Origin: Candidatus Binatia bacterium
GTDB lineage: Bacteria > Desulfobacterota > Binatia > DP-6
DNA length: 64,000 bases
Direction: 5' to 3'
NCBI GenBank assembly: GCA_035295465.1
Contig: DATGIZ010000035.1
Coordinates: forward strand, 74,677 to 138,676
The notes under the pieces: generated by a model
The model's input: the letters and a program-made list of their open reading frames with translations, nothing else
What the model was told of the DNA's origin: nothing
Database searches by the model: none
Position numbers and translations under genes: made by a program
In this document: positions 1 to 64,000 of the stretch, piece by piece
Numbering within the stretch: the stretch's first letter is position 1
Layout of the letters: each line of letters begins with the position of its first letter

Positions 1-14
1 CGACGGAGAAGACG

Positions 15-1628
15 ATGGGCGAGCAACCCGTGGACGTCCTCATCATCGGGGCTGGCGCGTCCGGCGCGGCCGTCGCGTGGAGCCTCGCCGAAACGCGCAT
101 GAAGATCGTCTGCCTCGAGCAAGGCGACTGGCTCAAGCCCGACGATTACCCGGGGAGCCGCGAGGACTGGGAGCTCGCCCAGCTCCGCGATTTCAGCCCG
201 AGCCCCAACGTCCGGGGCCGGCCGGCGGACTATCCGGTCAACGACAGCGCCTCGCCGATCGTCGCCTCGATGTTCAACGCCGTGGGCGGCAGCACCATCC
301 TCTACGCCGCGCACTTTCCGCGCTTCCACCCCGCCGACTTCCGCGCCCGGACGCTCGACGGGGTCGGCGACGACTGGCCGCTCGATTACGCGCGCCTCAC
401 GCCGTACTACAACCTGAACTCGCACATGATGGGGGTCTCGGGCTTGGCGGGCGACCCCGCCTATCCCGCCGACCCCCCGAAGGAGTTTCCGCTCCCGCCG
501 ATTCCGCTCGGCCAGCTGGGCGAGACCCTGGCGCGCGGCTTCAACCGGCTCGGCTGGCACTGGTGGCCCTCGGACAGCGCCATCGCGAGCCGGGACTATG
601 AAGGTCGCGCCGGGTGCATCAATGCCGGGACCTGCCTCGTCGGCTGCCCGCGCGGGGCGAAGGCAAGCGTCGACGTCACCTACTGGCCGCTCGCGCTTCG
701 GCGCGGCGTCGAGTTGCGTACGCGCTGCCGGGTTCGTGAGATCACGGTCGGCGCGGACGGCCTGGCCGATGGGGTGCTCTACTACGACCCGGATGGCGTC
801 GAGCGGCGGCTCGCGGCCCACGTCGTCATCCTCGCCTGCAACGGGATCGGGACCCCGCGCCTGCTGCTCAACTCGCGCTCCAAACACTTCCCCGACGGGC
901 TCGCCAACCGCAGCGGGCTCGTCGGCAGGAACCTCATGTTCCATCCCTACGCCATCATCACGGGGATCTTCGACGAGCCGCTCGAGGGCTACAAGGGCCC
1001 GACCGGCTGCTCCCTGATGAGCCACGAGTTCTACGAGACCGACGCCTCGCGGGGCTTCGTGCGCGGCTACTCGTTCGAGATGCTGCGCGGCTTCGGGCCG
1101 GTGGCGACCGCGCTCTACGGCATGATGGGTGGACGGGTCCTCCCCGGACCGGATCACCACCGCGGATACGCCGAGCTCGTGGATCGCACCGCCGGCATCG
1201 CCGCGATCTGCGAGGACCTGCCCGAGCCCGGGAACCGCGTCACGCTCGACGGCGAGCTGAAGGACGCCGACGGCATCCCCGCACCGAAGGTGACCTACCG
1301 GCTGAGCGAGAACAGCGCCCGCATGCTCGACCATGCCGTGGCGCGCGGCCGCGAGCTGATGGCGGCCGCGGGCGCCCGCGACACCATGGTCCAGGCCCCG
1401 CTCATGATGGCGGGCTGGCACCTGATGGGCACGGCGCGCATGGGCCGCGATCCCGAGAGGTCGGTCGTCAACGAGTGGGGCCGCTGCCACGACGTGAAGA
1501 ATCTCTTCATCGTCGACGGCAGCATCTTCGTCACGGCGGCCGCCGTGAACCCCACGAACACGATCCAGGCGCTGGCGCTCTACGTCGCCGATGCGATCAA
1601 GCAGCGGCTGGCGACCCTGTTCGACTGA
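15..1628 (+). CDS. GMC family FAD-dependent oxidoreductase (choline dehydrogenase-like large subunit)
   Basis: N-terminal Rossmann FAD motif VLIIGAGASGAAVAW and a GMC C-terminal region; 537 aa, typical length. Confidence 0.88.
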   Translation: MGEQPVDVLIIGAGASGAAVAWSLAETRMKIVCLEQGDWLKPDDYPGSREDWELAQLRDFSPSPNVRGRPADYPVNDSASPIVASMFNAVGGSTILYAAHFPRFHPADFRARTLDGVGDDWPLDYARLTPYYNLNSHMMGVSGLAGDPAYPADPPKEFPLPPIPLGQLGETLARGFNRLGWHWWPSDSAIASRDYEGRAGCINAGTCLVGCPRGAKASVDVTYWPLALRRGVELRTRCRVREITVGADGLADGVLYYDPDGVERRLAAHVVILACNGIGTPRLLLNSRSKHFPDGLANRSGLVGRNLMFHPYAIITGIFDEPLEGYKGPTGCSLMSHEFYETDASRGFVRGYSFEMLRGFGPVATALYGMMGGRVLPGPDHHRGYAELVDRTAGIAAICEDLPEPGNRVTLDGELKDADGIPAPKVTYRLSENSARMLDHAVARGRELMAAAGARDTMVQAPLMMAGWHLMGTARMGRDPERSVVNEWGRCHDVKNLFIVDGSIFVTAAAVNPTNTIQALALYVADAIKQRLATLFD

Positions 1629-1651
1629 GCGCACCGTACGGAGGATCCACG

Positions 1652-2125
1652 ATGAGCGAAGCGAAGGCCGGCCCCCTGAGCGACGATCAGCGGCGCGCGC
1701 TCGCGCCGGCGCTCGACGGCTTCATTCCGCCGAGCGCCGATGGCGTGCTGCCCGGTGCCGGCCAGCTCGGCCTCGCCGCGGACCTGGACGCGGTCCTCCG
1801 GCGCGACCCGGAGCTCCACGCGCAGGTCGTCGCGTCGCTCGCCGGCCTCGATCGCCTCGCCGGACGGCGCGGCGCCGCCCGCTTCACCGCGCTCTCCGCC
1901 GGGCAACAGGCCGAGGTGTTGGCCGAGGTCGCCTCCTCGGAGCACGCCTTCCCGCCGATGCTGCTGCTCTACACCTTCGCCTGCTACTACAAGCACCCGC
2001 GCATCCTGGCGCACTACGGTTTCGAGGCACGTCCGCCCCATCCCAAGGGGTACGAGGTCGCGCCCACGGATCTCGCGTTGCTCGATCCCGTGCGCCGTCG
2101 CGGGCCGATCCATCGGACCTGCTGA
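1652..2125 (+). CDS. gluconate 2-dehydrogenase subunit 3 family protein (small subunit partner of the GMC oxidoreductase)
   Basis: ATG at 1652 follows GGAGGA 8 nt upstream; the product MSEAKAGPLSDDQRRALAPALDGFIPPS resembles small subunits of two-component GMC dehydrogenases; the ORF-track N-terminal extension overlaps the GMC gene and is rejected. Confidence 0.7.
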   Translation: MSEAKAGPLSDDQRRALAPALDGFIPPSADGVLPGAGQLGLAADLDAVLRRDPELHAQVVASLAGLDRLAGRRGAARFTALSAGQQAEVLAEVASSEHAFPPMLLLYTFACYYKHPRILAHYGFEARPPHPKGYEVAPTDLALLDPVRRRGPIHRTC

Positions 2126-2139
2126 GGCAGGGAACGCCC

Positions 2140-3093
2140 ATGCCCTGGACCGCCGGTGACATCCCTTCGCAGGCCGGGAAGACGTTCGTCGTCACGGGGG
2201 CCAACGGCGGGCTCGGGTACGAGACGGCCCTCCAGCTCGCGGCCCACGGGGCGCACGTCGTGCTGGCATGCCGCGACGTGGCCAAAGGGCAACGCGCGGC
2301 CGCGGCCATCGCGGCGGAGCATCCATCCGCCTCGCTTGCGGTGCACGAGCTCGATCTCGCCGATCTGCAGTCGATCCGCCGCTTCGCCGACGCCGTGCGC
2401 GCCGCCCTTCCGGCGTTGCACGGCCTCTGCAACAACGCCGGCGTGATGGCCCTGCCCTACCGGCGGACCGCCGACGGCTTCGAGATGCAGTTCGGCACCA
2501 ACCATCTCGGCCACTTCGCCCTCACCGGGCTGTTGCTCGACCGGCTCCGGGCGACCCCGGGAGCGCGCGTGGTCACGGTGAGCAGCAACGCGCACAAGCT
2601 CGGCACGATGCGCTGGGACGACCTCCAGGGCACGCGCCGCTATCGCAAGTGGTCGGCCTACGCGCAGAGCAAGCTCGCGAACCTGCTGTTCGCCTACGAG
2701 CTGCAGCGCCGGCTCGCCGCGAGCGGGGCCGCGCTCGCGAGCGTCGCCTGCCATCCCGGATACGCGGCGACCAACCTGCAGACGGCGGGGCCGCGCCTGC
2801 AGGGCTCGGCGCTCGGCGAGGCGCTCATGGCGCTCGGCAACCGGCTGTTCGCGCAGAGCGCCGCGATGGGCGCCTTGCCGACCCTGTATGCGGCCACCGC
2901 ACCCGACGTCCGCGGGGGCGACTACATCGGTCCCGACGGCTTCGCGGAGCAATGGGGCCATCCCACGAAGGTGCGCTCGAGCGCACGCTCCCGCGATCCC
3001 GCCGCCCAGCGCCGGCTGTGGGAGATCTCGGAGCAGCTCACCGGGGTCCGCTACGACGCGCTGGATGGCGGCGGCCGCTCGCGCCGCTCATGA
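2140..3093 (+). CDS. SDR family NAD(P)-dependent oxidoreductase (retinol dehydrogenase-like)
   Basis: TGANGGLG glycine motif, NNAG, and the catalytic YAQSK (YxxxK); the start is the ATG at 2140 inside the longer track ORF. Confidence 0.88.
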   Translation: MPWTAGDIPSQAGKTFVVTGANGGLGYETALQLAAHGAHVVLACRDVAKGQRAAAAIAAEHPSASLAVHELDLADLQSIRRFADAVRAALPALHGLCNNAGVMALPYRRTADGFEMQFGTNHLGHFALTGLLLDRLRATPGARVVTVSSNAHKLGTMRWDDLQGTRRYRKWSAYAQSKLANLLFAYELQRRLAASGAALASVACHPGYAATNLQTAGPRLQGSALGEALMALGNRLFAQSAAMGALPTLYAATAPDVRGGDYIGPDGFAEQWGHPTKVRSSARSRDPAAQRRLWEISEQLTGVRYDALDGGGRSRRS

Positions 3094-3575
3094 CCGCCGT
3101 CACGATCCGGCCGGCGAGGCCGGCCGACGAGGCCAGCCTCGGACGCCACGGCGGCGCGCTGATGCGTCAACACCACGCCTTCGACCCGCGACGATTCATC
3201 CTCTCCGAGCATCCCGAATCCGGCTATGGGCGTTTTCTCGTCTCCAAGCTGGACGACCCGGACGCCGTGGTGCTGGTCGCGGAGCGCGACGGCGAGGTCA
3301 TCGGCTACGCGTACGCCGGACTCGAGCCGATGAGCTGGAAGGAGCTGCGCGCGGCCTGCGGGTTCGTACACGACGTGTACGTCGACCCGCGAGCCCGGAG
3401 AGGAGGGGCCGGCGAGCAATTGATGCGCGCCGCGATCGGGTGGCTCGAGGCGAAGGGGGTCCCTCGCGTGATGCTGTGGAGCGCGGCCGGCAACGTCGCG
3501 GCACAGCGGCTGTTCGAAAGGCTCGGCTTCCGTCACACGATGGTCGAGATGACCCGTGAGGCGGGCACGCGGTGA
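3090..3575 (+). CDS. GNAT family N-acetyltransferase
   Basis: ATG at 3090 overlaps the SDR stop; the acetyl-CoA binding region is VYVDPRARRGGAGEQLMRAAIGWLEAKG. Confidence 0.82.
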   Translation: MTAVTIRPARPADEASLGRHGGALMRQHHAFDPRRFILSEHPESGYGRFLVSKLDDPDAVVLVAERDGEVIGYAYAGLEPMSWKELRAACGFVHDVYVDPRARRGGAGEQLMRAAIGWLEAKGVPRVMLWSAAGNVAAQRLFERLGFRHTMVEMTREAGTR

Positions 3576-3588
3576 CGGCGCGCGGGCC

Positions 3589-3622
3589 CGTCACCAGCGC
3601 ACGCCGGCGTGCGCTGGTGACG
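3589..3622. terminator. 34-bp perfect GC-rich palindrome (hairpin) downstream of the GNAT stop, with no U-tract
   Basis: cgtcaccagcgcacgcc is followed by its exact reverse complement ggcgtgcgctggtgacg. Confidence 0.35.
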
Positions 3623-3663
3623 ACCAAACTCGTCGCTCTCCGCCGGGTGGGGGGCTATCATAA

Positions 3664-3719
3664 TGCCGGGACCGGGGCTCGAACCCGGACGACGGTTACC
3701 CGTCAGCGGATTTTAAGCC
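3664..3719. repeat. attL-like partial copy of the tRNA-Leu 3' half (about 54 nt, 2 mismatches)
   Basis: tgccgggaccggggctcgaacccggacgacggttacccgtcagcggattttaag matches 23135-23190; it covers the tRNA from its 3' end to the anticodon loop. Confidence 0.8.
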
Positions 3720-4508
3720 AGAGTCTGAGGCACCCTCGAGTCCACGCCATCCGCCAGAGCGGCAAGATTCTTCACTTTTGGGCGCCGCCGAGTCGGCTGG
3801 TGACGATCCAGTCGCCCCGACTTCACGGAGAGAAAACGGAGAGCGCGAGGGTGACGATGAGGCAGGCTGACCACGAGCCGCCTTCACCACCTCAGGTCCT
3901 TGAGACGCTGCGCCTCGGCACGCGCGTGCGGCTCACTTCGGGTCGCGAGGGCGTGATCCTCCGCTGCGGCTTCAGGTGATTCGGTACGACGGCGGCGCTC
4001 TCGACTACATCGCACCGAGAGCCGAGGTCGCGTGGTGACCCTACCCGACGTCATCCCGGCATCGTCCGAAACCGCCCCGGAATCGCCCCACGGCGCTGCG
4101 CAGGGCCGGTTAGAAACCCGTGACATGCCCCGACACGATGAAAGAGGCACCCCCCGGGCTGTCACAGGTTTTCCGACGAGCCTCCCGCCAGTAGAGCACC
4201 TCGCGATAGAGCGAGCGCTCATCCGCCATTCCGCACCCTCGCGCAGGGGAAGCCGAGAGGCAAGAGGCGGCACCGTCTCCCCTCCAGCGATAGGCTTAGG
4301 AGAGCCACGGGGGCGCGCCGCGCGTCACGACAGGCCGGCGCCCGGAACCTCACCCCCCGGGGTACCCCCCGCCCAGGCCCCTCGATCGGCCATCAAGGCG
4401 CGCGGACATTTGCGCCCCGTTTTTCGGGAGCGCCGCGCCGACGCATGCTTCGAGCCGCGGCGGCAGTGCGTTGACACGGGACGGCAGGGGGCGCAGGCAG
4501 GAGACACC

Positions 4509-5321
4509 GTGCAGATTGGGCTCGTCCTGCGCAACATGGGACCCGCCTCTCGGCCGGCGACCATCGCCGCGGTAGCGTGCGCGGCCGACGCCGAGCCCGC
4601 GATCGCGGACGTCTGGGTGACGGACCACATCGCGATCCCACCCGACGACGCCGAGGGCTCGGGCGGCCGCTACCTCGATCCACTCGCTACGCTCGCCTTC
4701 GTCGCCGGCTGCACGACGCGCGTGGGGCTCGGGACCTCCGTGCTCGTCTTGCCGTACCGCCCCGCGCTCCCGACCGCGAAGTGGGTGGCGACCGTGCAGG
4801 AGCTGTCGGGCGGGCGGCTCCGCCTCGGCGTCGGCGTCGGCTGGATGGCGGCCGAATTCCGCGCTGTCGGCGTGCCGCTTGCGCGCCGCGGCAAGGTGAG
4901 CGATGCGACCCTCGACTTCCTCGACCGCTGCTTCGCCGCCGACGAGGTCGAGGCCAACGGCCAGCGCTTCCTCTTCCTCCCGCGGCCGCCGCGGCCACGG
5001 CTCTTCGTCGGCGGCGCCCCGCCGCACGCGTTCGCCCGCGCGCTCCGGCACGGAGCGGGTTGGATGCCGATCGGGCTCGATCCCGACGCCCTCCGCCCGC
5101 TCGTTGCCGGGCTGCGCGACGCGGCCGTCCGCGCGGGAGGTCCCACCCCCGAGGTTGCCGTCATGACGCGACTCCCGTTGGACGACGGCGAACGGGCGCG
5201 GGACATCGTCGCGCGCTACGCCGACGCCGGGGCAACGCGGCTCATCCACGGCGCACCGTACGAGGATGAGGCGGGCGGCCGGCGCGTGGTCGAGCGGCTG
5301 GCGCGCACGGCGGCCGGTTGA
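4509..5321 (+). CDS. LLM class (luciferase-like) F420/flavin-dependent oxidoreductase
   Basis: GTG start VQIGLVLRN; LLM-like motifs GLGTSVLVLPYR and RLRLGVGVGW; the N-terminal part of the track ORF is rejected. Confidence 0.7.
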   Translation: MQIGLVLRNMGPASRPATIAAVACAADAEPAIADVWVTDHIAIPPDDAEGSGGRYLDPLATLAFVAGCTTRVGLGTSVLVLPYRPALPTAKWVATVQELSGGRLRLGVGVGWMAAEFRAVGVPLARRGKVSDATLDFLDRCFAADEVEANGQRFLFLPRPPRPRLFVGGAPPHAFARALRHGAGWMPIGLDPDALRPLVAGLRDAAVRAGGPTPEVAVMTRLPLDDGERARDIVARYADAGATRLIHGAPYEDEAGGRRVVERLARTAAG

Positions 5322-5391
5322 GCCCGGTCCCCGCGGGCCCCCCACACCAGGTCCTTCGATCGTCCATCAAGGTCCACACGCACCGTCCCCT

Positions 5392-8307
5392 TCAGCTCCA
5401 CGCACCGATCAACACAAACGGTGCCCAGAAGTATGGCGCCGCAAGCGATTCCTCCCGGCCGAGGGCATCGCTCTGAACCGTGCGCTCCATGAGCTCGATT
5501 CGCGCTAGCCGCAGGGCGTCCGCCTTCGTTGCGCCGTCCCGCAAGTGCCTGTAGAACGCCTCCATGAACAGGCTGGTGGACTGGTCGTTGACTGGCCACA
5601 AACTCGCCACCACCGCGCGGCTTCCAGCATATAGGAAGGCGCTTGTGAGGCCGACGAGACCCTCCCCGCGGTAAAGCTTCCCCTCAGCGGTGTTGCACGC
5701 GGACAAGACGACGAGTTCAGCGTTCAGTCGAAGATCGAATATCTCCGACATTTTGAGAAAGGGGTTTTCCCCATCCGTATCGGAAAAGACCAGCGTCGGC
5801 TGGTTGATCCACTTCACATCGTCGCCAACGACCGCGTGTGTAGCAAAATGCAGGATGCGATAGCGCCTTAGGTCGATGTCCTGCAGACGGCGCTTCGTCG
5901 CTCGCTCCCGCAGATTGATCACATCGGACCCGGGAGCTACCCCGTAGAGCGAGGCGATCCGTTGCACCTCGTTGGCCGAGTACGGCAGACGGCCAAAGCC
6001 GTGGCTCATGCGCTCGTAGGTACCGCGCACGTTGAACGCCACGGCACGGCCTTCGGGAGCGGACGAATATACGGGATCACCGAAAGCGAGAAGGGGCAAC
6101 TGTGGTTGCTCCTTGCTTACGCCCTCGCTGTAGCCCCGCCTCGTCAGGAAGACCAACACCGAGGCCGAGGGGGCGTAACTCACGGCATACTGCCTCGCAA
6201 GGTACGGCACCGACGACAGCGCGGGGTTCATCCTGCCGTCAGCATGTGCCGTTGGCCGAATGAGCGCCTCGAAGGGTAGGTAGCAGAGGGCCCCGGCGGG
6301 GATAACGACGACGTGCTCCCGCCCCCTGATCTCGTCGGCCGCTGGCTGAACCAGTATATGATAGAGCCGCTGACCGAGACGGATGTGGGACTTGATCTCA
6401 TCGGGACCTATGAGCGGGGTGTCAAGCGTCTTGCGGTAGCGTGCGACGAGGTCTGCGATACGGTCCCCTCTGGCAAGGGGGAGCAGACGCACATCGGTCC
6501 GGGTGACGACCCATAGCGCCGACACTTCCTCCCCCGATGGTCTCTCGCCCAGGGCATATTCCAGCAGGATGGTGTGGTCATCAAGGAGCGCCTGCACGTC
6601 TATGATGGAGGCCGTCTCGCTTCTCGCCGTCTGGGAACGGTCACTGGCCGCATGCGAAGAAGCCGTGGACACGGCCGCTGCCTCACTGGCGACGGCAGCC
6701 TCAAGGTCGGAGTGCGCCTGGCGACCAGCGGGGACCTGCTCCGAGAGGGCCCGCTTGAGGCTGCGAACCTGCTCCGATCCGGGCTCACGTGTCTCGTTAA
6801 TCATATCCAGGAGCGTGTGAGCCTTCCCCCTTTCGAGGTACTGGAATGCTTGAATAGCGTTCCCGTCGTTCCGTCCGTTTGCCTGAAGCTTCAGAGACGT
6901 CGCGACTGCATCTAAATAGAATTGCATTGCCTCGTCACGGACTGAGAGCTGCACACGGCCAGCCCGCTGTGCATGGCCGATCCGGTCAAGGATATCGATG
7001 GCCTGCGAATAGAGCGTCAGCGCCTCGTCGAGCTGGCCTTCCTCCTCTTTCACAGAGCCCATCTCATTGAGCAGGATATAGTCGTCCGGGTCGTGAACGC
7101 GCTGATCAACACGGCGAGCCTCTTCAAGTGCGCTCCACGCCGCCCGAAGCTGTCCAACCTGCTGGTATGCCAAGCCGAGGTTGTACAGGTCGCCGGCAAC
7201 TTCGCCGAGCGCCTCACGGCTCGCACGGGCAGCGACGCGGTGAAGCGCCAACGCCAACTTCGAGCATGCGATTGCGGAATCCACGTTGCCGTTCCAGGCT
7301 TCGACTTCCCCCAGCATTTGGAGGGCCACCGCGCCGTCCGGTGTCAGGGGGAACCCGTCGGCCCCGGCTGTCGTCTCCAACCAGTCCTGCAGTAGGCTCC
7401 GCAGGCTACTGAGTGCCGTCTGGGTGCATTGGCGCGTCTGCGCAGTGTCGTCTCGATCGTTGGCGACGGATGCGAGCATTCCGAGAGCGCGAAGCTGAAG
7501 ATTCCGATCGCCGGCCTCGCTGGCTTGACCGAGCGCATCGTGGAACCATCGCTCCGCCTCGTCCAAGTCCCCGACCAACTGGTGAACCTCGCCAAGGCCG
7601 ATAAGAGCCTCTGCGGCACGCTGGTGATCATCCGCGCGCAAAAAGTCCGCCAGCGCGGAATCGTATAGCTGAAGAGCCACGTCGTACCGGTCGCGATTCT
7701 GTGAGAAGAGGGCCTTGTCGAGCACCACTTGAGCTTCAAGAGCCCGGTCTCCGGTCTCGTGCGCCACCTCTCTCGCAGTCAGGAAAGACTGCTCGGCTTC
7801 CTTAGGCTTCCCCATGGCGTCCATCACGCGAGCTGAGGCCCGCAGCGCCGCGATCTCTGCGACCCGATCCCGTCGAGCTTGGGCGCGTTTGCGCCGTCCC
7901 TCGTAGAAGCGCACCGCCTTGGCTGGATCGGCTGGGCCTTGGACATCCGCCAACTCTCGCCCAAAGAGGTCAGCTAGACGCGCCGATCTCGAGGGAACCA
8001 GTTCAGTTAGAGCATCGAGCGCATCTGTCATCCGACCGAGCCGAAGAGAGGTCCGCACCAGAGCTACCAACACGTCCGGGTTCGCCGGATCGAGCTGTCG
8101 AACGCGCTGGAACGCCTCAAGCGCCTCCTGGTTGTGGCCGCCTTTCTCGAAGGCGAGGCCGGCACGGAAACATGCCCTGGTATCCCCGCGCTTCGAGGTG
8201 CTCCGGATTGCTTGGCAAGGATCGATGGCGCTTGCCACACCGCTGGCGGCGCTCACCAGAATGCACAAGCCCAGAATTCGCGTGGTGCTCACCGCAAGCT
8301 GCGTCAC
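5392..8307 (-). CDS. secreted TPR-repeat protein with C-terminal CHAT (caspase-like) protease domain
   Basis: N-terminal signal peptide MTQLAVSTTRILGLCILVSAASGVASA; multiple TPR-like repeats; the C-terminal CHAT domain has the His/Cys dyad (HFATHAV, LSACNTAEG); the GTG start overlaps the upstream gene stop (GTGA). Confidence 0.88.
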   Translation of the reverse strand: MTQLAVSTTRILGLCILVSAASGVASAIDPCQAIRSTSKRGDTRACFRAGLAFEKGGHNQEALEAFQRVRQLDPANPDVLVALVRTSLRLGRMTDALDALTELVPSRSARLADLFGRELADVQGPADPAKAVRFYEGRRKRAQARRDRVAEIAALRASARVMDAMGKPKEAEQSFLTAREVAHETGDRALEAQVVLDKALFSQNRDRYDVALQLYDSALADFLRADDHQRAAEALIGLGEVHQLVGDLDEAERWFHDALGQASEAGDRNLQLRALGMLASVANDRDDTAQTRQCTQTALSSLRSLLQDWLETTAGADGFPLTPDGAVALQMLGEVEAWNGNVDSAIACSKLALALHRVAARASREALGEVAGDLYNLGLAYQQVGQLRAAWSALEEARRVDQRVHDPDDYILLNEMGSVKEEEGQLDEALTLYSQAIDILDRIGHAQRAGRVQLSVRDEAMQFYLDAVATSLKLQANGRNDGNAIQAFQYLERGKAHTLLDMINETREPGSEQVRSLKRALSEQVPAGRQAHSDLEAAVASEAAAVSTASSHAASDRSQTARSETASIIDVQALLDDHTILLEYALGERPSGEEVSALWVVTRTDVRLLPLARGDRIADLVARYRKTLDTPLIGPDEIKSHIRLGQRLYHILVQPAADEIRGREHVVVIPAGALCYLPFEALIRPTAHADGRMNPALSSVPYLARQYAVSYAPSASVLVFLTRRGYSEGVSKEQPQLPLLAFGDPVYSSAPEGRAVAFNVRGTYERMSHGFGRLPYSANEVQRIASLYGVAPGSDVINLRERATKRRLQDIDLRRYRILHFATHAVVGDDVKWINQPTLVFSDTDGENPFLKMSEIFDLRLNAELVVLSACNTAEGKLYRGEGLVGLTSAFLYAGSRAVVASLWPVNDQSTSLFMEAFYRHLRDGATKADALRLARIELMERTVQSDALGREESLAAPYFWAPFVLIGAWS

Positions 8308-9941
8308 TTCTGACAGACGTGAACCTGCCGATACGGTATCGTCCCTTTGGCAAGCGCGGCGATCAACTCGCCGATCATCGAGGAGAGCTTGGGCGGGTGT
8401 TCGGGCTTGACGTACCGGGTCACTGTGTCGGCTCCGGCGTCTGCGTACCCGATCAAGTCAACGATCCCGTCACAGTCCACGTCGAAGTAGAACACGGTCG
8501 TCGCGGCCTTCGACTCAATGACGGTGTCGAGGGTGTTCTTCTCGTTGCGGCCGACGACAGCGTACTTCAGGGTCCGCGCCTGGGCGTCCCGATAAATGAG
8601 CCACATGTCGGGCGGCGGGACCGTGCTCTGCACATACGCGCCGGCGATTCCATGTCCGAATCGCTCCACGCGGTAGGCCGAGGGGGAAGACGGGGAGGTC
8701 ACAGGGGCAACCCGGCTCGTTGCCCGCTTGAGGAAATTGCTTACCTCGTCAGCGGCCACCGCATAGTTCAGCCCCTCCTCGCCCTCCCGCCGGAACGAGT
8801 TGATACCAATGATTTCTCCCTGATCGTCGAGGAGAGGGCCGCCGGAGTTGCCGGGGTTGATTGCGGTTTGGGTCTGAATGACCGTGCCCTGATGGAGCAG
8901 GTTGTCGCTACCCTTCCACTGGTAGTTCGGTCGAATCTGGCTAATGACGCCCGTGGTGTAGGTCCAGACCTCCCCCTCGGGATGGCCGATCGCATGGACG
9001 TCCTGCCCCACCTCGATCCTGCCTATATCGGCCACCGGAAGCCATGGGATGGTTCCGCGTGTTGGCGTCGCGACCTTCAGGAGCGCCAAGTCTGCGATCT
9101 GATCAACCTTCAAGAGCGTGGCGGCGTAGGCGGGCTCTTCCTCGATCGACACGCCGTGCTCCGGCTTGAACACCACAGCGATCTTGTTCGCATCTTCCAC
9201 GACGTGCGCGTTCGTCACGATGTGTCCGGCGGGGTCAACGACGACACCACTCCCAAGGCTCTTGTCAGTGACGAGCAGCACGGTGGCGGGGGCGGCCTTC
9301 TTGTAGAGCGCCACATCGTTCGGCCCACGTGTCTCTTCGAGGAGCAGGGTCTTGGGGAGCTGCTCCAGGGCGGAGAGGATCTGCTTGTCGAACGGCAACG
9401 AGGCAGCGGAGGGAGGCGGGGAGTGGCCAAGGACCGCTTGCTCTTGCGGTGAGAGGTCAGCGACCTCTTCCACGCGCGAGACAGCGCCTGGCGGACCGGG
9501 CGTCAGTTGGCGAGTGATGGTCAACCCTGTGAGACGCGTGACAACGAAAACCGCGACGCACACGGCGGCGAATTCCGCGGCGATGCGGGTGATAGGCACT
9601 CGGAAGAAAGTCTTCCAAGTCATCGAGACGACATGCGTGATTCGTGTCACCCGGGAGGGTGGCACGCCGACTCGCGCCGGGGACGACCCGGCCAGAAGCT
9701 TCGCCTTCCGGACGAGATCAGCAGGAGGGTCTTCTCCTGCCTCTTCGAGGCGCGCGAGCGCTCGCAGATCCGTCTGCCGATTCGTACAAGACGGACACGC
9801 CAGAAGATGCGACTCGACCGCGCGACGTTCTTCGGGGTCCAACTGCCCTTCCAGGTAAAGCCCCAGGGCAGCCGTTGACGGACAACCCGGGGCTCTTACG
9901 CGGCCCAGCCTCCGCAGCACATCGTCCGTGATCTCTTTCAC
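8304..9941 (-). CDS. anti-sigma factor (zf-HC2), TM helix, trypsin-like S1 serine peptidase fusion
   Basis: N-terminal CPSC...HLLACPSC zinc-finger anti-sigma motif; one TM segment AAEFAAVCVAVFVVTRL; an S1 protease domain with the H/D/S triad (TNAHVV, DLALLKV, GNSGGPL); a further C-terminal domain of unknown type. Confidence 0.8.
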   Translation of the reverse strand: MKEITDDVLRRLGRVRAPGCPSTAALGLYLEGQLDPEERRAVESHLLACPSCTNRQTDLRALARLEEAGEDPPADLVRKAKLLAGSSPARVGVPPSRVTRITHVVSMTWKTFFRVPITRIAAEFAAVCVAVFVVTRLTGLTITRQLTPGPPGAVSRVEEVADLSPQEQAVLGHSPPPSAASLPFDKQILSALEQLPKTLLLEETRGPNDVALYKKAAPATVLLVTDKSLGSGVVVDPAGHIVTNAHVVEDANKIAVVFKPEHGVSIEEEPAYAATLLKVDQIADLALLKVATPTRGTIPWLPVADIGRIEVGQDVHAIGHPEGEVWTYTTGVISQIRPNYQWKGSDNLLHQGTVIQTQTAINPGNSGGPLLDDQGEIIGINSFRREGEEGLNYAVAADEVSNFLKRATSRVAPVTSPSSPSAYRVERFGHGIAGAYVQSTVPPPDMWLIYRDAQARTLKYAVVGRNEKNTLDTVIESKAATTVFYFDVDCDGIVDLIGYADAGADTVTRYVKPEHPPKLSSMIGELIAALAKGTIPYRQVHVCQK

Positions 9942-10020
9942 GGCGACCTACCCTATCCTCGCTTCCCTGAGTGAGAGGACGTCCAAGGCACGCCTTTTTG
10001 TCTCCCGGGCCGGGCTGGGG

Positions 10021-10614
10021 CTACGATCCTGCTTCAAGGACGCCTGCTCTTCTCATACAGTCCTCGACCTTGGCCTTCGCGCGGAAGTGCTTCGATGCGA
10101 CGGTCCCTTGAGGAAGATCGAACACGGCGGCGATTTCGTCGTACGGGTAGCCTTCCGCCCGCCTCAGGAAGATCTGCCGATCGAGGTCGGTAAGTTCCTG
10201 CAGACAACGTACAGCTTGGTCGAGGAGCTGCCGCATGGTGGCGGCCTTCTCCGGATCCTGGCTCTCTGGCGTGAGCCATGTTGGGTCAGGTCGAGCACAT
10301 CCGGTGTCCTCTTCGGGGACCTCGCGGCGGCGAGCCTGCGCCCGCTGATAGTCCCTGATCTTATTGGCCGTGATGGTCCGCAGGAAGGCGCGAAACTCCC
10401 ATTCCGTATCCCCGTGGAACTGGTCCAGCGCCCCTTTCGCCAGAGTCAGGAAGACCTCCTGGAAGAGATCTTCCCGGCCGGCCTGTCCTAAGCCTTGAAC
10501 TTGCCTCAGGATTCCCCAGACGAGCCGCCTGTATCGGTCAACGAGAGCCTCCCAGACTGACCGTTCGAGGCCGGCGGCCCGTCTGATGCGCTCACGAATC
10601 TCCACCGCGACCAC
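10021..10614 (-). CDS. ECF subfamily RNA polymerase sigma-70 factor
   Basis: Region 2 is DLFQEVFLTLAKG; region 4 is YDEIAAVFDLPQGTVASKHFRAKAKV; it is co-oriented immediately upstream of the anti-sigma-protease gene. Confidence 0.85.
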   Translation of the reverse strand: MVAVEIRERIRRAAGLERSVWEALVDRYRRLVWGILRQVQGLGQAGREDLFQEVFLTLAKGALDQFHGDTEWEFRAFLRTITANKIRDYQRAQARRREVPEEDTGCARPDPTWLTPESQDPEKAATMRQLLDQAVRCLQELTDLDRQIFLRRAEGYPYDEIAAVFDLPQGTVASKHFRAKAKVEDCMRRAGVLEAGS

Positions 10615-10703
10615 GGAAAAAAAACCGAATTCCCGCGTCCTTCTCCCGCAGAGAGGCGACGTCCCAAGGGGACCACGCCAAGAAGGAAAGGGAGGACTCG
10701 ATC

Positions 10704-11018
10704 ATGGGCGACGCGCGTTGGTTGAAGAAGGCCATGCTGGGGGCGGCCATGCTCTGCGTGGCATCGTCGTCCGCTTGGGCCGACGTCTACGTCCACGGCT
10801 ACTATCGCGGGAACGGGACGTACGTCCAGCCATACGTTCGCAGCGACCCGGACGGGAACCCGTACAACAACTGGAGCTACCCGGGGAACGTGAATCCGTA
10901 CACGGGTCGCGTCGCACCTGGCAACGCCGATACGTACCTTTACAACTACTACAACCGGAACGGGGGCAGTGGCTTCGGAACGCTGGATGACTCCGAAGAC
11001 GAGGGTGGCGATGATTGA
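10704..11018 (+). CDS. small secreted protein with NPY/YxxN repeats and a polyacidic C-terminus
   Basis: Signal peptide AMLCVASSSAWA; Tyr/Asn/Pro-rich repeats; tail DDSEDEGGDD; it is divergent from the ECF sigma gene and paralogous to 11738-12034. Confidence 0.55.
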   Translation: MGDARWLKKAMLGAAMLCVASSSAWADVYVHGYYRGNGTYVQPYVRSDPDGNPYNNWSYPGNVNPYTGRVAPGNADTYLYNYYNRNGGSGFGTLDDSEDEGGDD

Positions 11019-11415
11019 ACGGCATCAAAGTGTGCAGAGTCCGTCGGGCCTCCGGTCCGCATCTGTGCGGCTCGCGGGACTGGCCCTACTCATGGCACTT
11101 TCGCTGGGCGCAAGCGGCTGGGCGGCCACCGTTGCCGAGATTGCGAAGAACCCCACCGGCTTCGATCAGAAAACGGTGACGGTGAGTGGTACCGCCGAGG
11201 CGGTTAGCAGCCGCACCTCACGCCGGGGCAACCCGTATACGACGTTTCGGCTCGCTGGCCAGGGCGAGGTGGTCAAGGTCTTCAGCTTTGGGACGCTGCC
11301 GATCAAGCCAGGGGATCGGGTCCAAGTCCAAGGCACCTTTCAACACGTGAAACACGTCGGTCCTAGCACGTTCTATGACGAGATCACGGCATCGTCGGTT
11401 GAGCCCACCAAATAG
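11011..11415 (+). CDS. secreted hypothetical protein, possibly a BOF/OB-fold-like periplasmic protein
   Basis: ATG at 11011 overlaps the preceding stop; signal peptide LAGLALLMALSLGASGWAA; a beta-rich pattern of the OB-fold type. Confidence 0.45.
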   Translation: MIERHQSVQSPSGLRSASVRLAGLALLMALSLGASGWAATVAEIAKNPTGFDQKTVTVSGTAEAVSSRTSRRGNPYTTFRLAGQGEVVKVFSFGTLPIKPGDRVQVQGTFQHVKHVGPSTFYDEITASSVEPTK

Positions 11416-11457
11416 CATGACGGTGCTTTGGGGCGCGGGCCATCAAGGAGATACGAT

Positions 11458-11685
11458 ATGAGAAGGATCGTGACGCTTGGTACCCTGGTTGCAGTTGCCC
11501 TCCTCTTCTCGCCACCCGTTTTTCGACCTCACCGAGCCGCGGCGCGGTCGGGGGCGGGCACTGGCGTGCCAGCGAACGACGTCGAGAAAAGTGGCTGCTG
11601 CTCTTGGCACGGGGGCGTCTGCGGGTGCGAGGGCAACCGGGTGCAGTGCTGCGACGGCACACTGAGCCCAAGCTGCACCTGCTAG
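11458..11685 (+). CDS. small secreted Cys-rich peptide (bacteriocin/toxin-like)
   Basis: AAGGAG RBS before the ATG at 11458; a signal peptide then the mature tail CCSWHGGVCGCEGNRVQCCDGTLSPSCTC, with 9 Cys in 28 residues. Confidence 0.5.
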   Translation: MRRIVTLGTLVAVALLFSPPVFRPHRAAARSGAGTGVPANDVEKSGCCSWHGGVCGCEGNRVQCCDGTLSPSCTC

Positions 11686-11737
11686 AGCTGCGACTCTTCA
11701 CCCGAGGATCCGTCATCGAGCACGAGGAGGGGGAAAA

Positions 11738-12034
11738 ATGAAGGTTCTTCTACTGACGCTCGTTGTTCTCATCACCGGTATCACCTGGGCAGGAAGCCCC
11801 ATCGTCGTTGCACCGGATGGGACTTACCTTGGGAACTTGAATAGTAACCCATACGATCCGAACTCCGTCGCCAATCCCTACGGCCGCTACGGCAGTCCGT
11901 ACAGCCCAGACAGCATCAACAACCCGTACGGGCAGTACGGGAGTCCGTATAGCCCGAATAGCGTGACGAACCCGTACGCCGTACCTAGCCTCCCGCCGTC
12001 TGACAGCGGATTAGGTGACGACGACGAGGACTGA
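11738..12034 (+). CDS. small secreted protein with NPY/SPYSP repeats and a polyacidic C-terminus (paralog of 10704-11018)
   Basis: Signal peptide MKVLLLTLVVLITGITWAGS; repeats NPYDPNS / NPYGRYGSPYSP; tail GDDDED. Confidence 0.55.
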   Translation: MKVLLLTLVVLITGITWAGSPIVVAPDGTYLGNLNSNPYDPNSVANPYGRYGSPYSPDSINNPYGQYGSPYSPNSVTNPYAVPSLPPSDSGLGDDDED

Positions 12035-12732
12035 GGTGGGGCGCACGTCGCGAGCCGCGCCCGCAGTCGAAGGCACGACACCCTAGGGCCCATTGGGCAC
12101 ACGTCCGCCACGCGGCTGCACATGAGCGGGGTCGAGCCGGGGCGGCACCGCCAGCCGCTGGCGCCCCGAACCTCGGGGCCGCCGTGAGCAACCTGCCGAT
12201 CGTGGGGCCCACCCTCGGGCGCCTTGCCGGGGGCGTCGACAACGCCGTGGCCAACCCGGCAGGGGCCATGCGCGGCGTGCTCGGCGGCGTGGGCGATTGA
12301 TGTGAAGTTCCCCCAGTCGCCGACCGTCTTGCGACATCGGCGCCGAGATTGGCTCGTCGCTCGTCTGGGTGCTGTCCTAAGTAGGGCCGCAGGCTTGCCC
12401 ATCACAAGGCGGCCGTCCGCGTCCATGAGACGCTACGGGTGACGCCCGCAATGGCGCTTGGAGTGACGGACCATGTATGGACGATCGCGGAGTTGGTTGA
12501 TGCCGCACTCTCGGCTCCGGTACCCCCGCCGCTCCTGCCCCCAGGTCAGCAGACCCTTCCGGGCATGAGCGCGGGTCGGGCGAAGGGGACGCGCGGAGGA
12601 CAGCGGCATGGCGAGCGGCCCATACGACTTCGCGTCATCAAAGGCGGTCGAAGCGTCTGACGCAACGCTTCGGGGCCGCCGAAGCACCCCCGTTGGCGGC
12701 AGCGGCGCATCTACGCTACCCTGCCGTCACCG

Positions 12733-13212
12733 ATGCCCTATTCGGCCAAAGCAATCGCCAACTGGTTCTTGAAGAGGGACGAGCTGAGCCCAATGAAGCT
12801 TCAGAAGCTCGTCTACTTCGCCCACGGTTGGAAGCTCGGCCTCCGGGGCACGCCGCTGATCAATGAGGAGATTGAGGCGTGGGACTACGGGCCGGTGGTG
12901 CCCGACCTCTATCACGAGTTCAAGCAATTCGGCAGCGCACCGATCACGGCCTTCGCGACGCGTTGGAAGCTCGACGACGGGAAGCCGCGGTTGGTGCAGC
13001 CGCTCGTCCCGCCCGATGCCGTAGACACGCAAGCCCTTCTCCGTCGCATCTGGAAGGTCTACGGGCACAAGACCGGTGGACAACTGTCCGCCATTACACA
13101 CCTTCCCGACTCGCCGTGGAGTCAGATCCGGCGAGAGTGCAACACTCGCGGCGCCGTCATTCCTAACGAGCGCATCGCCGCGTATTTCAAGCGCCTCGCT
13201 CAGCGTCCGTAG
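12733..13212 (+). CDS. Panacea domain (DUF4065) protein, SocA/PanA-like antitoxin
   Basis: MKLQKLVYFAHGW ... EAWDYGPVVPDLY is characteristic of DUF4065; a small toxin candidate lies immediately downstream, its ATG abutting this gene's TAG stop. Confidence 0.78.
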   Translation: MPYSAKAIANWFLKRDELSPMKLQKLVYFAHGWKLGLRGTPLINEEIEAWDYGPVVPDLYHEFKQFGSAPITAFATRWKLDDGKPRLVQPLVPPDAVDTQALLRRIWKVYGHKTGGQLSAITHLPDSPWSQIRRECNTRGAVIPNERIAAYFKRLAQRP

Positions 13213-13692
13213 ATGAGCGATGAGGTCCGCCCGAAGCCTTCAACGGAGGAACCCCCGCCGAAGGCCGAGCTGGACCTCATTAAGGTCCCCGCCGAGCCCC
13301 TTCCCGAGGAGGAGGGTGAGCGTTTCGAGCGGCAGGAAGCGGAAGCACTTGATCGCGAGCGGACAAAGGAGGACCAGCTCCAAGATCGCGAGCGCCAGCT
13401 CGCGCTGGACATCAAGGAGCACGGTCTCCGTCAAGCCCGGCACGAGCTTGCGGAACGCACCAAGTACGCGGGCCGCCTCTTCAACCTCATCCTGTGGTGG
13501 CTGGTCGGGATAGGCGGGATCATCCTCCTTCAGGGATTTCATCGACTGCCGTTCTGGCCACACATTCGCTTCAGGCTCTCTGATCCGGCCCTGCTCGCGC
13601 TCATCGGAGGCACGACGCTCAACGTCCTCGGCATCTTCGTCGTCGTGGTGAACTACCTCTTCCCCAAGCGAAGAGATGGGCGAATGTTCTAA
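13213..13692 (+). CDS. small membrane protein, candidate PanT-like toxin partner
   Basis: The ATG directly abuts the PanA stop; a charged coiled-coil N-terminus and two predicted C-terminal TM helices (LFNLILWWLVGIGGIILL, LIGGTTLNVLGIFVVVVNYLF). Confidence 0.45.
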   Translation: MSDEVRPKPSTEEPPPKAELDLIKVPAEPLPEEEGERFERQEAEALDRERTKEDQLQDRERQLALDIKEHGLRQARHELAERTKYAGRLFNLILWWLVGIGGIILLQGFHRLPFWPHIRFRLSDPALLALIGGTTLNVLGIFVVVVNYLFPKRRDGRMF

Positions 13693-13815
13693 CTTCCCGT
13701 CGCGGGTGTCCGACTTTAGGACATCACCCTCGTCCGCGCGACATTGCAACGGATGCGCGTTTCGGTCTAGAAGAGGTACGTTCTCCGTGTCGGAGCCCGG
13801 GGAAGTCGTTGTGAC

Positions 13816-15390
13816 GTGAGCAATCGACGAGCGCGCGGCGCACCTCGGAGAGACCGTGCCTCCGGGCCTGAACTGGTCTTCGGCGTCGTAGGGGCCTTGG
13901 GTACCGACGTCGGCAGGCTCACGAGCACCCTACAGGAAGCACTCTCCGACTTCCGCTACACGCCTGTTCCCATTCGCCTCTCGGATCTGCTGCGCGAGTT
14001 CCCGGCTTGGAGCGGTCTGCCAAGGAGCCCGCACGATGACAGAATCGAAGCGCTTCAGAACGCCGGAAACGAGCTGCGCAAGGCCGGCGGGGGCGAAGCG
14101 ATGGCGGCCCTCGCCCTTGCGGAGATCCAGGGATACCGAACGCGTAACGGCCACGATGCGAAGAAGCCAGTAAGCGCTGCCGCGTACATCCTCCGATCAC
14201 TGAAGCACCCCGCAGAAGAGGAGCTGCTGCGAGCGATCTATGGCTCGTCGTTCTTCCTCATCGCCGCCTACGCTCCGATAGAGGAGCGGCGGAAAAACCT
14301 CGCGCGCGAGATAGCACGGTCCCGCCATGGCATGCGCCAAGCCGAGGCGCTCGCCCGGTCCGACACCCTGATCCAAAGGGACGATCACGAGCAGGATCGC
14401 TCGCATGGACAGCTAGTTAGGGACACGTTCCCGCGCGCCGACGTGTTTGTTGCAGTTCATCGCCCCGATGAGACGGTTGAACAGATGCAGCGCTTCGTCG
14501 ACTTGGTCTTCGGCCACCCGTTCCACACCCCAACACAAGACGAATTCGCGATGTTTCAGGCTCGAGCGGGAGCACTGCGATCAGCGGATCTTTCCCGCCA
14601 AATCGGTGCAGCGATTGCGACGGGGCATGGCAGCGTTGTGGCCCTTGGAACAAACGAGGTGCCCAGGGCCGGCGGCGGCCAGTACTGGTCTGGGGATCGT
14701 CCGGACCACCGAGATTTTCAGCTCGGAGAAGACGAGAGTCTCCGTATCCGTAGCAGCATGCTGGCCGAGATACTCCTGCGGATGGAAGCTGAGGGGTGGC
14801 TTCAGATGGAGGTCGGGACAAGAGTCAAACGGGACGTGGACAGGGAGGTCGGAGTCCTATTGCCCCTTCTGAGGGAGACGACCATGATGAGCGTCGGAGA
14901 GTTCGGCAGGACGGTACATGCCGAGATGGCAGCTCTCATGGATGCCGCTAGACGCGGCGTACCTGTTCAGGGCTCTACGCTCTTTTCCACCACGTTTCCC
15001 TGCCACAACTGCACCAAGCACATCGTGGCAGCAGGGATAAGAAGGGTCGTATACATTGAGCCCTTCCCCAAGAGCCGTGCGGCAGAGCTTCACGATGATT
15101 CGATCGTTGTTGATCCCTCCGGGCAAGTCGAGGGGAAGGTGAACTTCGAGCCCTTCGTGGGCATCGCGCCGAGGCGCTACCTCGAGCTTTTCACGATGCA
15201 GCGTCGTGAGAACCCTGACGGTTCGGTTGTTCGATTCACGAGGGCGGCCGCTGCCCCGCGAGTCTCGGCAACGAGGGGCTACGTAGAGACGGAAGACGTC
15301 GCGGTCGTCGAGCTTTGGAAACGGCTGAAGCAAGCTGGTATGAGGCTCCACACGCCCGAAGGAAGGCGCCGCGGGACAGTGAGGAGGTGA
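13816..15390 (+). CDS. dCMP/cytidine deaminase zinc-binding domain protein with a long N-terminal domain (anti-phage dCTP deaminase-like)
   Basis: C-terminal HAEMAAL...PCHNCTKHIVAAGIRRVVY deaminase motifs (HxE, PCxxC); a roughly 270-aa N-terminal domain of unknown type; GTG start; on the island next to a toxin-antitoxin pair. Confidence 0.62.
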   Translation: MSNRRARGAPRRDRASGPELVFGVVGALGTDVGRLTSTLQEALSDFRYTPVPIRLSDLLREFPAWSGLPRSPHDDRIEALQNAGNELRKAGGGEAMAALALAEIQGYRTRNGHDAKKPVSAAAYILRSLKHPAEEELLRAIYGSSFFLIAAYAPIEERRKNLAREIARSRHGMRQAEALARSDTLIQRDDHEQDRSHGQLVRDTFPRADVFVAVHRPDETVEQMQRFVDLVFGHPFHTPTQDEFAMFQARAGALRSADLSRQIGAAIATGHGSVVALGTNEVPRAGGGQYWSGDRPDHRDFQLGEDESLRIRSSMLAEILLRMEAEGWLQMEVGTRVKRDVDREVGVLLPLLRETTMMSVGEFGRTVHAEMAALMDAARRGVPVQGSTLFSTTFPCHNCTKHIVAAGIRRVVYIEPFPKSRAAELHDDSIVVDPSGQVEGKVNFEPFVGIAPRRYLELFTMQRRENPDGSVVRFTRAAAAPRVSATRGYVETEDVAVVELWKRLKQAGMRLHTPEGRRRGTVRR

Positions 15391-15393
15391 GTC

Positions 15394-15564
15394 ATGGTGG
15401 ACAAGGGGCAGAAGCCATCGGGCTGGATTGGTCGCAGGATGGAGGACTTGGAGCGAGAGTCGAAAGACTGGCCCATCTGGAAGCAAGAGGATCTCCGAGA
15501 GCGCCTCGAGCGTGATGGTGTGCAGTGCGTAGAGCCTTCCGATCAGCCTCGAGGCAAATCGTAG
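15394..15564 (+). CDS. small hypothetical protein (56 aa) overlapping the deaminase stop
   Basis: GAGGAGG RBS 6 nt upstream of the ATG; a charged product MVDKGQKPSGWIGRRMEDLERESKDWPIWKQEDL...; not in the ORF track (under 60 aa). Confidence 0.3.
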   Translation: MVDKGQKPSGWIGRRMEDLERESKDWPIWKQEDLRERLERDGVQCVEPSDQPRGKS

Positions 15565-15582
15565 CAGCGCGTCGACGGGCGC

Positions 15583-16167
15583 ATGCGCACCGTGGTGACC
15601 CGCGCCGACTGGCTCGGCGCCTCTGGCCCCACGAACGCGTTCCTATGGGAGCAAGTGGCGCGGCGTCGTGGCGAAAGCCCCACAGCGCCCGTGGCCGTCG
15701 TGCGGTTGGAGGACCTTGCCCCGGGTGCAAGCGCCGACACCGCCCCCGACCCGCAGCACACGGCACCCGGGGCACCAGCCGTGGCCGTGGACCCGGGCGT
15801 GCCACTTCGCCGCCGCGCCGCCGGCGCTCCTCTGGCGCTCGCGATCACGTCAACGGCGCTCGCGTCAGGGAGGCGAGTCGAGTGCCCGCATTGCGGGGAG
15901 CACTTCACGCCGGCGCCGAAGCCCGGGAAGAAACCGACGCGCCGCCTGCCACCGGATGCCCGGTTCCTCAGTTGGCTCGCGGCTCGGGGCGGCAGTGCCT
16001 CCGTGAGCAGCATCGCCCGCCGGTTCCACCTGCGCCGAGCCGAGCTTGTCGTCCTCCTCGGCCGCTTCGCCCACGCCGGTGTCGTCTTGAACCACGACGG
16101 CCGTGGTGGCGGCTACCGCTTTCACTTGCTGCGCGTGCCCGCCCGCTCGAGCGCGCTGGCCCTGTAG
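15583..16167 (+). CDS. hypothetical protein with a CPHC zinc-ribbon-like motif
   Basis: ORF only; CPHCGEHF motif; no recognisable family. Confidence 0.35.
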   Translation: MRTVVTRADWLGASGPTNAFLWEQVARRRGESPTAPVAVVRLEDLAPGASADTAPDPQHTAPGAPAVAVDPGVPLRRRAAGAPLALAITSTALASGRRVECPHCGEHFTPAPKPGKKPTRRLPPDARFLSWLAARGGSASVSSIARRFHLRRAELVVLLGRFAHAGVVLNHDGRGGGYRFHLLRVPARSSALAL

Positions 16168-16648
16168 CTGGTGCGAGGTGGGTGCGGGTTGGGCACGCCC
16201 AGCTCCGCGGCCGCATCTCGCGCACGCGCCCGGCAGGCCGCGCCATGCGGAACGCAGTCCCACCGCTGGCACTAGTCGGTACCGGTCCGGATTAGGAATC
16301 CGCGGAGCGGTTCTAGGCAGCGGAACTCCCAGGGGTTTCCAGCGCCTCTCCGCCTTCTCTCCGCGTCGCGACCAAGCCGGGCTCGCCGATCTGCCGTGAT
16401 CGCTGCTGAGGCGATCGCGAAGGGGGGGACTATAGCACTTTGGCCGTTTGCCGGGCTGGGGCACGCCCCTTCCCGGAATTACTAAAGCGGCTCACAAGAG
16501 CTTCGACGCGCTGCGTTAGCACCGAGCGCACCGAGCCCTCCGTGCACTCACGGCGTCCTCGATGGAGCCCCGACGTGCGACGTCGGCGGTGCGACGTGCT
16601 TACTCGGCCGTCGTCTCGCCGGACTGTCTCGTTCGCTCGATTCGTTTG

Positions 16649-17242
16649 CTACGCGTGCGATCGTTCGACAGCCACACTGCCCCAAGCAGGACGGCAAGTA
16701 GCAACAGCATGGTGATGACCACAAGTAGCGCATGCACCGAAAGCACGCTGAGCACCACGAAGCACCCGATGCCGAGCACGCACAGCGTCACGACCACTGC
16801 CCAGGCATACCGAATACGGCGACGGCGCGCGGATTCGCCCACGACACCGATATACGTGAACGCCTTCACCGCCTTTTCCGAAGTCGGGGTTGCGGCGCAT
16901 CGCCGCCACGGCGCGGCGGTGCCGCCTCTCGACGGGGAGACGTAAGACTGCGTAGAGTGCTTCCAGACCGGCCACGATGATCCCCAGCGTTGCGAAGACT
17001 ACGTTCTCCGCGTGAGTGTATGGTCTTCCTCCCCGGTCGAACACGAGGACCTGGACGAGCACATAGAGGACAAGGGCGACGCAGGGCGGCCAGAATGTCC
17101 ACGCGGCAGCGAGGTTGTAGCGATGCTTCGCCCGTTCGCAGGCCACTAACGTTTCGGCTAGGTCGTTCGCTTCGCGTGCACCGAACGCCAACCCGTCCTT
17201 GACTGCCTCAACGATCGTGTACCGTGAACCTTCTCGCGTCAT
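16649..17242 (-). CDS. hypothetical membrane protein (extent uncertain; the C-terminal third is probably read-through)
   Basis: Two hydrophobic helices; competes with an overlapping 89-aa membrane ORF (16600-16869) in another frame. Confidence 0.25.
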   Translation of the reverse strand: MTREGSRYTIVEAVKDGLAFGAREANDLAETLVACERAKHRYNLAAAWTFWPPCVALVLYVLVQVLVFDRGGRPYTHAENVVFATLGIIVAGLEALYAVLRLPVERRHRRAVAAMRRNPDFGKGGEGVHVYRCRGRIRAPSPYSVCLGSGRDAVRARHRVLRGAQRAFGACATCGHHHAVATCRPAWGSVAVERSHA

Positions 17243-17321
17243 GGGTCATTCCAACAAGAAATTCGCGTGGCGTCGCCGCTTCTTCGATGGAGCGTAGCTC
17301 CCCCCGCAGGGGAGCGGCAAA

Positions 17322-18107
17322 CTACTTCTTGGAGATCCCGCCTGACTTCGGCTCCAGACTCTCGCGACGCTGGCGCTCAGCATCCTCGTCTGTAGAGAAT
17401 ATGCGCGCCCGCTGATAGCGCCGAATACGCCGGCGCATCTCGTCATCGCTCCACGGTGGCCACCTCCCGGTCCTCATGTAGTGCTTGAAGCGCTCACGGT
17501 AGGTCCGTTCGACTTCGGGGAAACCACGGGCAAGCCGGCGGTCCCACCCTCTGCCGCTGGCGAGGGCCGCCCCCAATGCCCGACGGTCCTCTGGATCGGA
17601 TTGGACTTGGACTGCGCGCTCCAAGAACTGCCGCACCCGCGGGTCGGTGCAGAGTGCGATCGGCTTGAGACGAACAATATCCGCAATTGCTCGCCGAATC
17701 GCCCGCTCGACCCCTTCCAGTGCTCCCGGTGGCGTCGGCGCCGCGAAGGAGCGCTCGTATTGAGGGCGGTAGTTCTCTCGGAGGGCCAGCGCCTCGTCGA
17801 GGGCCTTGCTCGCCTCCTCCACGGTGCGCGCGGCGCCACGAATGGCTCGGCCGCTCTGCCGATGGAGCGGTCGACTTCCCACCACCTCGGCGAAGAGGTG
17901 ATCGAGCGGGGAGCCGAGCGCGCGGGCCAACCGGTTGAGGGTGCTGAGTTTGGGGTCGCCACCGCGCTCGATCGTCCCGATCTGAGGCTGCGAAACTCGC
18001 GCCTTGCGCGCGAGTTCACGAAGGCTCCACCCGCGGTCGTCGCGGAGGCGCCGCACCGTTCGACCGACCCGCTGCCCGAGTGACCCGATAGGTGGACTGA
18101 TCAGCAC
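17322..18107 (-). CDS. XRE family helix-turn-helix transcriptional regulator with a C-terminal extension (island repressor-like)
   Basis: WSLRELARKARVSQPQIGTIERGGDPKLSTLNRLARALG is a cro/C1-type HTH. Confidence 0.72.
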   Translation of the reverse strand: MLISPPIGSLGQRVGRTVRRLRDDRGWSLRELARKARVSQPQIGTIERGGDPKLSTLNRLARALGSPLDHLFAEVVGSRPLHRQSGRAIRGAARTVEEASKALDEALALRENYRPQYERSFAAPTPPGALEGVERAIRRAIADIVRLKPIALCTDPRVRQFLERAVQVQSDPEDRRALGAALASGRGWDRRLARGFPEVERTYRERFKHYMRTGRWPPWSDDEMRRRIRRYQRARIFSTDEDAERQRRESLEPKSGGISKK

Positions 18108-18225
18108 GGATGATGCTGGCGTGCAAGCCCTTGCGCCGCCTGTTCATCCTCGCTGCCGCCTTCGACCACTTTGTGCCCTGGATTCAGCCTTGGTGCCCTT
18201 GAAGCGGTGGGCTACCTCCCTACCC

Positions 18226-18456
18226 ATGATGACAAGTCCCGACCGCCTACTGACCTGCCCGGAGGTGGCACATCGGCTAGCGGTGAGCCCCTCAACCATC
18301 AGGCTCTGGACCGCGCAGCGCCGCATCCCGTCGGTCAAGATCGGTCCCAGCGCAGTCCGATACCGCTGGGACGACGTCGAGGCCGTGATCCGTGCCGGCG
18401 AGCGGCCCCGTCTCGACAGAAGCGGCCGTGAGACCCCACCGCCGGAGGCGGCGTGA
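18226..18456 (+). CDS. excisionase/AlpA-like helix-turn-helix DNA-binding protein
   Basis: LLTCPEVAHRLAVSPSTIRLWTAQRRIPSVKIGPSAVRYRWDDVEAVI is an excisionase-family HTH; it is divergent from the XRE regulator. Confidence 0.62.
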   Translation: MMTSPDRLLTCPEVAHRLAVSPSTIRLWTAQRRIPSVKIGPSAVRYRWDDVEAVIRAGERPRLDRSGRETPPPEAA

Positions 18457-18712
18457 AAGGACGAAACGCCGCGCGGCCCAGCGAGAGCACGGCGCGGCGT
18501 TCCAGCTAACGAGCTATGCGCCACCTACACCGGAAGCGTCCCCCACGCAATGCACTCCTGCTCCCGTGGGTCGAGCGTGCCCCCACCGACTTCCTCGCGC
18601 GGGGCTGGGCAATCCTGCGCGAGCGCGATCCCGATGAGGTTCGAGCGGTGGTCGATGTGGTCGAGGAGCGCCTCGCCGCCGCACGACGAGCACGGAGGAG
18701 GAATCGCGCCGT

Positions 18713-19543
18713 ATGAGCGCCGAGATGCTCCTCGACGCCGCAGTTGCCTACGCCACCCGCGGGTGGCGCGTGTTCCCGTGCTCGCAGAACAAGGCCCCGC
18801 GCACGCCGCACGGGGTTCTCGACGCGACGACCGACACCACGACTATCCGGGCATGGTGGACGAAGCACCCCGCGCCGAGCATCGGCATCGCCACGGGGCA
18901 GGGCTCCGGCTTGGTCGTGCTCGACGTCGACCCGCGCCACGGCGGCGACGATGCACTTGCTGAGCTTGGGCAGCAGTACCGGACCCTGCCGGCCACCCCG
19001 CGGGTGATCACGGGGGGCGGCGGGACACACATCTACCTGCGCCACCCCGGCAGCGTCGTCCCGTGCTCCACCGGCCGGCTCGGTAGGGGCCTCGATGTCC
19101 GCGGCGCTGGCGGCTACGTGATCGCGCCGCCGAGCGGGCATGCGAGCGGTCGGTCCTACATCTGGATGATCGGCTACGGCCCCGACGACGTGCCGCTGGC
19201 CGCTACACCCCCCTGGCTGCTCGGGCTCATCGCGTCGACAGCGGGCCATCGGTTGCGGAGGAACGGCACCGCGCTGGTCATCCCGTTCGGCGAGCGCAAC
19301 GCGACGCTGGCGCGCTTTGGTGGCCTGCTCCGGCGCTACGGCCTGAACGCGGTCGCCATCCGGGACGCGTTGACCGCGATCAACCGCGAGCACTGCACGC
19401 CGTCATTGCCCGCCAATGAGGTGGAGAGGATCGCCGCGAGCGTCTCGCGTTATACCCCGGCCCTTCTCCCGCCTTTGCACCCTTTTCGCGCCGGGACGCC
19501 GGCCGACGCGCTGGTCGCCCGGGCGCTGGGCCTCTTGCCATGA
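18713..19543 (+). CDS. bifunctional DNA primase/polymerase (PrimPol) N-terminal domain protein
   Basis: GWRVFPC...K.P...GV.DAT.D...I..WW...P..SIGIATG..SGLVVLDVD ... GGGTHIYL is the canonical PrimPol pattern. Confidence 0.85.
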   Translation: MSAEMLLDAAVAYATRGWRVFPCSQNKAPRTPHGVLDATTDTTTIRAWWTKHPAPSIGIATGQGSGLVVLDVDPRHGGDDALAELGQQYRTLPATPRVITGGGGTHIYLRHPGSVVPCSTGRLGRGLDVRGAGGYVIAPPSGHASGRSYIWMIGYGPDDVPLAATPPWLLGLIASTAGHRLRRNGTALVIPFGERNATLARFGGLLRRYGLNAVAIRDALTAINREHCTPSLPANEVERIAASVSRYTPALLPPLHPFRAGTPADALVARALGLLP

Positions 19544-20790
19544 AGGTGCTCACACCGACCCCCGAGATGTTCCCGCCGCCCCTTAACCTGCTGCGCGACG
19601 CCTGTGCGCACACGGAGGCGCATTCGGCTGCCGTCGCAGTGCAGTTTCTCGTGGCGGTCGGCAACATGGTCGGCCGCGAGGCCCACACGTACGTCGGGGA
19701 GACGCGTCACGGAACCAACGAGTTCGCGCTGATCGTTGGCCCGACTGCGACGGGCCGCAAGGGGGATTCCAAGAACACGGCGGTAGCGCCCCTCGAAGGC
19801 GCAGATAGCGAGTGGTTCGCGAGCATCACGGGGGGGCTTAGCAGCGGGGAAGGGCTGATCCACGCGGTGCGGGATCCTGTCTACGGCGCCAACAAGAAGG
19901 GCGAAGAGGTGCTGGTCGACCCCGGCGTCACGGACAAGCGCCTCTTGTGCGTCGAGACCGAGTTCTCCTCGGTACTCAAGCAGTTCCGCCGCGAGCACAA
20001 CATCCTGTCGAACACGCTGCGCGAGGCGTGGGATGGGAAGCGCGTCCTGCGCACATTGACCAAGACCTCACCAACGCGGGCAACCGATGCACACATTTCG
20101 CTCATCGGGCACGCCACCCCTGAGGACCTGCGCGCCTACCTCGCCGACCTCGATGTCGCGAACGGCGTTGTCAACCGGTTTCTGCTCACCGCGTGCAGCC
20201 GGCCACGCCTCGTCCCTTGTCCCCGCCGCCTCCCGGACGAGGTGCGGCGGCGCGTGACCGAGCACGTGCGCGGCGTGCTCAGTCACGCGCGCAACATCGG
20301 CCATGTTCCACGAACCGAGGCGGCGGAGGCACTGTGGTGCAAGCTCTACCTTGACGAGAAGGGGCTCGCAGCCAAGCGGCCCGGCCTCCTTGGCGCACTG
20401 CTTGCCCGCGGACCTGCACACCTCACCCGCCTCGAGTTGATCTTCGCGCTGCTCGCCAGCGCCCGGGCGCGGGACGTCAACCACCTCATCGCGGCCGCCG
20501 CGTGGTGGGACTATTGCGTCGCTTCCGCGGAGGTCATCTTCGCTGACCGCACCGGGAACGACGCCGCCGATCGCATCCGGGCAGAGCTGCTGCCGGGCGA
20601 GAGCATGACGTTGTCGGAGATCCGCGAGCAGCTCTTCGCGAACAAGATCGCCTCGGGTCGACTCCGCGATGCCTTGGCCCTGCTCCGGGACCTGGGCGAG
20701 GTGACGTTAACGAAGCGCGAGACCGATGGTCGTTCCGCCGTCGTGGTAACCCGCGTTGTCGCTGCTGCCGCGGCTGCGGGGGGAGCGTGA
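19540..20790 (+). CDS. DUF3987 domain protein (PrimPol-associated helicase-like replication protein)
   Basis: The ATG overlaps the PrimPol stop (ATGA); this is the typical partner of PrimPol in integrative elements. Confidence 0.65.
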   Translation: MKVLTPTPEMFPPPLNLLRDACAHTEAHSAAVAVQFLVAVGNMVGREAHTYVGETRHGTNEFALIVGPTATGRKGDSKNTAVAPLEGADSEWFASITGGLSSGEGLIHAVRDPVYGANKKGEEVLVDPGVTDKRLLCVETEFSSVLKQFRREHNILSNTLREAWDGKRVLRTLTKTSPTRATDAHISLIGHATPEDLRAYLADLDVANGVVNRFLLTACSRPRLVPCPRRLPDEVRRRVTEHVRGVLSHARNIGHVPRTEAAEALWCKLYLDEKGLAAKRPGLLGALLARGPAHLTRLELIFALLASARARDVNHLIAAAAWWDYCVASAEVIFADRTGNDAADRIRAELLPGESMTLSEIREQLFANKIASGRLRDALALLRDLGEVTLTKRETDGRSAVVVTRVVAAAAAAGGA

Positions 20791-21200
20791 CCGTGCGTGC
20801 GAAAGGGGAGGGGGAAAAGGTTGAAAAGGGCAGGAAAGCCTCTTTTCACGCCTTTTCCACCTTTTCTCCCAAGGAGATGAATCTGCTCGAGATCGCTCGG
20901 CGAGCACTGGATGTTTCCGGTCCCTACGAATGCCCGAGTCAACCAGTGCCGCGCGCTATTTTGCCGAACGCTCCGCTGGCGCTCAGCGAGGCCACCGGCC
21001 GCCGGCTGGCCGTGCTCTACGCCGAGCTGGACCCCGTCGAGCGGCGCCGGCTCGACCTTGAGGCTGAGGGCGGCGACGGGCTCGCCCGGCTGGTGCTCGA
21101 CGCCCTGGCGATGGCCGACGAGGCGACCGGAACCGTCCATGAGAGCGGCGAGGGCCGCCGGTGCGACGCCCGTCCTGGCGAGGCGGAGGTGGCGTTCTAG
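20787..21200 (+). CDS. hypothetical protein
   Basis: GTG start overlapping the upstream stop; no recognisable domain. Confidence 0.35.
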   Translation: MTVRAKGEGEKVEKGRKASFHAFSTFSPKEMNLLEIARRALDVSGPYECPSQPVPRAILPNAPLALSEATGRRLAVLYAELDPVERRRLDLEAEGGDGLARLVLDALAMADEATGTVHESGEGRRCDARPGEAEVAF

Positions 21201-21203
21201 GCG

Positions 21204-21539
21204 ATGGCCGACACCCTCGACATCCCCACGCTGCTACCGCCGGAAATGGTTGCCTCGCTGCCGCCGGAGCAGCTCCCCGCCCTGGCGCTATACCTTGCGG
21301 GCCTCCAGTCGGCAGTGGCTGGGCGGCTCTATCAGATGCAGCCCCTGTCCCGGCGTGAGCACGCCGAGCAGCCGAGCCGGCTCCTCACGGCCAAGGAAGT
21401 TGCCGCGCGGACGAGGCTCTCGGTGGACTACCTCTACCGCCGGGCCGACCGACTTCCCTTTGCGCGCCGGATCGGGCGCGCCGTACGATTTGACGAGACC
21501 GGCCTTGAGCGTTGGCTTGCAGGCCGCCGGCCCCGTTGA
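21204..21539 (+). CDS. helix-turn-helix DNA-binding protein (AlpA/excisionase-like)
   Basis: LLTAKEVAARTRLSVDYLYRRADRLPFARRIGRAVRFDETGLERWL. Confidence 0.6.
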   Translation: MADTLDIPTLLPPEMVASLPPEQLPALALYLAGLQSAVAGRLYQMQPLSRREHAEQPSRLLTAKEVAARTRLSVDYLYRRADRLPFARRIGRAVRFDETGLERWLAGRRPR

Positions 21540-21571
21540 CGGGCGCTTGTAAGATATGACAGTATCGCCAT

Positions 21572-21769
21572 ATGGCACGGTCGAAGCGCCAAGGGAAATC
21601 GGCACCGGCGCGGCCCGAGTCTGAGATGGTCATCACCACGATTGCACTCGATCCCGACATCCATCGGCGGCTCCGGCACCTCGCGATCGAAGATGGGACG
21701 AGCTTTCGTGACCTCATTCGGGCGGCGATCGCCGACTTCCTGACGAAGCGCGAGAGGAGGACGACCTAG
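21572..21769 (+). CDS. ribbon-helix-helix (CopG-like) protein
   Basis: ITTIALDPDIHRRLRHLAIEDGTSFRDLIRAAIADFL. Confidence 0.6.
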   Translation: MARSKRQGKSAPARPESEMVITTIALDPDIHRRLRHLAIEDGTSFRDLIRAAIADFLTKRERRTT

Positions 21770-21772
21770 CCC

Positions 21773-23299
21773 ATGGACGCGCTCACGCTCAAGGAGAAAC
21801 AGCGGCGCCTCGCCGCGCTGATGGAGGCCATCCTCGTCGGCCGAATCTCACCCGAGGAAGGTAAACGTCGGGCGAAGGCGATCAACGATGCCCCGACTGC
21901 CGAGTCCGTCCACGCCCCGAGCGGCCCACCGCCCCAGGAGCCATCGGGCGGCGGCTCGCGGCGCGCGCGGGGGGGTGGCCGTGTCTTCCGCTACAAGGGC
22001 AGTCGCTTCTGGTGGCTCGCCTACTACCACCACGGCCGCGAGATTCGCGAGAGCGCCGGGACGGAGGACCGCGAAAAGGCGGAGCGGATGCTCCGCAAGC
22101 GCGTAGGCGCGGCGAACACGCCGCACTTCACCGACCCCACCACGCAGCGGCTGTCCTTCGACGACCTAGCCGAGGGGTACCTGCGGGACTATCGCCTCAA
22201 CGGGCGGCGTTCCCTTCCCGAGGCGGAGCGCTATGTCCGCCACTTGGGCGAGGCATTCGGGTTCGACCGCGCCCTCGCAATCACCTCCGACCGCGTGGCC
22301 GTCTACACGGAGCAGCGGCTCGCCGCGGGGGCGCGGCCCGCGACCGTCAACCGCGAGCTTGCCGCCCTCCGGCGGATGTTCCGGCTCGCCGAGGAGCGGC
22401 TACGCTACCGGCCACGCATCCGATTCCTCGCCGAGGACAACGTGCGCGAGGGCTTCTTGGAGCCCGCCGACTTCGAGGCGGTCTGCGGCCAGCTGCCTGC
22501 CGACGTTGCCGACGCGGTGCGATTCGCCTACCTCGTCGGCTGGCGCCGCGGCGAGGTTCGGACGCTCGAGTGGCGCGACGTTCACCTCGAGCACCGCGGG
22601 GGCGAGGTCGTCGGTGGGACGATCCGCCTGCGGCGCGAGCGTAGCAAGACGAAGCGTAGCAAGCTGCTCGTCCTCCGGGCCGACCTGCTCGCGCTCATCG
22701 CTCGCCGTGCTGCCCGTCGGCGGCTCGATTGCTCCCTCGTCTTTCACTGCGACGGGAAGCCGCTGGGCGACTTTCGCCGGCCGTGGCGCGCGGCCTGTGA
22801 GGCGGCTGGGATGTCGGGGCGTCTCTTTCACGATCTCCGGCGTTCGGCCGTGCGGAACATGGTGCGGGCCGGCGTGCCCGAGCGGGTCGCCATGGCCATC
22901 TCGGGGCACCGCACACGTAGCGTGTTCGATCGCTACAACATCGTGAGCGAGGACGACATCGCTGCGGCCGTCGAGCGGACGGCCCACTACGTGATGCGCG
23001 AGGCCGAGAACGAGCGCCGCGTGGAGCCGCTCGCGGCCGCCGTCGGCCACGAACACGGAGAGAACACGGAGAGTGGCCCCCAGCGCAGGGGCGGGCGGTC
23101 GGCGGGAAGCGCGTCTAAGCGCCTGAATTCACAATGCCGGGACCGGGACTCGAACCCGGACGACGGTTGCCCGTCAGCGGATTTTAAGTCCGCCGCGTCT
23201 GCCAATTCCGCCATCCCGGCATGCATCCTCATCGCCGCAGTACGGCGTCCACCACCGTCACACCCGGTGGCTCGCTTGCGGGCTCGAGGAGCCGCGTGA
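21773..23299 (+). CDS. int: tyrosine-type recombinase/integrase (C-terminal extent uncertain; the ORF reads through the tRNA/att region)
   Basis: Arm-binding N-terminus, core-binding domain and a catalytic domain with HDLRRS..GHRT..VFDRY; adjacent to tRNA-Leu and attR. Confidence 0.85.
   Translation: MDALTLKEKQRRLAALMEAILVGRISPEEGKRRAKAINDAPTAESVHAPSGPPPQEPSGGGSRRARGGGRVFRYKGSRFWWLAYYHHGREIRESAGTEDREKAERMLRKRVGAANTPHFTDPTTQRLSFDDLAEGYLRDYRLNGRRSLPEAERYVRHLGEAFGFDRALAITSDRVAVYTEQRLAAGARPATVNRELAALRRMFRLAEERLRYRPRIRFLAEDNVREGFLEPADFEAVCGQLPADVADAVRFAYLVGWRRGEVRTLEWRDVHLEHRGGEVVGGTIRLRRERSKTKRSKLLVLRADLLALIARRAARRRLDCSLVFHCDGKPLGDFRRPWRAACEAAGMSGRLFHDLRRSAVRNMVRAGVPERVAMAISGHRTRSVFDRYNIVSEDDIAAAVERTAHYVMREAENERRVEPLAAAVGHEHGENTESGPQRRGGRSAGSASKRLNSQCRDRDSNPDDGCPSADFKSAASANSAIPACILIAAVRRPPPSHPVARLRARGAA
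23135..23190. repeat. attR-like: the 3' half of tRNA-Leu, duplicated at 3664-3719
   Basis: 52/54 identity with the distal copy. Confidence 0.8.
23135..23220 (-). tRNA. tRNA-Leu (anticodon UAA), class II with a long variable arm
   Basis: The reverse complement gives GCCGGGATGGCGGAATTGGCAGACGCGGCGGACTTAAAATCCGCTGACGGGCAACCGTCGTCCGGGTTCGAGTCCCGGTCCCGGCA: a 7-bp acceptor stem, anticodon loop CTTAAAA, and a GGTTCGAGTCC T-loop. Confidence 0.9.
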
Positions 23300-24206
23300 A
23301 GCCGGGCCTGCGGGCGACATAGCGCAGCACGAACGGCACCGCGTAGCGCAGCGCGAGATGATTCGCGTCGGCCTGCGGGATGCCGACCGGCGGGCAGCCG
23401 CTTCCGCAAAGCAGCGGGATGCACACGGGGATGAACGCGCAGTGGCCCGCGTCCTCGAGGCGGACCAGGAAACGGATGCCGGTCGCCTCCGCGTACGACG
23501 CCTGCGCCGCGGTGTCGAACGGCACCAGGCTGTCGAGCGAGCCCGTGTAAACCAGCAGCGGCTTGCGGATCGTGAGCCCCGGGATCGCCGCCGGGGCCAG
23601 CGCGAGCCCGGCGCGGACGCGGGGATCGACGGCGGTCACGCGCAGGGTGGTCTGCCCGCCGAAGGAGTGCCCGCTCATGCCGATGCGCTTGCGCGAGATG
23701 CGCCGCGCGAAGCGGCTGCCTGGCGTGCCGTCCTCCTCGAGCAGCTTCGTGAGCACGAACTGGACGTCGGGAACCCGGTTCGCGAAGGAATCCACCAGCA
23801 CCGCGGGCTGCGAGCACTGCGGGATGCCGTCGAACGTCGTGTTCCCCGGGTGCGGAGGCGCGGCGACGATCACGCCCCAGCTCGCGAGCGCCGCGGTGAG
23901 AAAGGCCGACTGCCCGGGAAACCCGCACGATCCGTGCGAGAACATGAGCAGCGGCCATCGCCCCGGCCGGACCGCGGCGCCGTCGAGCAGCGCGCCGGAC
24001 GCCGAGCCCGTGCCCGCGACCGCGGGATACCAGATCCACGTGTCGAGCACGCGGGGCTCGCCCGTGGTCACCGACGCCTTGACGAACGTCATGCGGGTGA
24101 AGCCGACCGGATAGGGGCCGGGCATCGTGGGGTCCACCTCGGCCGCCCCGCCGCCGCGCGCGAGGAGCGCGAATCCCAGCGCGAGCACGAGGCCCGACGT
24201 GCGCAT
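23229..24206 (-). CDS. secreted alpha/beta hydrolase (lipase/esterase-like, GxSxG)
   Basis: Signal peptide; nucleophile elbow GMSGHSFGG; Cys pairs near the C-terminus. Confidence 0.72.
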   Translation of the reverse strand: MRTSGLVLALGFALLARGGGAAEVDPTMPGPYPVGFTRMTFVKASVTTGEPRVLDTWIWYPAVAGTGSASGALLDGAAVRPGRWPLLMFSHGSCGFPGQSAFLTAALASWGVIVAAPPHPGNTTFDGIPQCSQPAVLVDSFANRVPDVQFVLTKLLEEDGTPGSRFARRISRKRIGMSGHSFGGQTTLRVTAVDPRVRAGLALAPAAIPGLTIRKPLLVYTGSLDSLVPFDTAAQASYAEATGIRFLVRLEDAGHCAFIPVCIPLLCGSGCPPVGIPQADANHLALRYAVPFVLRYVARRPGFTRLLEPASEPPGVTVVDAVLRR

Positions 24207-24481
24207 GCGGGCGACTGCTAGCGCCCTGCCGACGCGCGAGTCAAGGTGGCGCGTGGATCATCGCGCGATCGGCACGCCGTTCGGCTCTGCGGCCCTCACG
24301 ATCGCCGGCGGAACGAGCCGTCCGCGGATGCCTGACGCTCGCACGTGCGATCTTGACTCGGTCGCGGCGCGGAGGCCATGGTCTTCCCACGCCCGGCGGG
24401 GGATCGTGTAACCTCGTGAGCGCTCCACCCCCAGAAGATGTGAGAGGACGCGATGCGCGCACCCGGCGCCGCGTGGAGTGG

Positions 24482-24976
24482 ATGACGGCGGCCCAGCAGG
24501 GCGACGGCCAGGCATATCGCGCGCTGCTCGACGACATCGGCCCGTGGGTCATGAGCTTTCTCCGCTCGCGCGTCGTCGACCACCAGGAGGTGGACGACCT
24601 CTACCAGGAGACGCTGCTCGCGCTCCACCGGGCGCGGCACACCTACCAGCCGCCTCGGCCGGTCGATCCGTGGCTGTTCGCGATCGCGGGGCACGTCCTC
24701 TCCCGCTACATGCGGCGCCGGCGGCTGCGCTCCGCGCGCGAGCTTCTGGTGGAGACGCTGCCGCAGACGGCCGTGGAGGATGCGGGACACGGCGCGCCGC
24801 AGCTCGCCGAGGCGTTGCTGCGCCTGCCCCCCAACCAGCGCCAGGCGATCGAGCTCCTCAAGCTCGAGGGGCTCTCGGTGGTCGCCGCCGCCGCGCGCGC
24901 GGGCACGACGGCCGGCGCGCTCAAGGTGCGCGCGCACCGTGCCTACAAGGCGCTCAAGGAGCTCCTGCGCCGATGA
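24482..24976 (+). CDS. ECF subfamily sigma-70 factor
   Basis: DLYQETLLALHRARHTY (region 2) and LSVVAAAARAGTTAGALKVRAHRAYKAL (region 4). Confidence 0.8.
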   Translation: MTAAQQGDGQAYRALLDDIGPWVMSFLRSRVVDHQEVDDLYQETLLALHRARHTYQPPRPVDPWLFAIAGHVLSRYMRRRRLRSARELLVETLPQTAVEDAGHGAPQLAEALLRLPPNQRQAIELLKLEGLSVVAAAARAGTTAGALKVRAHRAYKALKELLRR

Positions 24977-25653
24977 GGACACCCTCGATGCACGACGCGC
25001 TCGTGCGCCGCCTCGTCACCGACGCCGCCCCCGTGCGGCCGCTGCGGTCGGCCGGCGTGCGGATGATCCCGTGGCTCGGCCTCGAGGCCGTCAACCTCGC
25101 GATCGCGGTCGCGCTCGGGCTCCGCGCGAGCCTCCCCGCGGCGTTGCACCACCCGCTGCTCGTCGCCGACCTGGGGATGCTGCTCGCGGCGGGGCTCGCG
25201 GCGGCGGCGGTGGCGCTGCACGCGGCGGTCCCGGGGCAGGAGGCGGGCCGGCTCGGACGGGCCGCCGCGCTGGCGCTCGGCGTCGCTGCGGTGCTTCTTA
25301 TGCTGCTTGAGCCCGGCGGGCCGGCGGTTCCCGAGGCGCGCTTCGTCGCCGAGGGCGCCCGCTGCACGCTCTGCACGCTCGGCCTCGCCGTCGTCCCGGC
25401 CCTCGCGCTCTTCGCCGCGCTGCGCCGGGGCGCGCCGCTCGACGGCGCCGCTGCGGGCGCGTGGGCCGGAGCGGCGGCGTTTCTGGTCGCGGCGGCCGCC
25501 GTGCGGATCGGCTGCCCCATCGACGAGCGGTTCCACCTCGCGGTCTGGCACCTGCCGCCGCTGCTCGGGGGCGCGGCGTTCTCGGCGCTCCTCGGCGTCG
25601 CGTGGCTCGAGCGCTGGCAGCGGCCGGCGAAAGCCGCCGGGTGTCGTCAATAG
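24973..25653 (+). CDS. NrsF-like (DUF1109) membrane anti-sigma factor
   Basis: The ATG overlaps the sigma stop; a multi-pass hydrophobic protein of about 226 aa, the typical partner of ECF sigma F-type factors. Confidence 0.65.
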   Translation: MRTPSMHDALVRRLVTDAAPVRPLRSAGVRMIPWLGLEAVNLAIAVALGLRASLPAALHHPLLVADLGMLLAAGLAAAAVALHAAVPGQEAGRLGRAAALALGVAAVLLMLLEPGGPAVPEARFVAEGARCTLCTLGLAVVPALALFAALRRGAPLDGAAAGAWAGAAAFLVAAAAVRIGCPIDERFHLAVWHLPPLLGGAAFSALLGVAWLERWQRPAKAAGCRQ

Positions 25654-26297
25654 GGTGAGCCGAAGTCGACGACTTCCGTCCCGCCGGCGGTGACGTCGAC
25701 CTGCCGCGTCGCGGTCGTGGTGCGGCCCTTCCGAAGGGCGATCGTGTGCGTGCCCTCCGGAAGACCGAGCCAGCGCTGGTCGAGCCCGGCCGCAGTCAGC
25801 CAGAAGCGCCCGTCGAGATCGACCGCGGTGCCGTCGGGCACGCCCCGGATCTGCACTAGGCCGTAGCTCGCGGGGACCTGCGGCGGGGCGTTGCCGCCTT
25901 GGTCCTCGGGCGGCGTCGCCTCCTCCTCATCCTCGTCGGGCGGCGGGGGCGGCGGAGGCGGTGGATAGTACGGGTAGGGATAATAGCCGCCGTAGCCATA
26001 GTAGAACGGGTCGTAGAACGGGTCGTAGAAGCCCCCGTAGAAGGGGGCGCCGAAGAAGAATCCGCCATCGACGAACACGTGCGGACCGTGGAACCCGCCC
26101 CCGTGGAAGCCGCGGAAGCCACCCCCGCGCCAGCCCCCACCATGCCACCCCCCATGGAACCCGCCGCCTCCGTGGAAGCCGCCACCCCCGTGGAACCCGC
26201 CACCATGCATCGCGGCCTTCGCAGCCCCCCCTGTCCCCAGCAGAAGGACGGCAGCGAGGGCGAGCGGCCGGCCGAGTCGTGCGAGCCTCATGGGCAT
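25647..26297 (-). CDS. secreted Gly/His-rich low-complexity protein with poly-Pro and a C-terminal PEGA-like domain
   Basis: Signal peptide; GGGFHGGGGFHGG repeats; PPPPPPPPPDEDEEE; a PEGA-like C-terminus IRGVPDGTAVDLDG...LGLPEGTHTIALRKG. Confidence 0.55.
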   Translation of the reverse strand: MPMRLARLGRPLALAAVLLLGTGGAAKAAMHGGGFHGGGGFHGGGGFHGGWHGGGWRGGGFRGFHGGGFHGPHVFVDGGFFFGAPFYGGFYDPFYDPFYYGYGGYYPYPYYPPPPPPPPPDEDEEEATPPEDQGGNAPPQVPASYGLVQIRGVPDGTAVDLDGRFWLTAAGLDQRWLGLPEGTHTIALRKGRTTTATRQVDVTAGGTEVVDFGSPY

Positions 26298-26376
26298 CTC
26301 CCGGTGTGAACCTTAACACGCGAGACGGGTGGAGGTCGCGTGGGCTCTGCAGACCTGCCATGATCCGCGGCCGAGG

Positions 26377-26853
26377 ATGAGGAGCGGTACGCCATGGGCC
26401 TTCGCTCTCGGGCTCGGGCTATGCCTGGCGGCGTGCACGCCCCGCCGGCCGACGCCCGCCATGTTGCAGCGGTGCGTCGACGAGGCGGATGCGGGGCGCC
26501 GGGCCTGCTTCCAGGATTGCGAAGGATGGTACGAGGACACGTTCGTCGATTGCTACGGTGGCGAGAACGCCTGCACCGAGCGCTGTCAGGCGGCGCAGCT
26601 CGACTGCCAGGCCGGCCCGCTCCAGGAGCTGAAGGTCTGCGGCGAGGCGGCGGAGAATCCTGCCTCGTGTCAGGCGCAGCTCCGCGCCGATCGCGAGGCC
26701 TGCGCCGGTCGTCCCGACCGTGCCGCGTGCGAGGACGAGGCCCGGCACCGCGCGGCGGCGTGCTGGCAAGCATGCCAGAGCGCGCACGCGCCGGCGCTCG
26801 AGCGCTGCGCGAGGGCCTTCAAAGCGTGCCTCGACGGCTGCCTCGTCCGGTGA
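26377..26853 (+). CDS. Cys-rich lipoprotein
   Basis: Lipobox LGLCLAAC; 16 Cys in the mature part. Confidence 0.5.
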   Translation: MRSGTPWAFALGLGLCLAACTPRRPTPAMLQRCVDEADAGRRACFQDCEGWYEDTFVDCYGGENACTERCQAAQLDCQAGPLQELKVCGEAAENPASCQAQLRADREACAGRPDRAACEDEARHRAAACWQACQSAHAPALERCARAFKACLDGCLVR

Positions 26854-26900
26854 ATGGAACCGGGCTCGCATGACCGCGCCCTTCGCGGCATGCTGGTGAC

Positions 26901-27410
26901 GTGCCCTCCGCTCCGATGCTCGGCCGCTGCGCGGCGTTCCTTCTCGGCGTCGCCGTGGTGGCGGGGCCCGTGCGCGGCGACGAGCCGGCGGCGCCCGTCG
27001 TCGAGTACCGTGACGACGCGCTCACCGTTCGCCTCGACAACGTCGCCCTGGGCCAGGTGCTCGACGCGCTGGCGCACGCGACCGGGGCGGAGATCACCGG
27101 CGCGCGCGACGACACCCGCACGCTGAGCGCGCGCTTCTCCGCGGTTCCGCTCGCGCAGGCCCTCGCCTGGCTCCTCGACGGCGAGAGCTTCACGCTCACC
27201 TACGGCGACGACGGCCGGCCGCTGCGCATCGAGCTGCTCGGCCACGCGGCGCCCGCGTCGCCGCAGGGGACGACGCCGCCGCGTGGCCTCCTCGCGCCGC
27301 CTCCGCGACCGCCCGGCGCCCCGCCGGCGAAGCCGATCGTGCTGGGCCGGCCGCTGTCGGGAGCGCCGCCCCCGTGGTTCGTGCAACCCGGCGGCCAGCG
27401 CACGCGCTGA
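26901..27410 (+). CDS. secreted hypothetical protein, STN-domain-like
   Basis: Signal peptide; VRLDNVALGQVLDALAHATGAEI...FSAVPLAQALAWLL pattern; a Pro-rich tail. Confidence 0.4.
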   Translation: MPSAPMLGRCAAFLLGVAVVAGPVRGDEPAAPVVEYRDDALTVRLDNVALGQVLDALAHATGAEITGARDDTRTLSARFSAVPLAQALAWLLDGESFTLTYGDDGRPLRIELLGHAAPASPQGTTPPRGLLAPPPRPPGAPPAKPIVLGRPLSGAPPPWFVQPGGQRTR

Positions 27411-27429
27411 GCAGCGCCGCCCGTGACGT

Positions 27430-27524
27430 GGAGAAGGAAGGGGCCCGGTGGTCCCACCGGTCTTCAAAACCGGTTGGCCTCCCTGGCGGAGGCTGGAAGG
27501 TTCGACTCCTTCCCTTCTCCGCCA
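27430..27524 (+). tRNA. selC: tRNA-Sec (selenocysteine, anticodon UCA)
   Basis: 95 nt; an 8-bp acceptor stem GGAGAAGG/CCTTCTCC; anticodon loop CTTCAAA; a long variable arm; T-loop GGTTCGACTCC; encoded CCA. The architecture matches E. coli selC. Confidence 0.9.
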
Positions 27525-27724
27525 ATCTCGCGAGATGGCAGCGGTGTGCCGAGTCCTGCGTATTGCACGATCGCTCGACGGCAGCCCTTTGGTCGCAATC
27601 CACGCGACAAGCCCAAAAAATATTGCGTTCTCATCGGCGAGCAGCTATCGGGGACTGCGAAGCGCGCGGGCTCTGTCAGCGCTCGGCTCGCTCGCACCGC
27701 GAAGAATCACGAGGAGGAGAAGCG

Positions 27725-28636
27725 ATGATGATCCCCGAGGCGGCGATCCGACGAATCGGCCTACGCACTGCCGTGGCCGTAGTGGTTCTCGGGCTCACGG
27801 TCGGCGGCGCGAGCGCCGCGGTGAGCGTCAAGCTCGCGTTGATCCCGACGACCAAGGCGCCGAACGCCAAGGGGCAGACGCACCTCGTGGTGCGCCGCGG
27901 CTCGCAGGGCAAGTTCGTCGTCTTGGCCAAACGCCTCGCGCCGAACGCCACCTTCGACGTGATCGTCGCGGGCGTGAAGGTCGGCACCCTCGTCACCAAC
28001 CCCGGGGGCGCCGGCAAGCTCAAGTTCAGCTCCAAGCCGAACCGCAGCGAGGCGTTCCTCGGCTTCGACCCACGGGGCGCGCAGGTCGTGGTGCGCGACG
28101 ACGTGGGCGACGACGACCTCGTCGGCGACGAGCCGCCGGGCGACTCGGCGACCGGCGCCTGCTGCCTCCCCGACCACGAGGGCGAGAGCGAGTGCGAGGA
28201 CCTGTCGGCGGCGGACTGCACGAGCGCGGGCGGCGCGCCGAGCACGGCGACCTCGTGCCTACCCGATCCGTGCACGACGACCCCGCCGCCGGCGCCGATC
28301 CTCTGCTGCCTCCCGGGTAGTGCGCGGGGCGCGTTCACCGACGAGGACCCGGAGGTCGAGTGCGAGGACGTGAACACGGCCGGGGAGTGCACGACCCGAG
28401 GGGGCACGGTGGTGCAGGGTTCGACGTGCGACCCGAACCCGTGCACGGCGACGCCGCCACCGACCATCGTCGCGTGCTGTGTCCCGGACGGCAGCGAGAC
28501 GGAGTGCGAGGAGCTCACCCCGGAGGCGTGCACGGCGCAGCAGGGGAGCGCATCGAGTGCCGCGTCCTGCGACGCCGATCCATGCGGGGGCGGCGACGGG
28601 GGCAGCGGCGGGGGAGACGACGGCGGTCATCCCTGA
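27725..28636 (+). CDS. secreted protein with four tandem Cys-rich repeats (novel repeat family)
   Basis: GAGGAGGAG RBS; signal peptide; repeats of the form CC[LV]PD...E(S/V)ECE(D/E)...C...GG....C.PDPC, four times, followed by a Gly/Asp tail. Confidence 0.6.
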   Translation: MMIPEAAIRRIGLRTAVAVVVLGLTVGGASAAVSVKLALIPTTKAPNAKGQTHLVVRRGSQGKFVVLAKRLAPNATFDVIVAGVKVGTLVTNPGGAGKLKFSSKPNRSEAFLGFDPRGAQVVVRDDVGDDDLVGDEPPGDSATGACCLPDHEGESECEDLSAADCTSAGGAPSTATSCLPDPCTTTPPPAPILCCLPGSARGAFTDEDPEVECEDVNTAGECTTRGGTVVQGSTCDPNPCTATPPPTIVACCVPDGSETECEELTPEACTAQQGSASSAASCDADPCGGGDGGSGGGDDGGHP

Positions 28637-28841
28637 GCACGCCGCGGCGGCCGCCTTTCGTTGAGCGTCCCCGCGACTTGATTCCCGGCGCGGCGACGAC
28701 CTTCGGGTCGCCGCGCGGATCGTGAGCCGCGTGGAAAGCGGAGTTGCGCGGCCGATTCAGTCCAAGAGACCGCCGCGCGAACGCGCCGGTTCTCGACTCG
28801 GCGATGGCAGTTCTCGGCATTGGGACCGGAGCTCGGTTCCG

Positions 28842-30701
28842 ATGCGTCAAGGCACTGGCATCGCGGTTGCTGCGCTTCTCGGCATGGCTACTTTACTTCG
28901 TCGTCTCGTCGAACGAGCTGGCGCGGTGACGGCCGTCCTTGCGCTCGCGGGCCTGCCGGAACCCACGGAGGCCGCCGGGTGCGACGTCGCCTTCCAGGAT
29001 GCCGGTGGGGGCGTGTGCATCGCGACCTTCGTGTACACGGGGGCACCGGAACCGATCACGGTGCCTGCGGGAGTGACGGCCCTCACCGTCGCCGTGTCGG
29101 GCGCGCAGGGCGGGACGAGTCTCGAGGAGCAGGTCGATCCGTTCGGCGGAGCTGCCTCGCCGGGCGGCAAGGGAGGACGCGAGACCGCCGTCATCCCGGT
29201 CACGCCAGGCGAGGCGCTCACCGTCGTCGTCGGCCAAGCGGGGACCGGCGGCGTGCTGGCACCGCCGGGCTACGGAGGATACGGCGGCGGTGGTCACGCC
29301 TCCTCGCGCTATGGGGGCAACGGCGGCGGTGGGAGCTACGTTTTCGACGCCAGCGGCCCCTTGGTGGCCGCCGGCGGCGGGGGCGGCGGCGGCTACGATT
29401 ACAACCCGATCGTGCTGGGGCATGGAGATCAGCAGGCGCCGGGAGGCGACGGCTCGGGCGCTGCCCCGGCTGGCGACGGTGTTGCGGTCCCGTTCTGCTG
29501 CGACGGCACGGCTCCGTACAACGCCGGCGGCGGCGCGGGGGCGACGCCGGCGGGTCCGGGCGCCGGCGGCCATCCGACGCTTCCGCCATCCTACGTCTTC
29601 GGCCAAGTCGACGGAGACCCCGGCGCGGGTCCCGCCATCGACGCGATGAACTTCGGGACCGGCGGGAGCACCCACAACGGCTGCTGCTACTACACGGGGT
29701 GGGCAGGAGGCGGCGGCGGAGGGTACTTCGGCGGCGGCGGGGGCGGGAACATCGAAGCCCAGCTCGAGGGTGGGGGTGGAGGCGGCGGGGCCGGCTACGT
29801 GACACCGGCGGCGGTCACGTCGAGCGCGGCGACCGGCGTGCAGGTGGGCGACGGAGAGGTGACCGTCAGCTACTACACGGGTGCGTGCGATCCGAGCTGC
29901 GCCGCGTGCAGCGGGCCGACGGCGACCGAGTGCACGAGCTGTGCGGCCAGGTTCGTCCTGGTGGCGGGCGCCTGCGTCGCGGCGACCACGACCACCACGG
30001 TGTCCACCACCACGACGATTCCCGCGGCGGCCTGTCCCGGGGCAACCCAGGTTCCGTTCGGGAGCGACGACGACGGGTTTCTCACCTGCGACAAGACCAG
30101 GTCCGCCTGCGAGCAGAAGGTGGCGGCCAACGTCGCGAGCCAGCTCGTCGCCCGGCTGGTGACGTGCCACCGTCAGGCGGCCGATGCGGCCTTCAAGAAC
30201 AAGCCCTTCGACGAGGAGGGCTGCGAGACGACGGCGCGGCAGAAGTTCCTGGCGAAGACCGACACGGCCGCGTGCTCGTGCATCGACGCGAACGGCCTCG
30301 CGACCCTGGCCGAGACGGTCATCGACGCCAACGGGGACAAGGTGTACTGCGATGCCGCCGGCACGCCCCTCGGCGGGGAGGACGCGGGCTTCGTGCCCAC
30401 GAGCAAGGCCGAGCTGCAGTGCGAGGACGGCGTCAACGCCTGCGTTCCCAAGCTCGTGAAGGCCTACGTCAACTGCCACCGCAAGGCCGCGATGAGGTTC
30501 CTCAAGAACCAGGCGTTCGACGAGCAGGCCTGCGAGCTGGGCCCTCTCGCCGGCAAATCCGCGTTCGAGATGTTCCAGGCCTGCGTGGCGAAGGTGATCG
30601 CCAGGGGCGGCTGCCACGGCTGCGAGGACACCGCGGGCATCCTCGCGCTCACCGAAGCACAGATCGACGGGGCGAACGGTCTCGTCTTCTGCGAGCCGTG
30701 A
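28842..30701 (+). CDS. secreted glycine-rich domain protein with a tandem C-terminal 4-Cys repeat
   Basis: Signal peptide; N-terminal VPAGVTALTVAVSGAQGG...GGKGG...VVVGQAGTGG (Gly-rich domain like PF12810); two repeats of about 95 aa, CHR(Q/K)AA..F.K...FDE..CE. Confidence 0.55.
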   Translation: MRQGTGIAVAALLGMATLLRRLVERAGAVTAVLALAGLPEPTEAAGCDVAFQDAGGGVCIATFVYTGAPEPITVPAGVTALTVAVSGAQGGTSLEEQVDPFGGAASPGGKGGRETAVIPVTPGEALTVVVGQAGTGGVLAPPGYGGYGGGGHASSRYGGNGGGGSYVFDASGPLVAAGGGGGGGYDYNPIVLGHGDQQAPGGDGSGAAPAGDGVAVPFCCDGTAPYNAGGGAGATPAGPGAGGHPTLPPSYVFGQVDGDPGAGPAIDAMNFGTGGSTHNGCCYYTGWAGGGGGGYFGGGGGGNIEAQLEGGGGGGGAGYVTPAAVTSSAATGVQVGDGEVTVSYYTGACDPSCAACSGPTATECTSCAARFVLVAGACVAATTTTTVSTTTTIPAAACPGATQVPFGSDDDGFLTCDKTRSACEQKVAANVASQLVARLVTCHRQAADAAFKNKPFDEEGCETTARQKFLAKTDTAACSCIDANGLATLAETVIDANGDKVYCDAAGTPLGGEDAGFVPTSKAELQCEDGVNACVPKLVKAYVNCHRKAAMRFLKNQAFDEQACELGPLAGKSAFEMFQACVAKVIARGGCHGCEDTAGILALTEAQIDGANGLVFCEP

Positions 30702-30727
30702 AGGTCGGTCGCCGTGCCCAGAGGACG

Positions 30728-32197
30728 CTACGCCGGCCGCACGTTCGCGTTCATGCGGAAGAAGTTCTCCGGATCGTATCGCCGCTTGAGCGCGGCGAGC
30801 CGCGCATAGTTCGGGCCGAAGGCGGCACGGGTGCGCTCCTCCGGCTCCACGTCGAGCATGTTGACGTAGACGCCCCTCGTGAGCGGCTGCGCGAGCGCCC
30901 ACATGCGGTCGACCCACGCGATGGCCGCACGGGGCTCCGCCGCTCCCTCCCAATCGGCCTCGAACCAGAGCGTGAACCCCGGCCGGCGGATCGGATAGAC
31001 GTTGTGGTCGGGCGGGCGGCGGCTGATCGCCCCGTGCAAGTGCGCGAGCCACACATCGGCTTCCTTCGGCGGCTGCTCCGCCACGAGGGCTGCGAGCAGC
31101 TCGTCCGTGAGCTCGGGCAAAAAGCCCGAGCGCTGGTAGCTGGAGAGCCCCCACGCCACGGGGAAGCCGGCCGCGGCCTGCCCGTCGAGATACGAGCGCC
31201 GGACGATCGTGTCGGCCGCGGGCCTGGCGAACGACCGCAGCCGCGCGACGTCACGCTCGGCTCGCTTCGGGTCGCCCGAGTGGAAGACGAAGATGCCGAG
31301 CGACGGCTCATCGCCGTCGAATCGCGACACGGCCACCTCCGTCCACAGCTCGTCGGGCGCCGAACGCGCGAAATCGCGATAGGAGCGCAAGACGTCATGC
31401 GCCCGCGTCACCGGCCAGCGGAGCCAGCCCGCGACCACCTCGCGCAGCGGGTAGAGCCGGTACTCGAGCGCGGTGACCGCGCCGAGGTTGCCCGCGCCGC
31501 CGCAGACGCCCCACAGCAGATCCGGGTTTTCCTCGGCGCTCGCGCGCAGCACGCGGCCGTCGGCGGTGACGACCTCGGCCGCGACGACGTTGTCGCACAC
31601 CGCGCCGTACCGGCCGGCCAGCACGCCCTCGCCGCCGCCGAGCGTGAGGCCGCCGATGCCGACGTCGGCGCACTGGCCCATCGCGGTCACCAGGCCGCGC
31701 TCCTGGAGCGCCGTCTCGAGCTCCAGGCGCGTGAGCCCCGGGCCGGCGCGCGCGATCCGGCGGACCTCGTCGATCTCGACCCGCTTCATCGCCCCGAGGT
31801 CGACGACGAGGGCGCCATCGCCCGCCGTGTAGCCGGCCTGGCTGTGACCGCCGGAGCGGATGGTCGCGGGAAGCTGCCGACGTCGCGCGAACTCGATGGC
31901 GCGAGCGACGTCGGCCGCGTCGGCGCATCGAGCGATCGCGATGGGGTGCGGATCGAAGCGGAAGTTCCAGATGCGCCGCGCCGCCTCGTACTCGGCGTCG
32001 GCCGGCGTGAGGAGCCGGCCGTGAAGGGAGTCGCGCAGACCCCCGAGCGCCGCCGGATCGACGCGGGCCGCGGCGGCCGCTCCGTCGCGTCTCCCGGTCC
32101 CCCGCGGCCAGCACCCGGCCAGGGATCCGAGGCCGAGCGCCGCACCGGCCCGGGCGCCGGCCGCCAGGAATCGGCGGCGACTGATCCCTTTGGACAT
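30728..32197 (-). CDS. FAD-binding oxidoreductase (FAD-linked oxidase/BBE-like) with a Tat signal
   Basis: SRRRFLAAGA Tat motif; an FAD_binding_4-like N-terminal domain and a BBE-like C-terminus. Confidence 0.85.
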   Translation of the reverse strand: MSKGISRRRFLAAGARAGAALGLGSLAGCWPRGTGRRDGAAAAARVDPAALGGLRDSLHGRLLTPADAEYEAARRIWNFRFDPHPIAIARCADAADVARAIEFARRRQLPATIRSGGHSQAGYTAGDGALVVDLGAMKRVEIDEVRRIARAGPGLTRLELETALQERGLVTAMGQCADVGIGGLTLGGGEGVLAGRYGAVCDNVVAAEVVTADGRVLRASAEENPDLLWGVCGGAGNLGAVTALEYRLYPLREVVAGWLRWPVTRAHDVLRSYRDFARSAPDELWTEVAVSRFDGDEPSLGIFVFHSGDPKRAERDVARLRSFARPAADTIVRRSYLDGQAAAGFPVAWGLSSYQRSGFLPELTDELLAALVAEQPPKEADVWLAHLHGAISRRPPDHNVYPIRRPGFTLWFEADWEGAAEPRAAIAWVDRMWALAQPLTRGVYVNMLDVEPEERTRAAFGPNYARLAALKRRYDPENFFRMNANVRPA

Positions 32198-32399
32198 GCC
32201 CGGCTAGCCGTCTACACCCGAAGCTGGCGATTCGACAACTGGCGAGCCCGGTGTGGCGAGGCCGGGTCGGGCCGCGGGAGCTGACGTCCGTGGCGACGCG
32301 GGCCGCGAAGTGGATCGTGATCGCGATCCTCGGCCTCTGGCTCCTGTGGGCGGCGCTGCGCGCGCTGTGGCCCACGGGCGCGTGAGCGCAGCCCGGCCG

Positions 32400-32949
32400 T
32401 CAGCCGCTGCGCGCGCCGTCCAGGTGCCGCTTGACGAACGCCTCGACCCGCGCGAGCGACGCCGTCCGCTCCGGCGCGCCGGGAAAGTCCCCGAACGCCT
32501 CCGGCGCCCCGAAGAGAAGAACGGGCCGTCCGTAGCGCACGGCCAGCTCCGCCTCCGCCCGGGTTCCCTCGCCGCCCGGGAGCGCGATCACCATGTCGGC
32601 CGTGAGGACGTTGATGTGGTTGCGGCTGAGCGTGTCTCGCCCGCGCGCGCCGCTGAGCGGAAGGTGCGTCCGGATCGGGATCTCCACCCAGGGGTTCGGG
32701 TAGCCGCTCCTCGCCGCGTACTCGAAGGCCTCCCCGACCCGGCCGGGCAGCACGCCGATCACCAGCCCCTTCCGCCCGGACACGGCGCCGAACGCCTCGG
32801 AGACAGCGGCCATGACCCCCGCGCCGCCGCCGGTCAGCAGGTGGCAGTCCTGGGTGGCGAGCCACCGGCCGAGCGGCACGCTCAGCTCGTCCCACCGCTC
32901 GGTGCCGGAGCCCACGACGCCGACGATCGCCAGGCGCATCGCGCGCATG
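32400..32949 (-). CDS. LOG family / TIGR00725 Rossmann-fold nucleotide-binding protein
   Basis: MRLAIVGVVGSG...HLLTGGGAGVMAAVSEAF...GLVIGVLP. Confidence 0.7.
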
Positions 32950-33025
32950 GAAGCGCGGACCGCCGGCGCGTGCAAGGCCGCCCGCCGGCGTGACGCCGGC
33001 CCGCCGCTGCCGTAGCATCGCCGCC

Positions 33026-33919
33026 GTGCCGACGCCGCGATCGCGCTACCGGCCTGGCGAGGCGCCCGACTACGGCCACCGCTTTCACGCCGGCAACGTC
33101 GGCGACGTGTGGAAGCACTGCGCGCTCGCCGACATCCTCCGCCGCGTGGCGGGGGCCGGGCGCGTCGCCTACCTCGACACGCACGCGGGCGAGGGCAGCT
33201 ACCCGCTCGCCGCAACCGGCGAGTGGACCGAGGGGATCGGCCGCCTCTGGGCCGCCGCCGACGCGACCGCGGGGAACGACGCCGTCGCGCGCTACGTCGC
33301 GCTCTGCCGCCGCCTCGGCGCCGGCGCCGAGCGCCCGCAGCGCTATCCGGGCTCGCCCGCCCTCGCGCAAACCGTGCTCGGGCCGCAGGCGCGGCTCCAT
33401 CTCTGGGAGCGCGACCCCGCCGCGTTCGCCCGGCTCGCCGCGCACTGCCGCGGCGACGCGCGGGCGCGCCTCGAGCGCGACGACGGCCTGCGTGCGTTGG
33501 GCGAGGCGCTCCGCGCCGCCGAGGCGCAGGCCGACGCGATCGTCGTCCTGATCGACCCACCCTACACGCAGAAGGCCGACTGGATGCTCGTCCCCGACGC
33601 GCTCGCGCAGGCGCTGTGCGCGTCGGCGCGGGCGTGCGCGGTCCTTTGGTACCCGGTGAAGAGCCTCACGCGCCCGAACGCCATGGTCGCGCGCCTCGAG
33701 GCCGCGGGCGTGTCGGGGACGATCGCGGAGCTGATCACGACGCCGCTCGGCCACCGGCGCCATCGGCTCAACGGGAGCGGGCTTCTCCTCGTGCGCCCGC
33801 CGGCGGGCGCGATCGAGGCGCTGGCGGCCGCGGCGCCCGTCATCGGAGGCCGTTGCGCGACGCAGGGGGTGTGGTCGCTGCGGCTCCGGTCGTGGACCGG
33901 GCCCGGGGTCGGGGGCTAG
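33026..33919 (+). CDS. rlmJ: 23S rRNA (adenine2030-N6)-methyltransferase RlmJ
   Basis: HRFHAGNVGDVWKH...YLDTHAG.GSY...LIDPPY...WYP conserved RlmJ motifs; GTG start. Confidence 0.8.
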   Translation: MPTPRSRYRPGEAPDYGHRFHAGNVGDVWKHCALADILRRVAGAGRVAYLDTHAGEGSYPLAATGEWTEGIGRLWAAADATAGNDAVARYVALCRRLGAGAERPQRYPGSPALAQTVLGPQARLHLWERDPAAFARLAAHCRGDARARLERDDGLRALGEALRAAEAQADAIVVLIDPPYTQKADWMLVPDALAQALCASARACAVLWYPVKSLTRPNAMVARLEAAGVSGTIAELITTPLGHRRHRLNGSGLLLVRPPAGAIEALAAAAPVIGGRCATQGVWSLRLRSWTGPGVGG

Positions 33920-33928
33920 GATCGCCCG

Positions 33929-34648
33929 ATGTCGCTCGAGATGCACGAGATTACCCTCGCCGGACCGGGGAAGAACGCCCTCGGCACGGCGCTCATGACC
34001 CGGGTGCTGGCGGAGATTCGCGGCGCGGCGGGGAAGCCGCTGCTCGTGAGCGGCGCCGGCGACGCCTTCTCGGCCGGCCTCGATCTCAAGGAGGTCGCCG
34101 CGCTCGACCCGCCGGGCATGGAGCGCTACCTCGGCCTGCTCGACGATCTCGTGGACGCGCTCTACGGGCACCCGGCGCCCACCGTCGCCTGCGTGAACGG
34201 CCACGCCATCGCCGGGGGCTGCGTCGTCGCGCTCTGCTGCGATCTCCGCGTCGCCGCCGACGACCCGCGGCTGCGCATCGGGCTCAACGAGGTCCCGCTC
34301 GGCCTCGAGTTTCCGCCGAAGATCCTCGCGCTCGTGCGCCGCCGTGTGCCGCCGCGCTCGCTCGAGCGGGTCGTCCTCGAGGGCGCGCTCCACGACCCGC
34401 GCCGGGCGCTGGAGCTCGGCCTCGTCGACGAGATCGCCGCCGACGCGCGCGCCGCGGCGCGCGCCCGCCTCGCTCTCCTCGCCACCCATCCCCGAGCGGC
34501 CTACGCGGCCGCCAAACAGGCGCTGCGCTCCGGCGCCCTCGACCTCTCCGCCGAGCAGCGCCGCGACTTCCGCGAGCGCCTCGTGCCGGCCTGGTGCGCG
34601 CACGAGACCCGGGAGCGCGTGCGCGCCATGCTGCGCGGCCGCGGCTGA
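33929..34648 (+). CDS. enoyl-CoA hydratase/isomerase family protein
   Basis: Crotonase fold with GAGDAFSAGLDLKE and CVNGHAIAGGCVVALCCDLRVA. Confidence 0.85.
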   Translation: MSLEMHEITLAGPGKNALGTALMTRVLAEIRGAAGKPLLVSGAGDAFSAGLDLKEVAALDPPGMERYLGLLDDLVDALYGHPAPTVACVNGHAIAGGCVVALCCDLRVAADDPRLRIGLNEVPLGLEFPPKILALVRRRVPPRSLERVVLEGALHDPRRALELGLVDEIAADARAAARARLALLATHPRAAYAAAKQALRSGALDLSAEQRRDFRERLVPAWCAHETRERVRAMLRGRG

Positions 34649-34761
34649 CCAGGACGCCCGTCACGCACGCTTCACGTTCCGTTGGCGCTGCGGCAACGTG
34701 CCGCTGCCCGCCACGGCAGATCGACGGCGGGCGGCTCCCGGCGTCCCGCCGCCCGGCGGGC

Positions 34762-35556
34762 TCATTGCGGGTCTGCGATCAGCGCCTCGAGACGGCGCCA
34801 GTAGGGCATCCAGCGCGTGAGGATGCGGTCGCGCGTCCCGTCCTTCCACCAGCGGGCGAGCGCATCGTCGACGGCCGCACGCAGCGCGCCGTCCTCCGGG
34901 CGCATGGCCCAGCCGAGCCCATCGGTGGTGAGGGGATCGAGAATCGGCGCCAGCTCGGCCTCGTCGGCGGCCGCCCACCAGGCCACGATCGGCGCCTCGT
35001 GGACGAGCGCGTCGATGCGCTCGTCGCGCAGGTCCTCGACCGCGTCGTGCGCGGTCGGATAGGCGACGACCGCCCCGGGACAGCTCCCGGCCATGAACCG
35101 CTCGCCGGCAGTGCCGGCCACGACCCCGATCCGCACCGTGCACGTGAGCACGCGCGCCGCCGTCGGATAGCGACGGACGTCCTCGCGGCGCACGAGGAGG
35201 AGCAGGCCCGAGCGCAGGTAGGGCCGGCTGAACGCCACCGGCGCCGTCCCGGGATGGCCGACGGCGAGCCCCGCCATGGCGACGTCGATGCGGGCGCCGA
35301 GCAGCGCGGGTATCTGCTCGCCGCGCGGCAGGTCGACGAGCGCCACCGGCCGCCCGAGCGCCTCTCCCAGCTCGCGCGCGAAGTCGACCTCGATGCCGAC
35401 GAGCTGCGTGCCCTGCCGCGCGGCGAACGGCGGCGAGTCCGAGGTGACGCCGACGCGCAGCGGGGGCGGCGGGGGCGGTGCGGGCGGCGGCGGCTTCGGC
35501 CGCCCGCACGCGGCGAGCGCGAGCGCCGCCACCAGCAGCCATCGCCGGCCGGTCAC
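34762..35556 (-). CDS. ABC transporter substrate-binding lipoprotein (family 3 SBP)
   Basis: Lipobox LALAAC after a GTG start; an SBP_bac_3-like sequence. Confidence 0.7.
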   Translation of the reverse strand: MTGRRWLLVAALALAACGRPKPPPPAPPPPPPLRVGVTSDSPPFAARQGTQLVGIEVDFARELGEALGRPVALVDLPRGEQIPALLGARIDVAMAGLAVGHPGTAPVAFSRPYLRSGLLLLVRREDVRRYPTAARVLTCTVRIGVVAGTAGERFMAGSCPGAVVAYPTAHDAVEDLRDERIDALVHEAPIVAWWAAADEAELAPILDPLTTDGLGWAMRPEDGALRAAVDDALARWWKDGTRDRILTRWMPYWRRLEALIADPQ

Positions 35557-36161
35557 GGCCGGGGCCGCGCCGCCACGGCGCGCACCGCCGCCGTGATCTC
35601 GCCACCGAGGTCGGCGAGCGCGCGGCTCTGCGCCGCGACGACGGCCTCCGCGTCCGCCCCGCCCGCCGCCTGCGTGAGCGCGACGTCGCGGACGGCGAGC
35701 ACGTCCGCCGCCCGGCCGTCGCGGATCGTCACCCGCGCGACCAGCCGCACCGTGCCCGCGCGATCGGGCTCGAAGCGCGTCACGTCGACCGCGACCGCGT
35801 AGTCGAGCGGCGTACCGGACGGCCACGGGTGGAGGACGACGTCGTCGCTGCCGAGACGCAGCGCCACGTCGCGCGCCAGCGCGCGCGCGACGTTCGCCGC
35901 CAGCGGCTCCGCCCACCAGTCCCGCTCCGAGTACGCGATCTGGTTCGGCGCCACGCGCGTCGCGAGCCGGCCGTGCGCGAGGTACGGCGGCAGCGTCACC
36001 GGCCCGAGGCCGAGCGCGACGGCCAGCGGCGCGGCGGCGCCGGCCTCGGCGGCCACCGGCGTGAGCACGAAAAAGCGCGAGCGATCGGGCTGCGGCGCGA
36101 GCAGCGAGCAGCCGGCGAGCCCGATGCCGGCGAGGAGGCTCGCGACGGCGCGCGCGGTCAT
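35553..36161 (-). CDS. ABC-type transport auxiliary lipoprotein (DUF330, PqiC/YmbA-like)
   Basis: Lipobox LAGCS; position immediately after an MCE protein. Confidence 0.68.
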   Translation of the reverse strand: MTARAVASLLAGIGLAGCSLLAPQPDRSRFFVLTPVAAEAGAAAPLAVALGLGPVTLPPYLAHGRLATRVAPNQIAYSERDWWAEPLAANVARALARDVALRLGSDDVVLHPWPSGTPLDYAVAVDVTRFEPDRAGTVRLVARVTIRDGRAADVLAVRDVALTQAAGGADAEAVVAAQSRALADLGGEITAAVRAVAARPRP

Positions 36162-37141
36162 CGCCCCCCCTCGGGGACGAGCCGCCCGCGCACCACGGCG
36201 CCGGGGTTGCGCTGGAGGTAGTCCGCCAGCTCCGCGACCGCGTGCGCCGCCGCCGAGATCTCGGTGAGCGCGCGCTCGAGCTCGTAGCCGGCGGGCGCGC
36301 CGGGCCCGACGAGCGCCTGGAGGCTACGGAACGTCGCCTGCGCCTGGTCGAGCGCCGCCGCCGCGCGCCGGGAAGACTCCCGCAGGCTCTCGGCGAGCGG
36401 CGTGACGCCCCGGTCGGCGTCGTCGGCGAGGCGGCGCACGCTCTTCGCCGCCGCGCCCAGGTCCTTCACGGCGTCGTCGAGCCCGTCGGCCGCCGCCTGG
36501 ACCTTGGGCGAGGTGACCAGCCGCTTGACGCCGTCGACCGCGTCGGTGACCGAGTCCGCGAGCCGGCGCACGTCGATCTCGTCGAGCTCGGCGACGATCC
36601 GCGCCGCTCGCGCCTGCACCTCCTCGAGCGGCGTCGGGATGGTCGGGATCTCGGGATACGGCGCGCGCGGATCGCTGACGAGCTTGATCGGCGTGCCCGG
36701 GTGGAAGTCGAGATCGACGTAGAGGACGCCGGTGACGATGCTCTCGATGCCGAGCTGGCCGCGCAGCCCCTCCCGTACCAGCCCTTCCATCATGCGCGGG
36801 CTCACGATGTCGAAGGGCGCGCCGCGCTTGGTGATCTTGTCGGCGTCGAGCTCGATGACCACCGGGATGCTCACGTTGGCCGCGGTGCGCCGCGCGCCGG
36901 TCAGGTTGAGCGCGATCTGGTCGACGGATCCCACCTCCACCCCCTTGAACTTCACCGCGGCGCCGACCCGCAGCCCGTTCACCGAGCTGTCGAAGTAGAG
37001 CACGAAGCGCTGCGCGTGCCGGAAGAGCCGCCCCGAGCCGAAGGCGAGGACGCCCGCCACGGCGAGCGCCGCCGCCCCGACCACGAAGGCGCCGACGGCG
37101 GTCGCGCTCGGCCGCCTACCCACGCGCGCCGTCCTCGCCAC
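36158..37141 (-). CDS. mlaD: MCE/MlaD family protein
   Basis: N-terminal TM then an MCE domain (VKFKGVEVGSVDQIAL); a long helical C-terminus. Confidence 0.8.
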   Translation of the reverse strand: MARTARVGRRPSATAVGAFVVGAAALAVAGVLAFGSGRLFRHAQRFVLYFDSSVNGLRVGAAVKFKGVEVGSVDQIALNLTGARRTAANVSIPVVIELDADKITKRGAPFDIVSPRMMEGLVREGLRGQLGIESIVTGVLYVDLDFHPGTPIKLVSDPRAPYPEIPTIPTPLEEVQARAARIVAELDEIDVRRLADSVTDAVDGVKRLVTSPKVQAAADGLDDAVKDLGAAAKSVRRLADDADRGVTPLAESLRESSRRAAAALDQAQATFRSLQALVGPGAPAGYELERALTEISAAAHAVAELADYLQRNPGAVVRGRLVPEGGR

Positions 37142-37880
37142 GGCGCAGGAAGCGGCGCACCGTCGGGTTCTCGCAGTGGTCGCGCAGCTCGCGCGGCGGC
37201 CCGTGCGCGACGATCGTGCGGCTCTCCGCGTCGAGAAAGATGCTGTCGGTGCCGATCGCGAAGATGCTCGCCAGCTCGTGGGTCACGACGACGATCGTCG
37301 CGCCGAGGCTGTCGCGCAGCTCGAGGATCAGGTCGTCGAGGAGGCGCGAGCTGATCGGGTCGAGGCCTGCCGACGGCTCGTCGAAGAACAGGATGTCGGG
37401 GTCGAGCGCCATCGCGCGCGCGAGCCCGGCGCGCTTCTGCATGCCGCCGCTGATCTGCGCGGGGTAGAAGTCCTCGAAGCCCCGGAGCCCCACCAGCGCG
37501 AGCTTGAGCGCCGCGACCTCGCGGATCTCGGCGGGCCGCAGCGTGGTGAACTCCTCGAGCGGCAGGCTCACGTTCTCGGCGAGCGTCATCGAGCTCCAGA
37601 GCGCGCCGCTCTGGTAGAGGACGCCGAAGCGGCGCACCATCCGCTCGCGGGTCGCGGGGTCGGCACGGGTGAAGCTCTCGCCGTCGTAGAGGACCTCGCC
37701 CGCGGCGGGCTCGGCGAGGCCCACCATGTGGCGCAGCAGCGTGCTCTTGCCGCTCCCGCTACCCCCCATGACCACGAACACGTCGCCGCGGCGGACGCTG
37801 AAGTCGAGGTCGCGCATGAGCACGTAGCTGCCGTAGGCCATCGTCAAGTGCCGGACCGTGATGTGCGCCTCGGCCGCCAT
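37116..37880 (-). CDS. mlaF: ABC transporter ATP-binding protein (MlaF-like)
   Basis: Walker A GGSGSGKST; signature ISGGMQKR; Walker B ILFFDEP. Confidence 0.9.
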   Translation of the reverse strand: MAAEAHITVRHLTMAYGSYVLMRDLDFSVRRGDVFVVMGGSGSGKSTLLRHMVGLAEPAAGEVLYDGESFTRADPATRERMVRRFGVLYQSGALWSSMTLAENVSLPLEEFTTLRPAEIREVAALKLALVGLRGFEDFYPAQISGGMQKRAGLARAMALDPDILFFDEPSAGLDPISSRLLDDLILELRDSLGATIVVVTHELASIFAIGTDSIFLDAESRTIVAHGPPRELRDHCENPTVRRFLRRGEDGARG

Positions 37881-39023
37881 TTAGATCCCCAGCACCCAAA
37901 ACACGACCGCGAACAGGCCGCAGGCGCAGATGATCCACACGATGCTGGTGACCACGGCGGCGGTCGTGGCCTCCCCCACGGCCGCCGAGCTGTCACCCGA
38001 TTGCATGCCCCGGAGACACCCGGCGAGCGCCACGAGCACGCCGTAGACGCCCGCCTTGAAGACGCCGCCGGCGAGGTCGGTGAGCGTGACCGCGCCGGTG
38101 GTCTGCTGGAGGTAGACGACCGGCGAGAGGTGGAGCATGCCGACGCCGACCGCGGCACCGCCGAGCACGCCGAGCAGGTCCGAGTAGAGGCAGAGCAGCG
38201 GCATCATCACGCACAGCGCCACGAGCCGTGGCAGCACGAGGAACTCGTGCGGCGAGATGCCCATGGTGGCGAGCGCGTCGATCTCCTGCGTCACCGTCAT
38301 GCTGCCGAGCTGTGCGGCGAACGCCGCCCCGCTGCGCCCGGCCATCACGATCGCCGTCATCATCGCGCCCATCTCGCGCACCACCGCGATCCCGACGAGG
38401 TTCGCCACGTAGATCTGGGCGCCGAACTGCTGGAGCTGCACGGCGCCGACGAAGGCGAGGATCGCGCCGACGAGAAAGCTGATGAGGGAGACGATCGGCA
38501 GCGCGTCGGCCCCCACCTGCTGGACGAGGAGGAGCAGGTCCACCCGCCGATAGCGCGCGCGGCCGCGGAGCAGCCTCCCGAGCGTCATCGTGGCCTCGCC
38601 GAGGAAGCGCAGCATCTCGGCGCCCGCCGCGCCGGCGGCGAGCGCCCGGCCGCCGATGCGCGCGAGCATCGGCGGCCGCGCCGCCCGGGGGCGGGCGTCG
38701 GTCTTCTCCGGCACGGCCGCGGCGAGCGCGAGCAGGCGGCGCGCGCCGGCGGGCAGGCCCGCGGGGTCGAGCGCCACGCCGCGCGCCGCGCACGCGGCGC
38801 CCAGCGCGGCGACGAAGGTCACGACGCCGCTGTCCCAGGCGCGCAGCGCGGTGGTGTCGAAGGCCACGCGCCGCACGCCGGGCGCGGCGAGCGCGTCGTC
38901 CACGGGGGCGGTCGGGGGCACGCCCCGCTCCTGGAGCCGCCAGCTCCCCGCCAGGCCGACGACGAGCGTGTCGCCCTCGCGCTGGAGCCGCACACCCTCC
39001 CCCGCCGCGGTCCCCGTGCTCAT
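37881..39023 (-). CDS. mlaE: MlaE-family ABC permease with an N-terminal STAS (MlaB-like) domain fusion
   Basis: An N-terminal STAS-like region of about 120 aa, then an MlaE permease core; the ATG overlaps the PFK stop (ATGA). Confidence 0.82.
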   Translation of the reverse strand: MSTGTAAGEGVRLQREGDTLVVGLAGSWRLQERGVPPTAPVDDALAAPGVRRVAFDTTALRAWDSGVVTFVAALGAACAARGVALDPAGLPAGARRLLALAAAVPEKTDARPRAARPPMLARIGGRALAAGAAGAEMLRFLGEATMTLGRLLRGRARYRRVDLLLLVQQVGADALPIVSLISFLVGAILAFVGAVQLQQFGAQIYVANLVGIAVVREMGAMMTAIVMAGRSGAAFAAQLGSMTVTQEIDALATMGISPHEFLVLPRLVALCVMMPLLCLYSDLLGVLGGAAVGVGMLHLSPVVYLQQTTGAVTLTDLAGGVFKAGVYGVLVALAGCLRGMQSGDSSAAVGEATTAAVVTSIVWIICACGLFAVVFWVLGI

Positions 39024-40381
39024 CCGCCCGGGGTTCTAGCGCGGCGGCGCCGCCGCGGTCGAGGCAGGGGGCCCGCGCCGAGCAACGTCCCGGGCTGGCC
39101 GGTGGCCTCGAGCACGCGCTGCCACTCCTCGCCGGCGGGGTCGAGCCGGCGCGGGGCGCGCACGGCGAGCGGGATCGGCACGTGCACGAAGCGCTGGTTC
39201 CACCACCCGATCACGACGTTGGTGCGCCCCGCCATGCCCGCGTGCACGGCGTGCTGGCCGAGCACGAGGCAGTACCGCGCGTCGGTCGCCCCCGCCGGCA
39301 GGCTGCGGATGGCGTAGCTCGGGTCGAGGTAGCGCACGGTGACCGGCGTCCTCCGCCGCGCGAAGTGGGCCACGATGCGGTCGCGCAGGAAGACGCCGAC
39401 GTCGGCGAGCCGCACGTTCCCCGAGGCGTCGTACGTGAGCGGTCCGGGTCGCCGCGCGTGCTCCTGGCCCGCCCCCTCGGCAACCACGATCACGGCGTGG
39501 CGCTTGGCCTCGAGCCGCCGCTCGAGGGCGTCGAGGAGACCGCCGCGGCCCTCGAGCCCGAACGGCACCTCGGGCACGAGGCAGAAGTTCACGTCGCTGC
39601 TCGCGAGCGTCGCCGCGGCGGCGATGAACCCCGCGTGCCGCCCCATGAGCTTCACCAGCCCGACGCCGTTCCATGCCGCCCGCGCCTCGACGTGCGCGGC
39701 CTGCACGACCGCCCGCGCCGCCTCGACGGCGGTGGCGAAGCCGAAGCTCCGCCACGTCCACCCGAGGTCGTTGTCGATGGTCTTGGGAATGCCGACGACG
39801 GCGATCGCGCGGCGGCGCCGTGCGATCTCGGCGGCGATCGCGGCCGCGCCGCGCAACCCGCCGTCGCCGCCGCACACGAACAAAATGCCGACACGGCAGC
39901 GCTCGAGCGTGTCGACCATCTCGCGGACGTCCTGGGGGCCGCGGGAGGCGCCGAGCAACGTGCCCCCGTGCTCGTGCAGCGCGTCGACCACCGCGGGCGT
40001 GAGCACGAGCGGCGCGTGGCCGGCGCGCGCGGAGAGGCCCGCGTAGCCGTAGCGGAAGCCGAGCACGCGCCGCACGCCGTAGCCGTAGTGAAGCTCGAGC
40101 ACGAGCGCGCGGATGACGTTGTTCAGCCCGGGGCAGAGGCCGCCGCAGGTGACGATGCCGCAGGTGAGCCGGCGCGGCGCGAAGAAGAGGCGCGCGCGCG
40201 GCCCGGCCGGCTCGAACGACGGCGGCGGCAGGCCGCTGCGCACGAAGGGCTCGAGGCCGCCGAGGCTCGACGCGAGCAGCACGCGGTCGGCCTCGTCGAC
40301 GAAGGGCGCAGCCGGCGCGGGGCGGCGGCACGGGCCGAGGGTCGGCACGGCGAGCTCGGCCGGGGTGGGCGAGCCCGTCAT
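39020..40381 (-). CDS. pfk: 6-phosphofructokinase (PfkA family, long form)
   Basis: GGLCPGLNNVIRA, CGGDGG, GIPKTIDNDL and MGR motifs; only the C-terminal 454 aa of the 1000-aa track ORF is real; the ATG overlaps the RND stop (ATGA). Confidence 0.9.
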   Translation of the reverse strand: MTGSPTPAELAVPTLGPCRRPAPAAPFVDEADRVLLASSLGGLEPFVRSGLPPPSFEPAGPRARLFFAPRRLTCGIVTCGGLCPGLNNVIRALVLELHYGYGVRRVLGFRYGYAGLSARAGHAPLVLTPAVVDALHEHGGTLLGASRGPQDVREMVDTLERCRVGILFVCGGDGGLRGAAAIAAEIARRRRAIAVVGIPKTIDNDLGWTWRSFGFATAVEAARAVVQAAHVEARAAWNGVGLVKLMGRHAGFIAAAATLASSDVNFCLVPEVPFGLEGRGGLLDALERRLEAKRHAVIVVAEGAGQEHARRPGPLTYDASGNVRLADVGVFLRDRIVAHFARRRTPVTVRYLDPSYAIRSLPAGATDARYCLVLGQHAVHAGMAGRTNVVIGWWNQRFVHVPIPLAVRAPRRLDPAGEEWQRVLEATGQPGTLLGAGPLPRPRRRRRARTPGG

Positions 40382-43300
40382 TGCGGCGGCGCCCCCGCGC
40401 GCGCCGCGCGGCGCTCGCTCAGGCCCTGGAAGGTCACGTAGAAGACCGGGGCGAACAGCACCGCGAGGAAGGTCGAGGTGATCATCCCGCCGAAGACCGC
40501 GGTGCCGAGGGCGCGGCGGCTCGCCGCGCCCGCGCCGGCGGCGATCACCAGCGGGTAGACGCCGAGGATGAAGGCGAACGACGTCATGAGGATCGGCCGG
40601 AAGCGCAGGCGCGCCGCCTCGATCGCGGCCTCGGCGAGCGGGCGCCCCGCCGCGCGCTGCGCCCGCGCGAACTCCACGATGAGGATCGCGTTCTTGCTCG
40701 CCAGCGCGATCAGCAGCACGACGCCGATCTGCGTGTAGACGTTGTTGTCCATGCCGCGCAACGCCACCGCGATCACCGTCCCGAGCAGCGCCAGCGGCAC
40801 CACCAGCACCACCGCCGCCGGGTTGCTCCAGCTCTCGTACTGGGCGGCGAGGACGAGGTAGACGAGCAGCACCGCGAGCCCGAAGACGAGGAACGCCTCG
40901 CCGCCCACCTTCTTCTCCTGGTACGACATGGCCGTCCACTCGTAGCCCATCCGCTGCGGCAGCTTGGCCGCCGCCATCTGCTCCATGAGCGACAGCGCGT
41001 CGCCCGAGCTGTAGCCGGGGGCGGCCTCGCCGGTGAGCGCGGCGGAGGGATAGAGGTTGTAGCGGGTGACGAGCTGCGGGCCGAGCTTCTCGTGCACGTC
41101 GACGAGCGTCGCCAGCGGGACCATGGCGCCGGCAGGGTTGCGGACGTCGAGGCGACGGACGTCGTCGGCCGAGGTGCGGAAGGCGGGCTCGGCCTGCACG
41201 CGCACCTGGTAGGTGCGGCCGAAGCGGTTGAAGTCGTTGACGTAGACCGAGCCGAGGTAGGCCTGGAGGGTACCGAAGACGCTGCCGAGCGGGATGCCGA
41301 GCGTCTTCACCTTGGTGCGGTCGACGTCCGCGTAGAGCTGGGGCACGCCCGCGCGGAAGGTCGTGTTGAGCGCGGTGAGGCCCGACTGCGCCATGCCGTC
41401 GTGGATCATCTCCTGCGCCATCTCCTGGAGGGCGACGAGCCCGACGCCGCCGCGGTCCTCGAGCTGCATCTGGAAGCCGCCGGTGGTGCCGAGCCCGCGG
41501 ATGGCCGGCGGCGGGAAGACGAACGTGATCCCCTCCTCGACGCGGGAGAACTCCTGCCGCAGGTGCGCGAGGATGGCGTCCTGCGAGAGGCGCGGATCGC
41601 GGCGCCGCTCCCACGGCGCGAACACGACGTAGAACGCCGCCGCGTTCGAGGCGGCGGCGCCGTCGAGCACCGAGTAGCCGCCGATCGAGTTCCAGTCGGC
41701 CACCCCGGGGGTGGCGGCGATGATGCGGTTCATCCGCTCGACCACGGCGGCCGTGCGCGCCTGGGAGGCCGCGTCGGGGAGCTGCACGCCGGCGATCACG
41801 TAGCCCTGGTCCTCGGTGGGAAGGAAGCCGGTCGGCAGCGCGGCGTAGCCCCACAGCGTGACCGCGATCAGCGCCACGAAGACGAGCAGCATCGCCCGTG
41901 GCCGGCGGACCATCCCGGCGACGACGCCCACGTACGCGCGCTCGAGCTGCGCATAGGCGGCGTTGAAGGCACGGGCGAACGGGTTGCGGTGCGCGCGCGT
42001 CGGGCGCAGCCACACGGCGCACTGCGCGGGCTTGAGGGTGAGCGCGTTCACCGCGCTGATCGCCGCGGTGACGGCGATGGTGAGCGCGAACTGCCGGTAG
42101 AGCTGGCCGGTGATCCCGCCCAGGAAGGCCGAGGGCAGAAACACCGCCATCAGCACGGCGGTGATCCCGATCACCGGCCCGGTCACCTCGTTCATCGCCC
42201 GGATCGTCGCATCGCGCGGGCTCAGACCGTCGCGATCGATGTGGTGCGCGGCGTTCTCCACGATCACGATCGCGTCGTCGACCACGATCCCGATCGCGAG
42301 CACGAGACCGAAGAGCGTGAGCAGGTTCACGGTGAAGCCGAACGCCGCCATGCCCGTGAACGCGCCGACGATGGTCACCGGCACCGTCGTCGCCGGCACG
42401 ACCAGCGCGCGCCAGTCCTGGAGGAAGGCGAGGATCACGACCAGCACCAGCACGCCGGCCTCGAGGAGCGTGCGGTAGACCTCGTTGATCGCCTGGCGCA
42501 CGAACCTGGTCGTGTCGAACGGGATGTCGTACACGACGCCCTCGGGGAACGATCCCTTGAGCTGGTCCATCGTCTCGCGCACGCGCGTGGCCACCTCGAG
42601 CGCGTTGGCGCCGGGGAGCTGAAAGATCGCGATGCCCGCCGCGGGCTTGCCCCCCTTCTGGAAGAACTGGTCGTAGACCTGGCTGCCGAGCTCCACCCGC
42701 GCGACGTCGCGCAGCCGGGTGATGCGCGCGCCCGCGGCCTTCACCACGATGTCCTCGAACTGCGCGACGTCCCGCAGCCGGCCGAGCGTCGTCACGGTGT
42801 ACTGGAAAACCTGGCCCGGCGGCACCGGCGGCTGCCCGATCTGCCCGGCGGCGACCTGCACGTTCTGCTCCTCGATCGCCGCCACGACGTCCTGCGTGGT
42901 GAGGCCGCGGGCCTTCAGCCGCGGGGGGTCGAGCCAGATGCGCATGCTGTAGTCGCCGGCGCCGAAGATCGTCACGTCGCCGACGCCATAGATCCGGCTG
43001 AGCGCGTCGCGCAGGTGGATCGTGGCGTAGTTGGTGAGGTAGAGGCTGTCGTACCGCTCGTCGGGCGAGGTGAGCGTGACGAACTGGATGATGTTCGTCG
43101 ACTGCTTCTTGGTGGTGATCCCCTGCCGCTTCACCTCGTCGGGGAGCAGGGGCTGCGCGATCGCGACCCGGTTCTGCACCAGAACCTGCGCGATGTCGAG
43201 GTCGGTGCCGACGTCGAAGGTGACGGTGAGCTTGTAGGAGCCGTCGCTGGCGCTGGTCGACGACATGTAGAGCATGTGCTCGACGCCGTTCACCTGCTGC

Positions 43301-43500
43301 TCGATGGGCTGGGCGACCGTGTCGGCGACCACCTGGGCGTCGGCGCCCGGGTAGACGGTCGAGACCTGGACGGTCGGCGGCGTGATCTGCGGGTACTGCT
43401 CGATCGGCAGCGCGCGCAGGGTCACCAGCCCGAAGATGATCGTGACGATCGCGATGACGTTGGCGAAGATCGGCCGATCGATGAAGAACCGCGAGATCAT
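40378..43500 (-). CDS. efflux RND transporter permease (AcrB/MexB family)
   Basis: 1040 aa with 12-TM RND architecture; N-terminus MISRFFIDRPIFANVIAIV. Confidence 0.95.
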   Translation of the reverse strand: MISRFFIDRPIFANVIAIVTIIFGLVTLRALPIEQYPQITPPTVQVSTVYPGADAQVVADTVAQPIEQQVNGVEHMLYMSSTSASDGSYKLTVTFDVGTDLDIAQVLVQNRVAIAQPLLPDEVKRQGITTKKQSTNIIQFVTLTSPDERYDSLYLTNYATIHLRDALSRIYGVGDVTIFGAGDYSMRIWLDPPRLKARGLTTQDVVAAIEEQNVQVAAGQIGQPPVPPGQVFQYTVTTLGRLRDVAQFEDIVVKAAGARITRLRDVARVELGSQVYDQFFQKGGKPAAGIAIFQLPGANALEVATRVRETMDQLKGSFPEGVVYDIPFDTTRFVRQAINEVYRTLLEAGVLVLVVILAFLQDWRALVVPATTVPVTIVGAFTGMAAFGFTVNLLTLFGLVLAIGIVVDDAIVIVENAAHHIDRDGLSPRDATIRAMNEVTGPVIGITAVLMAVFLPSAFLGGITGQLYRQFALTIAVTAAISAVNALTLKPAQCAVWLRPTRAHRNPFARAFNAAYAQLERAYVGVVAGMVRRPRAMLLVFVALIAVTLWGYAALPTGFLPTEDQGYVIAGVQLPDAASQARTAAVVERMNRIIAATPGVADWNSIGGYSVLDGAAASNAAAFYVVFAPWERRRDPRLSQDAILAHLRQEFSRVEEGITFVFPPPAIRGLGTTGGFQMQLEDRGGVGLVALQEMAQEMIHDGMAQSGLTALNTTFRAGVPQLYADVDRTKVKTLGIPLGSVFGTLQAYLGSVYVNDFNRFGRTYQVRVQAEPAFRTSADDVRRLDVRNPAGAMVPLATLVDVHEKLGPQLVTRYNLYPSAALTGEAAPGYSSGDALSLMEQMAAAKLPQRMGYEWTAMSYQEKKVGGEAFLVFGLAVLLVYLVLAAQYESWSNPAAVVLVVPLALLGTVIAVALRGMDNNVYTQIGVVLLIALASKNAILIVEFARAQRAAGRPLAEAAIEAARLRFRPILMTSFAFILGVYPLVIAAGAGAASRRALGTAVFGGMITSTFLAVLFAPVFYVTFQGLSERRAARAGAPPQ

Positions 43501-43510
43501 GCCGGCCGCC

Positions 43511-44674
43511 TCAGCGCGCGAGCGGGGCCTCGGGCACCGGCTTGGTCTCGGTGCGCGTCGCCTTCACCACCGCGCCCGGCCGCGCCCGCTGGAGGCCGGC
43601 GACGATCACCCAGTCCTGCGGCCCGATCCCGTCGGTGACGATGCGCATCCCCTCGCCCACCGCCTGGCCCACGTGCACGCGGCGATACGCGACGGCGCCC
43701 CGGTCGTCCACCGTGAGCACGTACTGTCCGCCCTGGTCGGCGGCGAGCGCCACCTCGGGCACGAGTAGCGCGCGCTCCCGCGTGAACGGCAGGCGCACGC
43801 GGCCGAAGAGCCCGGGCACGACGATGTGATCCGGGTTGGGGAAGACCGCACGGATCTCGATCGTGCCCGTGTCCGGGTCGACGCGGTTGCTCGCGTAGTC
43901 GACTTCGCCCGCGTGCGGGAACCCGACGTCGGTGGCGAGCGCGAGGTAGGCGGCGTTCGGCCGGCCCGCCGGCGCCGCGGTCCGGTTCTCGCGCTGCAGC
44001 TCGCGGTAGCGCAGCAGCTCGGACTCGCTCGCCGTGAAGTAGAAGTAGATGGGGTCGTCGCGCACGAGGGTGGCGAGCAGCGTCGCCTCGCCCGCGCCGA
44101 CGAGGTTGCCGACGTCGACCAGGTTGCGGTCGATGCGGCCGTCGAAGGGCGCGTAGATGTGGGTGTAGGAGAGGTCGAGCTTGGCGGCGGCGAGGGTGGC
44201 CTTCGCTCCCTCGACCTGCGCCCGGGCCAGATCGCGCTGCTGGGTCTTGTTGACGAGGTCGGTGCGGCTGCCGGCGGCGCGCCGGAAGATGGCCTGGGTG
44301 ATCTCGAGCTGCTCCTGCGCGGCCCGGTACTGCGCCTCCTTGCCGTCGAGGTCGGCCTGCGCCTGGTCGACGCGGGCCTGGTAGAGCGTGGGCTCGATCA
44401 CGAAGAGGAGCTGGCCTTTGTGCACGGCGCTGCCGGGGACGAACTCGACGCTCTGGAGGTAGCCCTGCACGCGGGCGCGGATGTCCGCGCTCTCGACCGC
44501 GGCGGTGTGCCCGGAGAACTCGGCGTACGTGGTGACCTCCTGCTCCAGGGGGCGGCTCACGGTGACCGGCGGCGGCGGCGGCGGCGCGTAGCGGTTCCCG
44601 CGGCCGCAGGCGGCGAGGAGCGCGAGCGCGAGGGGCAGCGCGCGCGTCACCACTCGGGCCACCACCAGCGCCAT
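43511..44674 (-). CDS. efflux RND transporter periplasmic adaptor (membrane fusion protein)
   Basis: Lipobox LLAACG; MFP barrel/lipoyl motifs; only the C-terminal 387 aa of the 878-aa track ORF is real. Confidence 0.9.
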   Translation of the reverse strand: MALVVARVVTRALPLALALLAACGRGNRYAPPPPPPVTVSRPLEQEVTTYAEFSGHTAAVESADIRARVQGYLQSVEFVPGSAVHKGQLLFVIEPTLYQARVDQAQADLDGKEAQYRAAQEQLEITQAIFRRAAGSRTDLVNKTQQRDLARAQVEGAKATLAAAKLDLSYTHIYAPFDGRIDRNLVDVGNLVGAGEATLLATLVRDDPIYFYFTASESELLRYRELQRENRTAAPAGRPNAAYLALATDVGFPHAGEVDYASNRVDPDTGTIEIRAVFPNPDHIVVPGLFGRVRLPFTRERALLVPEVALAADQGGQYVLTVDDRGAVAYRRVHVGQAVGEGMRIVTDGIGPQDWVIVAGLQRARPGAVVKATRTETKPVPEAPLAR

Positions 44675-46215
44675 TGCCACCAGCGGCGCGGGCGTTCGTC
44701 GGCCGCGGCCCGGGCGACTGCCGCCGCCCCCCGCGCGGCGGCGCGCGGGCCGCCGGCACGCAGCGCGGCGGGCACGAAGTCGTGCCCGTCGCGGATCTCC
44801 CACCCGCCGCCGAGCGCCTTGTAGAGCGCGATCACGCTGAGGGCGACGCTGCCGCGGGTGGACGCGAGCAGATCCTCCTCCTTGAGCTTCGCCTGCTGCG
44901 CGTTGAGCACCGCCGTGTAGTCCGTCGCCCCCTCGCGGTACTGGACCAGGGCCAGCTCGACGGCGCGGTCGGCGGCGGCGACGCTCTCGGTGAGGCGCCG
45001 CACGCGCGCCGTGCCGCGGAGGTAGCCGACGAGCGCGTCTTCGACCTCCTGCTGCGCGAGCAGCACCGCGCTGGCATACGCGAGCGCGAGCTCGTGGAAC
45101 GTCGCGTCCTGAAGCCGCACGTTGCCGACGAGGCGCCCGTAGTTGAGCACCGGCCAGGTGAACGTCGGGCCGGCCATGGCCTGGAACGACCGCCCCTCGA
45201 AGAATTTGGCCGCGTCCTGCGCACTCAACCCGACCGAGCCCGTCAGCTCGAACGCCGGGAGCAGGTCGGCGACCGCCACCCCGATGCGCGCGCTCTGCGC
45301 CGCCGCGGCCAGCTCGGCGCTGCGCACGTCGGGGCGCCGGCGCAGCAGCTCTGCGGGGATGCCGACGGTCACGGTGGCCGGCACCTCGGGGACGTGTCCG
45401 GGGCCGCCGAGCAGCTCGCCCAGGTCCTGCGGCGGCCCGCCGAGCAGGACGCAGAGCGAGTCGACGGCGCGACGCCGCTCGATCTCGAGCGCGGGGATGG
45501 TCGCCTGCGTGTCGCGCAGCAGCGTCGTCGCCTGCTGTACGTCCAGCTCGGACGTGCCGCCCGCCTCCCAGCGCACGCGGGCGATGCGCAGCCCGTCGCG
45601 CTGCGCCCGCACGTTGTCGCGGGCGACCGCGAGCCGCTCGTCGTCGACGCGTACGCCGACGTACGTGGTCGCCACCTCCGCCAGCAGGCTCACCAGCACA
45701 TCGTCGTAGCCGGCGACCGCGCCGAGGAGATCGGCGTCGGCCGCCTCGACGCCGCGGCGCAGCTTGCCCCAGAGGTCGAGCTCCCATGACGCGTCGAACC
45801 CCGCCTGCCAGTTGTCGAAGCCGCGGCCGAAGAAGGGCGGGATCACGCCGTTGGCGCTGAGCAACGTGCGCGTGTAGGCGCCCGTCACCTCCTGCGTCTG
45901 CGGAAAGAGCCCGCCGATGGCGATCGCGCGCCGCGCCTGCGCCTCGAGCACGCGCACGCCGGCGGTGCGCAGCGTGAGGTTCTGCGCGTAGGCCGTCTCG
46001 ACGAGGCGGGTGAGCGTCGGATCCCCGAACGCCGCCCACCAGCGCAGCCCGTCGGCCGGCGTGGCGCGCACCGCAGCCTCGCCCGCTTCGAGCCAGGTCG
46101 CGGCCACCGGGGTGGCAGGACGCACGTAGTTGGGGCCGACCATGCACCCGCTGCCGACGAGGAGCAGGAGGACGGCGGTGCCGGTACGACGATGCGCACC
46201 CCGGTCCGAGGTCAT
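44647..46215 (-). CDS. efflux transporter outer membrane factor (NodT/OprM family lipoprotein)
   Basis: Lipobox LLVGSGC; two repeated OEP halves. Confidence 0.9.
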   Translation of the reverse strand: MTSDRGAHRRTGTAVLLLLVGSGCMVGPNYVRPATPVAATWLEAGEAAVRATPADGLRWWAAFGDPTLTRLVETAYAQNLTLRTAGVRVLEAQARRAIAIGGLFPQTQEVTGAYTRTLLSANGVIPPFFGRGFDNWQAGFDASWELDLWGKLRRGVEAADADLLGAVAGYDDVLVSLLAEVATTYVGVRVDDERLAVARDNVRAQRDGLRIARVRWEAGGTSELDVQQATTLLRDTQATIPALEIERRRAVDSLCVLLGGPPQDLGELLGGPGHVPEVPATVTVGIPAELLRRRPDVRSAELAAAAQSARIGVAVADLLPAFELTGSVGLSAQDAAKFFEGRSFQAMAGPTFTWPVLNYGRLVGNVRLQDATFHELALAYASAVLLAQQEVEDALVGYLRGTARVRRLTESVAAADRAVELALVQYREGATDYTAVLNAQQAKLKEEDLLASTRGSVALSVIALYKALGGGWEIRDGHDFVPAALRAGGPRAAARGAAAVARAAADERPRRWWQWRWWWPEW

Positions 46216-46264
46216 CGGGCAGGGGCTGGTATCGCAGCTTCTCGCCGCCGAGGGAAGCTCGGGC

Positions 46265-46909
46265 TCAGCGCGCCGCGCCGGCCGGTTTCGCGCGGTCGCC
46301 GCGGATCGCGGCCGCGAGCCGGTGGGCGGTCTCGCCGAGCGCCCCGTCGAGGATCTCGCGCCGCGTCATCCAGCGCCCGCCGCCCTGGACGAAGCGGGGA
46401 AGGTCGAGCAGGTTCGCGGTGAGCGGCTGCTGCGTGTAGTCGAACTGGTCGGTGGCGACCACCGCGCCGTCGGGCACGCGCACCAGCTCGACCTGATAGG
46501 CCACGGACGCGGGCGAACGCGCCCCGACCGCCGTTCCCTCCCGTTCGACGTACCGCAGCACCGCGCCCAGGACGGCGAGGTTCGCCCCGGCGCGCGCCGC
46601 CGCCCGCGCCGCGCTCGCGGCGTCCTGCGTCGCCTCCGGCCCGACCCGCAGATCGGCCACCGCGATGCCCGTCTTGGCCAGCTCCGCCGCGAGCGTGTCC
46701 GCCGCCGTGGCGCCGAGGTCGTCGGGCATCGACGCGGCGTCGCGCCAGCGCACGAACGCACCCGTGGGCGCGAGCGAGCCGCCGAGGCCGAACGGCAGCA
46801 CGAGGACCCGCGGCGGCGCCGTCAGCGCCACGCCCGGCGCGGCGCCGCCCTGATGTGGCCCGCAGGCGGCGACGGAGGCGAGGAGGAGCAGGGCCCAGGC
46901 GGTGCGCAT
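46265..46909 (-). CDS. hypothetical lipoprotein
   Basis: Signal/lipobox LLLASVAACG; sits within the frame of a longer artefactual ORF. Confidence 0.45.
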   Translation of the reverse strand: MRTAWALLLLASVAACGPHQGGAAPGVALTAPPRVLVLPFGLGGSLAPTGAFVRWRDAASMPDDLGATAADTLAAELAKTGIAVADLRVGPEATQDAASAARAAARAGANLAVLGAVLRYVEREGTAVGARSPASVAYQVELVRVPDGAVVATDQFDYTQQPLTANLLDLPRFVQGGGRWMTRREILDGALGETAHRLAAAIRGDRAKPAGAAR

Positions 46910-46919
46910 GCGCCCGCGT

Positions 46920-47606
46920 CTACCCGATGCGTCCCGCGGCGTCGACGGAGCCCCCGGCGGGCGCGGCGAGACCCGTCGGACACCGTACCCCGGTGCCGCC
47001 GAGGCCGCAGTAGCCTCCGGGATTCTTGGCCAGGTACTGCTGGTGGTAGTCCTCGGCGTAGTAGAACGCCGGGGCGGCGACGATCTCGGTCGTGATCGCG
47101 CCGTGGCCCGCGGCCGCGAGCGCCTGCTGGTAGGCCGTGCGCGAGGCCTCCGCGGCGCGCCGCTGGGCCGTCGAGTGACAGTAGATCGCCGAGCGGTACT
47201 GCGTGCCGACGTCGTTACCCTGCCGCATCCCCTGGGTGGGGTCGTGGCTCTCCCAGAACAGACGCAGGAGCGCCTCGTAGCCGGTGCGCGCCGGGTCGAA
47301 GACCACCCGGACCACCTCGGCGTGCCCCGTGCGCCCGGAGCACACCTCCTCGTAGGTGGGGTTCGGCGTGAAGCCACCGGCGTAGCCCACCGCGGTCGTG
47401 AACACGCCCGGCGCCTGCCAGAACTTCCGCTCCGCCCCCCAGAAGCAGCCCATCGCGAACGTCGCGATCTCGAGCCCGGCGGGAAACGGCGGCGCCATCG
47501 GCGCGTCGAGCACCGCGTGTCGCGGCGCCACCGCCATCGGCTGCGAGCGGCCGGGAAGCGCTTCCTCTCGGGTGGGCATCTTCGGCGGACCCGCGTGCAG
47601 CAGCAT
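46920..47606 (-). CDS. msrA: peptide-methionine (S)-S-oxide reductase MsrA
   Basis: GCFWG active site and conserved MsrA core. Confidence 0.9.
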
Positions 47607-47637
47607 GGCGGAACCTTATCAGCTAAAGGGCGCGCGG

Positions 47638-50538
47638 TCACGACGACGCGCCCGCCGCCCCGAGCGTGACGCGCACCGCGGCGGGCTCTCCGTCGGGCTC
47701 GGCCCCCGGCTCCGTCTGGGCGATGCGCCCGGGCTCGATGCCGTGGCGGTCGCGGAGCAGGGCGGTGACGCGCTCGAGGCGCGCGGCGGCGAGCGCGCGC
47801 AGCTCGGCGGGCGGCGGCGGCGGGCGCTCGGCGAGCCAGCGCTCGAGGGCGGCCGCGTCGTCCGGATCGAGCTTCCCCTCCTGGTCGCGGGCGCGTGCCT
47901 CGAGCGCGGCCGCGACCCGCTGCCGCACGCCGCGCTCGCCGAGCGTCCGCAGCGTACCGAGCACACCCTGCGGCGCCGTGAGCTCGGCCCGCAGCGCCTG
48001 CTCGCGCAACCAGCGCGCGTCCTGGACGCTCGGCGCCGCGGCCAGCGTCACGCCGACGCCGGGGCGGCTCGCGAGGAAGGCGGCGAGCTGGCTCACCTGC
48101 TCCGTGCCTTCGGGCGTCAGCTCAGCACGGCCGGGGCGAAAGACGATCGGTGCGGGCGCAACCGTCTGTCCCTCCCCGCCGCCGAGCACCGCGCCCACGA
48201 GCTTGAGCGGGGAGGCGAGCGCGTTCACGAGCGCCCGGCGCAGCGCCTGCCCGACCACGGCGAGCGCGTCGACCCTGGTGCCCGCGGCGTCGTACGCCAC
48301 GGGCACGTCGAGCGCGATGTCGCCGTGCACGTCGCGCATCAGCGCGAGCGCCATCGACAAGGGAATGCCGAACTGCTGCTCGAACAGCGGGTCGCCGGCG
48401 CGGCTGGCGAGGTCGAAACCGTGGAGCGTGAGCGCCGTGTCGGCGTCGTAGCGGCCCGCGCCGAAGGTGGCCTTCGCCGACAGCGACAGGCGGCCCTTGC
48501 CGATGCTGTAAGGCGAGAAGGCGGTGGCGTACGGGTTGAAGGGGCGCAGCGCGATCTGGCGGCCGTTCACCTCGAGGCGGCCCCCGCTCGGCGCGAGCGA
48601 GCCCGTCACCTCGATGCGCCCCTTCTCCGCGCCGGTCGCCTCGAAGCGCAGGCGCCGCATGGCGAGCGCGGGCCAGCGCAGGTCGTCGACCTCGAGGGCA
48701 AGCGCGGCGAGCGCTCCCTCGTAGAAGGGCCTAACCGTGCGATCGGTCACGGCGACGTAGCCGTCGGTCACGCGCACTCGACCGGCGCTCACCTCGACGA
48801 GGGGCGAGGCGATGGGCGGCGCGGGCGGTGCGTCGGCTGGCGCCGGCGGCGGCGCCTTCGCGGGGCCGAGCGGCGGCAGGACGAGACCCGCGGCCGTGCG
48901 GGTAAGCCGCGCGTAGGGCGCTGCGAGCGAGAGCGCGGCGAGCCGCACGCCGATCGCACGGCCCGGCACCTCGCCGGCGCCAAGAAGGCCCGGGACGTCC
49001 ACGTCGTCGATGCGGACGTCGAGCGACCGTGCCCCGACGGCGAACTCGTGCGCGTCGGCCGCCGCCAGCCACGGCTCGCCGAGCGTCACCGTCCCCTGCA
49101 CGCGCACGTCCCCCGGGGTCGGGGCCGCCACCCCCGCGGCGACGCGGAGATCCGCGGCGAGCTGGCCCTTCTGCAGCACGCCGGGCGCGAGCGCGCCCAG
49201 CGCGGCGACCAGCGGCGGGAGATCGAGCCGGTCGACCCTGACGGCGCCGTCGAAGCCCACCGGCGCCACCCGCAGCTCGCCGTCGACGGCGACGGAGCCG
49301 TCGCCGGCCCCGAGCGCCAGCTTCAGGTGCGCGGGCGCCGCGCTCTCGTCGCCGGCGAGGCCCCGCGCGTCGAGCCCGACGGCGACGTCGAGGGGCGCCG
49401 CGGCGAGCACGTGCACGCGCCCGTCGGTCACGGCGAGCGCATCGACCGCCCAGTGCCACGGCGTAGCCGGCGCGGCCGCCGGCGCGCCGGCCGGCGCGCT
49501 CGCGGACCGGGCGCCGGCGAGCAGCGGCAGCGGCGCTGCGTCCCCGGGGCGGACCGCGATCGTCGCGCCCCGAAGGTCGACCTCCCGCAGCGCGAGCCGC
49601 CGCGCATCGAGGTCGAGGGTGGCGATCCGCAGCGCGAGCCGCTCCCAGGCGAGCGCCGGCTCGTCGAGCCCCGGCACGTCGACGGCGACGCCCGTGAGCC
49701 ATACGGCGCCGCTCAACGCGTTGCGCTTGCCGGTCGTGAAGCGCTCGCGCAGCGCCGCCGCCAGCTCGCCACGCAGGCCCCGCCAGCCGACGTGCGGGAC
49801 GTAGACCCGCGCGCGCCGCAGCGGGAGCCGCTTCGCCCGCACGTCGCCGGTGAGCGTCATCCCCCCGTCGGCCGCGAGCGCGAGGCGCGCGTCGACCCGC
49901 AGCGTCCCCCGGTCCACGGTCGCGGTGAGCCGCGCCCGCGCGGGCTCGCCGTAGAGCCCTGGCCGGACCGCCACGTCGTGCACGTCGACCGCCGGCAGGC
50001 CCACCTCGAGCGGCTCGCTCTGCGGTGTGGCGAGGTCGCGAAAGAGGATGCGGCCGTCGCGCACCGCGAGCCGATCGATGCCGACCGCCCAGCCGCCGCC
50101 CGGGGCCGGCGGCGGCGTGCCCGCCGGCGCGGGCGAGCCGGCGGGCACGAGCGCCGCCAGGTTGAGCGTGCCGTCCGCGCGGCGCTCGAGCGCGACGCGC
50201 GCGCCGTCGAGCTCGAGCGCCCGCAGCCGCACCGTCCGCCGCATCAGCGGCAGCCAGCGCACCGAGAGCACGAGCCGCTTCCAGGCGACCAACACCGGCT
50301 CGTCCGCGGCGCCCGGCGCCGCCGCCGGGCGCACCGCGACGTCGTCGAGCGCGATCGCGCCGCGCAGCAGCGCCAGGTCGACGTCGCCGATCGTGACGCG
50401 CGCGCGGAGCGCCTTCGACGCCTGCGCGGCGAGCACGCGGCGGACTACGTCGGGCAGGAGCGCCCGCACCCCGAGCGCGAGGACGAGCAGCACGAGCAGC
50501 CGCCGGCGGACGGGTCGCGCGGTCCCGGCCCTGGGCAC
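47638..50538 (-). CDS. DUF748/AsmA-like large envelope protein
   Basis: N-terminal TM anchor; a long repetitive beta-rich body; a C-terminal DUF748-like region; GTG start. Confidence 0.65.
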   Translation of the reverse strand: MPRAGTARPVRRRLLVLLVLALGVRALLPDVVRRVLAAQASKALRARVTIGDVDLALLRGAIALDDVAVRPAAAPGAADEPVLVAWKRLVLSVRWLPLMRRTVRLRALELDGARVALERRADGTLNLAALVPAGSPAPAGTPPPAPGGGWAVGIDRLAVRDGRILFRDLATPQSEPLEVGLPAVDVHDVAVRPGLYGEPARARLTATVDRGTLRVDARLALAADGGMTLTGDVRAKRLPLRRARVYVPHVGWRGLRGELAAALRERFTTGKRNALSGAVWLTGVAVDVPGLDEPALAWERLALRIATLDLDARRLALREVDLRGATIAVRPGDAAPLPLLAGARSASAPAGAPAAAPATPWHWAVDALAVTDGRVHVLAAAPLDVAVGLDARGLAGDESAAPAHLKLALGAGDGSVAVDGELRVAPVGFDGAVRVDRLDLPPLVAALGALAPGVLQKGQLAADLRVAAGVAAPTPGDVRVQGTVTLGEPWLAAADAHEFAVGARSLDVRIDDVDVPGLLGAGEVPGRAIGVRLAALSLAAPYARLTRTAAGLVLPPLGPAKAPPPAPADAPPAPPIASPLVEVSAGRVRVTDGYVAVTDRTVRPFYEGALAALALEVDDLRWPALAMRRLRFEATGAEKGRIEVTGSLAPSGGRLEVNGRQIALRPFNPYATAFSPYSIGKGRLSLSAKATFGAGRYDADTALTLHGFDLASRAGDPLFEQQFGIPLSMALALMRDVHGDIALDVPVAYDAAGTRVDALAVVGQALRRALVNALASPLKLVGAVLGGGEGQTVAPAPIVFRPGRAELTPEGTEQVSQLAAFLASRPGVGVTLAAAPSVQDARWLREQALRAELTAPQGVLGTLRTLGERGVRQRVAAALEARARDQEGKLDPDDAAALERWLAERPPPPPAELRALAAARLERVTALLRDRHGIEPGRIAQTEPGAEPDGEPAAVRVTLGAAGASS

Positions 50539-50547
50539 TCGCGCTAG

Positions 50548-51189
50548 CTAGTGCGCGCCCCCCCCGCCCGTCAACGGGGGCGGGCGACGCCCCGCCGCCA
50601 GTGCCCGCCGGCCGGCCGGGGTGCCGACGCCGCGCAGGAAGACGTCCACCACCGCCGCCGCCAGCGCATCGAGGGTGTCGTCCTTGGTCCGATGGCGGTT
50701 CGCGCCGCGCACCATGCCGAGCAGCATCTCGGCCGCCAGCCGCGCGTCGCCGCCGCGGATCTGTCCCGCGGCCGTCGCCTCCTCGAGCACCTGCTGCACG
50801 AGTCGCGACAAGGCCACGCGGTGCCGCCGCCACGCCCGCGCATGGGCATCCGGCGGCTGCTCGCCCCAGTGGACGAGCGCGAAGAACCGGCGTCGGTCCC
50901 AGAAGTAGGCGAGCAGCCCGCGCACGATCTGTCCGATCCGGCCGCCGGGCGTGGGCTCCGCCGCGACCGCGGCCTCGAGATCCTGCCGCAATCGGCCTAT
51001 GCCGGCGAGCACCACCGCGACGTAGAGCTGCCGCTTGCCGGGGAAGTAGCGGTAGAGCGTGCCCTTGCCGACGCCCGACGCCCCGGCGACCTCGTCCATC
51101 GCGACCTCGTGGTAGTCGCGCCGGCTGAAGATCGGCTCGGCGGCGCGCAGGATGCTCTCCCGCAGGCCGGGCGTGGGCGGCCGGCTCAC
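50548..51189 (-). CDS. TetR/AcrR family transcriptional regulator
   Basis: HTH YHEVAMDEVAGASGVGKGTLYRYF. Confidence 0.85.
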   Translation of the reverse strand: MSRPPTPGLRESILRAAEPIFSRRDYHEVAMDEVAGASGVGKGTLYRYFPGKRQLYVAVVLAGIGRLRQDLEAAVAAEPTPGGRIGQIVRGLLAYFWDRRRFFALVHWGEQPPDAHARAWRRHRVALSRLVQQVLEEATAAGQIRGGDARLAAEMLLGMVRGANRHRTKDDTLDALAAAVVDVFLRGVGTPAGRRALAAGRRPPPLTGGGGAH

Positions 51190-51281
51190 CGGACGACATC
51201 AAGCGGTTCCCCGCGCGCTGTCAAGCTCGCGCCGCGGGCGACCCCCGGCTGGCACGGCGCTCCGTGCTCGTCTACCTGTGG

Positions 51282-51854
51282 ATGCCCGTGCCGCCCCGGT
51301 CAACGCGTGAGCGCCCCTCCTCGTCAAAGGGAGCAGTGCGGGTCGTCCAGCCGCAGCCGTCGTACGAGGAGCTGCACCGCGGCCAGGCCGCGCGGATCCG
51401 GCGGCTCTGTCGTCTGCTCCTGGTGGACCCGGACGAGGCCGAGGAGGTCGCCCAGGACGTGTTCGTGAAGCTGTTCCGGGCGCGCCAGGGAGGCGCGCCG
51501 GCGGCCTGGGACCGGTGGGTCACGCGCGTCGCGGTCAACGCGTGCCGCGACCGCCGCCGCTCCCGCTGGTGGCGCTGGTGGGGGCGCGGATGGCGCGCGC
51601 TGGACGAGGAGGACCTCGCCGCCGCGGGGCAGACCCCGGAGGAAGCGGTGGTGGCGCTCGAGGAGCGCCGCCGCATCTGGACCGCGTTTCGCAAGCTGCC
51701 GCGCCGCCAGCGGGAGGTCTTCCTGCTCCGTCACGTCGAGGGCTGGTCGACGGCCGAGGTCGCCGAGACCCTGGGCGTCGCCGAGGGGAGCGCGAAGCGC
51801 CACCTGTTCCGCGCCGTGCGCCAACTCCGCCGCGAGCTCGGAGGAGAGCCATGA
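51282..51854 (+). CDS. ECF subfamily sigma-70 factor
   Basis: EEVAQDVFVKLFRA (region 2) and WSTAEVAETLGVAEGSAKRHLFRAVRQL (region 4). Confidence 0.8.
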   Translation: MPVPPRSTRERPSSSKGAVRVVQPQPSYEELHRGQAARIRRLCRLLLVDPDEAEEVAQDVFVKLFRARQGGAPAAWDRWVTRVAVNACRDRRRSRWWRWWGRGWRALDEEDLAAAGQTPEEAVVALEERRRIWTAFRKLPRRQREVFLLRHVEGWSTAEVAETLGVAEGSAKRHLFRAVRQLRRELGGEP

Positions 51855-52324
51855 CCGACGCCACGATCGCGTGCCTGTCCGAGCGCATGCTGCTCGCCCT
51901 CGCCGAGGGCGACGGCGACCGCGAGGCGCAGGCCCACCTCCGCGGCTGCGTGCTCTGCGCGGGCCGCTTCCGGCGCCTGTCGGGCGACATCGCGCGCATC
52001 GCGCGCGTCCTGCGCGAGCCCCCGCCCCGTCCCCTTTCGCACCGCGCGCCGCGCTGGCTGCCGGCGGTGGCGGCGGTCGCCACCGCGGCGGCGCTGCTCG
52101 GAACGCTCCTCCTGCCGCGTTACGGCGCTCCGCCGGCGGCCGGCGGCCGGCCCGCCACCGACCCGCTGCCGGCGGAAGTCCTCGCGCGCGGCGAGGCGGA
52201 GCCTGTCGCCCTGCGCCGGGCCGACAACGACCTTTTGGCCGCGGCCCTCGAGGAGCCGTTCCCCTGCGAGTGGTCCGAGGGTGGTTGCGACGACGACACC
52301 GACCCCGCGTTCGGCGGGGAGTGA
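51851..52324 (+). CDS. anti-sigma factor (zf-HC2 type) with one TM segment
   Basis: The ATG overlaps the sigma stop; HLRGCVLCAGRF zinc-finger motif; TM helix WLPAVAAVATAAALLGTLLL. Confidence 0.7.
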   Translation: MTDATIACLSERMLLALAEGDGDREAQAHLRGCVLCAGRFRRLSGDIARIARVLREPPPRPLSHRAPRWLPAVAAVATAAALLGTLLLPRYGAPPAAGGRPATDPLPAEVLARGEAEPVALRRADNDLLAAALEEPFPCEWSEGGCDDDTDPAFGGE

Positions 52325-52341
52325 AGCCAGGAGAGAGACCG

Positions 52342-52836
52342 ATGACCGCACGATGGAAGGCCTTGGCCGCCGGGCTCGCGCTCGCCGGCTGTGTCACGAC
52401 CGTGCTCGCGCACGGCCTCGGCAGGGGCTTCGACCCGGAGATGATGGGCGGCGATCGGCCCGGGATGCTCTTCCCGATGCTGCTGCGGGCGCTCGACCTC
52501 ACCGCGGCGCAGAAGGCCCAGGTCCACGCGGTCATGGAGCGGCACCGGCCGACGCTCGAGTCGCTGTTCGGGCAGATGCACGCGGCCAACGACGCGCTCG
52601 CCGCCAAGCTGCTCGCGCCGGGCCCCGTGCAGGCGGCGGACCTCGCGCCCAACGTGCAGCAGGTCGCCGCACTCCGCCAGCAGCTCACCCAGGAATGGGT
52701 GACAGCGGCGCTCGATCTGCGCGGGATCCTCACCGCCGCGCAGCTCGCCAAGGCCGCCGAGGTCCACCAGCGTCTCGGCGCCCTGCGCGCCCAGATGCAG
52801 CAGCTCTTCGCCGGCGAGAAGGCCGGACAGGACTGA
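52342..52836 (+). CDS. periplasmic Spy/CpxP-like (LTXXQ motif) protein
   Basis: Signal peptide; two LTAAQ motifs; a helical protein. Confidence 0.62.
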   Translation: MTARWKALAAGLALAGCVTTVLAHGLGRGFDPEMMGGDRPGMLFPMLLRALDLTAAQKAQVHAVMERHRPTLESLFGQMHAANDALAAKLLAPGPVQAADLAPNVQQVAALRQQLTQEWVTAALDLRGILTAAQLAKAAEVHQRLGALRAQMQQLFAGEKAGQD

Positions 52837-53274
52837 ATGGGGCTGCTCGAGCCGGCGCGGGAAGGAGCGGCGCCGTTCACGCCCCAGATCGTGCTCCCCG
52901 CCCAGCTCGCCCCGCGGTCCCGGGCGGGCTTGCAGCCGGAGTGCCGCCTCATGCTCGCGGTCCTCGAGGACGCGGTGTGGACGCTGCTCCGCTCGCCGCG
53001 CGGCGGCCCCGGGAACGAGCGGCTCGCCGCCGAGGCCGAGGAGTGGCTCGCGTCGGACGACACGGCCGGGCCCTTCACCTTCGTCAACGTCTGCCACGCG
53101 CTCGACCTCGAGGTGGGGAGCGTCCGCGCCGCCGTGGCGCGCGAGCGGCTCGCCGTCGCCGCCGGAGCGGGCGCGCGCGCCCGGCCCTCGCCTTTCCGCC
53201 GCATGACCGGCGGTCGGGGTCTCGCGGTCCCGCGCGCGCGGCGGCGGGGACACGGGGCCTCACCCCGGCGGTGA
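52837..53274 (+). CDS. hypothetical protein
   Basis: The ATG abuts the upstream stop; no domain recognised. Confidence 0.3.
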   Translation: MGLLEPAREGAAPFTPQIVLPAQLAPRSRAGLQPECRLMLAVLEDAVWTLLRSPRGGPGNERLAAEAEEWLASDDTAGPFTFVNVCHALDLEVGSVRAAVARERLAVAAGAGARARPSPFRRMTGGRGLAVPRARRRGHGASPRR

Positions 53275-54771
53275 GGCGCAGACGTCGCGCCAGCCGTGCG
53301 CGCGCAGGTACGCGCGCAGCTCCGGGGAGCGGGTCGAGACGGGCGGCACGTAGGTGCCCACGCGCGTGCGCGCCCACCAGTCGGGGCTCCCTTCGCCGGG
53401 CCGCGTGAACCGATAGCGGTAGAGCTCGGCACGCACCCAGCGCGGAGGTGCGGCAGCGAAGGGATCGACCGCGAACAGGCTGCGCACCCCGGGGGCGCCG
53501 CAGAGCAGATCGAAGACGAGGTGGAGGAGCCACGGCTCGCGCTCGACGGAAGACATCGCCGCGAACCACATCTGCCAGTCGAGCCGATAGTGATACGGGG
53601 AGATGACGCAGGGACGGCGGTGCACGTCCCCCGGCTTGCACGGCAGCTCGTACTCCTGCCAGCGCGTGTCGGGCCCCACGCGTTCGTCGCGCGTCCCCTC
53701 GAGGATCACCTCGTCGCGGACCCGCCCGACGCTGCCGAACGCCCCGTAGGTGTTGACCAGATGGAGCGGGTCGAACGAGGCGTTCATCGCCTGCCGAGGT
53801 GAGAGCAGGTTGCGCACCGGCGCGACGCTGAGCACGGTGACCAGCGCGGCGAGCGCCCACGCCGTCCCGCGATGCGCGCGCGACGGGACGGCGTCCGACG
53901 TGCGGGCCGCGATCCACGCCCGCAGGCGCCGGGGGCAGAGGCGACCGAGCGCGCCGTCGTCGAAGCAGGCAAGCGCGGGCACGATCGTGAGCCAGTTGAG
54001 GAACGAGAGGTTGCCGCTGGCGATCAGCGTGGCCTGGAAGGCCACCAGCAGGATGCCGGCCACGGTACGCAGCCGGCGCGGCCCGAAGACGAACCAGGGC
54101 ACGACCAGCTCGACGAGGAAGTTGAACAGCGCGCCCACGACCGCGAGCCAGCGCGGCTCGGCCGCCAGCAGCCAGCTCACCGGGTTCGGAACGGGCTGCG
54201 TCTCGTAGTGCCAGACGAGGCAGGTGAGCCGCCGCCAGCACGGATCGCCGCGCAGCTTGATGAGGCCGGCGCCGAGCATGATGCGCGCGATCAGCCAGCG
54301 CAGCAGCCAGACGACGACCGCCGGCGGCGGCGAGCTGAACGGCCCGAGCGTCCGCATCGGGCAGAGGAAGACCGCGAGGAAGCCGGTCTCGCAGAGCTGG
54401 GTCTCCCATCCGTAGCCCCAGAAGACCTGACCGACCTGCACGAACGACAGGTAGAGGGCCCAGAGCGCGAGCTGGAGAAGCGCGTTGGTCACGCCGAGAA
54501 GCGCGGCCAGCGAGAGCCCGAGCCCGAGCCAGGCCGCGGCGCGCAGCGTCGCGTCCGAGCAGTCGATCCAGAAGAGCGTCGGCAGCTCGAGGTAGGCCCG
54601 CGCGCCGAGCGCGTCGTGCACCCGGGCGAGGTAGGCCGCCGCGGGCAGGAGCCCGCCGCTGCCGAGCAGCGGCGGACCCTGGCGCACCAGCACGAGGAAC
54701 GCGACCGCGTAGACGAGCCCGAGCAGCCGCAGGACGGCGAAGCGGGTGAGCACGTATGCGCGCGCCGGCAT
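53260..54771 (-). CDS. lipase maturation factor (LMF/HTTM-like) family integral membrane protein
   Basis: Multi-TM N-terminal half with an HTTM-like pattern; a conserved C-terminal LMF-like region (YHYRLDWQMWFAA). Confidence 0.65.
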   Translation of the reverse strand: MPARAYVLTRFAVLRLLGLVYAVAFLVLVRQGPPLLGSGGLLPAAAYLARVHDALGARAYLELPTLFWIDCSDATLRAAAWLGLGLSLAALLGVTNALLQLALWALYLSFVQVGQVFWGYGWETQLCETGFLAVFLCPMRTLGPFSSPPPAVVVWLLRWLIARIMLGAGLIKLRGDPCWRRLTCLVWHYETQPVPNPVSWLLAAEPRWLAVVGALFNFLVELVVPWFVFGPRRLRTVAGILLVAFQATLIASGNLSFLNWLTIVPALACFDDGALGRLCPRRLRAWIAARTSDAVPSRAHRGTAWALAALVTVLSVAPVRNLLSPRQAMNASFDPLHLVNTYGAFGSVGRVRDEVILEGTRDERVGPDTRWQEYELPCKPGDVHRRPCVISPYHYRLDWQMWFAAMSSVEREPWLLHLVFDLLCGAPGVRSLFAVDPFAAAPPRWVRAELYRYRFTRPGEGSPDWWARTRVGTYVPPVSTRSPELRAYLRAHGWRDVCASPPG

Positions 54772-55013
54772 CGGAGCCGTGATCCGCCCTCGGGGGCGAG
54801 ATAGCGCACGGCGCGCCCGCGCGCCAAGGCGAGACGCCGCGCCGGATGCTGGCGCAGGCTCCACGCGCGCCGGCAGACGAAAGTGTTCGCATCGGCACCG
54901 CGGGCGCATGCCATCGTCAGCATTTTGCCGGCCCGCGGACCGGGGGCCTCCCGGTCCACCGGGGCGGCCGGCAGCCCCCGCGGCACAACGGTTGCACGAG
55001 GAATCCCGCACCC

Positions 55014-56519
55014 ATGGCGCTGTCCGCCGCCGCGCGCTGGTCACTCGACGAGGCGCCTGCCGAGGCGCCGGTGCCGACGGGCGCCGTGGCGCAGGCCGGT
55101 CCGCTCGCGCTCGACGATCCGCTGCTCGACCTCGCACCCGAGGCCGTCCGCACGGACGTCGATCCCGCGGCCGCCGCCTCCGCGCCGGCTGCCGAGGAGG
55201 CATCCGTCGCGCAGGCCCCGCCGTCCGAGGTCGCACGGTTGATCGCCGACCGCGACCGCCTCTTGAGCCAGGTCGCCACCCAGCTCGCGGAGCGCGCGCG
55301 CGTGGCCGCCGCGCTCGCCGCCGAGGTCGATCGCCTGCGCGGCATCCTCGAGGTGACCGAGGAGACGTGCGGCCGGCTCGCCGCCGACCTCGAGAGGGCC
55401 CGTCCCGCGGCCGCCCGCGTCGAGGAGCTCGAGGGCTCGCTCGCCGCGGCGATGGAGGAGCGCGACCGGCTGATCGCCGCGCTCGAGCGGGCGGAGGCTG
55501 CCGGCGCGGAGAAGGAGGCGCGGGCCGCCACGGCGGCGCAGGCGCAGGCGCGTGACGCGCTCTCCCAGGCCGAGAACGTCATCGCCGCGCTCGAGGAACA
55601 GCTCGCCGCCAGCCGCGCGGAGGTCGAGCGCCTGGAGGCGAACGCGCGCGAGACGCAGGCCGAGCGCACGCGTCTCGAGGGACTGCTCGCCGACGCCGAG
55701 CGGCGAGCCTCCCAGGCGCAGGCGCGCGCGACCGACCTCGAGGCCGAGGCCGCGCGCCGGGCCGCACCGCCCGCGCCCGAGGCCCCGAAGACGGCCGGCG
55801 CGGCGGCGGCCGCGGCACCGCCCGTGCCCACGGCCGTCGTGCTCGACGTCGACGCCGGCTGGGAGGCCGACGCCCCCGCCGACACGCGCGTGACGGTCGT
55901 GGATCCCGCGCGCGCCGACCTCGCCGGGCTCGCGCCCACGCTCGTGCTCGCCAACCTCGCCGCGCCCGGCGCGGCGCAAGCCCTCGTCGCGCTGCGCGCC
56001 GCCGATCCGGCGCTGCGGTTGCGCGGCTGCCTGGCACCGCCGGACGGCGGCCGCGTGCTCATGCTCGGCGCGATCGAGGTCGCCGCGCACCCGCTCGACC
56101 CGGCGCGGATCAGCGCGGCGCTCGCGCCGCACGCCACCCGTGGCACCAAGGTGCTCACCGCCGGGACGCACGCCGACGACTTCATGGCGCTCCGCCAGGC
56201 GCTCATCCAGGCGGGGATGGTCGTGTCGATGGTATGGGACTCCAAGCAGGCCGACGACCTGCTCGAGATGGTGCGGCCCGCGATCGTGGTCGTCGACCTC
56301 GCGATGCCCCGGCGCGACGGCTACGCGCTGCTCGCGCGGCTCGCCGCGCTCGCGCCCGTCCCGACCGTGCTGCTGGTCGCCGACGACGCGACCACGCACC
56401 AGGCGTTCGCGGCGCCGCTCGCCGATCCGGCGGTCCTCCAGCAGGCTCGCCCCCGCGCGCGGGCGCTCGCCGACCTGCTCGCGCCCGCTGCGCGCGCGAA
56501 GGCCGCCGCGCCGCGGTAG
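55014..56519 (+). CDS. coiled-coil protein with a C-terminal response-regulator receiver-like domain
   Basis: A long Ala/Glu/Arg-rich coiled coil; C-terminal VVVDLAMPRRDGYALLARL...LLVADD is REC-like. Confidence 0.55.
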   Translation: MALSAAARWSLDEAPAEAPVPTGAVAQAGPLALDDPLLDLAPEAVRTDVDPAAAASAPAAEEASVAQAPPSEVARLIADRDRLLSQVATQLAERARVAAALAAEVDRLRGILEVTEETCGRLAADLERARPAAARVEELEGSLAAAMEERDRLIAALERAEAAGAEKEARAATAAQAQARDALSQAENVIAALEEQLAASRAEVERLEANARETQAERTRLEGLLADAERRASQAQARATDLEAEAARRAAPPAPEAPKTAGAAAAAAPPVPTAVVLDVDAGWEADAPADTRVTVVDPARADLAGLAPTLVLANLAAPGAAQALVALRAADPALRLRGCLAPPDGGRVLMLGAIEVAAHPLDPARISAALAPHATRGTKVLTAGTHADDFMALRQALIQAGMVVSMVWDSKQADDLLEMVRPAIVVVDLAMPRRDGYALLARLAALAPVPTVLLVADDATTHQAFAAPLADPAVLQQARPRARALADLLAPAARAKAAAPR

Positions 56520-56550
56520 GCCCGCGGCCCGAGGTCGGGTGCGTGCGGTG

Positions 56551-57183
56551 TCAGCCGCGTGCCCGGGCGGCCGCCGCGAGCCGCATCCGCACCGCGAGGC
56601 CGAGGCGCACGAGGAGCAGCGCGGCCAGGACGAGCGCGTAGATCGCCGGCTCGCGAACGTCCTTCTTCACGCGCCACACGAAGTGGACGACCCCGAGAGC
56701 GGGGGCGACGTAGGCGAGGCGGTGGATCCGCTTCCAGCGCGCGTAGCCGAGGCGGCGCACGGCGGCGTCGGTCGAGGTGGCGGCGAGCGGCACGAGGAGC
56801 AGGAAGGCGGCGAAGCCGACGAAGATGAACCGCCGCTTGCTCAGGTCCTCCCAGATCGCCCGCCAGTCGAAGACCTGGTCGAGACCGACGTACGTGCTCA
56901 CGTGCAGCGCGGCGTAGCCGAAGGCGAGCAGCCCGAGCTGGCGGCGGATGCGCATCGGCCAGGTCCAGCCGACGAGCGCGCGCAGCGGCGTGCAGGCGAG
57001 CGCCAGCAGGAGGAAGACGAGCGCGAGGAGCCCGATCTCGTTGAGCGCCTCGGCGATGGGGTTGGCGCCGAGCGTGCCCGCGCCGGCGCGCCAGCCGATG
57101 GCGGCGAGCGGCACGAGCGCTCCCGTCAGCACCGCGGGCCCGAGCCAAGGGAGCGGCCGGCGGCGGCGCGCCGTCAGAAGTAC
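56551..57183 (-). CDS. msrQ: protein-methionine-sulfoxide reductase heme-binding subunit MsrQ (start codon uncertain)
   Basis: Aligns with E. coli MsrQ from LTAR...[10 protein letters not shown] onward; no canonical start codon at the expected N-terminus (GTA/CTT/CTG). Confidence 0.7.
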
Positions 57184-58157
57184 GTCCGCAGGTCCATGCC
57201 GGCGTAGAGCCCGGCGACCTGCTCGCCGTAGCCGTTGAACGGCAGGGTGGGCCGCCGGCCGATCTCTCCGATGCGCCGCTCGGTCTTCTGGCTCCAGCGC
57301 GGGTGATCGACCGCGGGGTTCACGTTCGCGTAGAAGCCGTACTCGTTCGGCGCGGCGAGGCTCCAGGTCGTCGGCGGCTGCCGTTCGACGAGCCGCATCT
57401 TCACGATCGACTTGATGCCCTTGAAGCCGTACTTCCACGGCACCACGAGCCGCAGCGGCGCGCCGTTCTGGTTCGGCAGCACCTTCCCGTAGAGCCCAAC
57501 GGCGAGGATCGTGAGCGGGTGCATCGCCTCGTCGAGACGCAGCCCCTCCACGTACGGCCAGTCGAGCACGGGCCGGCGCTGCCCGGGCATCTGCTCGGGA
57601 TCGTAGAGCGTGGTGAAGGCGACGTACTTGGCACGCGACGTGGGCTCCGCCCGCCGCAGCAGCGCGCCGAGCGGAAACCCGATCCACGGGATCACCATCG
57701 ACCAGGCCTCCACGCAGCGCATGCGGTAGACCCGCTCCTCGAGCGGGAACCAGTGCAGGAGCTGATCGACGTCGGCGACGAGGGGCTTCGCCACCTCGCC
57801 CTCGACGCTCACCGTCCACGGCCGCGGGCGCAGCCGGCCCGCGTAGGCCGCCGGATCGTCCTTCCCCGTGCCGAACTCGTAGAAGTTGTTGTACGTGGTG
57901 ACGTCTCGCCACGGGGTCGGGGGCTCGTCGGTGCCGAGCGGGCTCCGGCCCGTCACGGCCAGGTCGGGCGTGGTCGCGGTGCCGGCGCGCGGCGCGCCTC
58001 CCTCGGCGGCCGTGCGGTCGCGCGCGCGCCCGCCGCCGACGAGCCAGAGGAGTCCGCCGCCAAGCCCGGCGCTGGTCGCGACGAACAGCCCCGCGTCACG
58101 CAAGAACTCGCGGCGCCGGAGGTAGAGCGGCTCCGGGGTGACCTCCAGCTTCTCCAT
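57174..58157 (-). CDS. msrP: protein-methionine-sulfoxide reductase catalytic subunit MsrP (molybdopterin, Tat-exported)
   Basis: Tat motif RRREFL; near-collinear match to E. coli MsrP ([31 protein letters not shown]). Confidence 0.9.
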
Positions 58158-58224
58158 CCGCTCGCCTCTTTGGATGCGCGCCCGAGCGCGAGGTGTCAAC
58201 GGGGCGCGCGCCGCAGGCCGGCTC

Positions 58225-59142
58225 TCAGGTCGTGTGGTGCCGCGCCCGCTGCCGAGGCCGCCGGCGCGAGGCCACCTGCCGGCCGGGCGCCTCGATCCGC
58301 CGCGCGAGCGTGAGGACCGTGTCGACGTACGCCTCGGAGCGGTTGTACTCCCACAGCACGCCGCGCCGCGCCGACGTCCCGAGGTCGGGACGCCAGCCGT
58401 GCTGCACGAGGAAGTTCGCGCAGGAGGCGGCCGCGTCGAAGTCGTCGAACAGGCTCACGCGCCCGTCGCCGTCGCCGTCCACTCCCGCCTCGAGGTAGTT
58501 CCTCGGCAGGAACTGCGGGTAGCCGAACGCCCCGGCCTCCGAGCCGCGGAGATCGAGCGGGTCGAGGCCGAGCCGATCGGCCATCGTGAACGTCGCGCGC
58601 ACCTCGGGATAGAAGGTCTCCTCCAGGTAGCGCGCGCGCTCGGCGACGCGCCCGGGCTCCACCGTGTCGCGCAGGCGCGCGAGGTTCTCGGCGAGGTTTT
58701 GCGGGTCGTTCGCCATCGCGAGGCGCGCGAGCCGGTAGAGCACGACGCTCGACCCGGTGCTCCGCCCGCATGCGCTCTCGACCGTCATGATCGCCGCGAG
58801 CACGCTCGCCGGCACGCCCCGCGCGGCCGCGGCCTCGAAGGCGTCGGCGTGCAGCGAAAGGCAGCGGCGCGCGGCGGCTACGCCGGCGGGACGCAGGAAG
58901 CCACGGTAGCGGGAGGCCGGCTCGCGCGGCGTGCGACCGGAGAACTCGAGGCCGGTGAAGGGCGGCATGCGCGGGTCGGCGAAGACGCGTTCCGCCCGCT
59001 CGCGCGCGACCCCGTCCGCCACCAGCCGGTCGATCAGCGGTCCCCAGCCCTTGTCCGCGCCGGCCCCGGCGTGCGCGGCGGGCGGCGCCCCGAGAAGGAG
59101 GCAGAGGGCGAGGCAGCGGGGGGCGCGAAGCATGGCGCTCAT
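58225..59142 (-). CDS. lytic murein transglycosylase (MltB family)
   Basis: Signal peptide; MltB-like motifs [10 protein letters not shown] and [10 protein letters not shown]. Confidence 0.78.
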
Positions 59143-59244
59143 CGTCTTCTCGGCAGGTGGCCGAGACGACTTGAGCCGTAGCACGCCGGCCGCGCCGTGA
59201 CCATGGCTTGCGAGCACAGCGTTCGCCGGTGCACTCTAGAACCG

Positions 59245-60363
59245 ATGCGCCAGCCGCCGCTCGGCGACACCGGATCGACGGGTGCCCTGCGCTTCTTCGG
59301 CATCCCGGTGCGGTTCCACTTCACGTTCGTGCTGCTGTTCACCTTTTTGGTGGTGGCCGGCTCGGGCGAGCGGCAGTCGCCGGCCATGACCGCCGTCTAC
59401 GTCGTGGCGCTGATCGCCTCCGTGCTGCTGCACGAGCTCGGCCACGCCGCGACGGCGCGCGCCTTCGGCATCCGGACCGTCGAGATCGTGATGTACCCGA
59501 TCGGCGGCCTCTCGCGCCTCGATCGCCGGCCCCGGCCGCGCGAGGAGCTGTGGATCGCGCTCGCCGGGCCGGCGGCGAACGTGGCGCTCGCCGGCGCGAT
59601 CCTCGCGCGGCTCGCCGTCCGCGGACGGCTCCTGCCGCCCGCCGCGCTCCTCGACGCCACCGACGCCAACCTCCCCGAGCGGCTCGCGATCGGCAATCTC
59701 CTCCTGGGCGCGTTCAACCTGCTGCCGGCGTACCCCATGGACGGCGGCCGGGTGCTGCGCGCGCTGCTCGCGCTCTTCCGGCCCGAGGAGGAGGCGACGC
59801 GGCTCGCGGCGGCCGCCGGCCGCGCGCTCGCCGTCGCCTTGGGTCTCGCGGGCCTGCTGGCGGGCAGCTTCCTCTTGGTGTTCGTCGCGCTCTTCGTCTA
59901 CCTCGGCGCAACGCAGGAGGCCGCGGTCGCCCGCGGGCGGGCCCTCACCGCAGGCGCGACCGTGCGGGCGGCAATGATCACCGACCTGCGCACGCTCTCC
60001 CACGGGCAGACGCTCCGCGCCGCGGGCGACCTGCTGCTCTCGAGCTCGCAGCAGGACTTTCCGGTGGTCCACGGCGGCCGCGTGGTCGGGCTCCTCACGC
60101 GCGCGGCGCTCCTGCGTGCCACGCTCGCCGAGGGGCCCGATGCCTACGTCGCCGGGGTGATGGAGCGCGACTTCCCGCGGGCGCATCCCGACGATGACCT
60201 CTGGCAGGCGACCGCCGCGATGCGCGGCCCCGGGGCATGCGTGCTGGTCATGGACGGCGACGCGCTCGTCGGCATGCTCACCAGCGAGAACGTCACGGAG
60301 TTCCTGCTCCTGCGCCAGGTGCGCGCGACGCACGACGCGCTCGCCGCACGCGCGAGCGCCTGA
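59245..60363 (+). CDS. site-2 protease family (M50) zinc metalloprotease with tandem CBS domains
   Basis: HELGH in a TM helix; NLLPAYPMDGGR; a C-terminal CBS pair. Confidence 0.8.
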   Translation: MRQPPLGDTGSTGALRFFGIPVRFHFTFVLLFTFLVVAGSGERQSPAMTAVYVVALIASVLLHELGHAATARAFGIRTVEIVMYPIGGLSRLDRRPRPREELWIALAGPAANVALAGAILARLAVRGRLLPPAALLDATDANLPERLAIGNLLLGAFNLLPAYPMDGGRVLRALLALFRPEEEATRLAAAAGRALAVALGLAGLLAGSFLLVFVALFVYLGATQEAAVARGRALTAGATVRAAMITDLRTLSHGQTLRAAGDLLLSSSQQDFPVVHGGRVVGLLTRAALLRATLAEGPDAYVAGVMERDFPRAHPDDDLWQATAAMRGPGACVLVMDGDALVGMLTSENVTEFLLLRQVRATHDALAARASA

Positions 60364-60577
60364 GGCGGCACACCCGCGGGCCCGGTCCGGCACACGCCGC
60401 CCGTGCCGCCGCGCGTTTGCCGGCGAAGACCGGCGTTGGCCCGGGCCTTGCTCCCGCACTCGGGTGGCCCGGGAGGGCCGGGAGACGCAAGCCACAGATT
60501 GCTCCCGGCTCTCTCGCGGCCGTCGCCACCGGCGCGGGCGTGACGGCGCCGGGCGAAGGTGCTACTCAGGGACGCCC

Positions 60578-60772
60578 ATGACCCGCGAGACCAGCGACTG
60601 GCCGGTCGCCATCCATCACTGCGACGGCAGGGGCGTCGTGATGCTGCGCTTCAAGGGCGCGGCGCGCGACGGCAGCCGGGTGGCGTGCCCGCACTGCGCC
60701 ACCCTGATCGTCTACCGCAAGCCGCGGGCAGCCGGGCGCGGGCAGGAGCAGGGCCCACGCAGCCACTTCTGA
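60578..60772 (+). CDS. small zinc-ribbon-like protein
   Basis: HHCDG...CPHC four-ligand pattern in 64 aa. Confidence 0.3.
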   Translation: MTRETSDWPVAIHHCDGRGVVMLRFKGAARDGSRVACPHCATLIVYRKPRAAGRGQEQGPRSHF

Positions 60773-60786
60773 TCCCGGGGGCCGCG

Positions 60787-61347
60787 ATGCTGGCGGCGCT
60801 GGCGTCCGCAGCGGCGCCCGCGGTGAGCGTGCTCGAGCTCCGTGTCGCGGCGCCCGGCGCGCAGATCCGCCGCCTCGACGACGTCGTGCACGGAGCGACC
60901 GCGCTGGTGGCGATGGCGGCGAGCTCCTGCCCGCCGTGCCGCGCCGAGGTTCCCGTGCTCGCGCGTGCCGCGCGGCGCTGGCGGAGCGCCGGGCTGCGCG
61001 TGCTCGCGGTGATCGTGGACGTCGAGGACGCGGAGGGTCTGCGGTCGCTCGCGCGCGCCTGGGGCATCGACTACGAGGTCTACGCGGTCGCCCCCGGCCA
61101 GGAGGGCGACCTCGAGGCGCTGCTCGCCCGCGGCGTCCCGGCCGCATTCCTGGTGAAGGACGGCGTGGTGACGCGCCACGATCGTTTTCTCTCCGACACG
61201 GACTTGGACGCGCTGGTCGCGCCCCTCTTGGGACCGCCGCCGGGGGAGCGGGCTTTGCCGGGGCCCGAGCCCGCGCGGGCGCGTCACACCCGCAGGAGCA
61301 CGCCCGTCGCCGGCTCGCCCGTGGCACGCGCGATCGCGCCGGCGTAG
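60787..61347 (+). CDS. TlpA-like thioredoxin-fold thiol-disulfide oxidoreductase (C-terminal extent uncertain)
   Basis: SCPPC CxxC motif in a redoxin context; the 3' end overlaps the convergent helicase gene, so the true stop may be earlier. Confidence 0.55.
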   Translation: MLAALASAAAPAVSVLELRVAAPGAQIRRLDDVVHGATALVAMAASSCPPCRAEVPVLARAARRWRSAGLRVLAVIVDVEDAEGLRSLARAWGIDYEVYAVAPGQEGDLEALLARGVPAAFLVKDGVVTRHDRFLSDTDLDALVAPLLGPPPGERALPGPEPARARHTRRSTPVAGSPVARAIAPA

Positions 61348-64000
61348 AGCGCGACCTGTCGGCGGTAGTCGGCGAGCCGCGCGCCGAGCTCGACGTCGGT
61401 CTTGAAGTCCACGACCGTCCAGCGCGGCGGCGGGCCTTCCTCGCGAAAGGCCACGTCGACCACGCCCTCGACGAGCGTTCCGTCGTCGAGCCCGAGCGCG
61501 ACCGGCGCCTCGCGCCGGCACCGGCCGGCCGCCGCGGCGCGACGCAGCAGCGGGTGCGCGAGCGCGCGCACGACCGCCTCGGCTGCCGCCGCAACCTCCG
61601 CCTCCGACGCGCCCAGCACCCGTCCCGCGAGCGCGGCGGCGGCGGCGACCGCCGGCGCCGCGGCGTCGAGCGCCACCGTCGCCAGCAGCGCGTGCACGAG
61701 GGTGCCGAAGCGCAGCCCGTGCGGGCGGCCCGCGGTCACCGCCACCTCCTCGACACCGACCCCGCCGGCCGCCGCGCCGCCCGCCGCGGCGTGCTCGGTC
61801 GCGGTGACCACGCAGAGGCTCGGCGTGCCCGCCCGCGCACGCACAGAGGCGCGCTCGGCCTGCCACGCGGCCTGCGCCCGGGCGCCGTCCTCCGAGCGCA
61901 CGCCGCCCTCGTCGACCTCGAGCAGGCGCTGCTGGCGCAGCCCGACCGACTCCTGCACGCCGAGCCGCAGCAGGCCGGGGTCCCACCACACGACCCGGTG
62001 CGCCCCCACCGCGGGTCGGTGCAGCCCGGGGACGACGGCGCCGTCGGGGCGCGCGACCCGCTCGGGCCGTGCGAGCACCGTGTCGTCGCCGAGCGGCGGG
62101 CAGCCCGGCGGCGCGGGCGACTCGGGCAGCCGCGCCCGCTCCGGCTCGGGATGAACGCTCGGGTCGAGCGCCGCGAGCCAGCCGGGCAGGCGGCCGTCGC
62201 CGACCACCGGCACGACGAGGAGGTCGCGCGCGCGCGTGGCGGCTACGTAGAGCACGCGCACGGCCTCCTCGCCTTCCCGCACGAGCTCCTCGGCCTCGTG
62301 CGCGAGGAGATCGGGCGGCGCGCAGCCGGCGAGCCGCATGGCGCAAAGCCCGCGCTCCGCGTCCACCCAGCGCGCCGGCCGCGCGGGCACCTCGCGCGCG
62401 GTCGGGTCGGCGAGCACCACCACCGGGAACTCGAGCCCCTTCGCGCGGTGCACGGTCATGAGGCGCACGCCCTCGACGCCCTCCTCGACGATCGGCGCCT
62501 CGCTCGCCTCGTTGCGCTCGGCCTCCTCGGCGAGCCGCTCGACGAAGGCGCGGAAGGAGGTCGTCGCGCGCCGCTCGGCACGGCGGGCGAGGTCGAGCAG
62601 CCGGCCGACGTTGGCGAGCGCCTGCTCGCCGGTCGGCCAGATCGCAAGCCCGGCGTGGGCGCGAGTGGCGTCGAGCAACCGCGCGATCGTATCGGCGAAG
62701 GGCCGGTGGTTGCGCCCGCGGTGGAGATCGGCGAGCAGTCCGAGCGCTTCGCCCACCGCACCCAGCGGCTCGGGAAGGTCGGCGGGGAGCCGGCGGAAGG
62801 GGTGCAACGAGCCGACCTCGGTGCGGAAGCTGAGCAGCGCCCCGTCGTCGAGGGCGAACAGCGGACCGCGCAGCGTGGCGAAGACCATCAGCTCGTCCTC
62901 GGGGCGCTCGATCGCTCGCAGCGCGTTGCGCAGCGCCTCGATCTCCTCGCGCGCGTGGAACGCGCCGCCGCCCACGAGCACGTGCGGCAGGCGCCGGGCC
63001 TCGAGCGCGCGCACGTAGGGACGGGTCACGTCGGTCCGCCACGAGCGGAAGCGGCGGAAGAGGATGCACACGTGCCGCGGCGCGAGCGGCACGCGGTCGG
63101 CCGGGCGCTCGCGCTCGGTCACGGTCCAGCCGCTCTCGCGCGCGAGCCACTCGACGAACGCGCCGACGGCGTCGGGAAGCGACTCCTCGATCGCCGCGTC
63201 GGTGATCCGGCCGAAGGCGCCGTAGGGCGCGGGCACCGGAAGGGCGACGAGCGCGGGCTGGGTGGAGACGGCGGCGCGGCAGGGCGCGAGCGGGACGTAG
63301 CCCGCCTGGCTCGGCGACTCCCCGCGCAGACGGGGCGCGAAGGCCGCGTTCACCGCCTCCTGGAGGTCGGGCACCGCGCGAAAGCTCACCGTGAGGCGCA
63401 CGAGCCCCGCACCCGCGGCGAGGAGCTGGCGGGTGACGGCCCCGTAGAGCGCCACGTCCGCGCGCCGGAAGCGGTAGATCGACTGCTTGGGGTCCCCGAC
63501 CAGGAAGAGCTTCCCGGGCACCGGGCGCACCCGGCGCCAGTCGCGCTCGGCGGGATCGTCGGCCGCGAGCAGCAGCAGCAGCTCGACCTGGAGCGGGTCC
63601 GTATCCTGGAACTCGTCGACGAAGAGGTGGCTGAAGCGCGCCTGCAGCTCGCGGCGCACCGCGGGATCGTCCCGCACGAGATCGCGCGCGCGCAGCAGCA
63701 GGTCGAGGAAGTCGAGGCAGCCCGCGCGCGCCTTCGAGCTTTCGTACGCCTCGACGACCTCCCACAGCGTGGCGCGCAGCCGCGGCGCCAGGTCGGCGTC
63801 GGAGGCGCGCGCGAACGCCTGGAGCCGCGCGCCGAGCGCGTCGCGCCGCGCGCGCAGCGCGGGCTTGCCCGGCCACGCCCGCCACCCGCTCCAGGCCCAG
63901 TGTCGGGCGCGCGAGAAGCCGGCGAGGGCGGCCTCGAGCCCGTCCGGGTCCTCGCCGCGCACGGCTTCCCGCCGGCGCTCCTCGCCGGCGAACCGCGCGA
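61284..64000 (-). CDS. UvrD/AddA-type ATP-dependent helicase with a C-terminal PD-(D/E)XK nuclease domain (partial; N-terminus beyond the window)
   Basis: Helicase motifs FVDEFQDTD, GDPKQSIYRFRRAD and TVHRAKGLEF; nuclease motif VDFKTD...Y..Q..LYA at the C-terminus. Confidence 0.85.
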   Translation of the reverse strand, partial: ARFAGEERRREAVRGEDPDGLEAALAGFSRARHWAWSGWRAWPGKPALRARRDALGARLQAFARASDADLAPRLRATLWEVVEAYESSKARAGCLDFLDLLLRARDLVRDDPAVRRELQARFSHLFVDEFQDTDPLQVELLLLLAADDPAERDWRRVRPVPGKLFLVGDPKQSIYRFRRADVALYGAVTRQLLAAGAGLVRLTVSFRAVPDLQEAVNAAFAPRLRGESPSQAGYVPLAPCRAAVSTQPALVALPVPAPYGAFGRITDAAIEESLPDAVGAFVEWLARESGWTVTERERPADRVPLAPRHVCILFRRFRSWRTDVTRPYVRALEARRLPHVLVGGGAFHAREEIEALRNALRAIERPEDELMVFATLRGPLFALDDGALLSFRTEVGSLHPFRRLPADLPEPLGAVGEALGLLADLHRGRNHRPFADTIARLLDATRAHAGLAIWPTGEQALANVGRLLDLARRAERRATTSFRAFVERLAEEAERNEASEAPIVEEGVEGVRLMTVHRAKGLEFPVVVLADPTAREVPARPARWVDAERGLCAMRLAGCAPPDLLAHEAEELVREGEEAVRVLYVAATRARDLLVVPVVGDGRLPGWLAALDPSVHPEPERARLPESPAPPGCPPLGDDTVLARPERVARPDGAVVPGLHRPAVGAHRVVWWDPGLLRLGVQESVGLRQQRLLEVDEGGVRSEDGARAQAAWQAERASVRARAGTPSLCVVTATEHAAAGGAAAGGVGVEEVAVTAGRPHGLRFGTLVHALLATVALDAAAPAVAAAAALAGRVLGASEAEVAAAAEAVVRALAHPLLRRAAAAGRCRREAPVALGLDDGTLVEGVVDVAFREEGPPPRWTVVDFKTDVELGARLADYRRQVALYAGAIARATGEPATGVLLRV

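Follow-up and report, generated by a model that had tools for sequence, protein, structure and literature searches.

Organization of the panA-panT locus

We analysed a stretch of 64,000 nucleotides of DNA from a Candidatus Binatia bacterium (the window) and identified two directly adjacent genes, which we refer to as panA and panT. They are organized as follows:

12733-13212, forward strand: panA, from ATG to TAG, 159 amino acids, a stand-alone Panacea (DUF4065) antitoxin without an extra N-terminal domain
13210-13215, forward strand: TAG/ATG junction, with a gap of 0 nt and both genes in the same frame
13213-13692, forward strand: panT, from ATG to TAA, 159 amino acids, a T3-type membrane toxin candidate

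An earlier note on this DNA, made from the sequence alone, stated that the downstream gene starts on the base after the stop codon of the upstream gene. This is the case, as the TAG of panA (13210-13212) is directly followed by the ATG of panT at position 13213. No separate Shine-Dalgarno sequence for panT is visible at the junction, and the zero-nucleotide spacing suggests that panT is translationally coupled to panA. The region has a GC content of about 62%. Because the GC content at third codon positions (GC3) is 0.81 for panA and 0.77 for panT, both forward-strand open reading frames were considered to be real coding genes. GC3 speaks for these genes over an antisense open reading frame (13240-13749), which was taken to be an artefact of the high GC content. 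Scans for promoters, terminators and inverted repeats around the pair, with a promoter and terminator consensus that is E. coli-centric, yielded nothing above shuffled expectation.

The surroundings of the pair contain the following features:

3658-23221: putative integrative island of about 19.5 kb, carrying the pair
13816-15390, forward strand: anti-phage dCTP deaminase, 123 nt downstream of the pair and outside it
17322-18107, reverse strand: XRE regulator, inside the island
18713-19543: Prim-Pol, inside the island
19540-20790: DUF3987 gene, inside the island
21773-23299: tyrosine integrase, adjoining tRNA-Leu
23134-23221, reverse strand: tRNA-Leu(taa), one boundary of the island

The 3' half of the tRNA is present as a 60-nt imperfect direct repeat (3658-3717 versus 23129-23188, 57 of 60 nucleotides identical). 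Because the pair is enclosed by tRNA-Leu and the tRNA repeat, we regard it as cargo of the integrative island. The dCTP deaminase is recognized by NF041025 (435.9 bits, above 400) and by the PADLOC dCTPase model (E = 4.6e-152). The mobile-element setting that had been proposed for the pair is borne out by the integrase-bearing tRNA-Leu island and by the neighbouring anti-phage gene. Upstream of the pair, a possible transposase remnant is located at 12439-12660; it has no Pfam match and one weak plasmid match.

PanA is a Panacea protein

The earlier note had assigned the upstream protein to the DUF4065/SocA family from two hallmark motifs and had asked for a Pfam search. The protein contains both motifs: KLQKLVYFAHGW spans residues 22-33, and EAWDYGPVVPDLY spans residues 48-60. 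The Pfam profile search supports the assignment: SocA_Panacea (PF13274) matches PanA with E = 6.8e-20 and 72.5 bits, above the gathering cut-off of 25.7, over profile positions 1-112 of 113. The GPV signature of PanA is formed by G53-P54-V55. Across 70 aligned PanA homologues, G53 and P54 never vary and conservation of V55 is 90% or more; W50, Y60, H123 and W129 are invariant columns as well. The GPV motif has been described as critical for neutralization by Panacea (Kurata et al., 2022; PMC8832971). The best NCBIfam match of PanA is SocA (NF047745, SocA_antitoxin; 104 bits, E = 7e-30). Because this score lies below the equivalog cut-off of 190, we consider PanA to be a Panacea protein and not a SocA orthologue.

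The AlphaFold2 model of PanA, based on 70 homologues, has a pLDDT of 97.4 and consists of seven helices, a beta-hairpin (48-55) and an extra hairpin (77-88). The model fits the alpha1-alpha7/beta1-beta2 Panacea architecture described previously (Ernits et al., 2023; PMC10440598). A PDB sequence search with PanA gave no solved relative, and the best Foldseek match of the model (DarTG 7yk3_B, E = 0.015, TM 0.44) was not regarded as meaningful. In GenBank, PanA of the window is named 'type II toxin-antitoxin system antitoxin SocA domain-containing protein'. A natural fusion of PanA and PanT was sought among longer PanA homologues, in which the extra length was found to be due to mis-called starts only.

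PanT combines a charged N-terminal part with two transmembrane helices

PanT is annotated in GenBank as a 'hypothetical protein' (HLK12367.1). It gave no match with Pfam, NCBIfam, PADLOC or PHROG, and a PDB sequence search returned noise only. In its Kyte-Doolittle profile (19-residue means), two hydrophobic segments rise above 1.6, with their centres at residues 95-101 and 134-141, and residues 1-87 are strongly charged (24 D/E and 16 K/R). The AlphaFold2 model of PanT, based on 73 homologues (mean pLDDT 84), consists of a disordered region (1-31), one continuous helix (32-111), in which the charged cytoplasmic part runs straight into the first transmembrane helix (TM1), a loop (112-123) and the second transmembrane helix (TM2, 124-149). 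Hydropathy and model thus agree on a charged helical N-terminal part and two C-terminal TM helices, as first read from the sequence of this 159-amino acid protein. The following elements were defined:

13267-13281, forward strand: conserved short linear motif ELDLI in the disordered N-terminus, PanT residues 19-23
13306-13473, forward strand: long charged cytoplasmic helix, PanT residues 32-87, with AlphaFold2 pLDDT 89-96
13474-13536, forward strand: TM1, PanT residues 88-108, defined by hydropathy, AlphaFold2 and conservation, with W96-L97 and G108-F109 conserved
13582-13659, forward strand: TM2, PanT residues 124-149, defined by hydropathy, AlphaFold2 and near-invariant columns of 3.2-4.3 bits

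The family pattern at residues 19-23 is [D/T/E]-[L/V/I]-[D/S]-[S/L]-I, and I23 is present in 56 of 71 sequences (3.2 bits) amid an otherwise variable region; pLDDT is 62-71 at these residues. In the model of the Bartonella choladocola pair, Panacea is positioned on the unstructured N-terminus of the toxin and on its short pre-TM helix (Ernits et al., 2023; PMC10440598). Because the N-terminus of the B. choladocola toxin is contacted by its antitoxin in this way, ELDLI is, by analogy, a candidate PanA-docking peptide. The charged helix ends in a juxtamembrane R82-x-x-Y85-A86 motif, in which R82 is invariant (73 of 73 sequences), position 85 is Y, W or F in all 73, and A86 is present in 70. At the end of the loop, F120-x-L122-S/D is conserved. 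TM2 carries the family signature A129-x-I-G-G-T-T-x-N-V-x-G140-x-F, followed by N-Y-L-F-P-K at its C-terminal end, and this signature may represent an oligomerization or pore-lining face. Each TM helix has basic residues at its cytoplasmic end (R82/K84/R88 ahead of TM1, K152-R153-R154 behind TM2), consistent with an N-in/C-in hairpin; the periplasmic loop of the window PanT is unusually basic (net +2). All invariant or nearly invariant family residues are kept in the window PanT, and because every conserved family element is retained, the protein looks intact.

PanT belongs to a large family that is almost always paired with one PanA clade

A single-sequence search with PanT identified nine relatives, and a word-indexed search with a profile of these nine yielded 115 family proteins. 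When 1.84 billion representatives of 50%-identity clusters were searched exhaustively with an HMM, 4186 were recovered at E ≤ 0.001, among them 2075 at E ≤ 1e-10. The family occurs in several phyla, with members in Burkholderia, Acidovorax, Roseateles, Undibacterium, Acidobacteria, Bacteroidetes and cyanobacteria, and also in alpha- and gammaproteobacterial MAGs. The sole family match labelled E. coli is located on a contig of 259 bp, and because it is missing from 5,426 complete E. coli genomes it is probably a contamination rather than a true E. coli sequence. tblastn searches of phage and plasmid collections with the window PanT and a Burkholderia homologue found nothing, probably as a result of low-complexity and TM filtering. 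E. coli and Enterobacter plasmids that bear a PanA encode unrelated soluble partners. These partners are passed over by the PanT family HMM and therefore serve as a specificity control.

Loci found via PanT were each checked for a homologue of the window PanA. These contexts comprised B. pseudomallei, Acidovorax, the cyanobacterium CCP3, Pelomonas/Roseateles and Undibacterium, two metagenome contigs, four MAGs, an IMG/VR viral contig, three long contigs and a chromosomal locus seen on 24 contigs. In all of these, the gene directly before panT, in the same orientation, encodes a PanA homologue. The lone exception is the most divergent member examined, with no PanA at the locus and none detected by tblastn. 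In the reverse test, both PanA homologues that were picked from the PanA side have a gene of the PanT family downstream (E = 8.7e-46 and 6.9e-41), which brings the pairing to 18 of 19 independent contexts from many phyla. The spacing between the two genes is mostly 0, -1, -4, -8, -17, -26 or -29 nt, with a few loci at +21, +81 or +130, and each locus has different, unrelated genes around the pair (prophage, IS-flanked, defence island or plain chromosome). Because the coupling is tight and the flanks are variable, we regard the pair as a module of two translationally coupled genes that is complete in itself. The PanAs encoded in these pairs group in one tight clade, with phmmer E-values between 1e-28 and 1e-44 when compared with the window PanA. 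The pairing greatly exceeds what chance would produce, and the PanT family is almost always coupled to this one PanA clade.

The PanT family corresponds to toxin cluster T3

Panacea antitoxins (PanA) and 88 clusters of associated toxins were defined previously (Kurata et al., 2022; PMC8832971). Three toxins with TM helices were validated in that study, from E. coli STEC O31 (T3), Bartonella apis (T12) and Helicobacter (T4). The validated T3 pair consists of E. coli STEC O31 PanA (WP_000287252.1) and PanT (WP_000019185.1) and is listed in Dataset S1 of that study among at least 106 T3 rows. To match loci of the window PanT family with T3 rows, the genome assembly, the order of the two genes and the intergenic distance were compared. 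The PanT of the filamentous cyanobacterium CCP3 (E = 3.3e-22 against the PanT family profile) starts at position 4001 of its locus, with PanA ending at 3919 (GCA_003022385.1; gap 81), and corresponds to the T3 row CCP3 (GCF_003022385.1, order A/T, distance 81). The PanT of Roseateles/Pelomonas puraquae CCUG 52769 (phmmer E = 1.8e-25 against the window PanT) starts at position 2998, with PanA at 2496-3014 (overlap 17), and corresponds to the T3 row Pelomonas puraquae CCUG 52769 (distance -17). With two members being T3 entries, the likeness of the downstream protein to membrane-depolarising PanT toxins, which the earlier note had pointed out, could be made specific: judged by sequence and locus matching, the window PanT family is toxin cluster T3, and its similarity to the E. 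coli PanT runs via transitive cluster membership. The T3 toxin family comprises more than 4000 representatives, yet Pfam, NCBIfam and PADLOC contain no model of it, and PHROG no useful one.

The E. coli T3 PanT causes strong depolarization and uptake of SYTOX Green, read by the authors as formation of large pores, and it halts transcription, translation and replication together; it is neutralized by its own PanA (Kurata et al., 2022; PMC8832971). By analogy with this toxin, the window PanT is expected to be toxic.

Proposed mechanism and alternative explanations

We consider it likely that the pair is a type II PanAT module of the T3 class, in which a pore-forming PanT is restrained by direct binding of PanA. 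This reading builds on what was observed for the pair, namely its domains and architecture, the families it belongs to and the conserved coupling of the two genes; from the E. coli and Bartonella representatives we infer, by analogy, toxicity, pore formation, direct neutralization and the binding interface. On the shared mRNA, panA would be translated first, with translation of panT coupled at TAG/ATG. The acidic N-terminal domain of PanT would stay in the cytoplasm because there is no signal peptide, and the C-terminal hairpin (TM1 88-108 and TM2 124-149, N-in/C-in) would insert into the inner membrane. PanT would then oligomerize via the small/polar A-x-IGGTT-x-NV-x-G face of TM2, and the resulting pores would dissipate the membrane potential so that all macromolecular synthesis stops. 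PanA is proposed to prevent pore formation by direct binding of PanT. The most likely contact sites on PanT are the N-terminal D-L-x-L-I peptide, the juxtamembrane R-x-x-Y-A helix, or both, and on PanA the GPV motif, His123 and the aromatic residue 52 would be part of the binding surface. Loss or titration of PanA would free the toxin. In B. choladocola, the PanA substitutions Y56A and H120E abolish neutralization of the toxin (PMC10440598). Y52 (before beta2) and H123 (at the end of alpha5) of the window PanA are the putative counterparts of Y56 and H120, as judged by position in the model and not by alignment. Several PanA:PanT complexes have been pulled down, for soluble toxins and not for membrane toxins (PMC8832971).

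The module could also serve abortive infection or phage defence, with a phage product displacing or destroying PanA as a sensor and the freed PanT depolarising the infected cell. Such a function would be a biological role layered on the toxin-antitoxin mechanism and not a separate mechanism, and we regard it as possible rather than probable. This role is in line with the location of the pair, which is carried by a tRNA-Leu integrative island and followed after 123 nt by an anti-phage dCTP deaminase, and with the surroundings of several relatives. One relative is part of a P2-like Burkholderia pseudomallei prophage and has portal and terminase genes as neighbours; another, in a cyanobacterium, is accompanied by GmrSD, an AAA_15/21 ATPase and the S subunit of a restriction-modification system; a third adjoins BilD_N and an HTH-M78 peptidase; and a fourth shares an IMG/VR viral contig with a MazF-like gene. 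Ernits et al. moreover prefer a reading in which Panacea senses unknown cues, and they demonstrated defence by RmrTA, another membrane-depolarising toxin-antitoxin system (PMC10440598). However, other family members lie among ordinary housekeeping genes, the dCTP deaminase adjoins the pair in none of the other loci that were inspected, neither PanA nor PanT is recognized by a PADLOC model, and a literature search found no report of PanAT-mediated defence. More tentatively, the pair can be pictured as a dedicated abortive-infection T3 PanAT, in which PanA senses a phage cue and lets go of a pore-forming PanT, with the conserved N-terminal D-L-x-L-I peptide of PanT as the latch. On the island, such a module would back up the nucleotide depletion by the dCTP deaminase with a second layer at the membrane.

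That PanT is not a toxin, being instead an anchor or partner for another function of PanA (superinfection exclusion, holin-like or regulatory), or that it is inactive in its host, we consider unlikely. The window PanT matches no known family, eight PanTs were non-toxic in E. coli (PMC8832971), and the JGI label of the PanA homologues reads only 'uncharacterized phage-associated protein'; but PanT falls in the same cluster as a validated toxin, its family-invariant residues are all intact, and tight coupling of two genes with variable flanks is a signature of toxin-antitoxin systems. Even less probable is a type VI system like SocAB, with PanA as a proteolytic adaptor that hands PanT to ClpXP instead of blocking it by binding: SocA_antitoxin is the best NCBIfam match of PanA, the conserved peptide near the start of PanT might serve as a degron and, according to Kurata et al., the two modes of neutralization need not exclude each other, but the NF047745 score is well under the equivalog cut-off, the partner is a two-TM protein and not SocB, and PanA neutralizes in E. 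coli independently of ClpXP and Lon (PMC8832971).

The module of PanA and a T3 toxin was known beforehand, with at least 106 loci catalogued in 2022 and one member validated. Added here is a signature of the T3 family, consisting of a D-L-S-L-I-like peptide, R-x-x-Y-A, W-L...G-F in TM1 and A-x-IGGTT-x-NV-x-G-x-F...NYLFPK in TM2, together with the recurrence of the family in prophage and defence-island settings. Signature, pairing and recurrence could be the starting point for a family model and for testing whether PanAT modules act in phage defence. The main remaining value lies in the sequence definition of a very large, unmodelled membrane-toxin family and in the docking-peptide hypothesis.

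Comparison with known toxin-antitoxin systems

The expected outcome of PanT action, depolarization and a global shut-off of metabolism, is shared with the type I toxins HokB and TisB and with the toxin RmrT (D5) of RosmerTA. These toxins have no sequence similarity to the PanT family, which is without Pfam or PADLOC matches, and they are restrained differently: unlike PanT, HokB and TisB are controlled by antisense RNA and RmrT by an antitoxin of the ImmA-protease type.

The type VI system SocAB of Caulobacter crescentus also has an antitoxin with a Panacea domain. SocB, however, is a soluble protein that targets the beta-clamp, and SocA is a ClpXP adaptor, whereas the partner of PanA in the window is a membrane protein. 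Membership of SocAB was rejected on the NF047745 score (104, below 190) and on the partner, a two-TM protein where SocB represents cluster T10.

The T12 system (D11 in NetFlax) of Bartonella apis, which is B. choladocola, resembles the pair more closely. Its toxin is likewise small, with a charged N-terminus and two TM helices, and is neutralized directly by a stand-alone Panacea protein (Kurata et al., 2022; Ernits et al., 2023). The window PanA and the PanA of Aggregatibacter phage S1249 share 34% identity (E = 6e-28). Membership of the window PanT in T12 was rejected in a comparison with D11S_2262 of the same phage, a toxin listed as T12 (overlap 14, as in Dataset S1), with an hhalign probability of 0.6% and an hmmsearch E of 0.05 at 1.0 bit. 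On these comparisons, the T12 toxin works alike but belongs to another family than the window PanT.

With the T3 PanAT pairs, the window pair shares the stand-alone Panacea antitoxin ('noNTD') upstream, the A/T order and the tiny gaps or overlaps, as well as a toxin with a charged N-terminal part and C-terminal TM helices. It differs in its host, an uncultured Binatia MAG, and in the charged helix of PanT, which is about 20-30 residues longer than in most relatives. The window pair is thus a new PanAT module of the T3 class, a type of module that was already catalogued in 2022 and has been partly validated.

The PanAT Pair Is Flanked by Putative att Sites

The 3' half of a tRNA-Leu(taa) gene is directly, though imperfectly, repeated approximately 19.5 kb to the left of the gene; gene and repeat resemble the att sites of an integrative island, on which the PanAT pair (Panacea antitoxin and candidate membrane toxin) would be carried. 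Features of the window are as follows (strand in brackets where assigned):

3658-3717: left repeat copy, 60 nt, 57 of 60 positions identical
5392-10614 (-): cluster of TPR-CHAT protease-like protein, anti-sigma/peptidase fusion and ECF sigma factor
10704-11018 and 11738-12034 (+): two small proteins predicted to be secreted
12439-12660 (+): short ORF containing …GVTDHVWTIAELVDAAL…
13816-15390 (+): anti-phage dCTP deaminase
16649-17242 (-): 197-aa ORF with hydrophobic stretches
17322-18107 (-): XRE-type HTH protein
18713-19543: Prim-Pol and PriCT_1
19540-20790: DUF3987
21773-23299 (+): tyrosine integrase (PF00589)
23129-23221 (tRNA on -): tRNA-Leu(taa) and right repeat copy
27430-27524 (+): tRNA-SeC (selenocysteine)

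The integrase ORF extends about 110 codons beyond the catalytic domain, running antisense across the whole of tRNA-Leu as well as the att core. The protein would therefore have one C-terminus when the island is integrated and another when it is excised. The XRE-type, Prim-Pol/PriCT_1 and DUF3987 genes make up the regulation and replication set of the island, together spanning 17322-20790.

Genes Surrounding the Pair

The anti-phage dCTP deaminase (above the cut-off of the NF041025 equivalog model; PADLOC dCTPase, E = 4.6e-152) lies 123 nt downstream of panT, an adjacency absent from all other loci examined. The 197-aa ORF, which has no family match, separates the deaminase region from the XRE regulator.

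To the left of the pair, the sigma factor cluster may represent a signalling or conflict module within the island. Its TPR-CHAT protease-like protein is 971 aa long, and a zf-HC2 anti-sigma factor and a trypsin-like peptidase are fused into one protein. The two predicted secreted proteins, for which no family match was found, are rich in N-P-Y/G-S-P-Y-S-P repeats and end in acidic tails (DDSEDEGGDD and GLGDDDED). The short ORF just upstream of panA, possibly what is left of a mobile-element gene, had no Pfam match and a single weak match (tblastn, plasmids).

Outlying Members of the T3 Family

P0113, a divergent T3-family membrane protein (locus L021, 3001-3498), is preceded by a 67-aa ORF and no PanA is encoded anywhere across the 6.5-kb locus; it is therefore either an orphan or partnered by a different antitoxin. 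One incomplete protein of the T3 type (WP_305772068.1; locus L027, a 259-bp contig of GCA_030707525.1) carries the label Escherichia coli. It had no match when 5,426 complete E. coli genomes were searched and is similar to the family members from Acidovorax/Roseateles, so it probably reflects assembly contamination.

What the first reader, a model, noticed from the sequence alone, without database searches (positions are those of the whole stretch)
13816..15564. dCMP-deaminase-domain protein with a large N-terminal domain: candidate anti-phage dCTP deaminase
The C-terminal 250 aa carry the zinc-binding deaminase signature (HAEMAAL, PCHNCTKH) with an inserted loop. The N-terminal 270 aa form an unassigned domain beginning with a degenerate P-loop-like segment GVVGALGTD. 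This two-domain layout matches the published nucleotide-depletion defence proteins (dCTP deaminases with an N-terminal kinase-like domain). Its location between a toxin-antitoxin pair and other island cargo fits that role. A 56-aa ORF with a strong RBS overlaps its stop and may be a partner or regulator.
Basis: partly seen in the sequence, partly recalled or inferred. Interest (0 to 1): 0.65.

Follow-up and report, generated by a model that had tools for sequence, protein, structure and literature searches.

The report
Anti-phage dCTP deaminase with small partner
This gene is a clear member of the known bacterial anti-phage dCTP deaminase family, which starves viruses of a DNA building block. 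The tiny 56-codon gene attached to its end is a conserved, previously undescribed companion that may be the enzyme's protein "safety catch".

Summary
Both the observation and the interpretation hold. ORF 13816-15390 (+, 524 aa) scores above the curated cut-off of NCBIfam NF041025 "anti-phage dCTP deaminase" (435.9 bits against 400). It also hits PADLOC dCTPase at E=4.6e-152. A high-confidence AlphaFold model (pLDDT 93) shows an N-terminal nucleotide-kinase-like domain and a C-terminal zinc dCMP-deaminase domain with intact HAE and PCHNC motifs. The gene lies on a ~19.5-kb element integrated at tRNA-Leu, next to a Panacea toxin-antitoxin pair. The deaminase itself is therefore a new member of a known family (AvcD/DcdV).

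The added value is the 56-aa ORF at 15394-15564. It has a GAGGAGG ribosome-binding site inside the last deaminase codons. Homologues with a W...WPxWK core sit immediately 3' of the deaminase, often overlapping its stop, in Acidobacteriota, Planctomycetota, Myxococcota, Gammaproteobacteria (including a Vibrio plasmid) and others. All 13 pairs tested show pN below pS. Every context look-up that started from the small protein landed next to a deaminase. No conserved RNA structure was found. I found no description of it in the literature. I propose, as inference only, that it is a labile protein inhibitor playing the role of the AvcI sRNA. Its function is untested.

The parts
13816..15390 (+). Anti-phage dCTP deaminase gene (AvcD/DcdV family), 524 aa, GTG start, TGA stop
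   Evidence: NCBIfam NF041025 at 435.9 bits against a cut-off of 400. PADLOC PDLC02373 at E=4.6e-152. 2328 homologues found, mostly 500-530 aa. AF2 model with pLDDT 93.3 and pTM 0.91.
13873..14508 (+). N-terminal P-loop-kinase-like domain (residues ~20-231)
   Evidence: Foldseek matches to the adenylate-kinase-related protein 3lw7/3h0k (target TM 0.73-0.77), to UMP-CMP kinases 7e9v/1uky and to PFKFB kinase domains. Invariant residues K130, E134, Y142, R158, D189, G198, Q199 and D209 are present.
13882..13914 (+). Glycine-rich loop GVVGALGTDVG (residues 23-33), a degenerate Walker-A between strand 1 and helix 1
   Evidence: Motif position and secondary structure. The window has D31-V32-G33 where the E. 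coli plasmid relative has G-I-K-S and the Desulfobacterales relatives have G-C-S-S.
14533..15207 (+). Zinc-dependent dCMP/dCTP deaminase domain (residues ~240-464), including a helical insert at ~285-362 (14668-14901)
   Evidence: Pfam PF00383 at E=1.1e-15. PDB sequence hits to dCMP deaminases 2hvv, 7fh4, 1vq2 and 2w4l. Foldseek hits to the same structures. Helices 300-352 in the model.
14917..14925 (+). HAE (H368, A369, E370): zinc ligand and catalytic glutamate
   Evidence: A369 and E370 are invariant and H368 is at least 90% conserved across 115 sequences.
14998..15012 (+). PCHNC (residues 395-399): the two zinc-binding cysteines
   Evidence: P395 and C396 are invariant and C399 is at least 90% conserved.
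15381..15387 (+). Shine-Dalgarno GAGGAGG for the small ORF, embedded in the last two deaminase sense codons, with a 6-nt spacer to the ATG
   Evidence: Sequence read. The same layout (GGAG-type motif, TGA, 3 nt, ATG) occurs in L003, L087 and L089.
15394..15564 (+). Conserved 56-aa partner ORF (W11...W26-P-x-W29-K30 core, two predicted helices, polar tail)
   Evidence: Homologues lie immediately 3' of the deaminase in at least 20 loci, scoring 44-67 bits against 15 bits for the best hit anywhere else. Positional enrichment gives p=3e-10. pN is below pS in all 13 pairs. Six of six look-ups from the small protein landed next to a deaminase. Also present on a Vibrio plasmid. No Pfam, PHROG, PADLOC or NCBIfam hit.

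Best explanation
The locus is a two-gene nucleotide-depletion defence module carried as cargo on a ~19.5-kb element integrated at tRNA-Leu.

Gene 1 (13816-15390) is an AvcD/DcdV-family anti-phage dCTP deaminase. A kinase-like N-terminal domain is fused to a zinc deaminase domain. By analogy with characterised family members, the enzyme is held inactive in healthy cells. When a phage shuts down host gene expression it becomes active and converts dCTP (and dCMP) to deoxyuridine nucleotides. This collapses the dC pool and stalls phage DNA replication.

Gene 2 (15394-15564) is a translationally coupled 56-aa protein that co-occurs with the deaminase across several phyla.

What is shown: family membership, the two-domain fold, intact catalytic residues, the mobile-element context, and the conservation, coupling and coding nature of the small ORF.

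What is inferred: (a) that this copy actually defends against phage (about 0.8); (b) that the small protein is the labile inhibitor, a protein counterpart of the AvcI sRNA, whose loss after phage-induced shut-off frees the enzyme (about 0.35-0.4).
For: Family membership: NF041025 equivalog above its cut-off and PADLOC dCTPase at E=4.6e-152. E. coli, Klebsiella and Vibrio plasmid relatives at 32-38% identity over 92-95% of the length are annotated 'anti-phage dCTP deaminase'.

Fold: pLDDT 93.3, with dCMP-deaminase matches for the C-terminal half and adenylate/UMP-CMP kinase matches for the N-terminal half.

Catalytic residues: HAE, PCHNC and every family-invariant residue are present.

Mechanism precedent: dCTP depletion on infection requires both domains (10.1101/2021.04.26.441389). 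DcdV is toxic unless inhibited by an sRNA encoded 5' of the gene (10.1101/2021.03.31.437871). That sRNA decays on transcription shut-off (PMC10511110).

Context: 60-nt att repeats at 3658-3717 and 23129-23188 at tRNA-Leu, an integrase, PrimPol/DUF3987 genes and a Panacea TA pair. The closest homologue (L003) sits beside ImmA/IrrE, a Bub-like ubiquitin-like system and an integrase.

Small ORF: conserved position and motif, positional enrichment p=3e-10, dN/dS 0.18-0.49, and ATGA-type or SD-in-stop coupling. All look-ups from the small protein are deaminase-adjacent. The upstream spacer shows no conservation or structure signal.
Against: No experiment was done. Defence activity and substrate are inferred from homology at about 32-38% identity to the enterobacterial and Vibrio lineages to which the tested enzymes belong.

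The Walker-A-like loop lacks the Lys/Ser-type residues that were mutated in the tested enzymes, so the N-domain's role may differ.

The inhibitor role of the small protein has no direct support. I could not co-fold the two proteins, and the small protein's own model is low-confidence (pLDDT 68.5).

Many family members lack the small ORF, including a large alphaproteobacterial clade, the E. coli plasmid and a Rhodococcus plasmid. It is therefore not universally required.

A downstream antitoxin is the less common gene order in type II TA systems (general knowledge).

An AvcI-like sRNA cannot be excluded, because known AvcI RNAs share no sequence similarity with each other.
Confidence: 0.8

Rival explanations
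1. The small protein is a positive regulator or phage sensor. It would bind a phage component, or activate or assemble the deaminase, rather than inhibit it.
For: The same conservation and coupling evidence applies, and it says nothing about the sign of regulation. Clades without the small ORF presumably still restrain the enzyme by other means. Hsueh et al. could not purify active DcdV and suspected an unknown cofactor.
Against: Characterised family members are constitutively toxic and need an inhibitor, not an activator. The small size, the polar and probably disordered tail, and stoichiometric coupling all fit antitoxin-like proteins.
Confidence: 0.3
2. This is a single-gene system, and the 56-aa ORF is a chance or hitch-hiking ORF with no role.
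For: Tal et al. and the DefenseFinder/PADLOC-type models treat the dCTP deaminase as one gene. High-GC DNA generates many spurious ORFs. Most sampled loci lack the ORF.
Against: The motif is conserved in AT-rich and GC-rich genomes from several phyla, and always in the same slot. Enrichment is p=3e-10 and pN is below pS in 13 of 13 pairs. The SD/stop/ATG junction is conserved. Six of six look-ups from the small protein return deaminase neighbours.
Confidence: 0.07
3. Regulation is by an AvcI-like non-coding RNA, encoded either in the 123-nt spacer upstream (13693-13815) or in the RNA of the small-ORF region. The peptide would then be irrelevant.
For: The best-studied relatives (AvcID) use an sRNA antitoxin encoded 5' of the gene. 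Those RNAs are not conserved in sequence, so absence of similarity is weak evidence. The E. coli plasmid relative has a small ORF in the upstream position.
Against: There is no Rfam hit. The upstream spacers of close relatives do not align, and the fold z-score is -0.67. A 123-nt spacer is short for a promoter plus a ~174-nt RNA. The small-ORF region has no consensus structure (-3 kcal/mol, unfavourable covariation term) and folds worse than shuffled sequence (z=+2.18). Its conservation follows codons, and pN is below pS.
Confidence: 0.1
4. The gene is a housekeeping dCMP deaminase (ComEB type) or a RibD-type deaminase, not a defence gene.
For: The zinc core resembles dCMP deaminases.
Against: ComEB TIGR02571 gives 53 bits against a cut-off of 219 and covers only residues 362-418. 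No RibD model was hit. The full-length architecture matches the defence family. The gene sits on an integrated mobile element with lower GC than its flanks.
Confidence: 0.02
5. The 56 codons are a C-terminal extension of the deaminase, made by TGA read-through. In this window they are in the same frame as the deaminase, separated only by TGA-GTC, and the organism has a tRNA-SeC.
For: The ORFs are in frame in the window, L003 and L004. A tRNA-SeC lies at 27430-27524.
Against: In other loci the small ORF is in a different frame, with 4-nt (ATGA/GTGA), 1-nt, 11-, 14- or 20-nt overlaps. It has its own SD and ATG. No fused versions exist among the top 120 homologues or in the 1.84-billion-protein search.
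Confidence: 0.03

Closest known systems
Anti-phage dCTP deaminase (Tal et al. 2021/2022; NCBIfam NF041025; PADLOC/DefenseFinder 'dCTPdeaminase')
   Same: It has the same full-length architecture, with a kinase-like N-domain and a zinc deaminase C-domain with an insert. It scores above the curated equivalog cut-off. HAE and PCxxC are intact. It has the same mobile-element or defence-island context and the same sparse, horizontally spread distribution.
   Different: The described system is a single gene, whereas here a conserved, translationally coupled 56-aa ORF follows it. Identity to enterobacterial relatives is only about 32-33%. The Walker-A-like loop reads GALGTDVG, without residues equivalent to those mutated in the E. 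coli AW1.7 enzyme (G29/C30).
AvcID / DcdV-DifV type III toxin-antitoxin system of Vibrio cholerae and Enterobacteria (Hsueh et al.)
   Same: The toxin/effector family and the presumed logic are the same: a toxic deaminase is kept off until phage-induced shut-off. It is a two-component locus with a small element adjacent to the deaminase gene.
   Different: AvcI is a non-coding RNA of about 174 nt encoded 5' of the deaminase. Here no upstream RNA signal is found. The adjacent element lies 3', is protein-coding (pN below pS, conserved WPxWK motif) and has no conserved RNA structure.
Type II toxin-antitoxin modules with a downstream small labile antitoxin (reverse gene order, e.g. higBA or mqsRA; from general knowledge)
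   Same: A small, helical, partly disordered protein is translationally coupled to a potentially toxic enzyme on a mobile element.
   Different: No DNA-binding domain is recognisable in the 56-aa protein. Neutralisation is untested. There is no sequence similarity to any catalogued antitoxin family (no Pfam, NCBIfam, PADLOC or PHROG hit).
Housekeeping and viral dCMP deaminases (ComEB, human DCTD 2w4l, T4 Cd 1vq2, PBCV-1 bi-DCD 7fh4) and vertebrate CDADC1 (9hfq)
   Same: The zinc-deaminase core fold and the catalytic motifs are shared.
   Different: Those enzymes lack the kinase-like N-domain and the ~80-residue helical insert. The sequence match is limited to about 60 residues.

Membership tests
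Anti-phage dCTP deaminase (NF041025 / AvcD-DcdV) | Full-length match to the curated family model, above its trusted cut-off | tested here: met
   NF041025 equivalog at 435.9 bits against a cut-off of 400, covering residues 19-464 on model positions 1-435 of 437. PADLOC PDLC02373 at E=4.6e-152.
Anti-phage dCTP deaminase (NF041025 / AvcD-DcdV) | C-terminal zinc-dependent cytidine/dCMP deaminase domain with HAE...PCxxC | tested here: met
   H368-A-E370 and P395-C-H-N-C399 are present. Pfam PF00383 at E=1.1e-15. Structural matches to 2w4l, 7fh4, 2hvw and 4p9c.
Anti-phage dCTP deaminase (NF041025 / AvcD-DcdV) | N-terminal kinase-like (P-loop NTPase fold) domain, protein longer than 350 aa | tested here: met
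   The protein is 524 aa. In the AF2 model residues 20-231 match adenylate-kinase-related 3lw7/3h0k and UMP-CMP kinases 7e9v/1uky.
Anti-phage dCTP deaminase (NF041025 / AvcD-DcdV) | Intact nucleotide-binding (Walker-A-type) motif in the kinase domain, shown to be essential in E. coli AW1.7 (G29/C30) and DcdV (S52) | tested here: inconclusive
   The glycine-rich strand-1/helix-1 loop is retained (G23, G26, G29; G29 is at least 90% conserved). However, the positions aligned with G-(K/C)-S of the E. coli and Desulfobacterales relatives are D31-V32-G33. Most of the sampled family shares this, so it is a clade feature and not decay of this copy. I could not align directly to the AW1.7 or V. cholerae sequences.
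Anti-phage dCTP deaminase (NF041025 / AvcD-DcdV) | Location in defence islands or mobile elements, with sparse distribution | tested here: met
   The gene lies on a ~19.5-kb element integrated at tRNA-Leu with att repeats, an integrase and a Panacea TA pair. The closest homologues lie in unrelated contexts, one of them a defence island.
Anti-phage dCTP deaminase (NF041025 / AvcD-DcdV) | dCTP (and dCMP) deamination upon infection, and protection from phage | not testable with these tools
   This needs LC-MS of dNTP pools and plaque assays.
AvcID type III toxin-antitoxin system | Non-coding RNA antitoxin (AvcI/DifV) encoded immediately 5' of the deaminase gene | tested here: inconclusive
   The 123-nt upstream spacer has no Rfam hit, no conservation among close relatives and an unremarkable fold (z=-0.67). 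Known AvcI RNAs are not sequence-conserved, so absence cannot be proven.
Type II toxin-antitoxin system (protein antitoxin) | Small protein that binds and neutralises the adjacent toxin and is more labile than it | not testable with these tools
   Only indirect evidence exists: conserved adjacency, translational coupling, purifying selection and a helical-plus-polar-tail architecture.
Housekeeping dCMP deaminase ComEB (TIGR02571) | Score above the equivalog cut-off and a single-domain protein of ~150 aa | tested here: not met
   53.3 bits against a cut-off of 219.45, matching only residues 362-418.

The most novel reading that the evidence does not exclude
One toxic effector family, the AvcD-type dCTP deaminase, is controlled by interchangeable antitoxin classes in different lineages. 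Enterobacteria and V. cholerae use an upstream sRNA (AvcI, type III). Acidobacteriota, Planctomycetota, Myxococcota, some Gammaproteobacteria (including a Vibrio nigripulchritudo plasmid) and this organism use a downstream, translationally coupled ~50-70-aa WPxWK protein. If so, the small protein defines a new antitoxin/regulator family. It would make these systems respond to translation shut-off or proteolysis rather than to RNA decay.
Probability: 0.35. Interest if true: 0.7.

Novelty: new variant of a known kind. Interest (0 to 1): 0.45.

Why it matters
The deaminase itself adds only another member to a family that NCBI's pipeline already names automatically. What matters is the conserved small partner gene. 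How AvcD-type deaminases are kept silent and then triggered is understood only for the sRNA-controlled Vibrio and E. coli systems. For most of the family no regulator is known.

A conserved, coupled 50-70-aa protein in several deep branches gives a concrete, testable candidate for that regulator. It suggests that current single-gene defence-finder models miss a component. It also shows that public annotation is unreliable at these loci. The JGI/ENA gene call truncates this deaminase by 95 residues, which removes the P-loop, and the gene table available for the Vibrio plasmid lists no CDS for the small ORF.

The Vibrio nigripulchritudo plasmid copy offers a cultured organism for experiments.

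Tried and rejected
(1) Co-folding. I tried to model the deaminase together with the small protein. No interface prediction was possible.

(3) The word-index search with the 56-aa protein alone found only itself. The profile search found only 14 proteins among 90 candidates. These counts say little about the true family size.

(4) Fusion check. I found no deaminase carrying the motif at its C-terminus among the top 120 homologues. The one long hit in the exhaustive search (P0126, 494 aa) is a eukaryote-type tandem-repeat protein with a chance 'EIWKQEDLR' match.

(5) The AvcI-like upstream RNA idea gave no Rfam hit, no conservation and no unusual folding.

(6) The structured-RNA reading of the small-ORF region is rejected.

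(7) The sigma-70 promoter scan found nothing between 12400 and 16400, and no terminator-like site lies at the end of the module. The transcription unit is therefore undefined.

(8) The downstream 194-aa gene (15583-16167, weak winged-helix hits) and the upstream Panacea pair are not conserved next to the deaminase in relatives, so I excluded them from the system.

(9) I did not determine the host taxon. The window matches JGI metagenome contig Ga0070734_10000240.
Full report
**1. The observation**

The ORF is real. It runs 13816..15390 on the + strand and encodes 524 aa. GTG 13816 is the only ATG, GTG or TTG between the upstream in-frame stop and the conserved segment FGVVGALGTD, so the start is forced.

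The public gene call for the same DNA is only 429 aa and starts at M96, which drops the whole glycine-rich loop. That call comes from JGI 3300005533 contig Ga0070734_10000240 and an ENA assembly. Homologues of 500-530 aa align from residue ~18 onward, so the long form is correct.

- HAE lies at residues 368-370 and PCHNC at 395-399.
- The small ORF runs 15394..15564. GAGGAGG at 15381-15387 sits in the last two deaminase sense codons, TGA is at 15388-15390, and the ATG is at 15394.

**2. What the large gene is**

Three independent libraries agree.
- NCBIfam NF041025 'anti-phage dCTP deaminase' (equivalog) scores 435.9 bits against a cut-off of 400, essentially end to end.
- PADLOC dCTPase gives E=4.6e-152.
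- PHROG 9198 gives E=2.4e-92.

The outcome that would have refuted the reading did not occur. ComEB scores 53 bits against a cut-off of 219 and matches only the zinc core, and no RibD model appears. PDB sequence search finds only the ~60-residue core in dCMP deaminases and CDADC1. No member of this family appears to have a deposited structure.

An AlphaFold2 model built on 115 sequences is confident (pLDDT 93.3, pTM 0.91). Foldseek against the PDB separates it into two parts:
- a C-terminal dCMP-deaminase fold (2w4l, 7fh4, 1vq2, 2hvw, 4p9c);
- an N-terminal nucleotide-kinase fold (adenylate-kinase-related 3lw7/3h0k with target TM about 0.75, UMP-CMP kinases 7e9v/1uky, and PFKFB kinase domains).

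This is the architecture defined by Tal et al. and by Hsueh et al.. Tal et al. describe an N-terminal kinase, a C-terminal deaminase and a length above 350 aa, with both domains essential. Hsueh et al. describe a P-loop kinase plus a DCD domain with HAE-X28-PCxxC.

All residues that are invariant in the 115-sequence alignment are present in the window protein: K130, E134, Y142, R158, D189, G198, Q199, D209, E370, P395 and C396, among others. The enzyme therefore looks functional.

One nuance concerns the strand-1/helix-1 loop. It keeps G23, G26 and G29 but reads T-D-V-G where an E. coli plasmid relative has S-G-I-K-S and Desulfobacterales relatives have A-G-C-S-S. Nearly all the relatives I fetched share this lysine-less form. 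It is a clade trait, and it may mean that the N-domain binds rather than transfers phosphate. That last point is inference.

**3. Context**

A 60-nt direct repeat (95% identity) lies at 3658-3717 and 23129-23188. The second copy overlaps the 3' half of tRNA-Leu(taa) at 23134-23221. Between the repeats, GC drops to 62-69% against 72-80% in the flanks.

The element carries:
- a tyrosine integrase;
- PrimPol/PriCT and DUF3987 genes;
- HTH_17 and HTH_3 regulators;
- a CHAT-TPR protein, a trypsin-like protease and an ECF sigma factor;
- a SocA/Panacea antitoxin with an abutting 159-aa protein;
- the deaminase.

The deaminase is therefore cargo on a ~19.5-kb integrative element, which fits a defence gene. 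The neighbours are not conserved in relatives. The only conserved neighbour is the small ORF.

**4. The small ORF is a genuine, conserved partner gene**

*Close relatives.* In the four closest relatives (61-68% identical deaminases from unrelated contexts), a 55-61-aa ORF follows the deaminase with the motif P[ST]GWIxxRMxxLExESxxWPxWK.

*Unbiased profile.* A profile made from only these four sequences was run against all 14,162 stop-to-stop ORFs of at least 25 aa in 83 loci. Its weak hits fell disproportionately in the slot just after the deaminase stop on the same strand. Nine of 29 hits fell there, although only 197 of 12,832 ORFs occupy that slot (hypergeometric p=3e-10).

*Direct inspection.* The slot holds small ORFs with a shared W...(E/K)(V/S)xx(W/R/Y/L/M)PxWK(R/K) core in Acidobacteriota, Planctomycetota, Myxococcota, Gammaproteobacteria, candidate division FCPU426 and others.

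*Iterated profile.* It scores these ORFs at 44-67 bits, against 15 bits for the best ORF anywhere else. Two non-seed members score 48 and 56 bits.

*Reading frames.* Start positions relative to the deaminase stop vary. There are 4-nt ATGA/GTGA overlaps, 1-nt overlaps, overlaps of 11, 14 and 20 nt, and gaps of 3 to 62 nt. The ORF therefore lies in different frames relative to the deaminase. It is a separately initiated, translationally coupled gene and not a read-through extension, even though in the window it happens to be in frame.

*Junction.* The arrangement of a GGAG-type motif, TGA, 3 nt and ATG is conserved in the window's subgroup.

*Selection.* pN is lower than pS in all 13 pairwise comparisons. 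dN/dS is 0.18-0.49 where synonymous sites are not saturated.

*Reverse test.* Starting from the small protein, an exhaustive phmmer search of 1.84 billion representatives found six free-standing 53-55-aa relatives and one spurious hit. A profile search found 14, all 53-69 aa and all 'hypothetical'. All six context look-ups (P0123, P0125, P0127, P0134, P0136, P0137) placed the small gene directly 3' of a deaminase gene or gene fragment. One of these, P0134, probably duplicates locus L012.

*Cultured example.* A RefSeq-annotated 'anti-phage dCTP deaminase' on a Vibrio nigripulchritudo plasmid also has the small ORF (...VESWPAWKQEQ...). It overlaps the deaminase stop by 11 nt, has no CDS in the available gene table, and is followed by a terminator-like hairpin and T-run.

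*Distribution.* On a neighbour-joining tree of the deaminases, the positive loci occupy three deep clusters. A large alphaproteobacterial clade, the E. coli plasmid branch and the Rhodococcus plasmid lack the ORF. Desulfobacterales carry a different small ORF in the same slot. In my genome sample, 13 of 70 loci with enough downstream sequence carry it. That sample was selected by peptide patterns, so this is not a family-wide frequency.

**5. How it probably works**

For the deaminase I adopt the published mechanism. The enzyme is kept inactive in healthy cells. When phage shuts off host transcription it deaminates dCTP and dCMP, depleting dC nucleotides and blocking phage DNA synthesis.

For the small protein there are no data beyond genomics. 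It has no hit in Pfam, NCBIfam, PADLOC or PHROGs. Alone it is predicted, with low confidence, as two helices (residues 11-23 and 31-41) flanking the invariant WPxWK turn, followed by a polar tail.

Several observations point the same way:
- characterised relatives are toxic and need an inhibitor (AvcI/DifV);
- the lineages with the small ORF show no conserved upstream element;
- the E. coli plasmid relative has its small ORF upstream, in the AvcI position, and nothing downstream.

The most economical hypothesis is that the WPxWK protein is a labile protein inhibitor that replaces AvcI. I put this at about 0.35-0.4. A sensor or activator role is about as hard to exclude (0.3). An RNA-level role for the region is disfavoured, for three reasons:
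- the consensus structure is only -3 kcal/mol with an unfavourable covariation term;
- the window sequence folds worse than shuffled sequence (z=+2.18);
- conservation follows codons.

**6. Comparison with what is known, and novelty**

The deaminase is a member of the anti-phage dCTP deaminase / AvcD family by every testable criterion except the exact Walker-A residues, which are inconclusive. As such it is not novel.

The two-gene form with a conserved downstream protein differs from both described forms, which are the single gene (Tal et al.) and the upstream sRNA plus deaminase (AvcID). I found no paper describing it in four literature searches. Absence from this library is not proof that it is unpublished.

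I rate the finding as a new variant of a known kind, with moderate interest (0.45). The enzyme is ordinary, the partner is a specific and testable lead, and its function is unproven.

Noticed in passing
window 3658-3717 and 23129-23188; tRNA-Leu(taa) 23134-23221 (-): A 60-nt direct repeat (95% identity), whose second copy overlaps the 3' half of tRNA-Leu, brackets a ~19.5-kb integrated element with lower GC (62-69% against 72-80%). The element carries an integrase (~21773-23299, +), PrimPol/PriCT (18713-19543), DUF3987 (19540-20790), HTH_17 excisionase-like genes and an HTH_3 repressor (17322-18107, -). The called integrase 3' end overlaps the tRNA, so that call may be too long.
   Followed up: partly
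window 12733-13212 (+) and 13213-13692 (+): A SocA/Panacea-domain antitoxin (Pfam E=6.8e-20) is directly abutted by a 159-aa protein with no family hit. That protein has an acidic, charged N-half and two hydrophobic helices at its C-terminus. The pair looks like a PanA-PanT toxin-antitoxin pair with a membrane-acting toxin. It is not conserved next to the deaminase in relatives.
   Followed up: partly
window ~5392-7824 (-), 8304-9941 (-), 10021-10614 (-): The same element carries an 810-aa CHAT-protease/TPR protein, a trypsin-like serine protease with an anti-sigma-like N-terminus, and an ECF sigma factor. Several small proline- and tyrosine-rich secreted-looking ORFs follow at 10704-12034. 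This may be a second cargo module, of unknown role.
   Followed up: no
window 14101 (M96) against 13816: The public gene call for this deaminase (P0001, 429 aa, in JGI and ENA assemblies) starts at M96. It therefore lacks the glycine-rich loop and the first strand and helices of the kinase-like domain. This is an annotation error caused by the GTG start.
   Followed up: yes
window 27430-27524 (+): A tRNA-SeC (anticodon tca) is present, so the host uses selenocysteine. This matters only because the deaminase TGA is followed in frame by the small ORF. Frame variation in other loci argues against read-through.
   Followed up: partly
window 15583-16167 (+): A 194-aa ORF starts 19 nt after the small ORF. 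It has weak winged-helix hits (Rrf2 E=1.2e-3, MarR_2 E=4.7e-3) in its C-terminal third. It is called by JGI but is not found next to the deaminase in relatives. It may be co-transcribed, since no terminator was detected between the genes.
   Followed up: partly
L005 3165-3398 (+) (GCA_041747205.1 contig JBGTFO010000644.1): An ORF that begins like a ParE/RelE-type toxin ends with ...RPMWKKQDLRERLAECD. This resembles the C-terminal half of the small partner protein (WKQEDLRERLERD) and scores 15-19 bits. It looks like a remnant second copy or a recombination scar about 700 nt downstream of the intact one.
   Followed up: no
L066 5667-5849, L070 5589-5759, L071 1875-2039, L082 713-913: Desulfobacterales deaminase loci have a different 54-66-aa ORF that overlaps or follows the deaminase stop. 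L070 and L071 share ...IIREFKASS / ...IIQEYKSKS. This suggests that a small downstream partner may be more general than the WPxWK family and diverges quickly.
   Followed up: no
L003 2097-7309: The closest full-length homologue (68% identity) lies next to an ImmA/IrrE peptidase with an HTH pair, a Bub-like ubiquitin-like conjugation system (Multi_ubiq, Prok-E2_E, JAB/ThiF, BubE) and an integrase. This is a defence-island-like context that supports an immune role for this deaminase subgroup.
   Followed up: no
L085 2948-3109 (NZ_AP027047.1, about 120729-120890): A small-partner ORF with no CDS in the available gene table (MSPNSTLVAHLSKSKSRVESWPAWKQEQ...) lies after the RefSeq 'anti-phage dCTP deaminase' of a Vibrio nigripulchritudo conjugative plasmid. 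It is followed by a terminator-like hairpin and T-run. This is a convenient cultured-organism system for testing the partner's role.
   Followed up: partly
L084 705-887 (E. coli plasmid NZ_CP148280.1): The E. coli plasmid relative has a 60-aa annotated hypothetical ORF 55 nt upstream of the deaminase, which is the position described for AvcI/DifV-like regulators. It has no WPxWK ORF downstream.
   Followed up: partly

Follow-up and report, generated by a model that had tools for sequence, protein, structure and literature searches.

Why would a gene for a glycolytic enzyme lie between those of an efflux pump and a lipid transporter? The question is raised by a window of 64,000 nucleotides from an uncultured Candidatus Binatia soil bacterium, whose genome is compact and has a G+C content of about 75%. 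A preliminary description had read the locus as a supra-operon coupling a phosphofructokinase (PFK) to two envelope transport machines, with operon accretion as a fallback. The families of nine genes were assigned with Pfam and NCBIfam profiles, which confirmed their order, strand, positions and identities as first described: NodT-type outer-membrane protein (OMP), periplasmic adaptor (MFP), HAE1 RND permease, PFK, STAS-MlaE, MlaF, MlaD, PqiC-like lipoprotein and solute-binding protein (SBP), all on the minus strand. These genes belong to a longer co-directional array of 13 genes (34762-51189, Table 1), the other four encoding a TetR regulator, the AsmA-like DUF748 protein, MsrA and a lipoprotein of 214 aa; no intergenic gap in the array exceeds 49 nt.

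Table 1. Genes of the minus-strand array, in order of transcription, and extent of the pump block.
Feature	Position	Strand	Evidence and remarks
TetR-family regulator	50548..51189	-	Pfam TetR_N, TetR_C_24; first gene of the array, 9 nt upstream of the DUF748 gene
AsmA-like DUF748 envelope protein, 966 aa	47638..50538	-	Pfam DUF748 335 bits, AsmA
Peptide methionine sulfoxide reductase MsrA	46920..47606	-	Pfam PMSR 217 bits
Conserved predicted lipoprotein, 214 aa	46265..46909	-	Lipobox-like N-terminus LLLASVAAC
OMP-MFP-RND block, 5.9 kb	40371..46261	-	Present in the window, missing from both nearest relatives
Outer-membrane factor, NodT family, 522 aa	44647..46215	-	PF02321 OEP; TIGR01845 322 bits (cutoff 210)
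MFP periplasmic adaptor, 387 aa	43511..44674	-	TIGR01730 261.5 bits (cutoff 94.9); HlyD_D23
HAE1-type RND permease, 1040 aa	40378..43500	-	PF00873 ACR_tran 1132.6 bits; NF000282 1355.7 bits (cutoff 1250)
ATP-dependent 6-phosphofructokinase, PRK06830/trypanosomatid-like long clade, 453 aa	39020..40381	-	PF00365; NF005301
MlaE-type ABC permease with fused N-terminal STAS-like domain, 380 aa	37881..39023	-	PF02405 233.8 bits, residues 167-373
MlaF-like ABC ATPase, 254 aa	37116..37880	-	PF00005; best NCBIfam match MlaF PRK11831, under equivalog cutoff
MlaD-like single-MCE-domain protein	36158..37123 or 37141	-	PF02470 42.9 bits
PqiC-like auxiliary lipoprotein (ABC_trans_aux, DUF330), 202 aa	35553..36161	-	PF03886 125.5 bits; lipobox LAGC
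Family-3 solute-binding lipoprotein	34762..35556	-	PF00497 SBP_bac_3 77.8 bits; last gene of the array

The two ATGA overlaps on which the coupling proposal was built were read directly in the sequence, at 40378-40381 (RND stop/PFK start) and 39020-39023 (PFK stop/MlaE start). Given such 4-nt overlaps and too little space for terminators, it is physically plausible that transcription reads through and that translation is coupled by termination-reinitiation. Overlaps of 4 nt are nevertheless routine for this genome: they occur at 4 of 11 array junctions and, elsewhere in the window, at 3 of 13 co-directional pairs, which is no excess.

The identity of the PFK was considered next to its unusual gene context. 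The protein, which is 100% identical to an NCBI protein from a Candidatus Binatia MAG, scored 592.5 bits against the NF005301 equivalog (cutoff 400), its residues 7-431 covering profile positions 8-440 of 445. The motifs listed in the preliminary description are all present (GGDG at residue 171, PKTIDND at 199 and MGR at 246), and DPSY..R is conserved as well. Among solved structures, 2hig and 6qu3 come closest (E = 1e-106), and the T. brucei enzyme aligns over residues 51-432. The roughly 85 aa described as an N-terminal extension are thus typical of the clade, since the NF005301 match starts at residue 7 and the T. brucei structure at residue 51. Placement between ATP- and PPi-dependent enzymes, which had been suggested as a check, points to the ATP-dependent PRK06830/trypanosomatid-like clade, as judged by NF005301 and the nearest structures.

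The unusual context, together with a low-scoring hit to Pfam DAGK_cat (E = 6.9e-5; 22.9 bits, slightly under the 23.6 cutoff), could suggest a paralogue that has acquired a new function, such as the phosphorylation of a lipid or another sugar phosphate in the service of the adjacent transporters. However, diacylglycerol kinases share the PFK fold, and a weak match of this kind is expected from the fold that they have in common. Moreover, the equivalog match and the structural alignment run over the full length with the motifs conserved, and the genes next to the closest homologues belong to central carbon metabolism (PEPCK, GAPDH, isoamylase). A change of substrate is therefore very unlikely. 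Within the 64 kb of genome seen, the gene would encode the ordinary ATP-dependent phosphofructokinase of the organism.

Downstream of PFK, the MlaE-MlaF-MlaD-lipoprotein core is kept in nearly all of 80 metagenome STAS-MlaE loci; this four-gene MCE-type module is thus widespread, and hence not new. The STAS label given to the MlaE N-terminus stood only in part: the window protein alone remained under the STAS_2 threshold (20 versus 29.2 bits), but for the family as a whole the assignment holds, as STAS_2 matches 56 of 61 homologous N-terminal domains. The MlaD-like protein comprises 321 aa in public gene calls (L173), or 327 aa from an alternative GTG start at 37141, and its long C-terminal region resembles the C-terminus of PqiB (NF008070 positions 274-509, E = 1e-29). 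The SBP gene occurs 3' of the module in L001 and L089 only, not at the other 79 MlaE loci, and is a lineage-specific addition.

Conservation of the whole arrangement was assayed by comparison with related loci. In L001, L002, L003 and L089 the order is DUF748-(BrkB)-MsrA-lipoprotein-PFK-MlaE-MlaF-MlaD-auxiliary lipoprotein-SBP, and the pump is missing. The two nearest relatives represent two lineages, at about 84% nucleotide identity, and both lack window positions 40371-46261, so that the RND-PFK junction is unique to the window genome. The blastn breakpoints place L001 position 9996 at window position 46262 and L001 position 10009 at 40370, and L089 behaves alike. These boundaries are clean, falling between the end of the lipoprotein gene and the beginning of PFK, as for the insertion or deletion of a whole cassette; in the relatives the lipoprotein gene directly precedes PFK, its stop lying 7 nt ahead of the PFK start in L001. 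This lipoprotein, for which a Pfam search gave no match, is 79% identical to its L089 homologue. The DUF748 gene is also collinear with L001 and L089, and the TetR gene is missing from the corresponding position in both. Further cassette-sized differences (BrkB, TetR and an ECF sigma cluster) separate the three relatives within 20 kb.

Since the source contig is metagenome-assembled and the cassette is missing in the nearest relatives, a chimeric assembly might have joined the pump to the PFK-Mla region. This is extremely unlikely: both junctions are 100% identical in JGI 3300005533, ENA ERZ27279679 and Logan SRR5579871, which come from different pipelines but possibly from the same reads. Both flanks of the cassette are collinear with the relatives, GC3 is uniform over the junctions, the reading frames are intact and the overlaps are precise.

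The pump itself is a self-contained, autonomous tripartite cassette. Its closest RND homologues (82-83% identity, in other Binatia) are found as stand-alone OEP-MFP-RND sets in three other neighbourhoods, two of them of the type TetR/SLT...Pirin/citrate synthase and one flanked by TetR and a fatty-acid desaturase. The GC3 of the block (0.945-0.979) equals that of neighbouring genes, so that composition does not point to a recent foreign origin of the cassette. The window branches outside a sister pair formed by L001 and L089, and a deletion in the ancestor of these two would thus be as parsimonious as an insertion in the window lineage.

The PFK-MlaE junction is shared with these relatives, but its conservation is also limited. 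Adjacency of the two genes is confined to one shallow clade of three lineages (about 84-91% nucleotide identity), and four closer relatives of the PFK, with 70-73% identity over the full hit, lack it. In relatives with 66-73% identity the PFK gene instead lies beside PEPCK, isoamylase/acetate kinase, GAPDH/carboxylesterase or an integrase; in L007 an unrelated carboxylesterase gene shares 4 nt with the PFK start. MlaE, MlaD or the auxiliary lipoprotein was found within 10 kb of PFK at 0 of 80 species-level PFK loci. Conversely, a PFK gene was present at only one of 80 STAS-MlaE loci, that of L089, and the upstream genes at 46 such loci were heterogeneous (MerR in 3, DUF2461 in 2, and others).

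These data bear on the possibility that expression and translation of PFK are coupled to those of the Mla-like transporter in this Binatia clade, and in the window to those of the pump as well. Such coupling would link lipid trafficking in the envelope to flux through glycolysis, which could, for instance, deliver triose-phosphate or glycerol-3-phosphate to phospholipid synthesis. The array is indeed rich in envelope functions (AsmA-like DUF748, lipoproteins, MCE system, RND pump), and the PFK/MlaE 4-nt overlap is preserved in the window, L001, L002, L003 and L089. Retention across three lineages is, however, compatible with either weak selection or simple shared ancestry. PFK, DUF748 and MlaE genes also lie within 12 kb in L004, a more distant Binatia genome, but at only 51% identity the MlaE there may be paralogous. 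Against selected coupling, linkage outside the shallow clade is missing from the four closer and the 80 species-level PFK loci and from 79 of 80 MlaE loci, and the PFK is without signs of specialisation: its match is of full equivalog level, and it has diverged from L001 about as far as its neighbours have (86% against 86-91%). Moreover, the ATP supply proposed for PFK in the preliminary description is mechanistically unlikely, because an enzyme with the ATP-type GGDG signature and membership of an ATP-dependent clade would consume ATP. As judged by title and abstract, none of the literature naming both PFK and MlaE apparently concerns such an operon. Selected coupling is thus improbable.

Altogether, the comparison with relatives, by which the preliminary description had proposed to judge the supra-operon reading, does not support that reading and favours the fallback of accretion. 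We consider it probable, at roughly 80%, that the region consists of ordinary, independent known modules joined in a lineage-specific manner rather than of a conserved functional unit. These modules would be the NodT-MFP-RND pump, the ATP-PFK, the four-gene MCE-type ABC transporter and the lineage-specific 3' SBP. PFK would have been placed directly upstream of the Mla-like module in a recent ancestor shared by the window genome and both nearest relatives. In the window lineage only, the RND cassette would then have arrived, or stayed, between the upstream lipoprotein gene and PFK. The ATGA overlaps are probably by-products of compaction: the PFK frame extends through about 16-18 unconserved, Arg-rich codons up to the MlaE start, where outgroup proteins end in ...QPASMVG(R/H), and the RND frame closes in a tail that, past 'SERR', differs in length across all homologues. 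Read-through probably joins the array genes in common transcripts, and their translation may be coupled too; this linkage would be incidental, not selected for its function.

Each module resembles a known system. The lipid transport module recalls E. coli MlaFEDB(+MlaC, MlaA) and PqiABC in its MlaE permease, MlaF-like ATPase, MCE-domain protein and PqiC-family lipoprotein (PF03886), the STAS domain being the counterpart of MlaB. In contrast to the E. coli systems, its architecture is hybrid: STAS is fused to the MlaE N-terminus, one MCE domain is combined with a PqiB-like C-terminal region, the PqiC-like lipoprotein occurs without PqiA, and MlaC and MlaA genes are absent from the array. The pump is of the HAE1 tripartite type (AcrAB-TolC, MexEF-OprN, OqxAB), its three components all exceeding the NF000282, TIGR01730 and TIGR01845 cutoffs, and MexE and OqxA are the closest known adaptors to its MFP. 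It differs from these pumps in its OMF-first order (OMP-MFP-RND), as in the Binatia homologues, and in the absence of an adjacent cognate regulator; the TetR gene 4.3 kb upstream is not orthologous to those flanking the homologous cassettes, with which it shares only HTH-level similarity. Finally, the PFK aligns with the T. brucei and T. cruzi enzymes (PDB 2hig/3f5m and 6qu3) from the N-terminal domain to the C-terminus. Compared with these, it is bacterial, its phosphoryl donor is predicted, and its tail is about 16-18 residues longer, ending at the MlaE start; other Binatia homologues have a longer N-terminus. With the T. brucei enzyme it shares the mixed signature of GGDG (ATP type) and PKTIDND (Lys as in PPi enzymes), which has been described for that enzyme together with its extra N-terminal domain (PMC12203962).

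True reading frames were picked out from the numerous spurious high-GC ORFs of the window, which has a G+C content of about 71-78% outside one island. Each of the nine genes named in the preliminary description, from the outer-membrane factor to the solute-binding lipoprotein, was upheld by Pfam and NCBIfam. The two ATGA overlaps claimed there were also found when the sequence was read (CCGCAATGACGGGC at 40378-40381 and GGCGGATGAGCACG at 39020-39023). The array had been reported too short, since the co-directional run contains 13 genes, with TetR (50548-51189), AsmA-like DUF748, msrA and 214-aa lipoprotein genes ahead of the pump. Gaps between neighbours are 49 nt at most.

Positions of nine array genes and of the genes carried by the integrative island, in window coordinates
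Feature	Position	Strand	Identified by
NodT-family outer-membrane factor (OMP)	44647-46215	minus	Pfam, NCBIfam
Periplasmic adaptor (MFP)	43511-44674	minus	Pfam, NCBIfam
HAE1 RND permease	40378-43500	minus	Pfam, NCBIfam
Phosphofructokinase (PFK)	39020-40381	minus	Pfam, NCBIfam
MlaE permease	37881-39023	minus	Pfam, NCBIfam
MlaF-like ATPase	37116-37880	minus	Pfam, NCBIfam
Single-MCE protein	36158-37123	minus	Pfam, NCBIfam
PF03886 (DUF330, PqiC-like) lipoprotein	35553-36161	minus	Pfam, NCBIfam
Family-3 solute-binding lipoprotein (SBP)	34762-35556	minus	Pfam, NCBIfam
Tyrosine integrase (island)	21773-23299		
Prim-Pol/PriCT (island)	18713-19543		
DUF3987 (island)	19540-20790		
HTH regulator (island)			
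SocA/Panacea antitoxin-like gene (island)	12733-13212		
524-aa deaminase-domain protein (island)	13816-15390		
zf-HC2 + trypsin-like protein (island)	8304-9941		
971-aa TPR-CHAT protein (island)	5392-8307		

An NCBI protein of a Candidatus Binatia metagenome-assembled genome, named ATP-dependent 6-phosphofructokinase, is 100% identical to the window PFK. The PFK scored 592.5 bits against the NF005301/PRK06830 equivalog (cutoff 400), its residues 7-431 covering positions 8-440 of the 445 in the profile. Among solved structures, it comes closest to the ATP-dependent enzymes of Trypanosoma brucei and T. cruzi (E = 1e-106), with an alignment starting at residue 51. Because of this full-length match and T. 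brucei-type structural alignment, the first 85 or so residues, previously taken for an N-terminal extension, are the normal N-terminal domain of the PRK06830 clade. This domain is described for T. brucei PFK in a recent review (PMC12203962).

The three motifs attributed to the enzyme were all present (GGDG at residue 171, PKTIDND at 199 and MGR at 246). The fructose-6-phosphate site is kept, MGR and the DPSY..R block (DPSY at 353) being identical to those of 2hig in the alignment. GGDG, in the phosphoryl-donor site, is a mark of ATP-dependent enzymes; PPi-dependent ones are recognized by GGDD there and by the Lys of PKTIDXD (PMC12203962). At P(G/K)TIDXD, ATP-dependent enzymes usually have Gly and not Lys. 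The window PFK has Lys at this position. The T. brucei enzyme, which is experimentally ATP-dependent, also aligns with PKTIDND, and the motif is therefore not decisive within the PRK06830 clade. The window PFK shares the mixed signature of T. brucei PFK (GGDG with PKTIDND), and ATP dependence is the best prediction, made from GGDG.

The near relatives came only from protein-cluster look-ups and a metagenome scan; in a scan of GTDB species genomes the best match was 65%, and neither the genome of the window itself nor any close relative was among the matches. Four loci, L001, L002, L003 (PFK 86% identical to that of the window) and L089 (88%), display the order DUF748-(BrkB)-MsrA-lipoprotein-PFK-MlaE-MlaF-MlaD-PF03886 lipoprotein-SBP, and all share the 4-nt PFK/MlaE overlap with the window. 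Nucleotide identity is about 91% between L001 and L089, and about 84% between either of these and the window. Below about 75% identity, every PFK homologue lies in another neighbourhood, for instance next to PEPCK (L004), isoamylase and acetate kinase (L005), GAPDH and a carboxylesterase (L007) or an integrase (L008). No MlaE, MCE protein or PF03886 lipoprotein gene was detected within 10 kb of PFK in 80 species-representative genomes from many phyla.

Conversely, PFK was present at one of 80 MlaE loci (L089). The genes 5' of MlaE are heterogeneous (MerR in 3, DUF2461 in 2 and DUF3313 in 2 of the 46 loci with a callable upstream gene, and many singletons), and the 3'-terminal solute-binding gene is limited, among the 80 MlaE loci compared, to the clade of the window and its nearest relatives. 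PFK-MlaE adjacency is thus limited to a clade of at least 84% nucleotide identity, being missing at 84 other PFK loci and 79 of the 80 MlaE loci, and RND-PFK adjacency was seen in the window genome only, among the loci compared. Gene order in relatives, proposed earlier as a check on the supra-operon, does not bear it out. Judging by titles and abstracts, none of nine papers found for PFK and MlaE together apparently concerns an operon of the two, and a literature search on Binatota and glycolysis was without relevant result.

In L004 (GCA_036563615.1, 10001-21368), a more distant member of the Binatia, a stretch of about 12 kb contains a PFK gene (divergent from PEPCK), a DUF748/YhdP-like gene and an MlaE gene, which are not adjacent. 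It could reflect a loose ancestral neighbourhood or, as the MlaE there is only 51% identical, chance proximity to a paralogous Mla system. In L120, a relative with an incidental tight junction, an SBP_bac_3 gene overlaps the STAS-MlaE start by 4 nt (1627-1630); the solute-binding gene is upstream there, not downstream.

The pump itself is a tripartite HAE1-type RND system, with contiguous permease, adaptor and outer-membrane factor genes (40378-46215) and scores above the NCBIfam cutoffs (NF000282, 1355.7 versus 1250; TIGR01730, 261.5 versus 94.9; TIGR01845, 322 versus 210). When the window was aligned with L001, position 46262 matched L001 9996 and position 40370 matched L001 10009; L089 behaved alike. 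The segment without counterpart in either relative, 40371-46261, comprises exactly the OMP, MFP and RND genes, and in both relatives 7 nt separate the lipoprotein stop from the PFK start. Chimeric assembly could be proposed as the source of the RND-PFK region. Against this, the flanks are collinear with the relatives, GC3 is uniform across the junctions, and contigs from three pipelines (JGI 3300005533, ENA ERZ27279679 and Logan SRR5579871), possibly built from the same reads, match the window with 100% identity through both junctions.

The closest homologues of the RND protein, 82-83% identical and also from Binatia, keep the OEP-MFP-RND order in other neighbourhoods (two between TetR/SLT and Pirin/citrate synthase, one beside another TetR and a desaturase), indicating that the cassette is an autonomous unit. 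Insertion in the window and deletion in L001 and L089 are equally parsimonious, because these two loci are sisters. Neither direct repeats nor mobile-element genes were seen in the junction sequences. The GC3 of the cassette (0.945-0.979) is that of its neighbours, so that composition offers no argument for a horizontal origin. Near its N-terminus the PFK has lost a conserved Trp; this was considered as a sign of insertion and discarded, as it is, in the DNA, a single TGG-to-TCG substitution in a homologous stretch and is neutral as to direction. The TetR gene of the array was likewise rejected as a displaced cognate regulator of the pump, its similarity to cassette-side TetR genes being at the HTH level only (26-32% over 47-97 aa). 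Within the cassette, the OMP extends about 50 aa past the NodT model (44647-44790, minus strand); this tail has a Trp-rich end, RRWWQWRWWWPEW, and its overlap with the start of MFP is 28 nt long. Homologous OMPs in two other loci, L169 and L171, are likewise long (533-545 aa).

Within the same 20 kb, further cassette-scale differences separate the three relatives (the window, L001 and L089), and genes are readily gained and lost there. L001, and probably L089, have BrkB, which is missing in the window; the TetR gene is found in the window only; the ECF-sigma cluster is missing in L001 and present in L089. In L001, DUF748 and msrA are separated by the BrkB/YihY-family gene (7780-8664), where the window retains 50 nt only (47587-47636). 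In the window, the ECF sigma factor belongs to a four-gene operon divergent from the array (51264-53274, plus strand), with a 157-aa protein without family, a Metal_resist/LTXXQ periplasmic protein and a 145-aa protein without family; two of its junctions are 4-nt overlaps and one is a zero gap. Elsewhere in the window, an integrative island of about 19.5 kb and lower GC (3660-23221, 62-66%) lies at tRNA-Leu(taa) (23134-23221, minus strand). The 3' half of the tRNA is copied in a direct repeat of about 55 nt (3660-3717 and 23131-23188), and the cargo of the island may be defence-related. A selenocysteine tRNA gene at 27430-27524 (plus strand; Rfam 74.8 bits, ARAGORN anticodon TCA) indicates that the organism probably makes selenoproteins.

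Of 11 junctions in the array, 4 are overlaps of 4 nt, as are 3 of 13 junctions between co-directional pairs elsewhere in the window. In the relatives such overlaps also join unrelated genes, DUF748 and BrkB in L001 and a carboxylesterase and PFK in L007, where the PFK start overlaps the carboxylesterase stop at 10001-10004. The PFKs of the clade carry about 16-18 extra C-terminal residues, Arg-rich and poorly conserved (L001 ends in EPPTMFAGARFRHRRASRAHR), while outgroup PFKs end at QPASMVG(R/H). This fits a PFK frame that may have run on through a former spacer to the MlaE start. After the conserved SERR, the length of the RND tail differs throughout the homologues (3 to about 25 residues), so the position of its stop is unconstrained. 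A consensus scan of 34000-51000 gave no sigma-70-like promoter and 5 terminator-like sites (2.1 ± 1.6 expected), a chance-level number and all inside coding sequence; for a 75% GC organism neither outcome is informative. As there is no intergenic space, read-through co-transcription with some translational coupling is likely in the array.

Altogether, operon accretion, which the preliminary description held as a fallback, is the best-supported explanation (probability about 0.8), the linkage being confined to a shallow clade and the RND block absent in relatives. The functional reading, in which PFK is coupled with the envelope machines, could not be sustained for a linkage that is not conserved. 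Selected PFK-Mla coupling within this Binatia clade finds no support beyond shared ancestry among close relatives, and we consider it improbable. Also improbable is a fuller scenario in which the Mla-like operon of this clade captured PFK as its first gene, the ATGA coupling came under selection, and the efflux pump was later added to the same transcript in the window genome. If true, glycolytic flux into triose phosphates and glycerol-3-phosphate would be expressed at a fixed ratio to a lipid transporter of the envelope. Under accretion, the tight packing would have arisen through cassette-sized insertion or deletion and through reading frames running into former spacers. The juxtaposition, recent and lineage-specific, carries little biological weight. 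The lesson is one of method: in compact, high-GC genomes, unrelated genes readily come to share 4-nt stop/start overlaps and to line up in long one-strand arrays. Therefore tight packing alone is no sign of functional coupling, and comparison with near relatives is a quick way to settle the matter.

All parts are members of known families, the modules being new as members from an uncultured lineage. Full-length homologues of the STAS-MlaE protein were found at the 80 metagenome loci (55-86% identity), and the order MlaE, MlaF, MCE protein, PF03886 lipoprotein is kept in nearly every one with enough downstream sequence. The MlaE permease (PF02405, 233.8 bits) and the ABC ATPase (PF00005, 99.9 bits) were recognized by Pfam; MlaE scored 204.6 against the NCBIfam subfamily model, slightly under the 212.2 cutoff, and MlaF fell under the equivalog cutoff. 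STAS_2 gave 20 bits for the N-terminal domain of the window MlaE, under the 29.2 cutoff, and matched this domain in 56 of 61 homologues (best E = 1.9e-10), which indicates that the STAS fusion is real. The MlaD-like protein has an MCE domain (PF02470, 42.9 bits), scores 33.8 against the MlaD equivalog TIGR04430 (cutoff 135) and resembles PqiB over its C-terminal 200 aa (NF008070, E = 1e-29).

Compared with canonical Mla, the STAS partner, counterpart of MlaB, is here an N-terminal fusion on MlaE. MlaC had no match in any of the 13 array genes in the Pfam scan, and the position after MlaD is taken by the PF03886 lipoprotein. The array without MlaC, the PqiB-like C-terminus on the MCE protein and the PqiC-family lipoprotein partner together suggest that the module is not the canonical Mla pathway. 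Compared with the Pqi system (PqiABC), PqiA was not found in the array by Pfam and NCBIfam, and there is one MCE domain instead of the multi-MCE PqiB; the window does have a PqiC-family lipoprotein (PF03886, 125.5 bits) and a partial PqiB-like C-terminus. By its domain composition, the module is a hybrid MCE transporter, widespread and already common.
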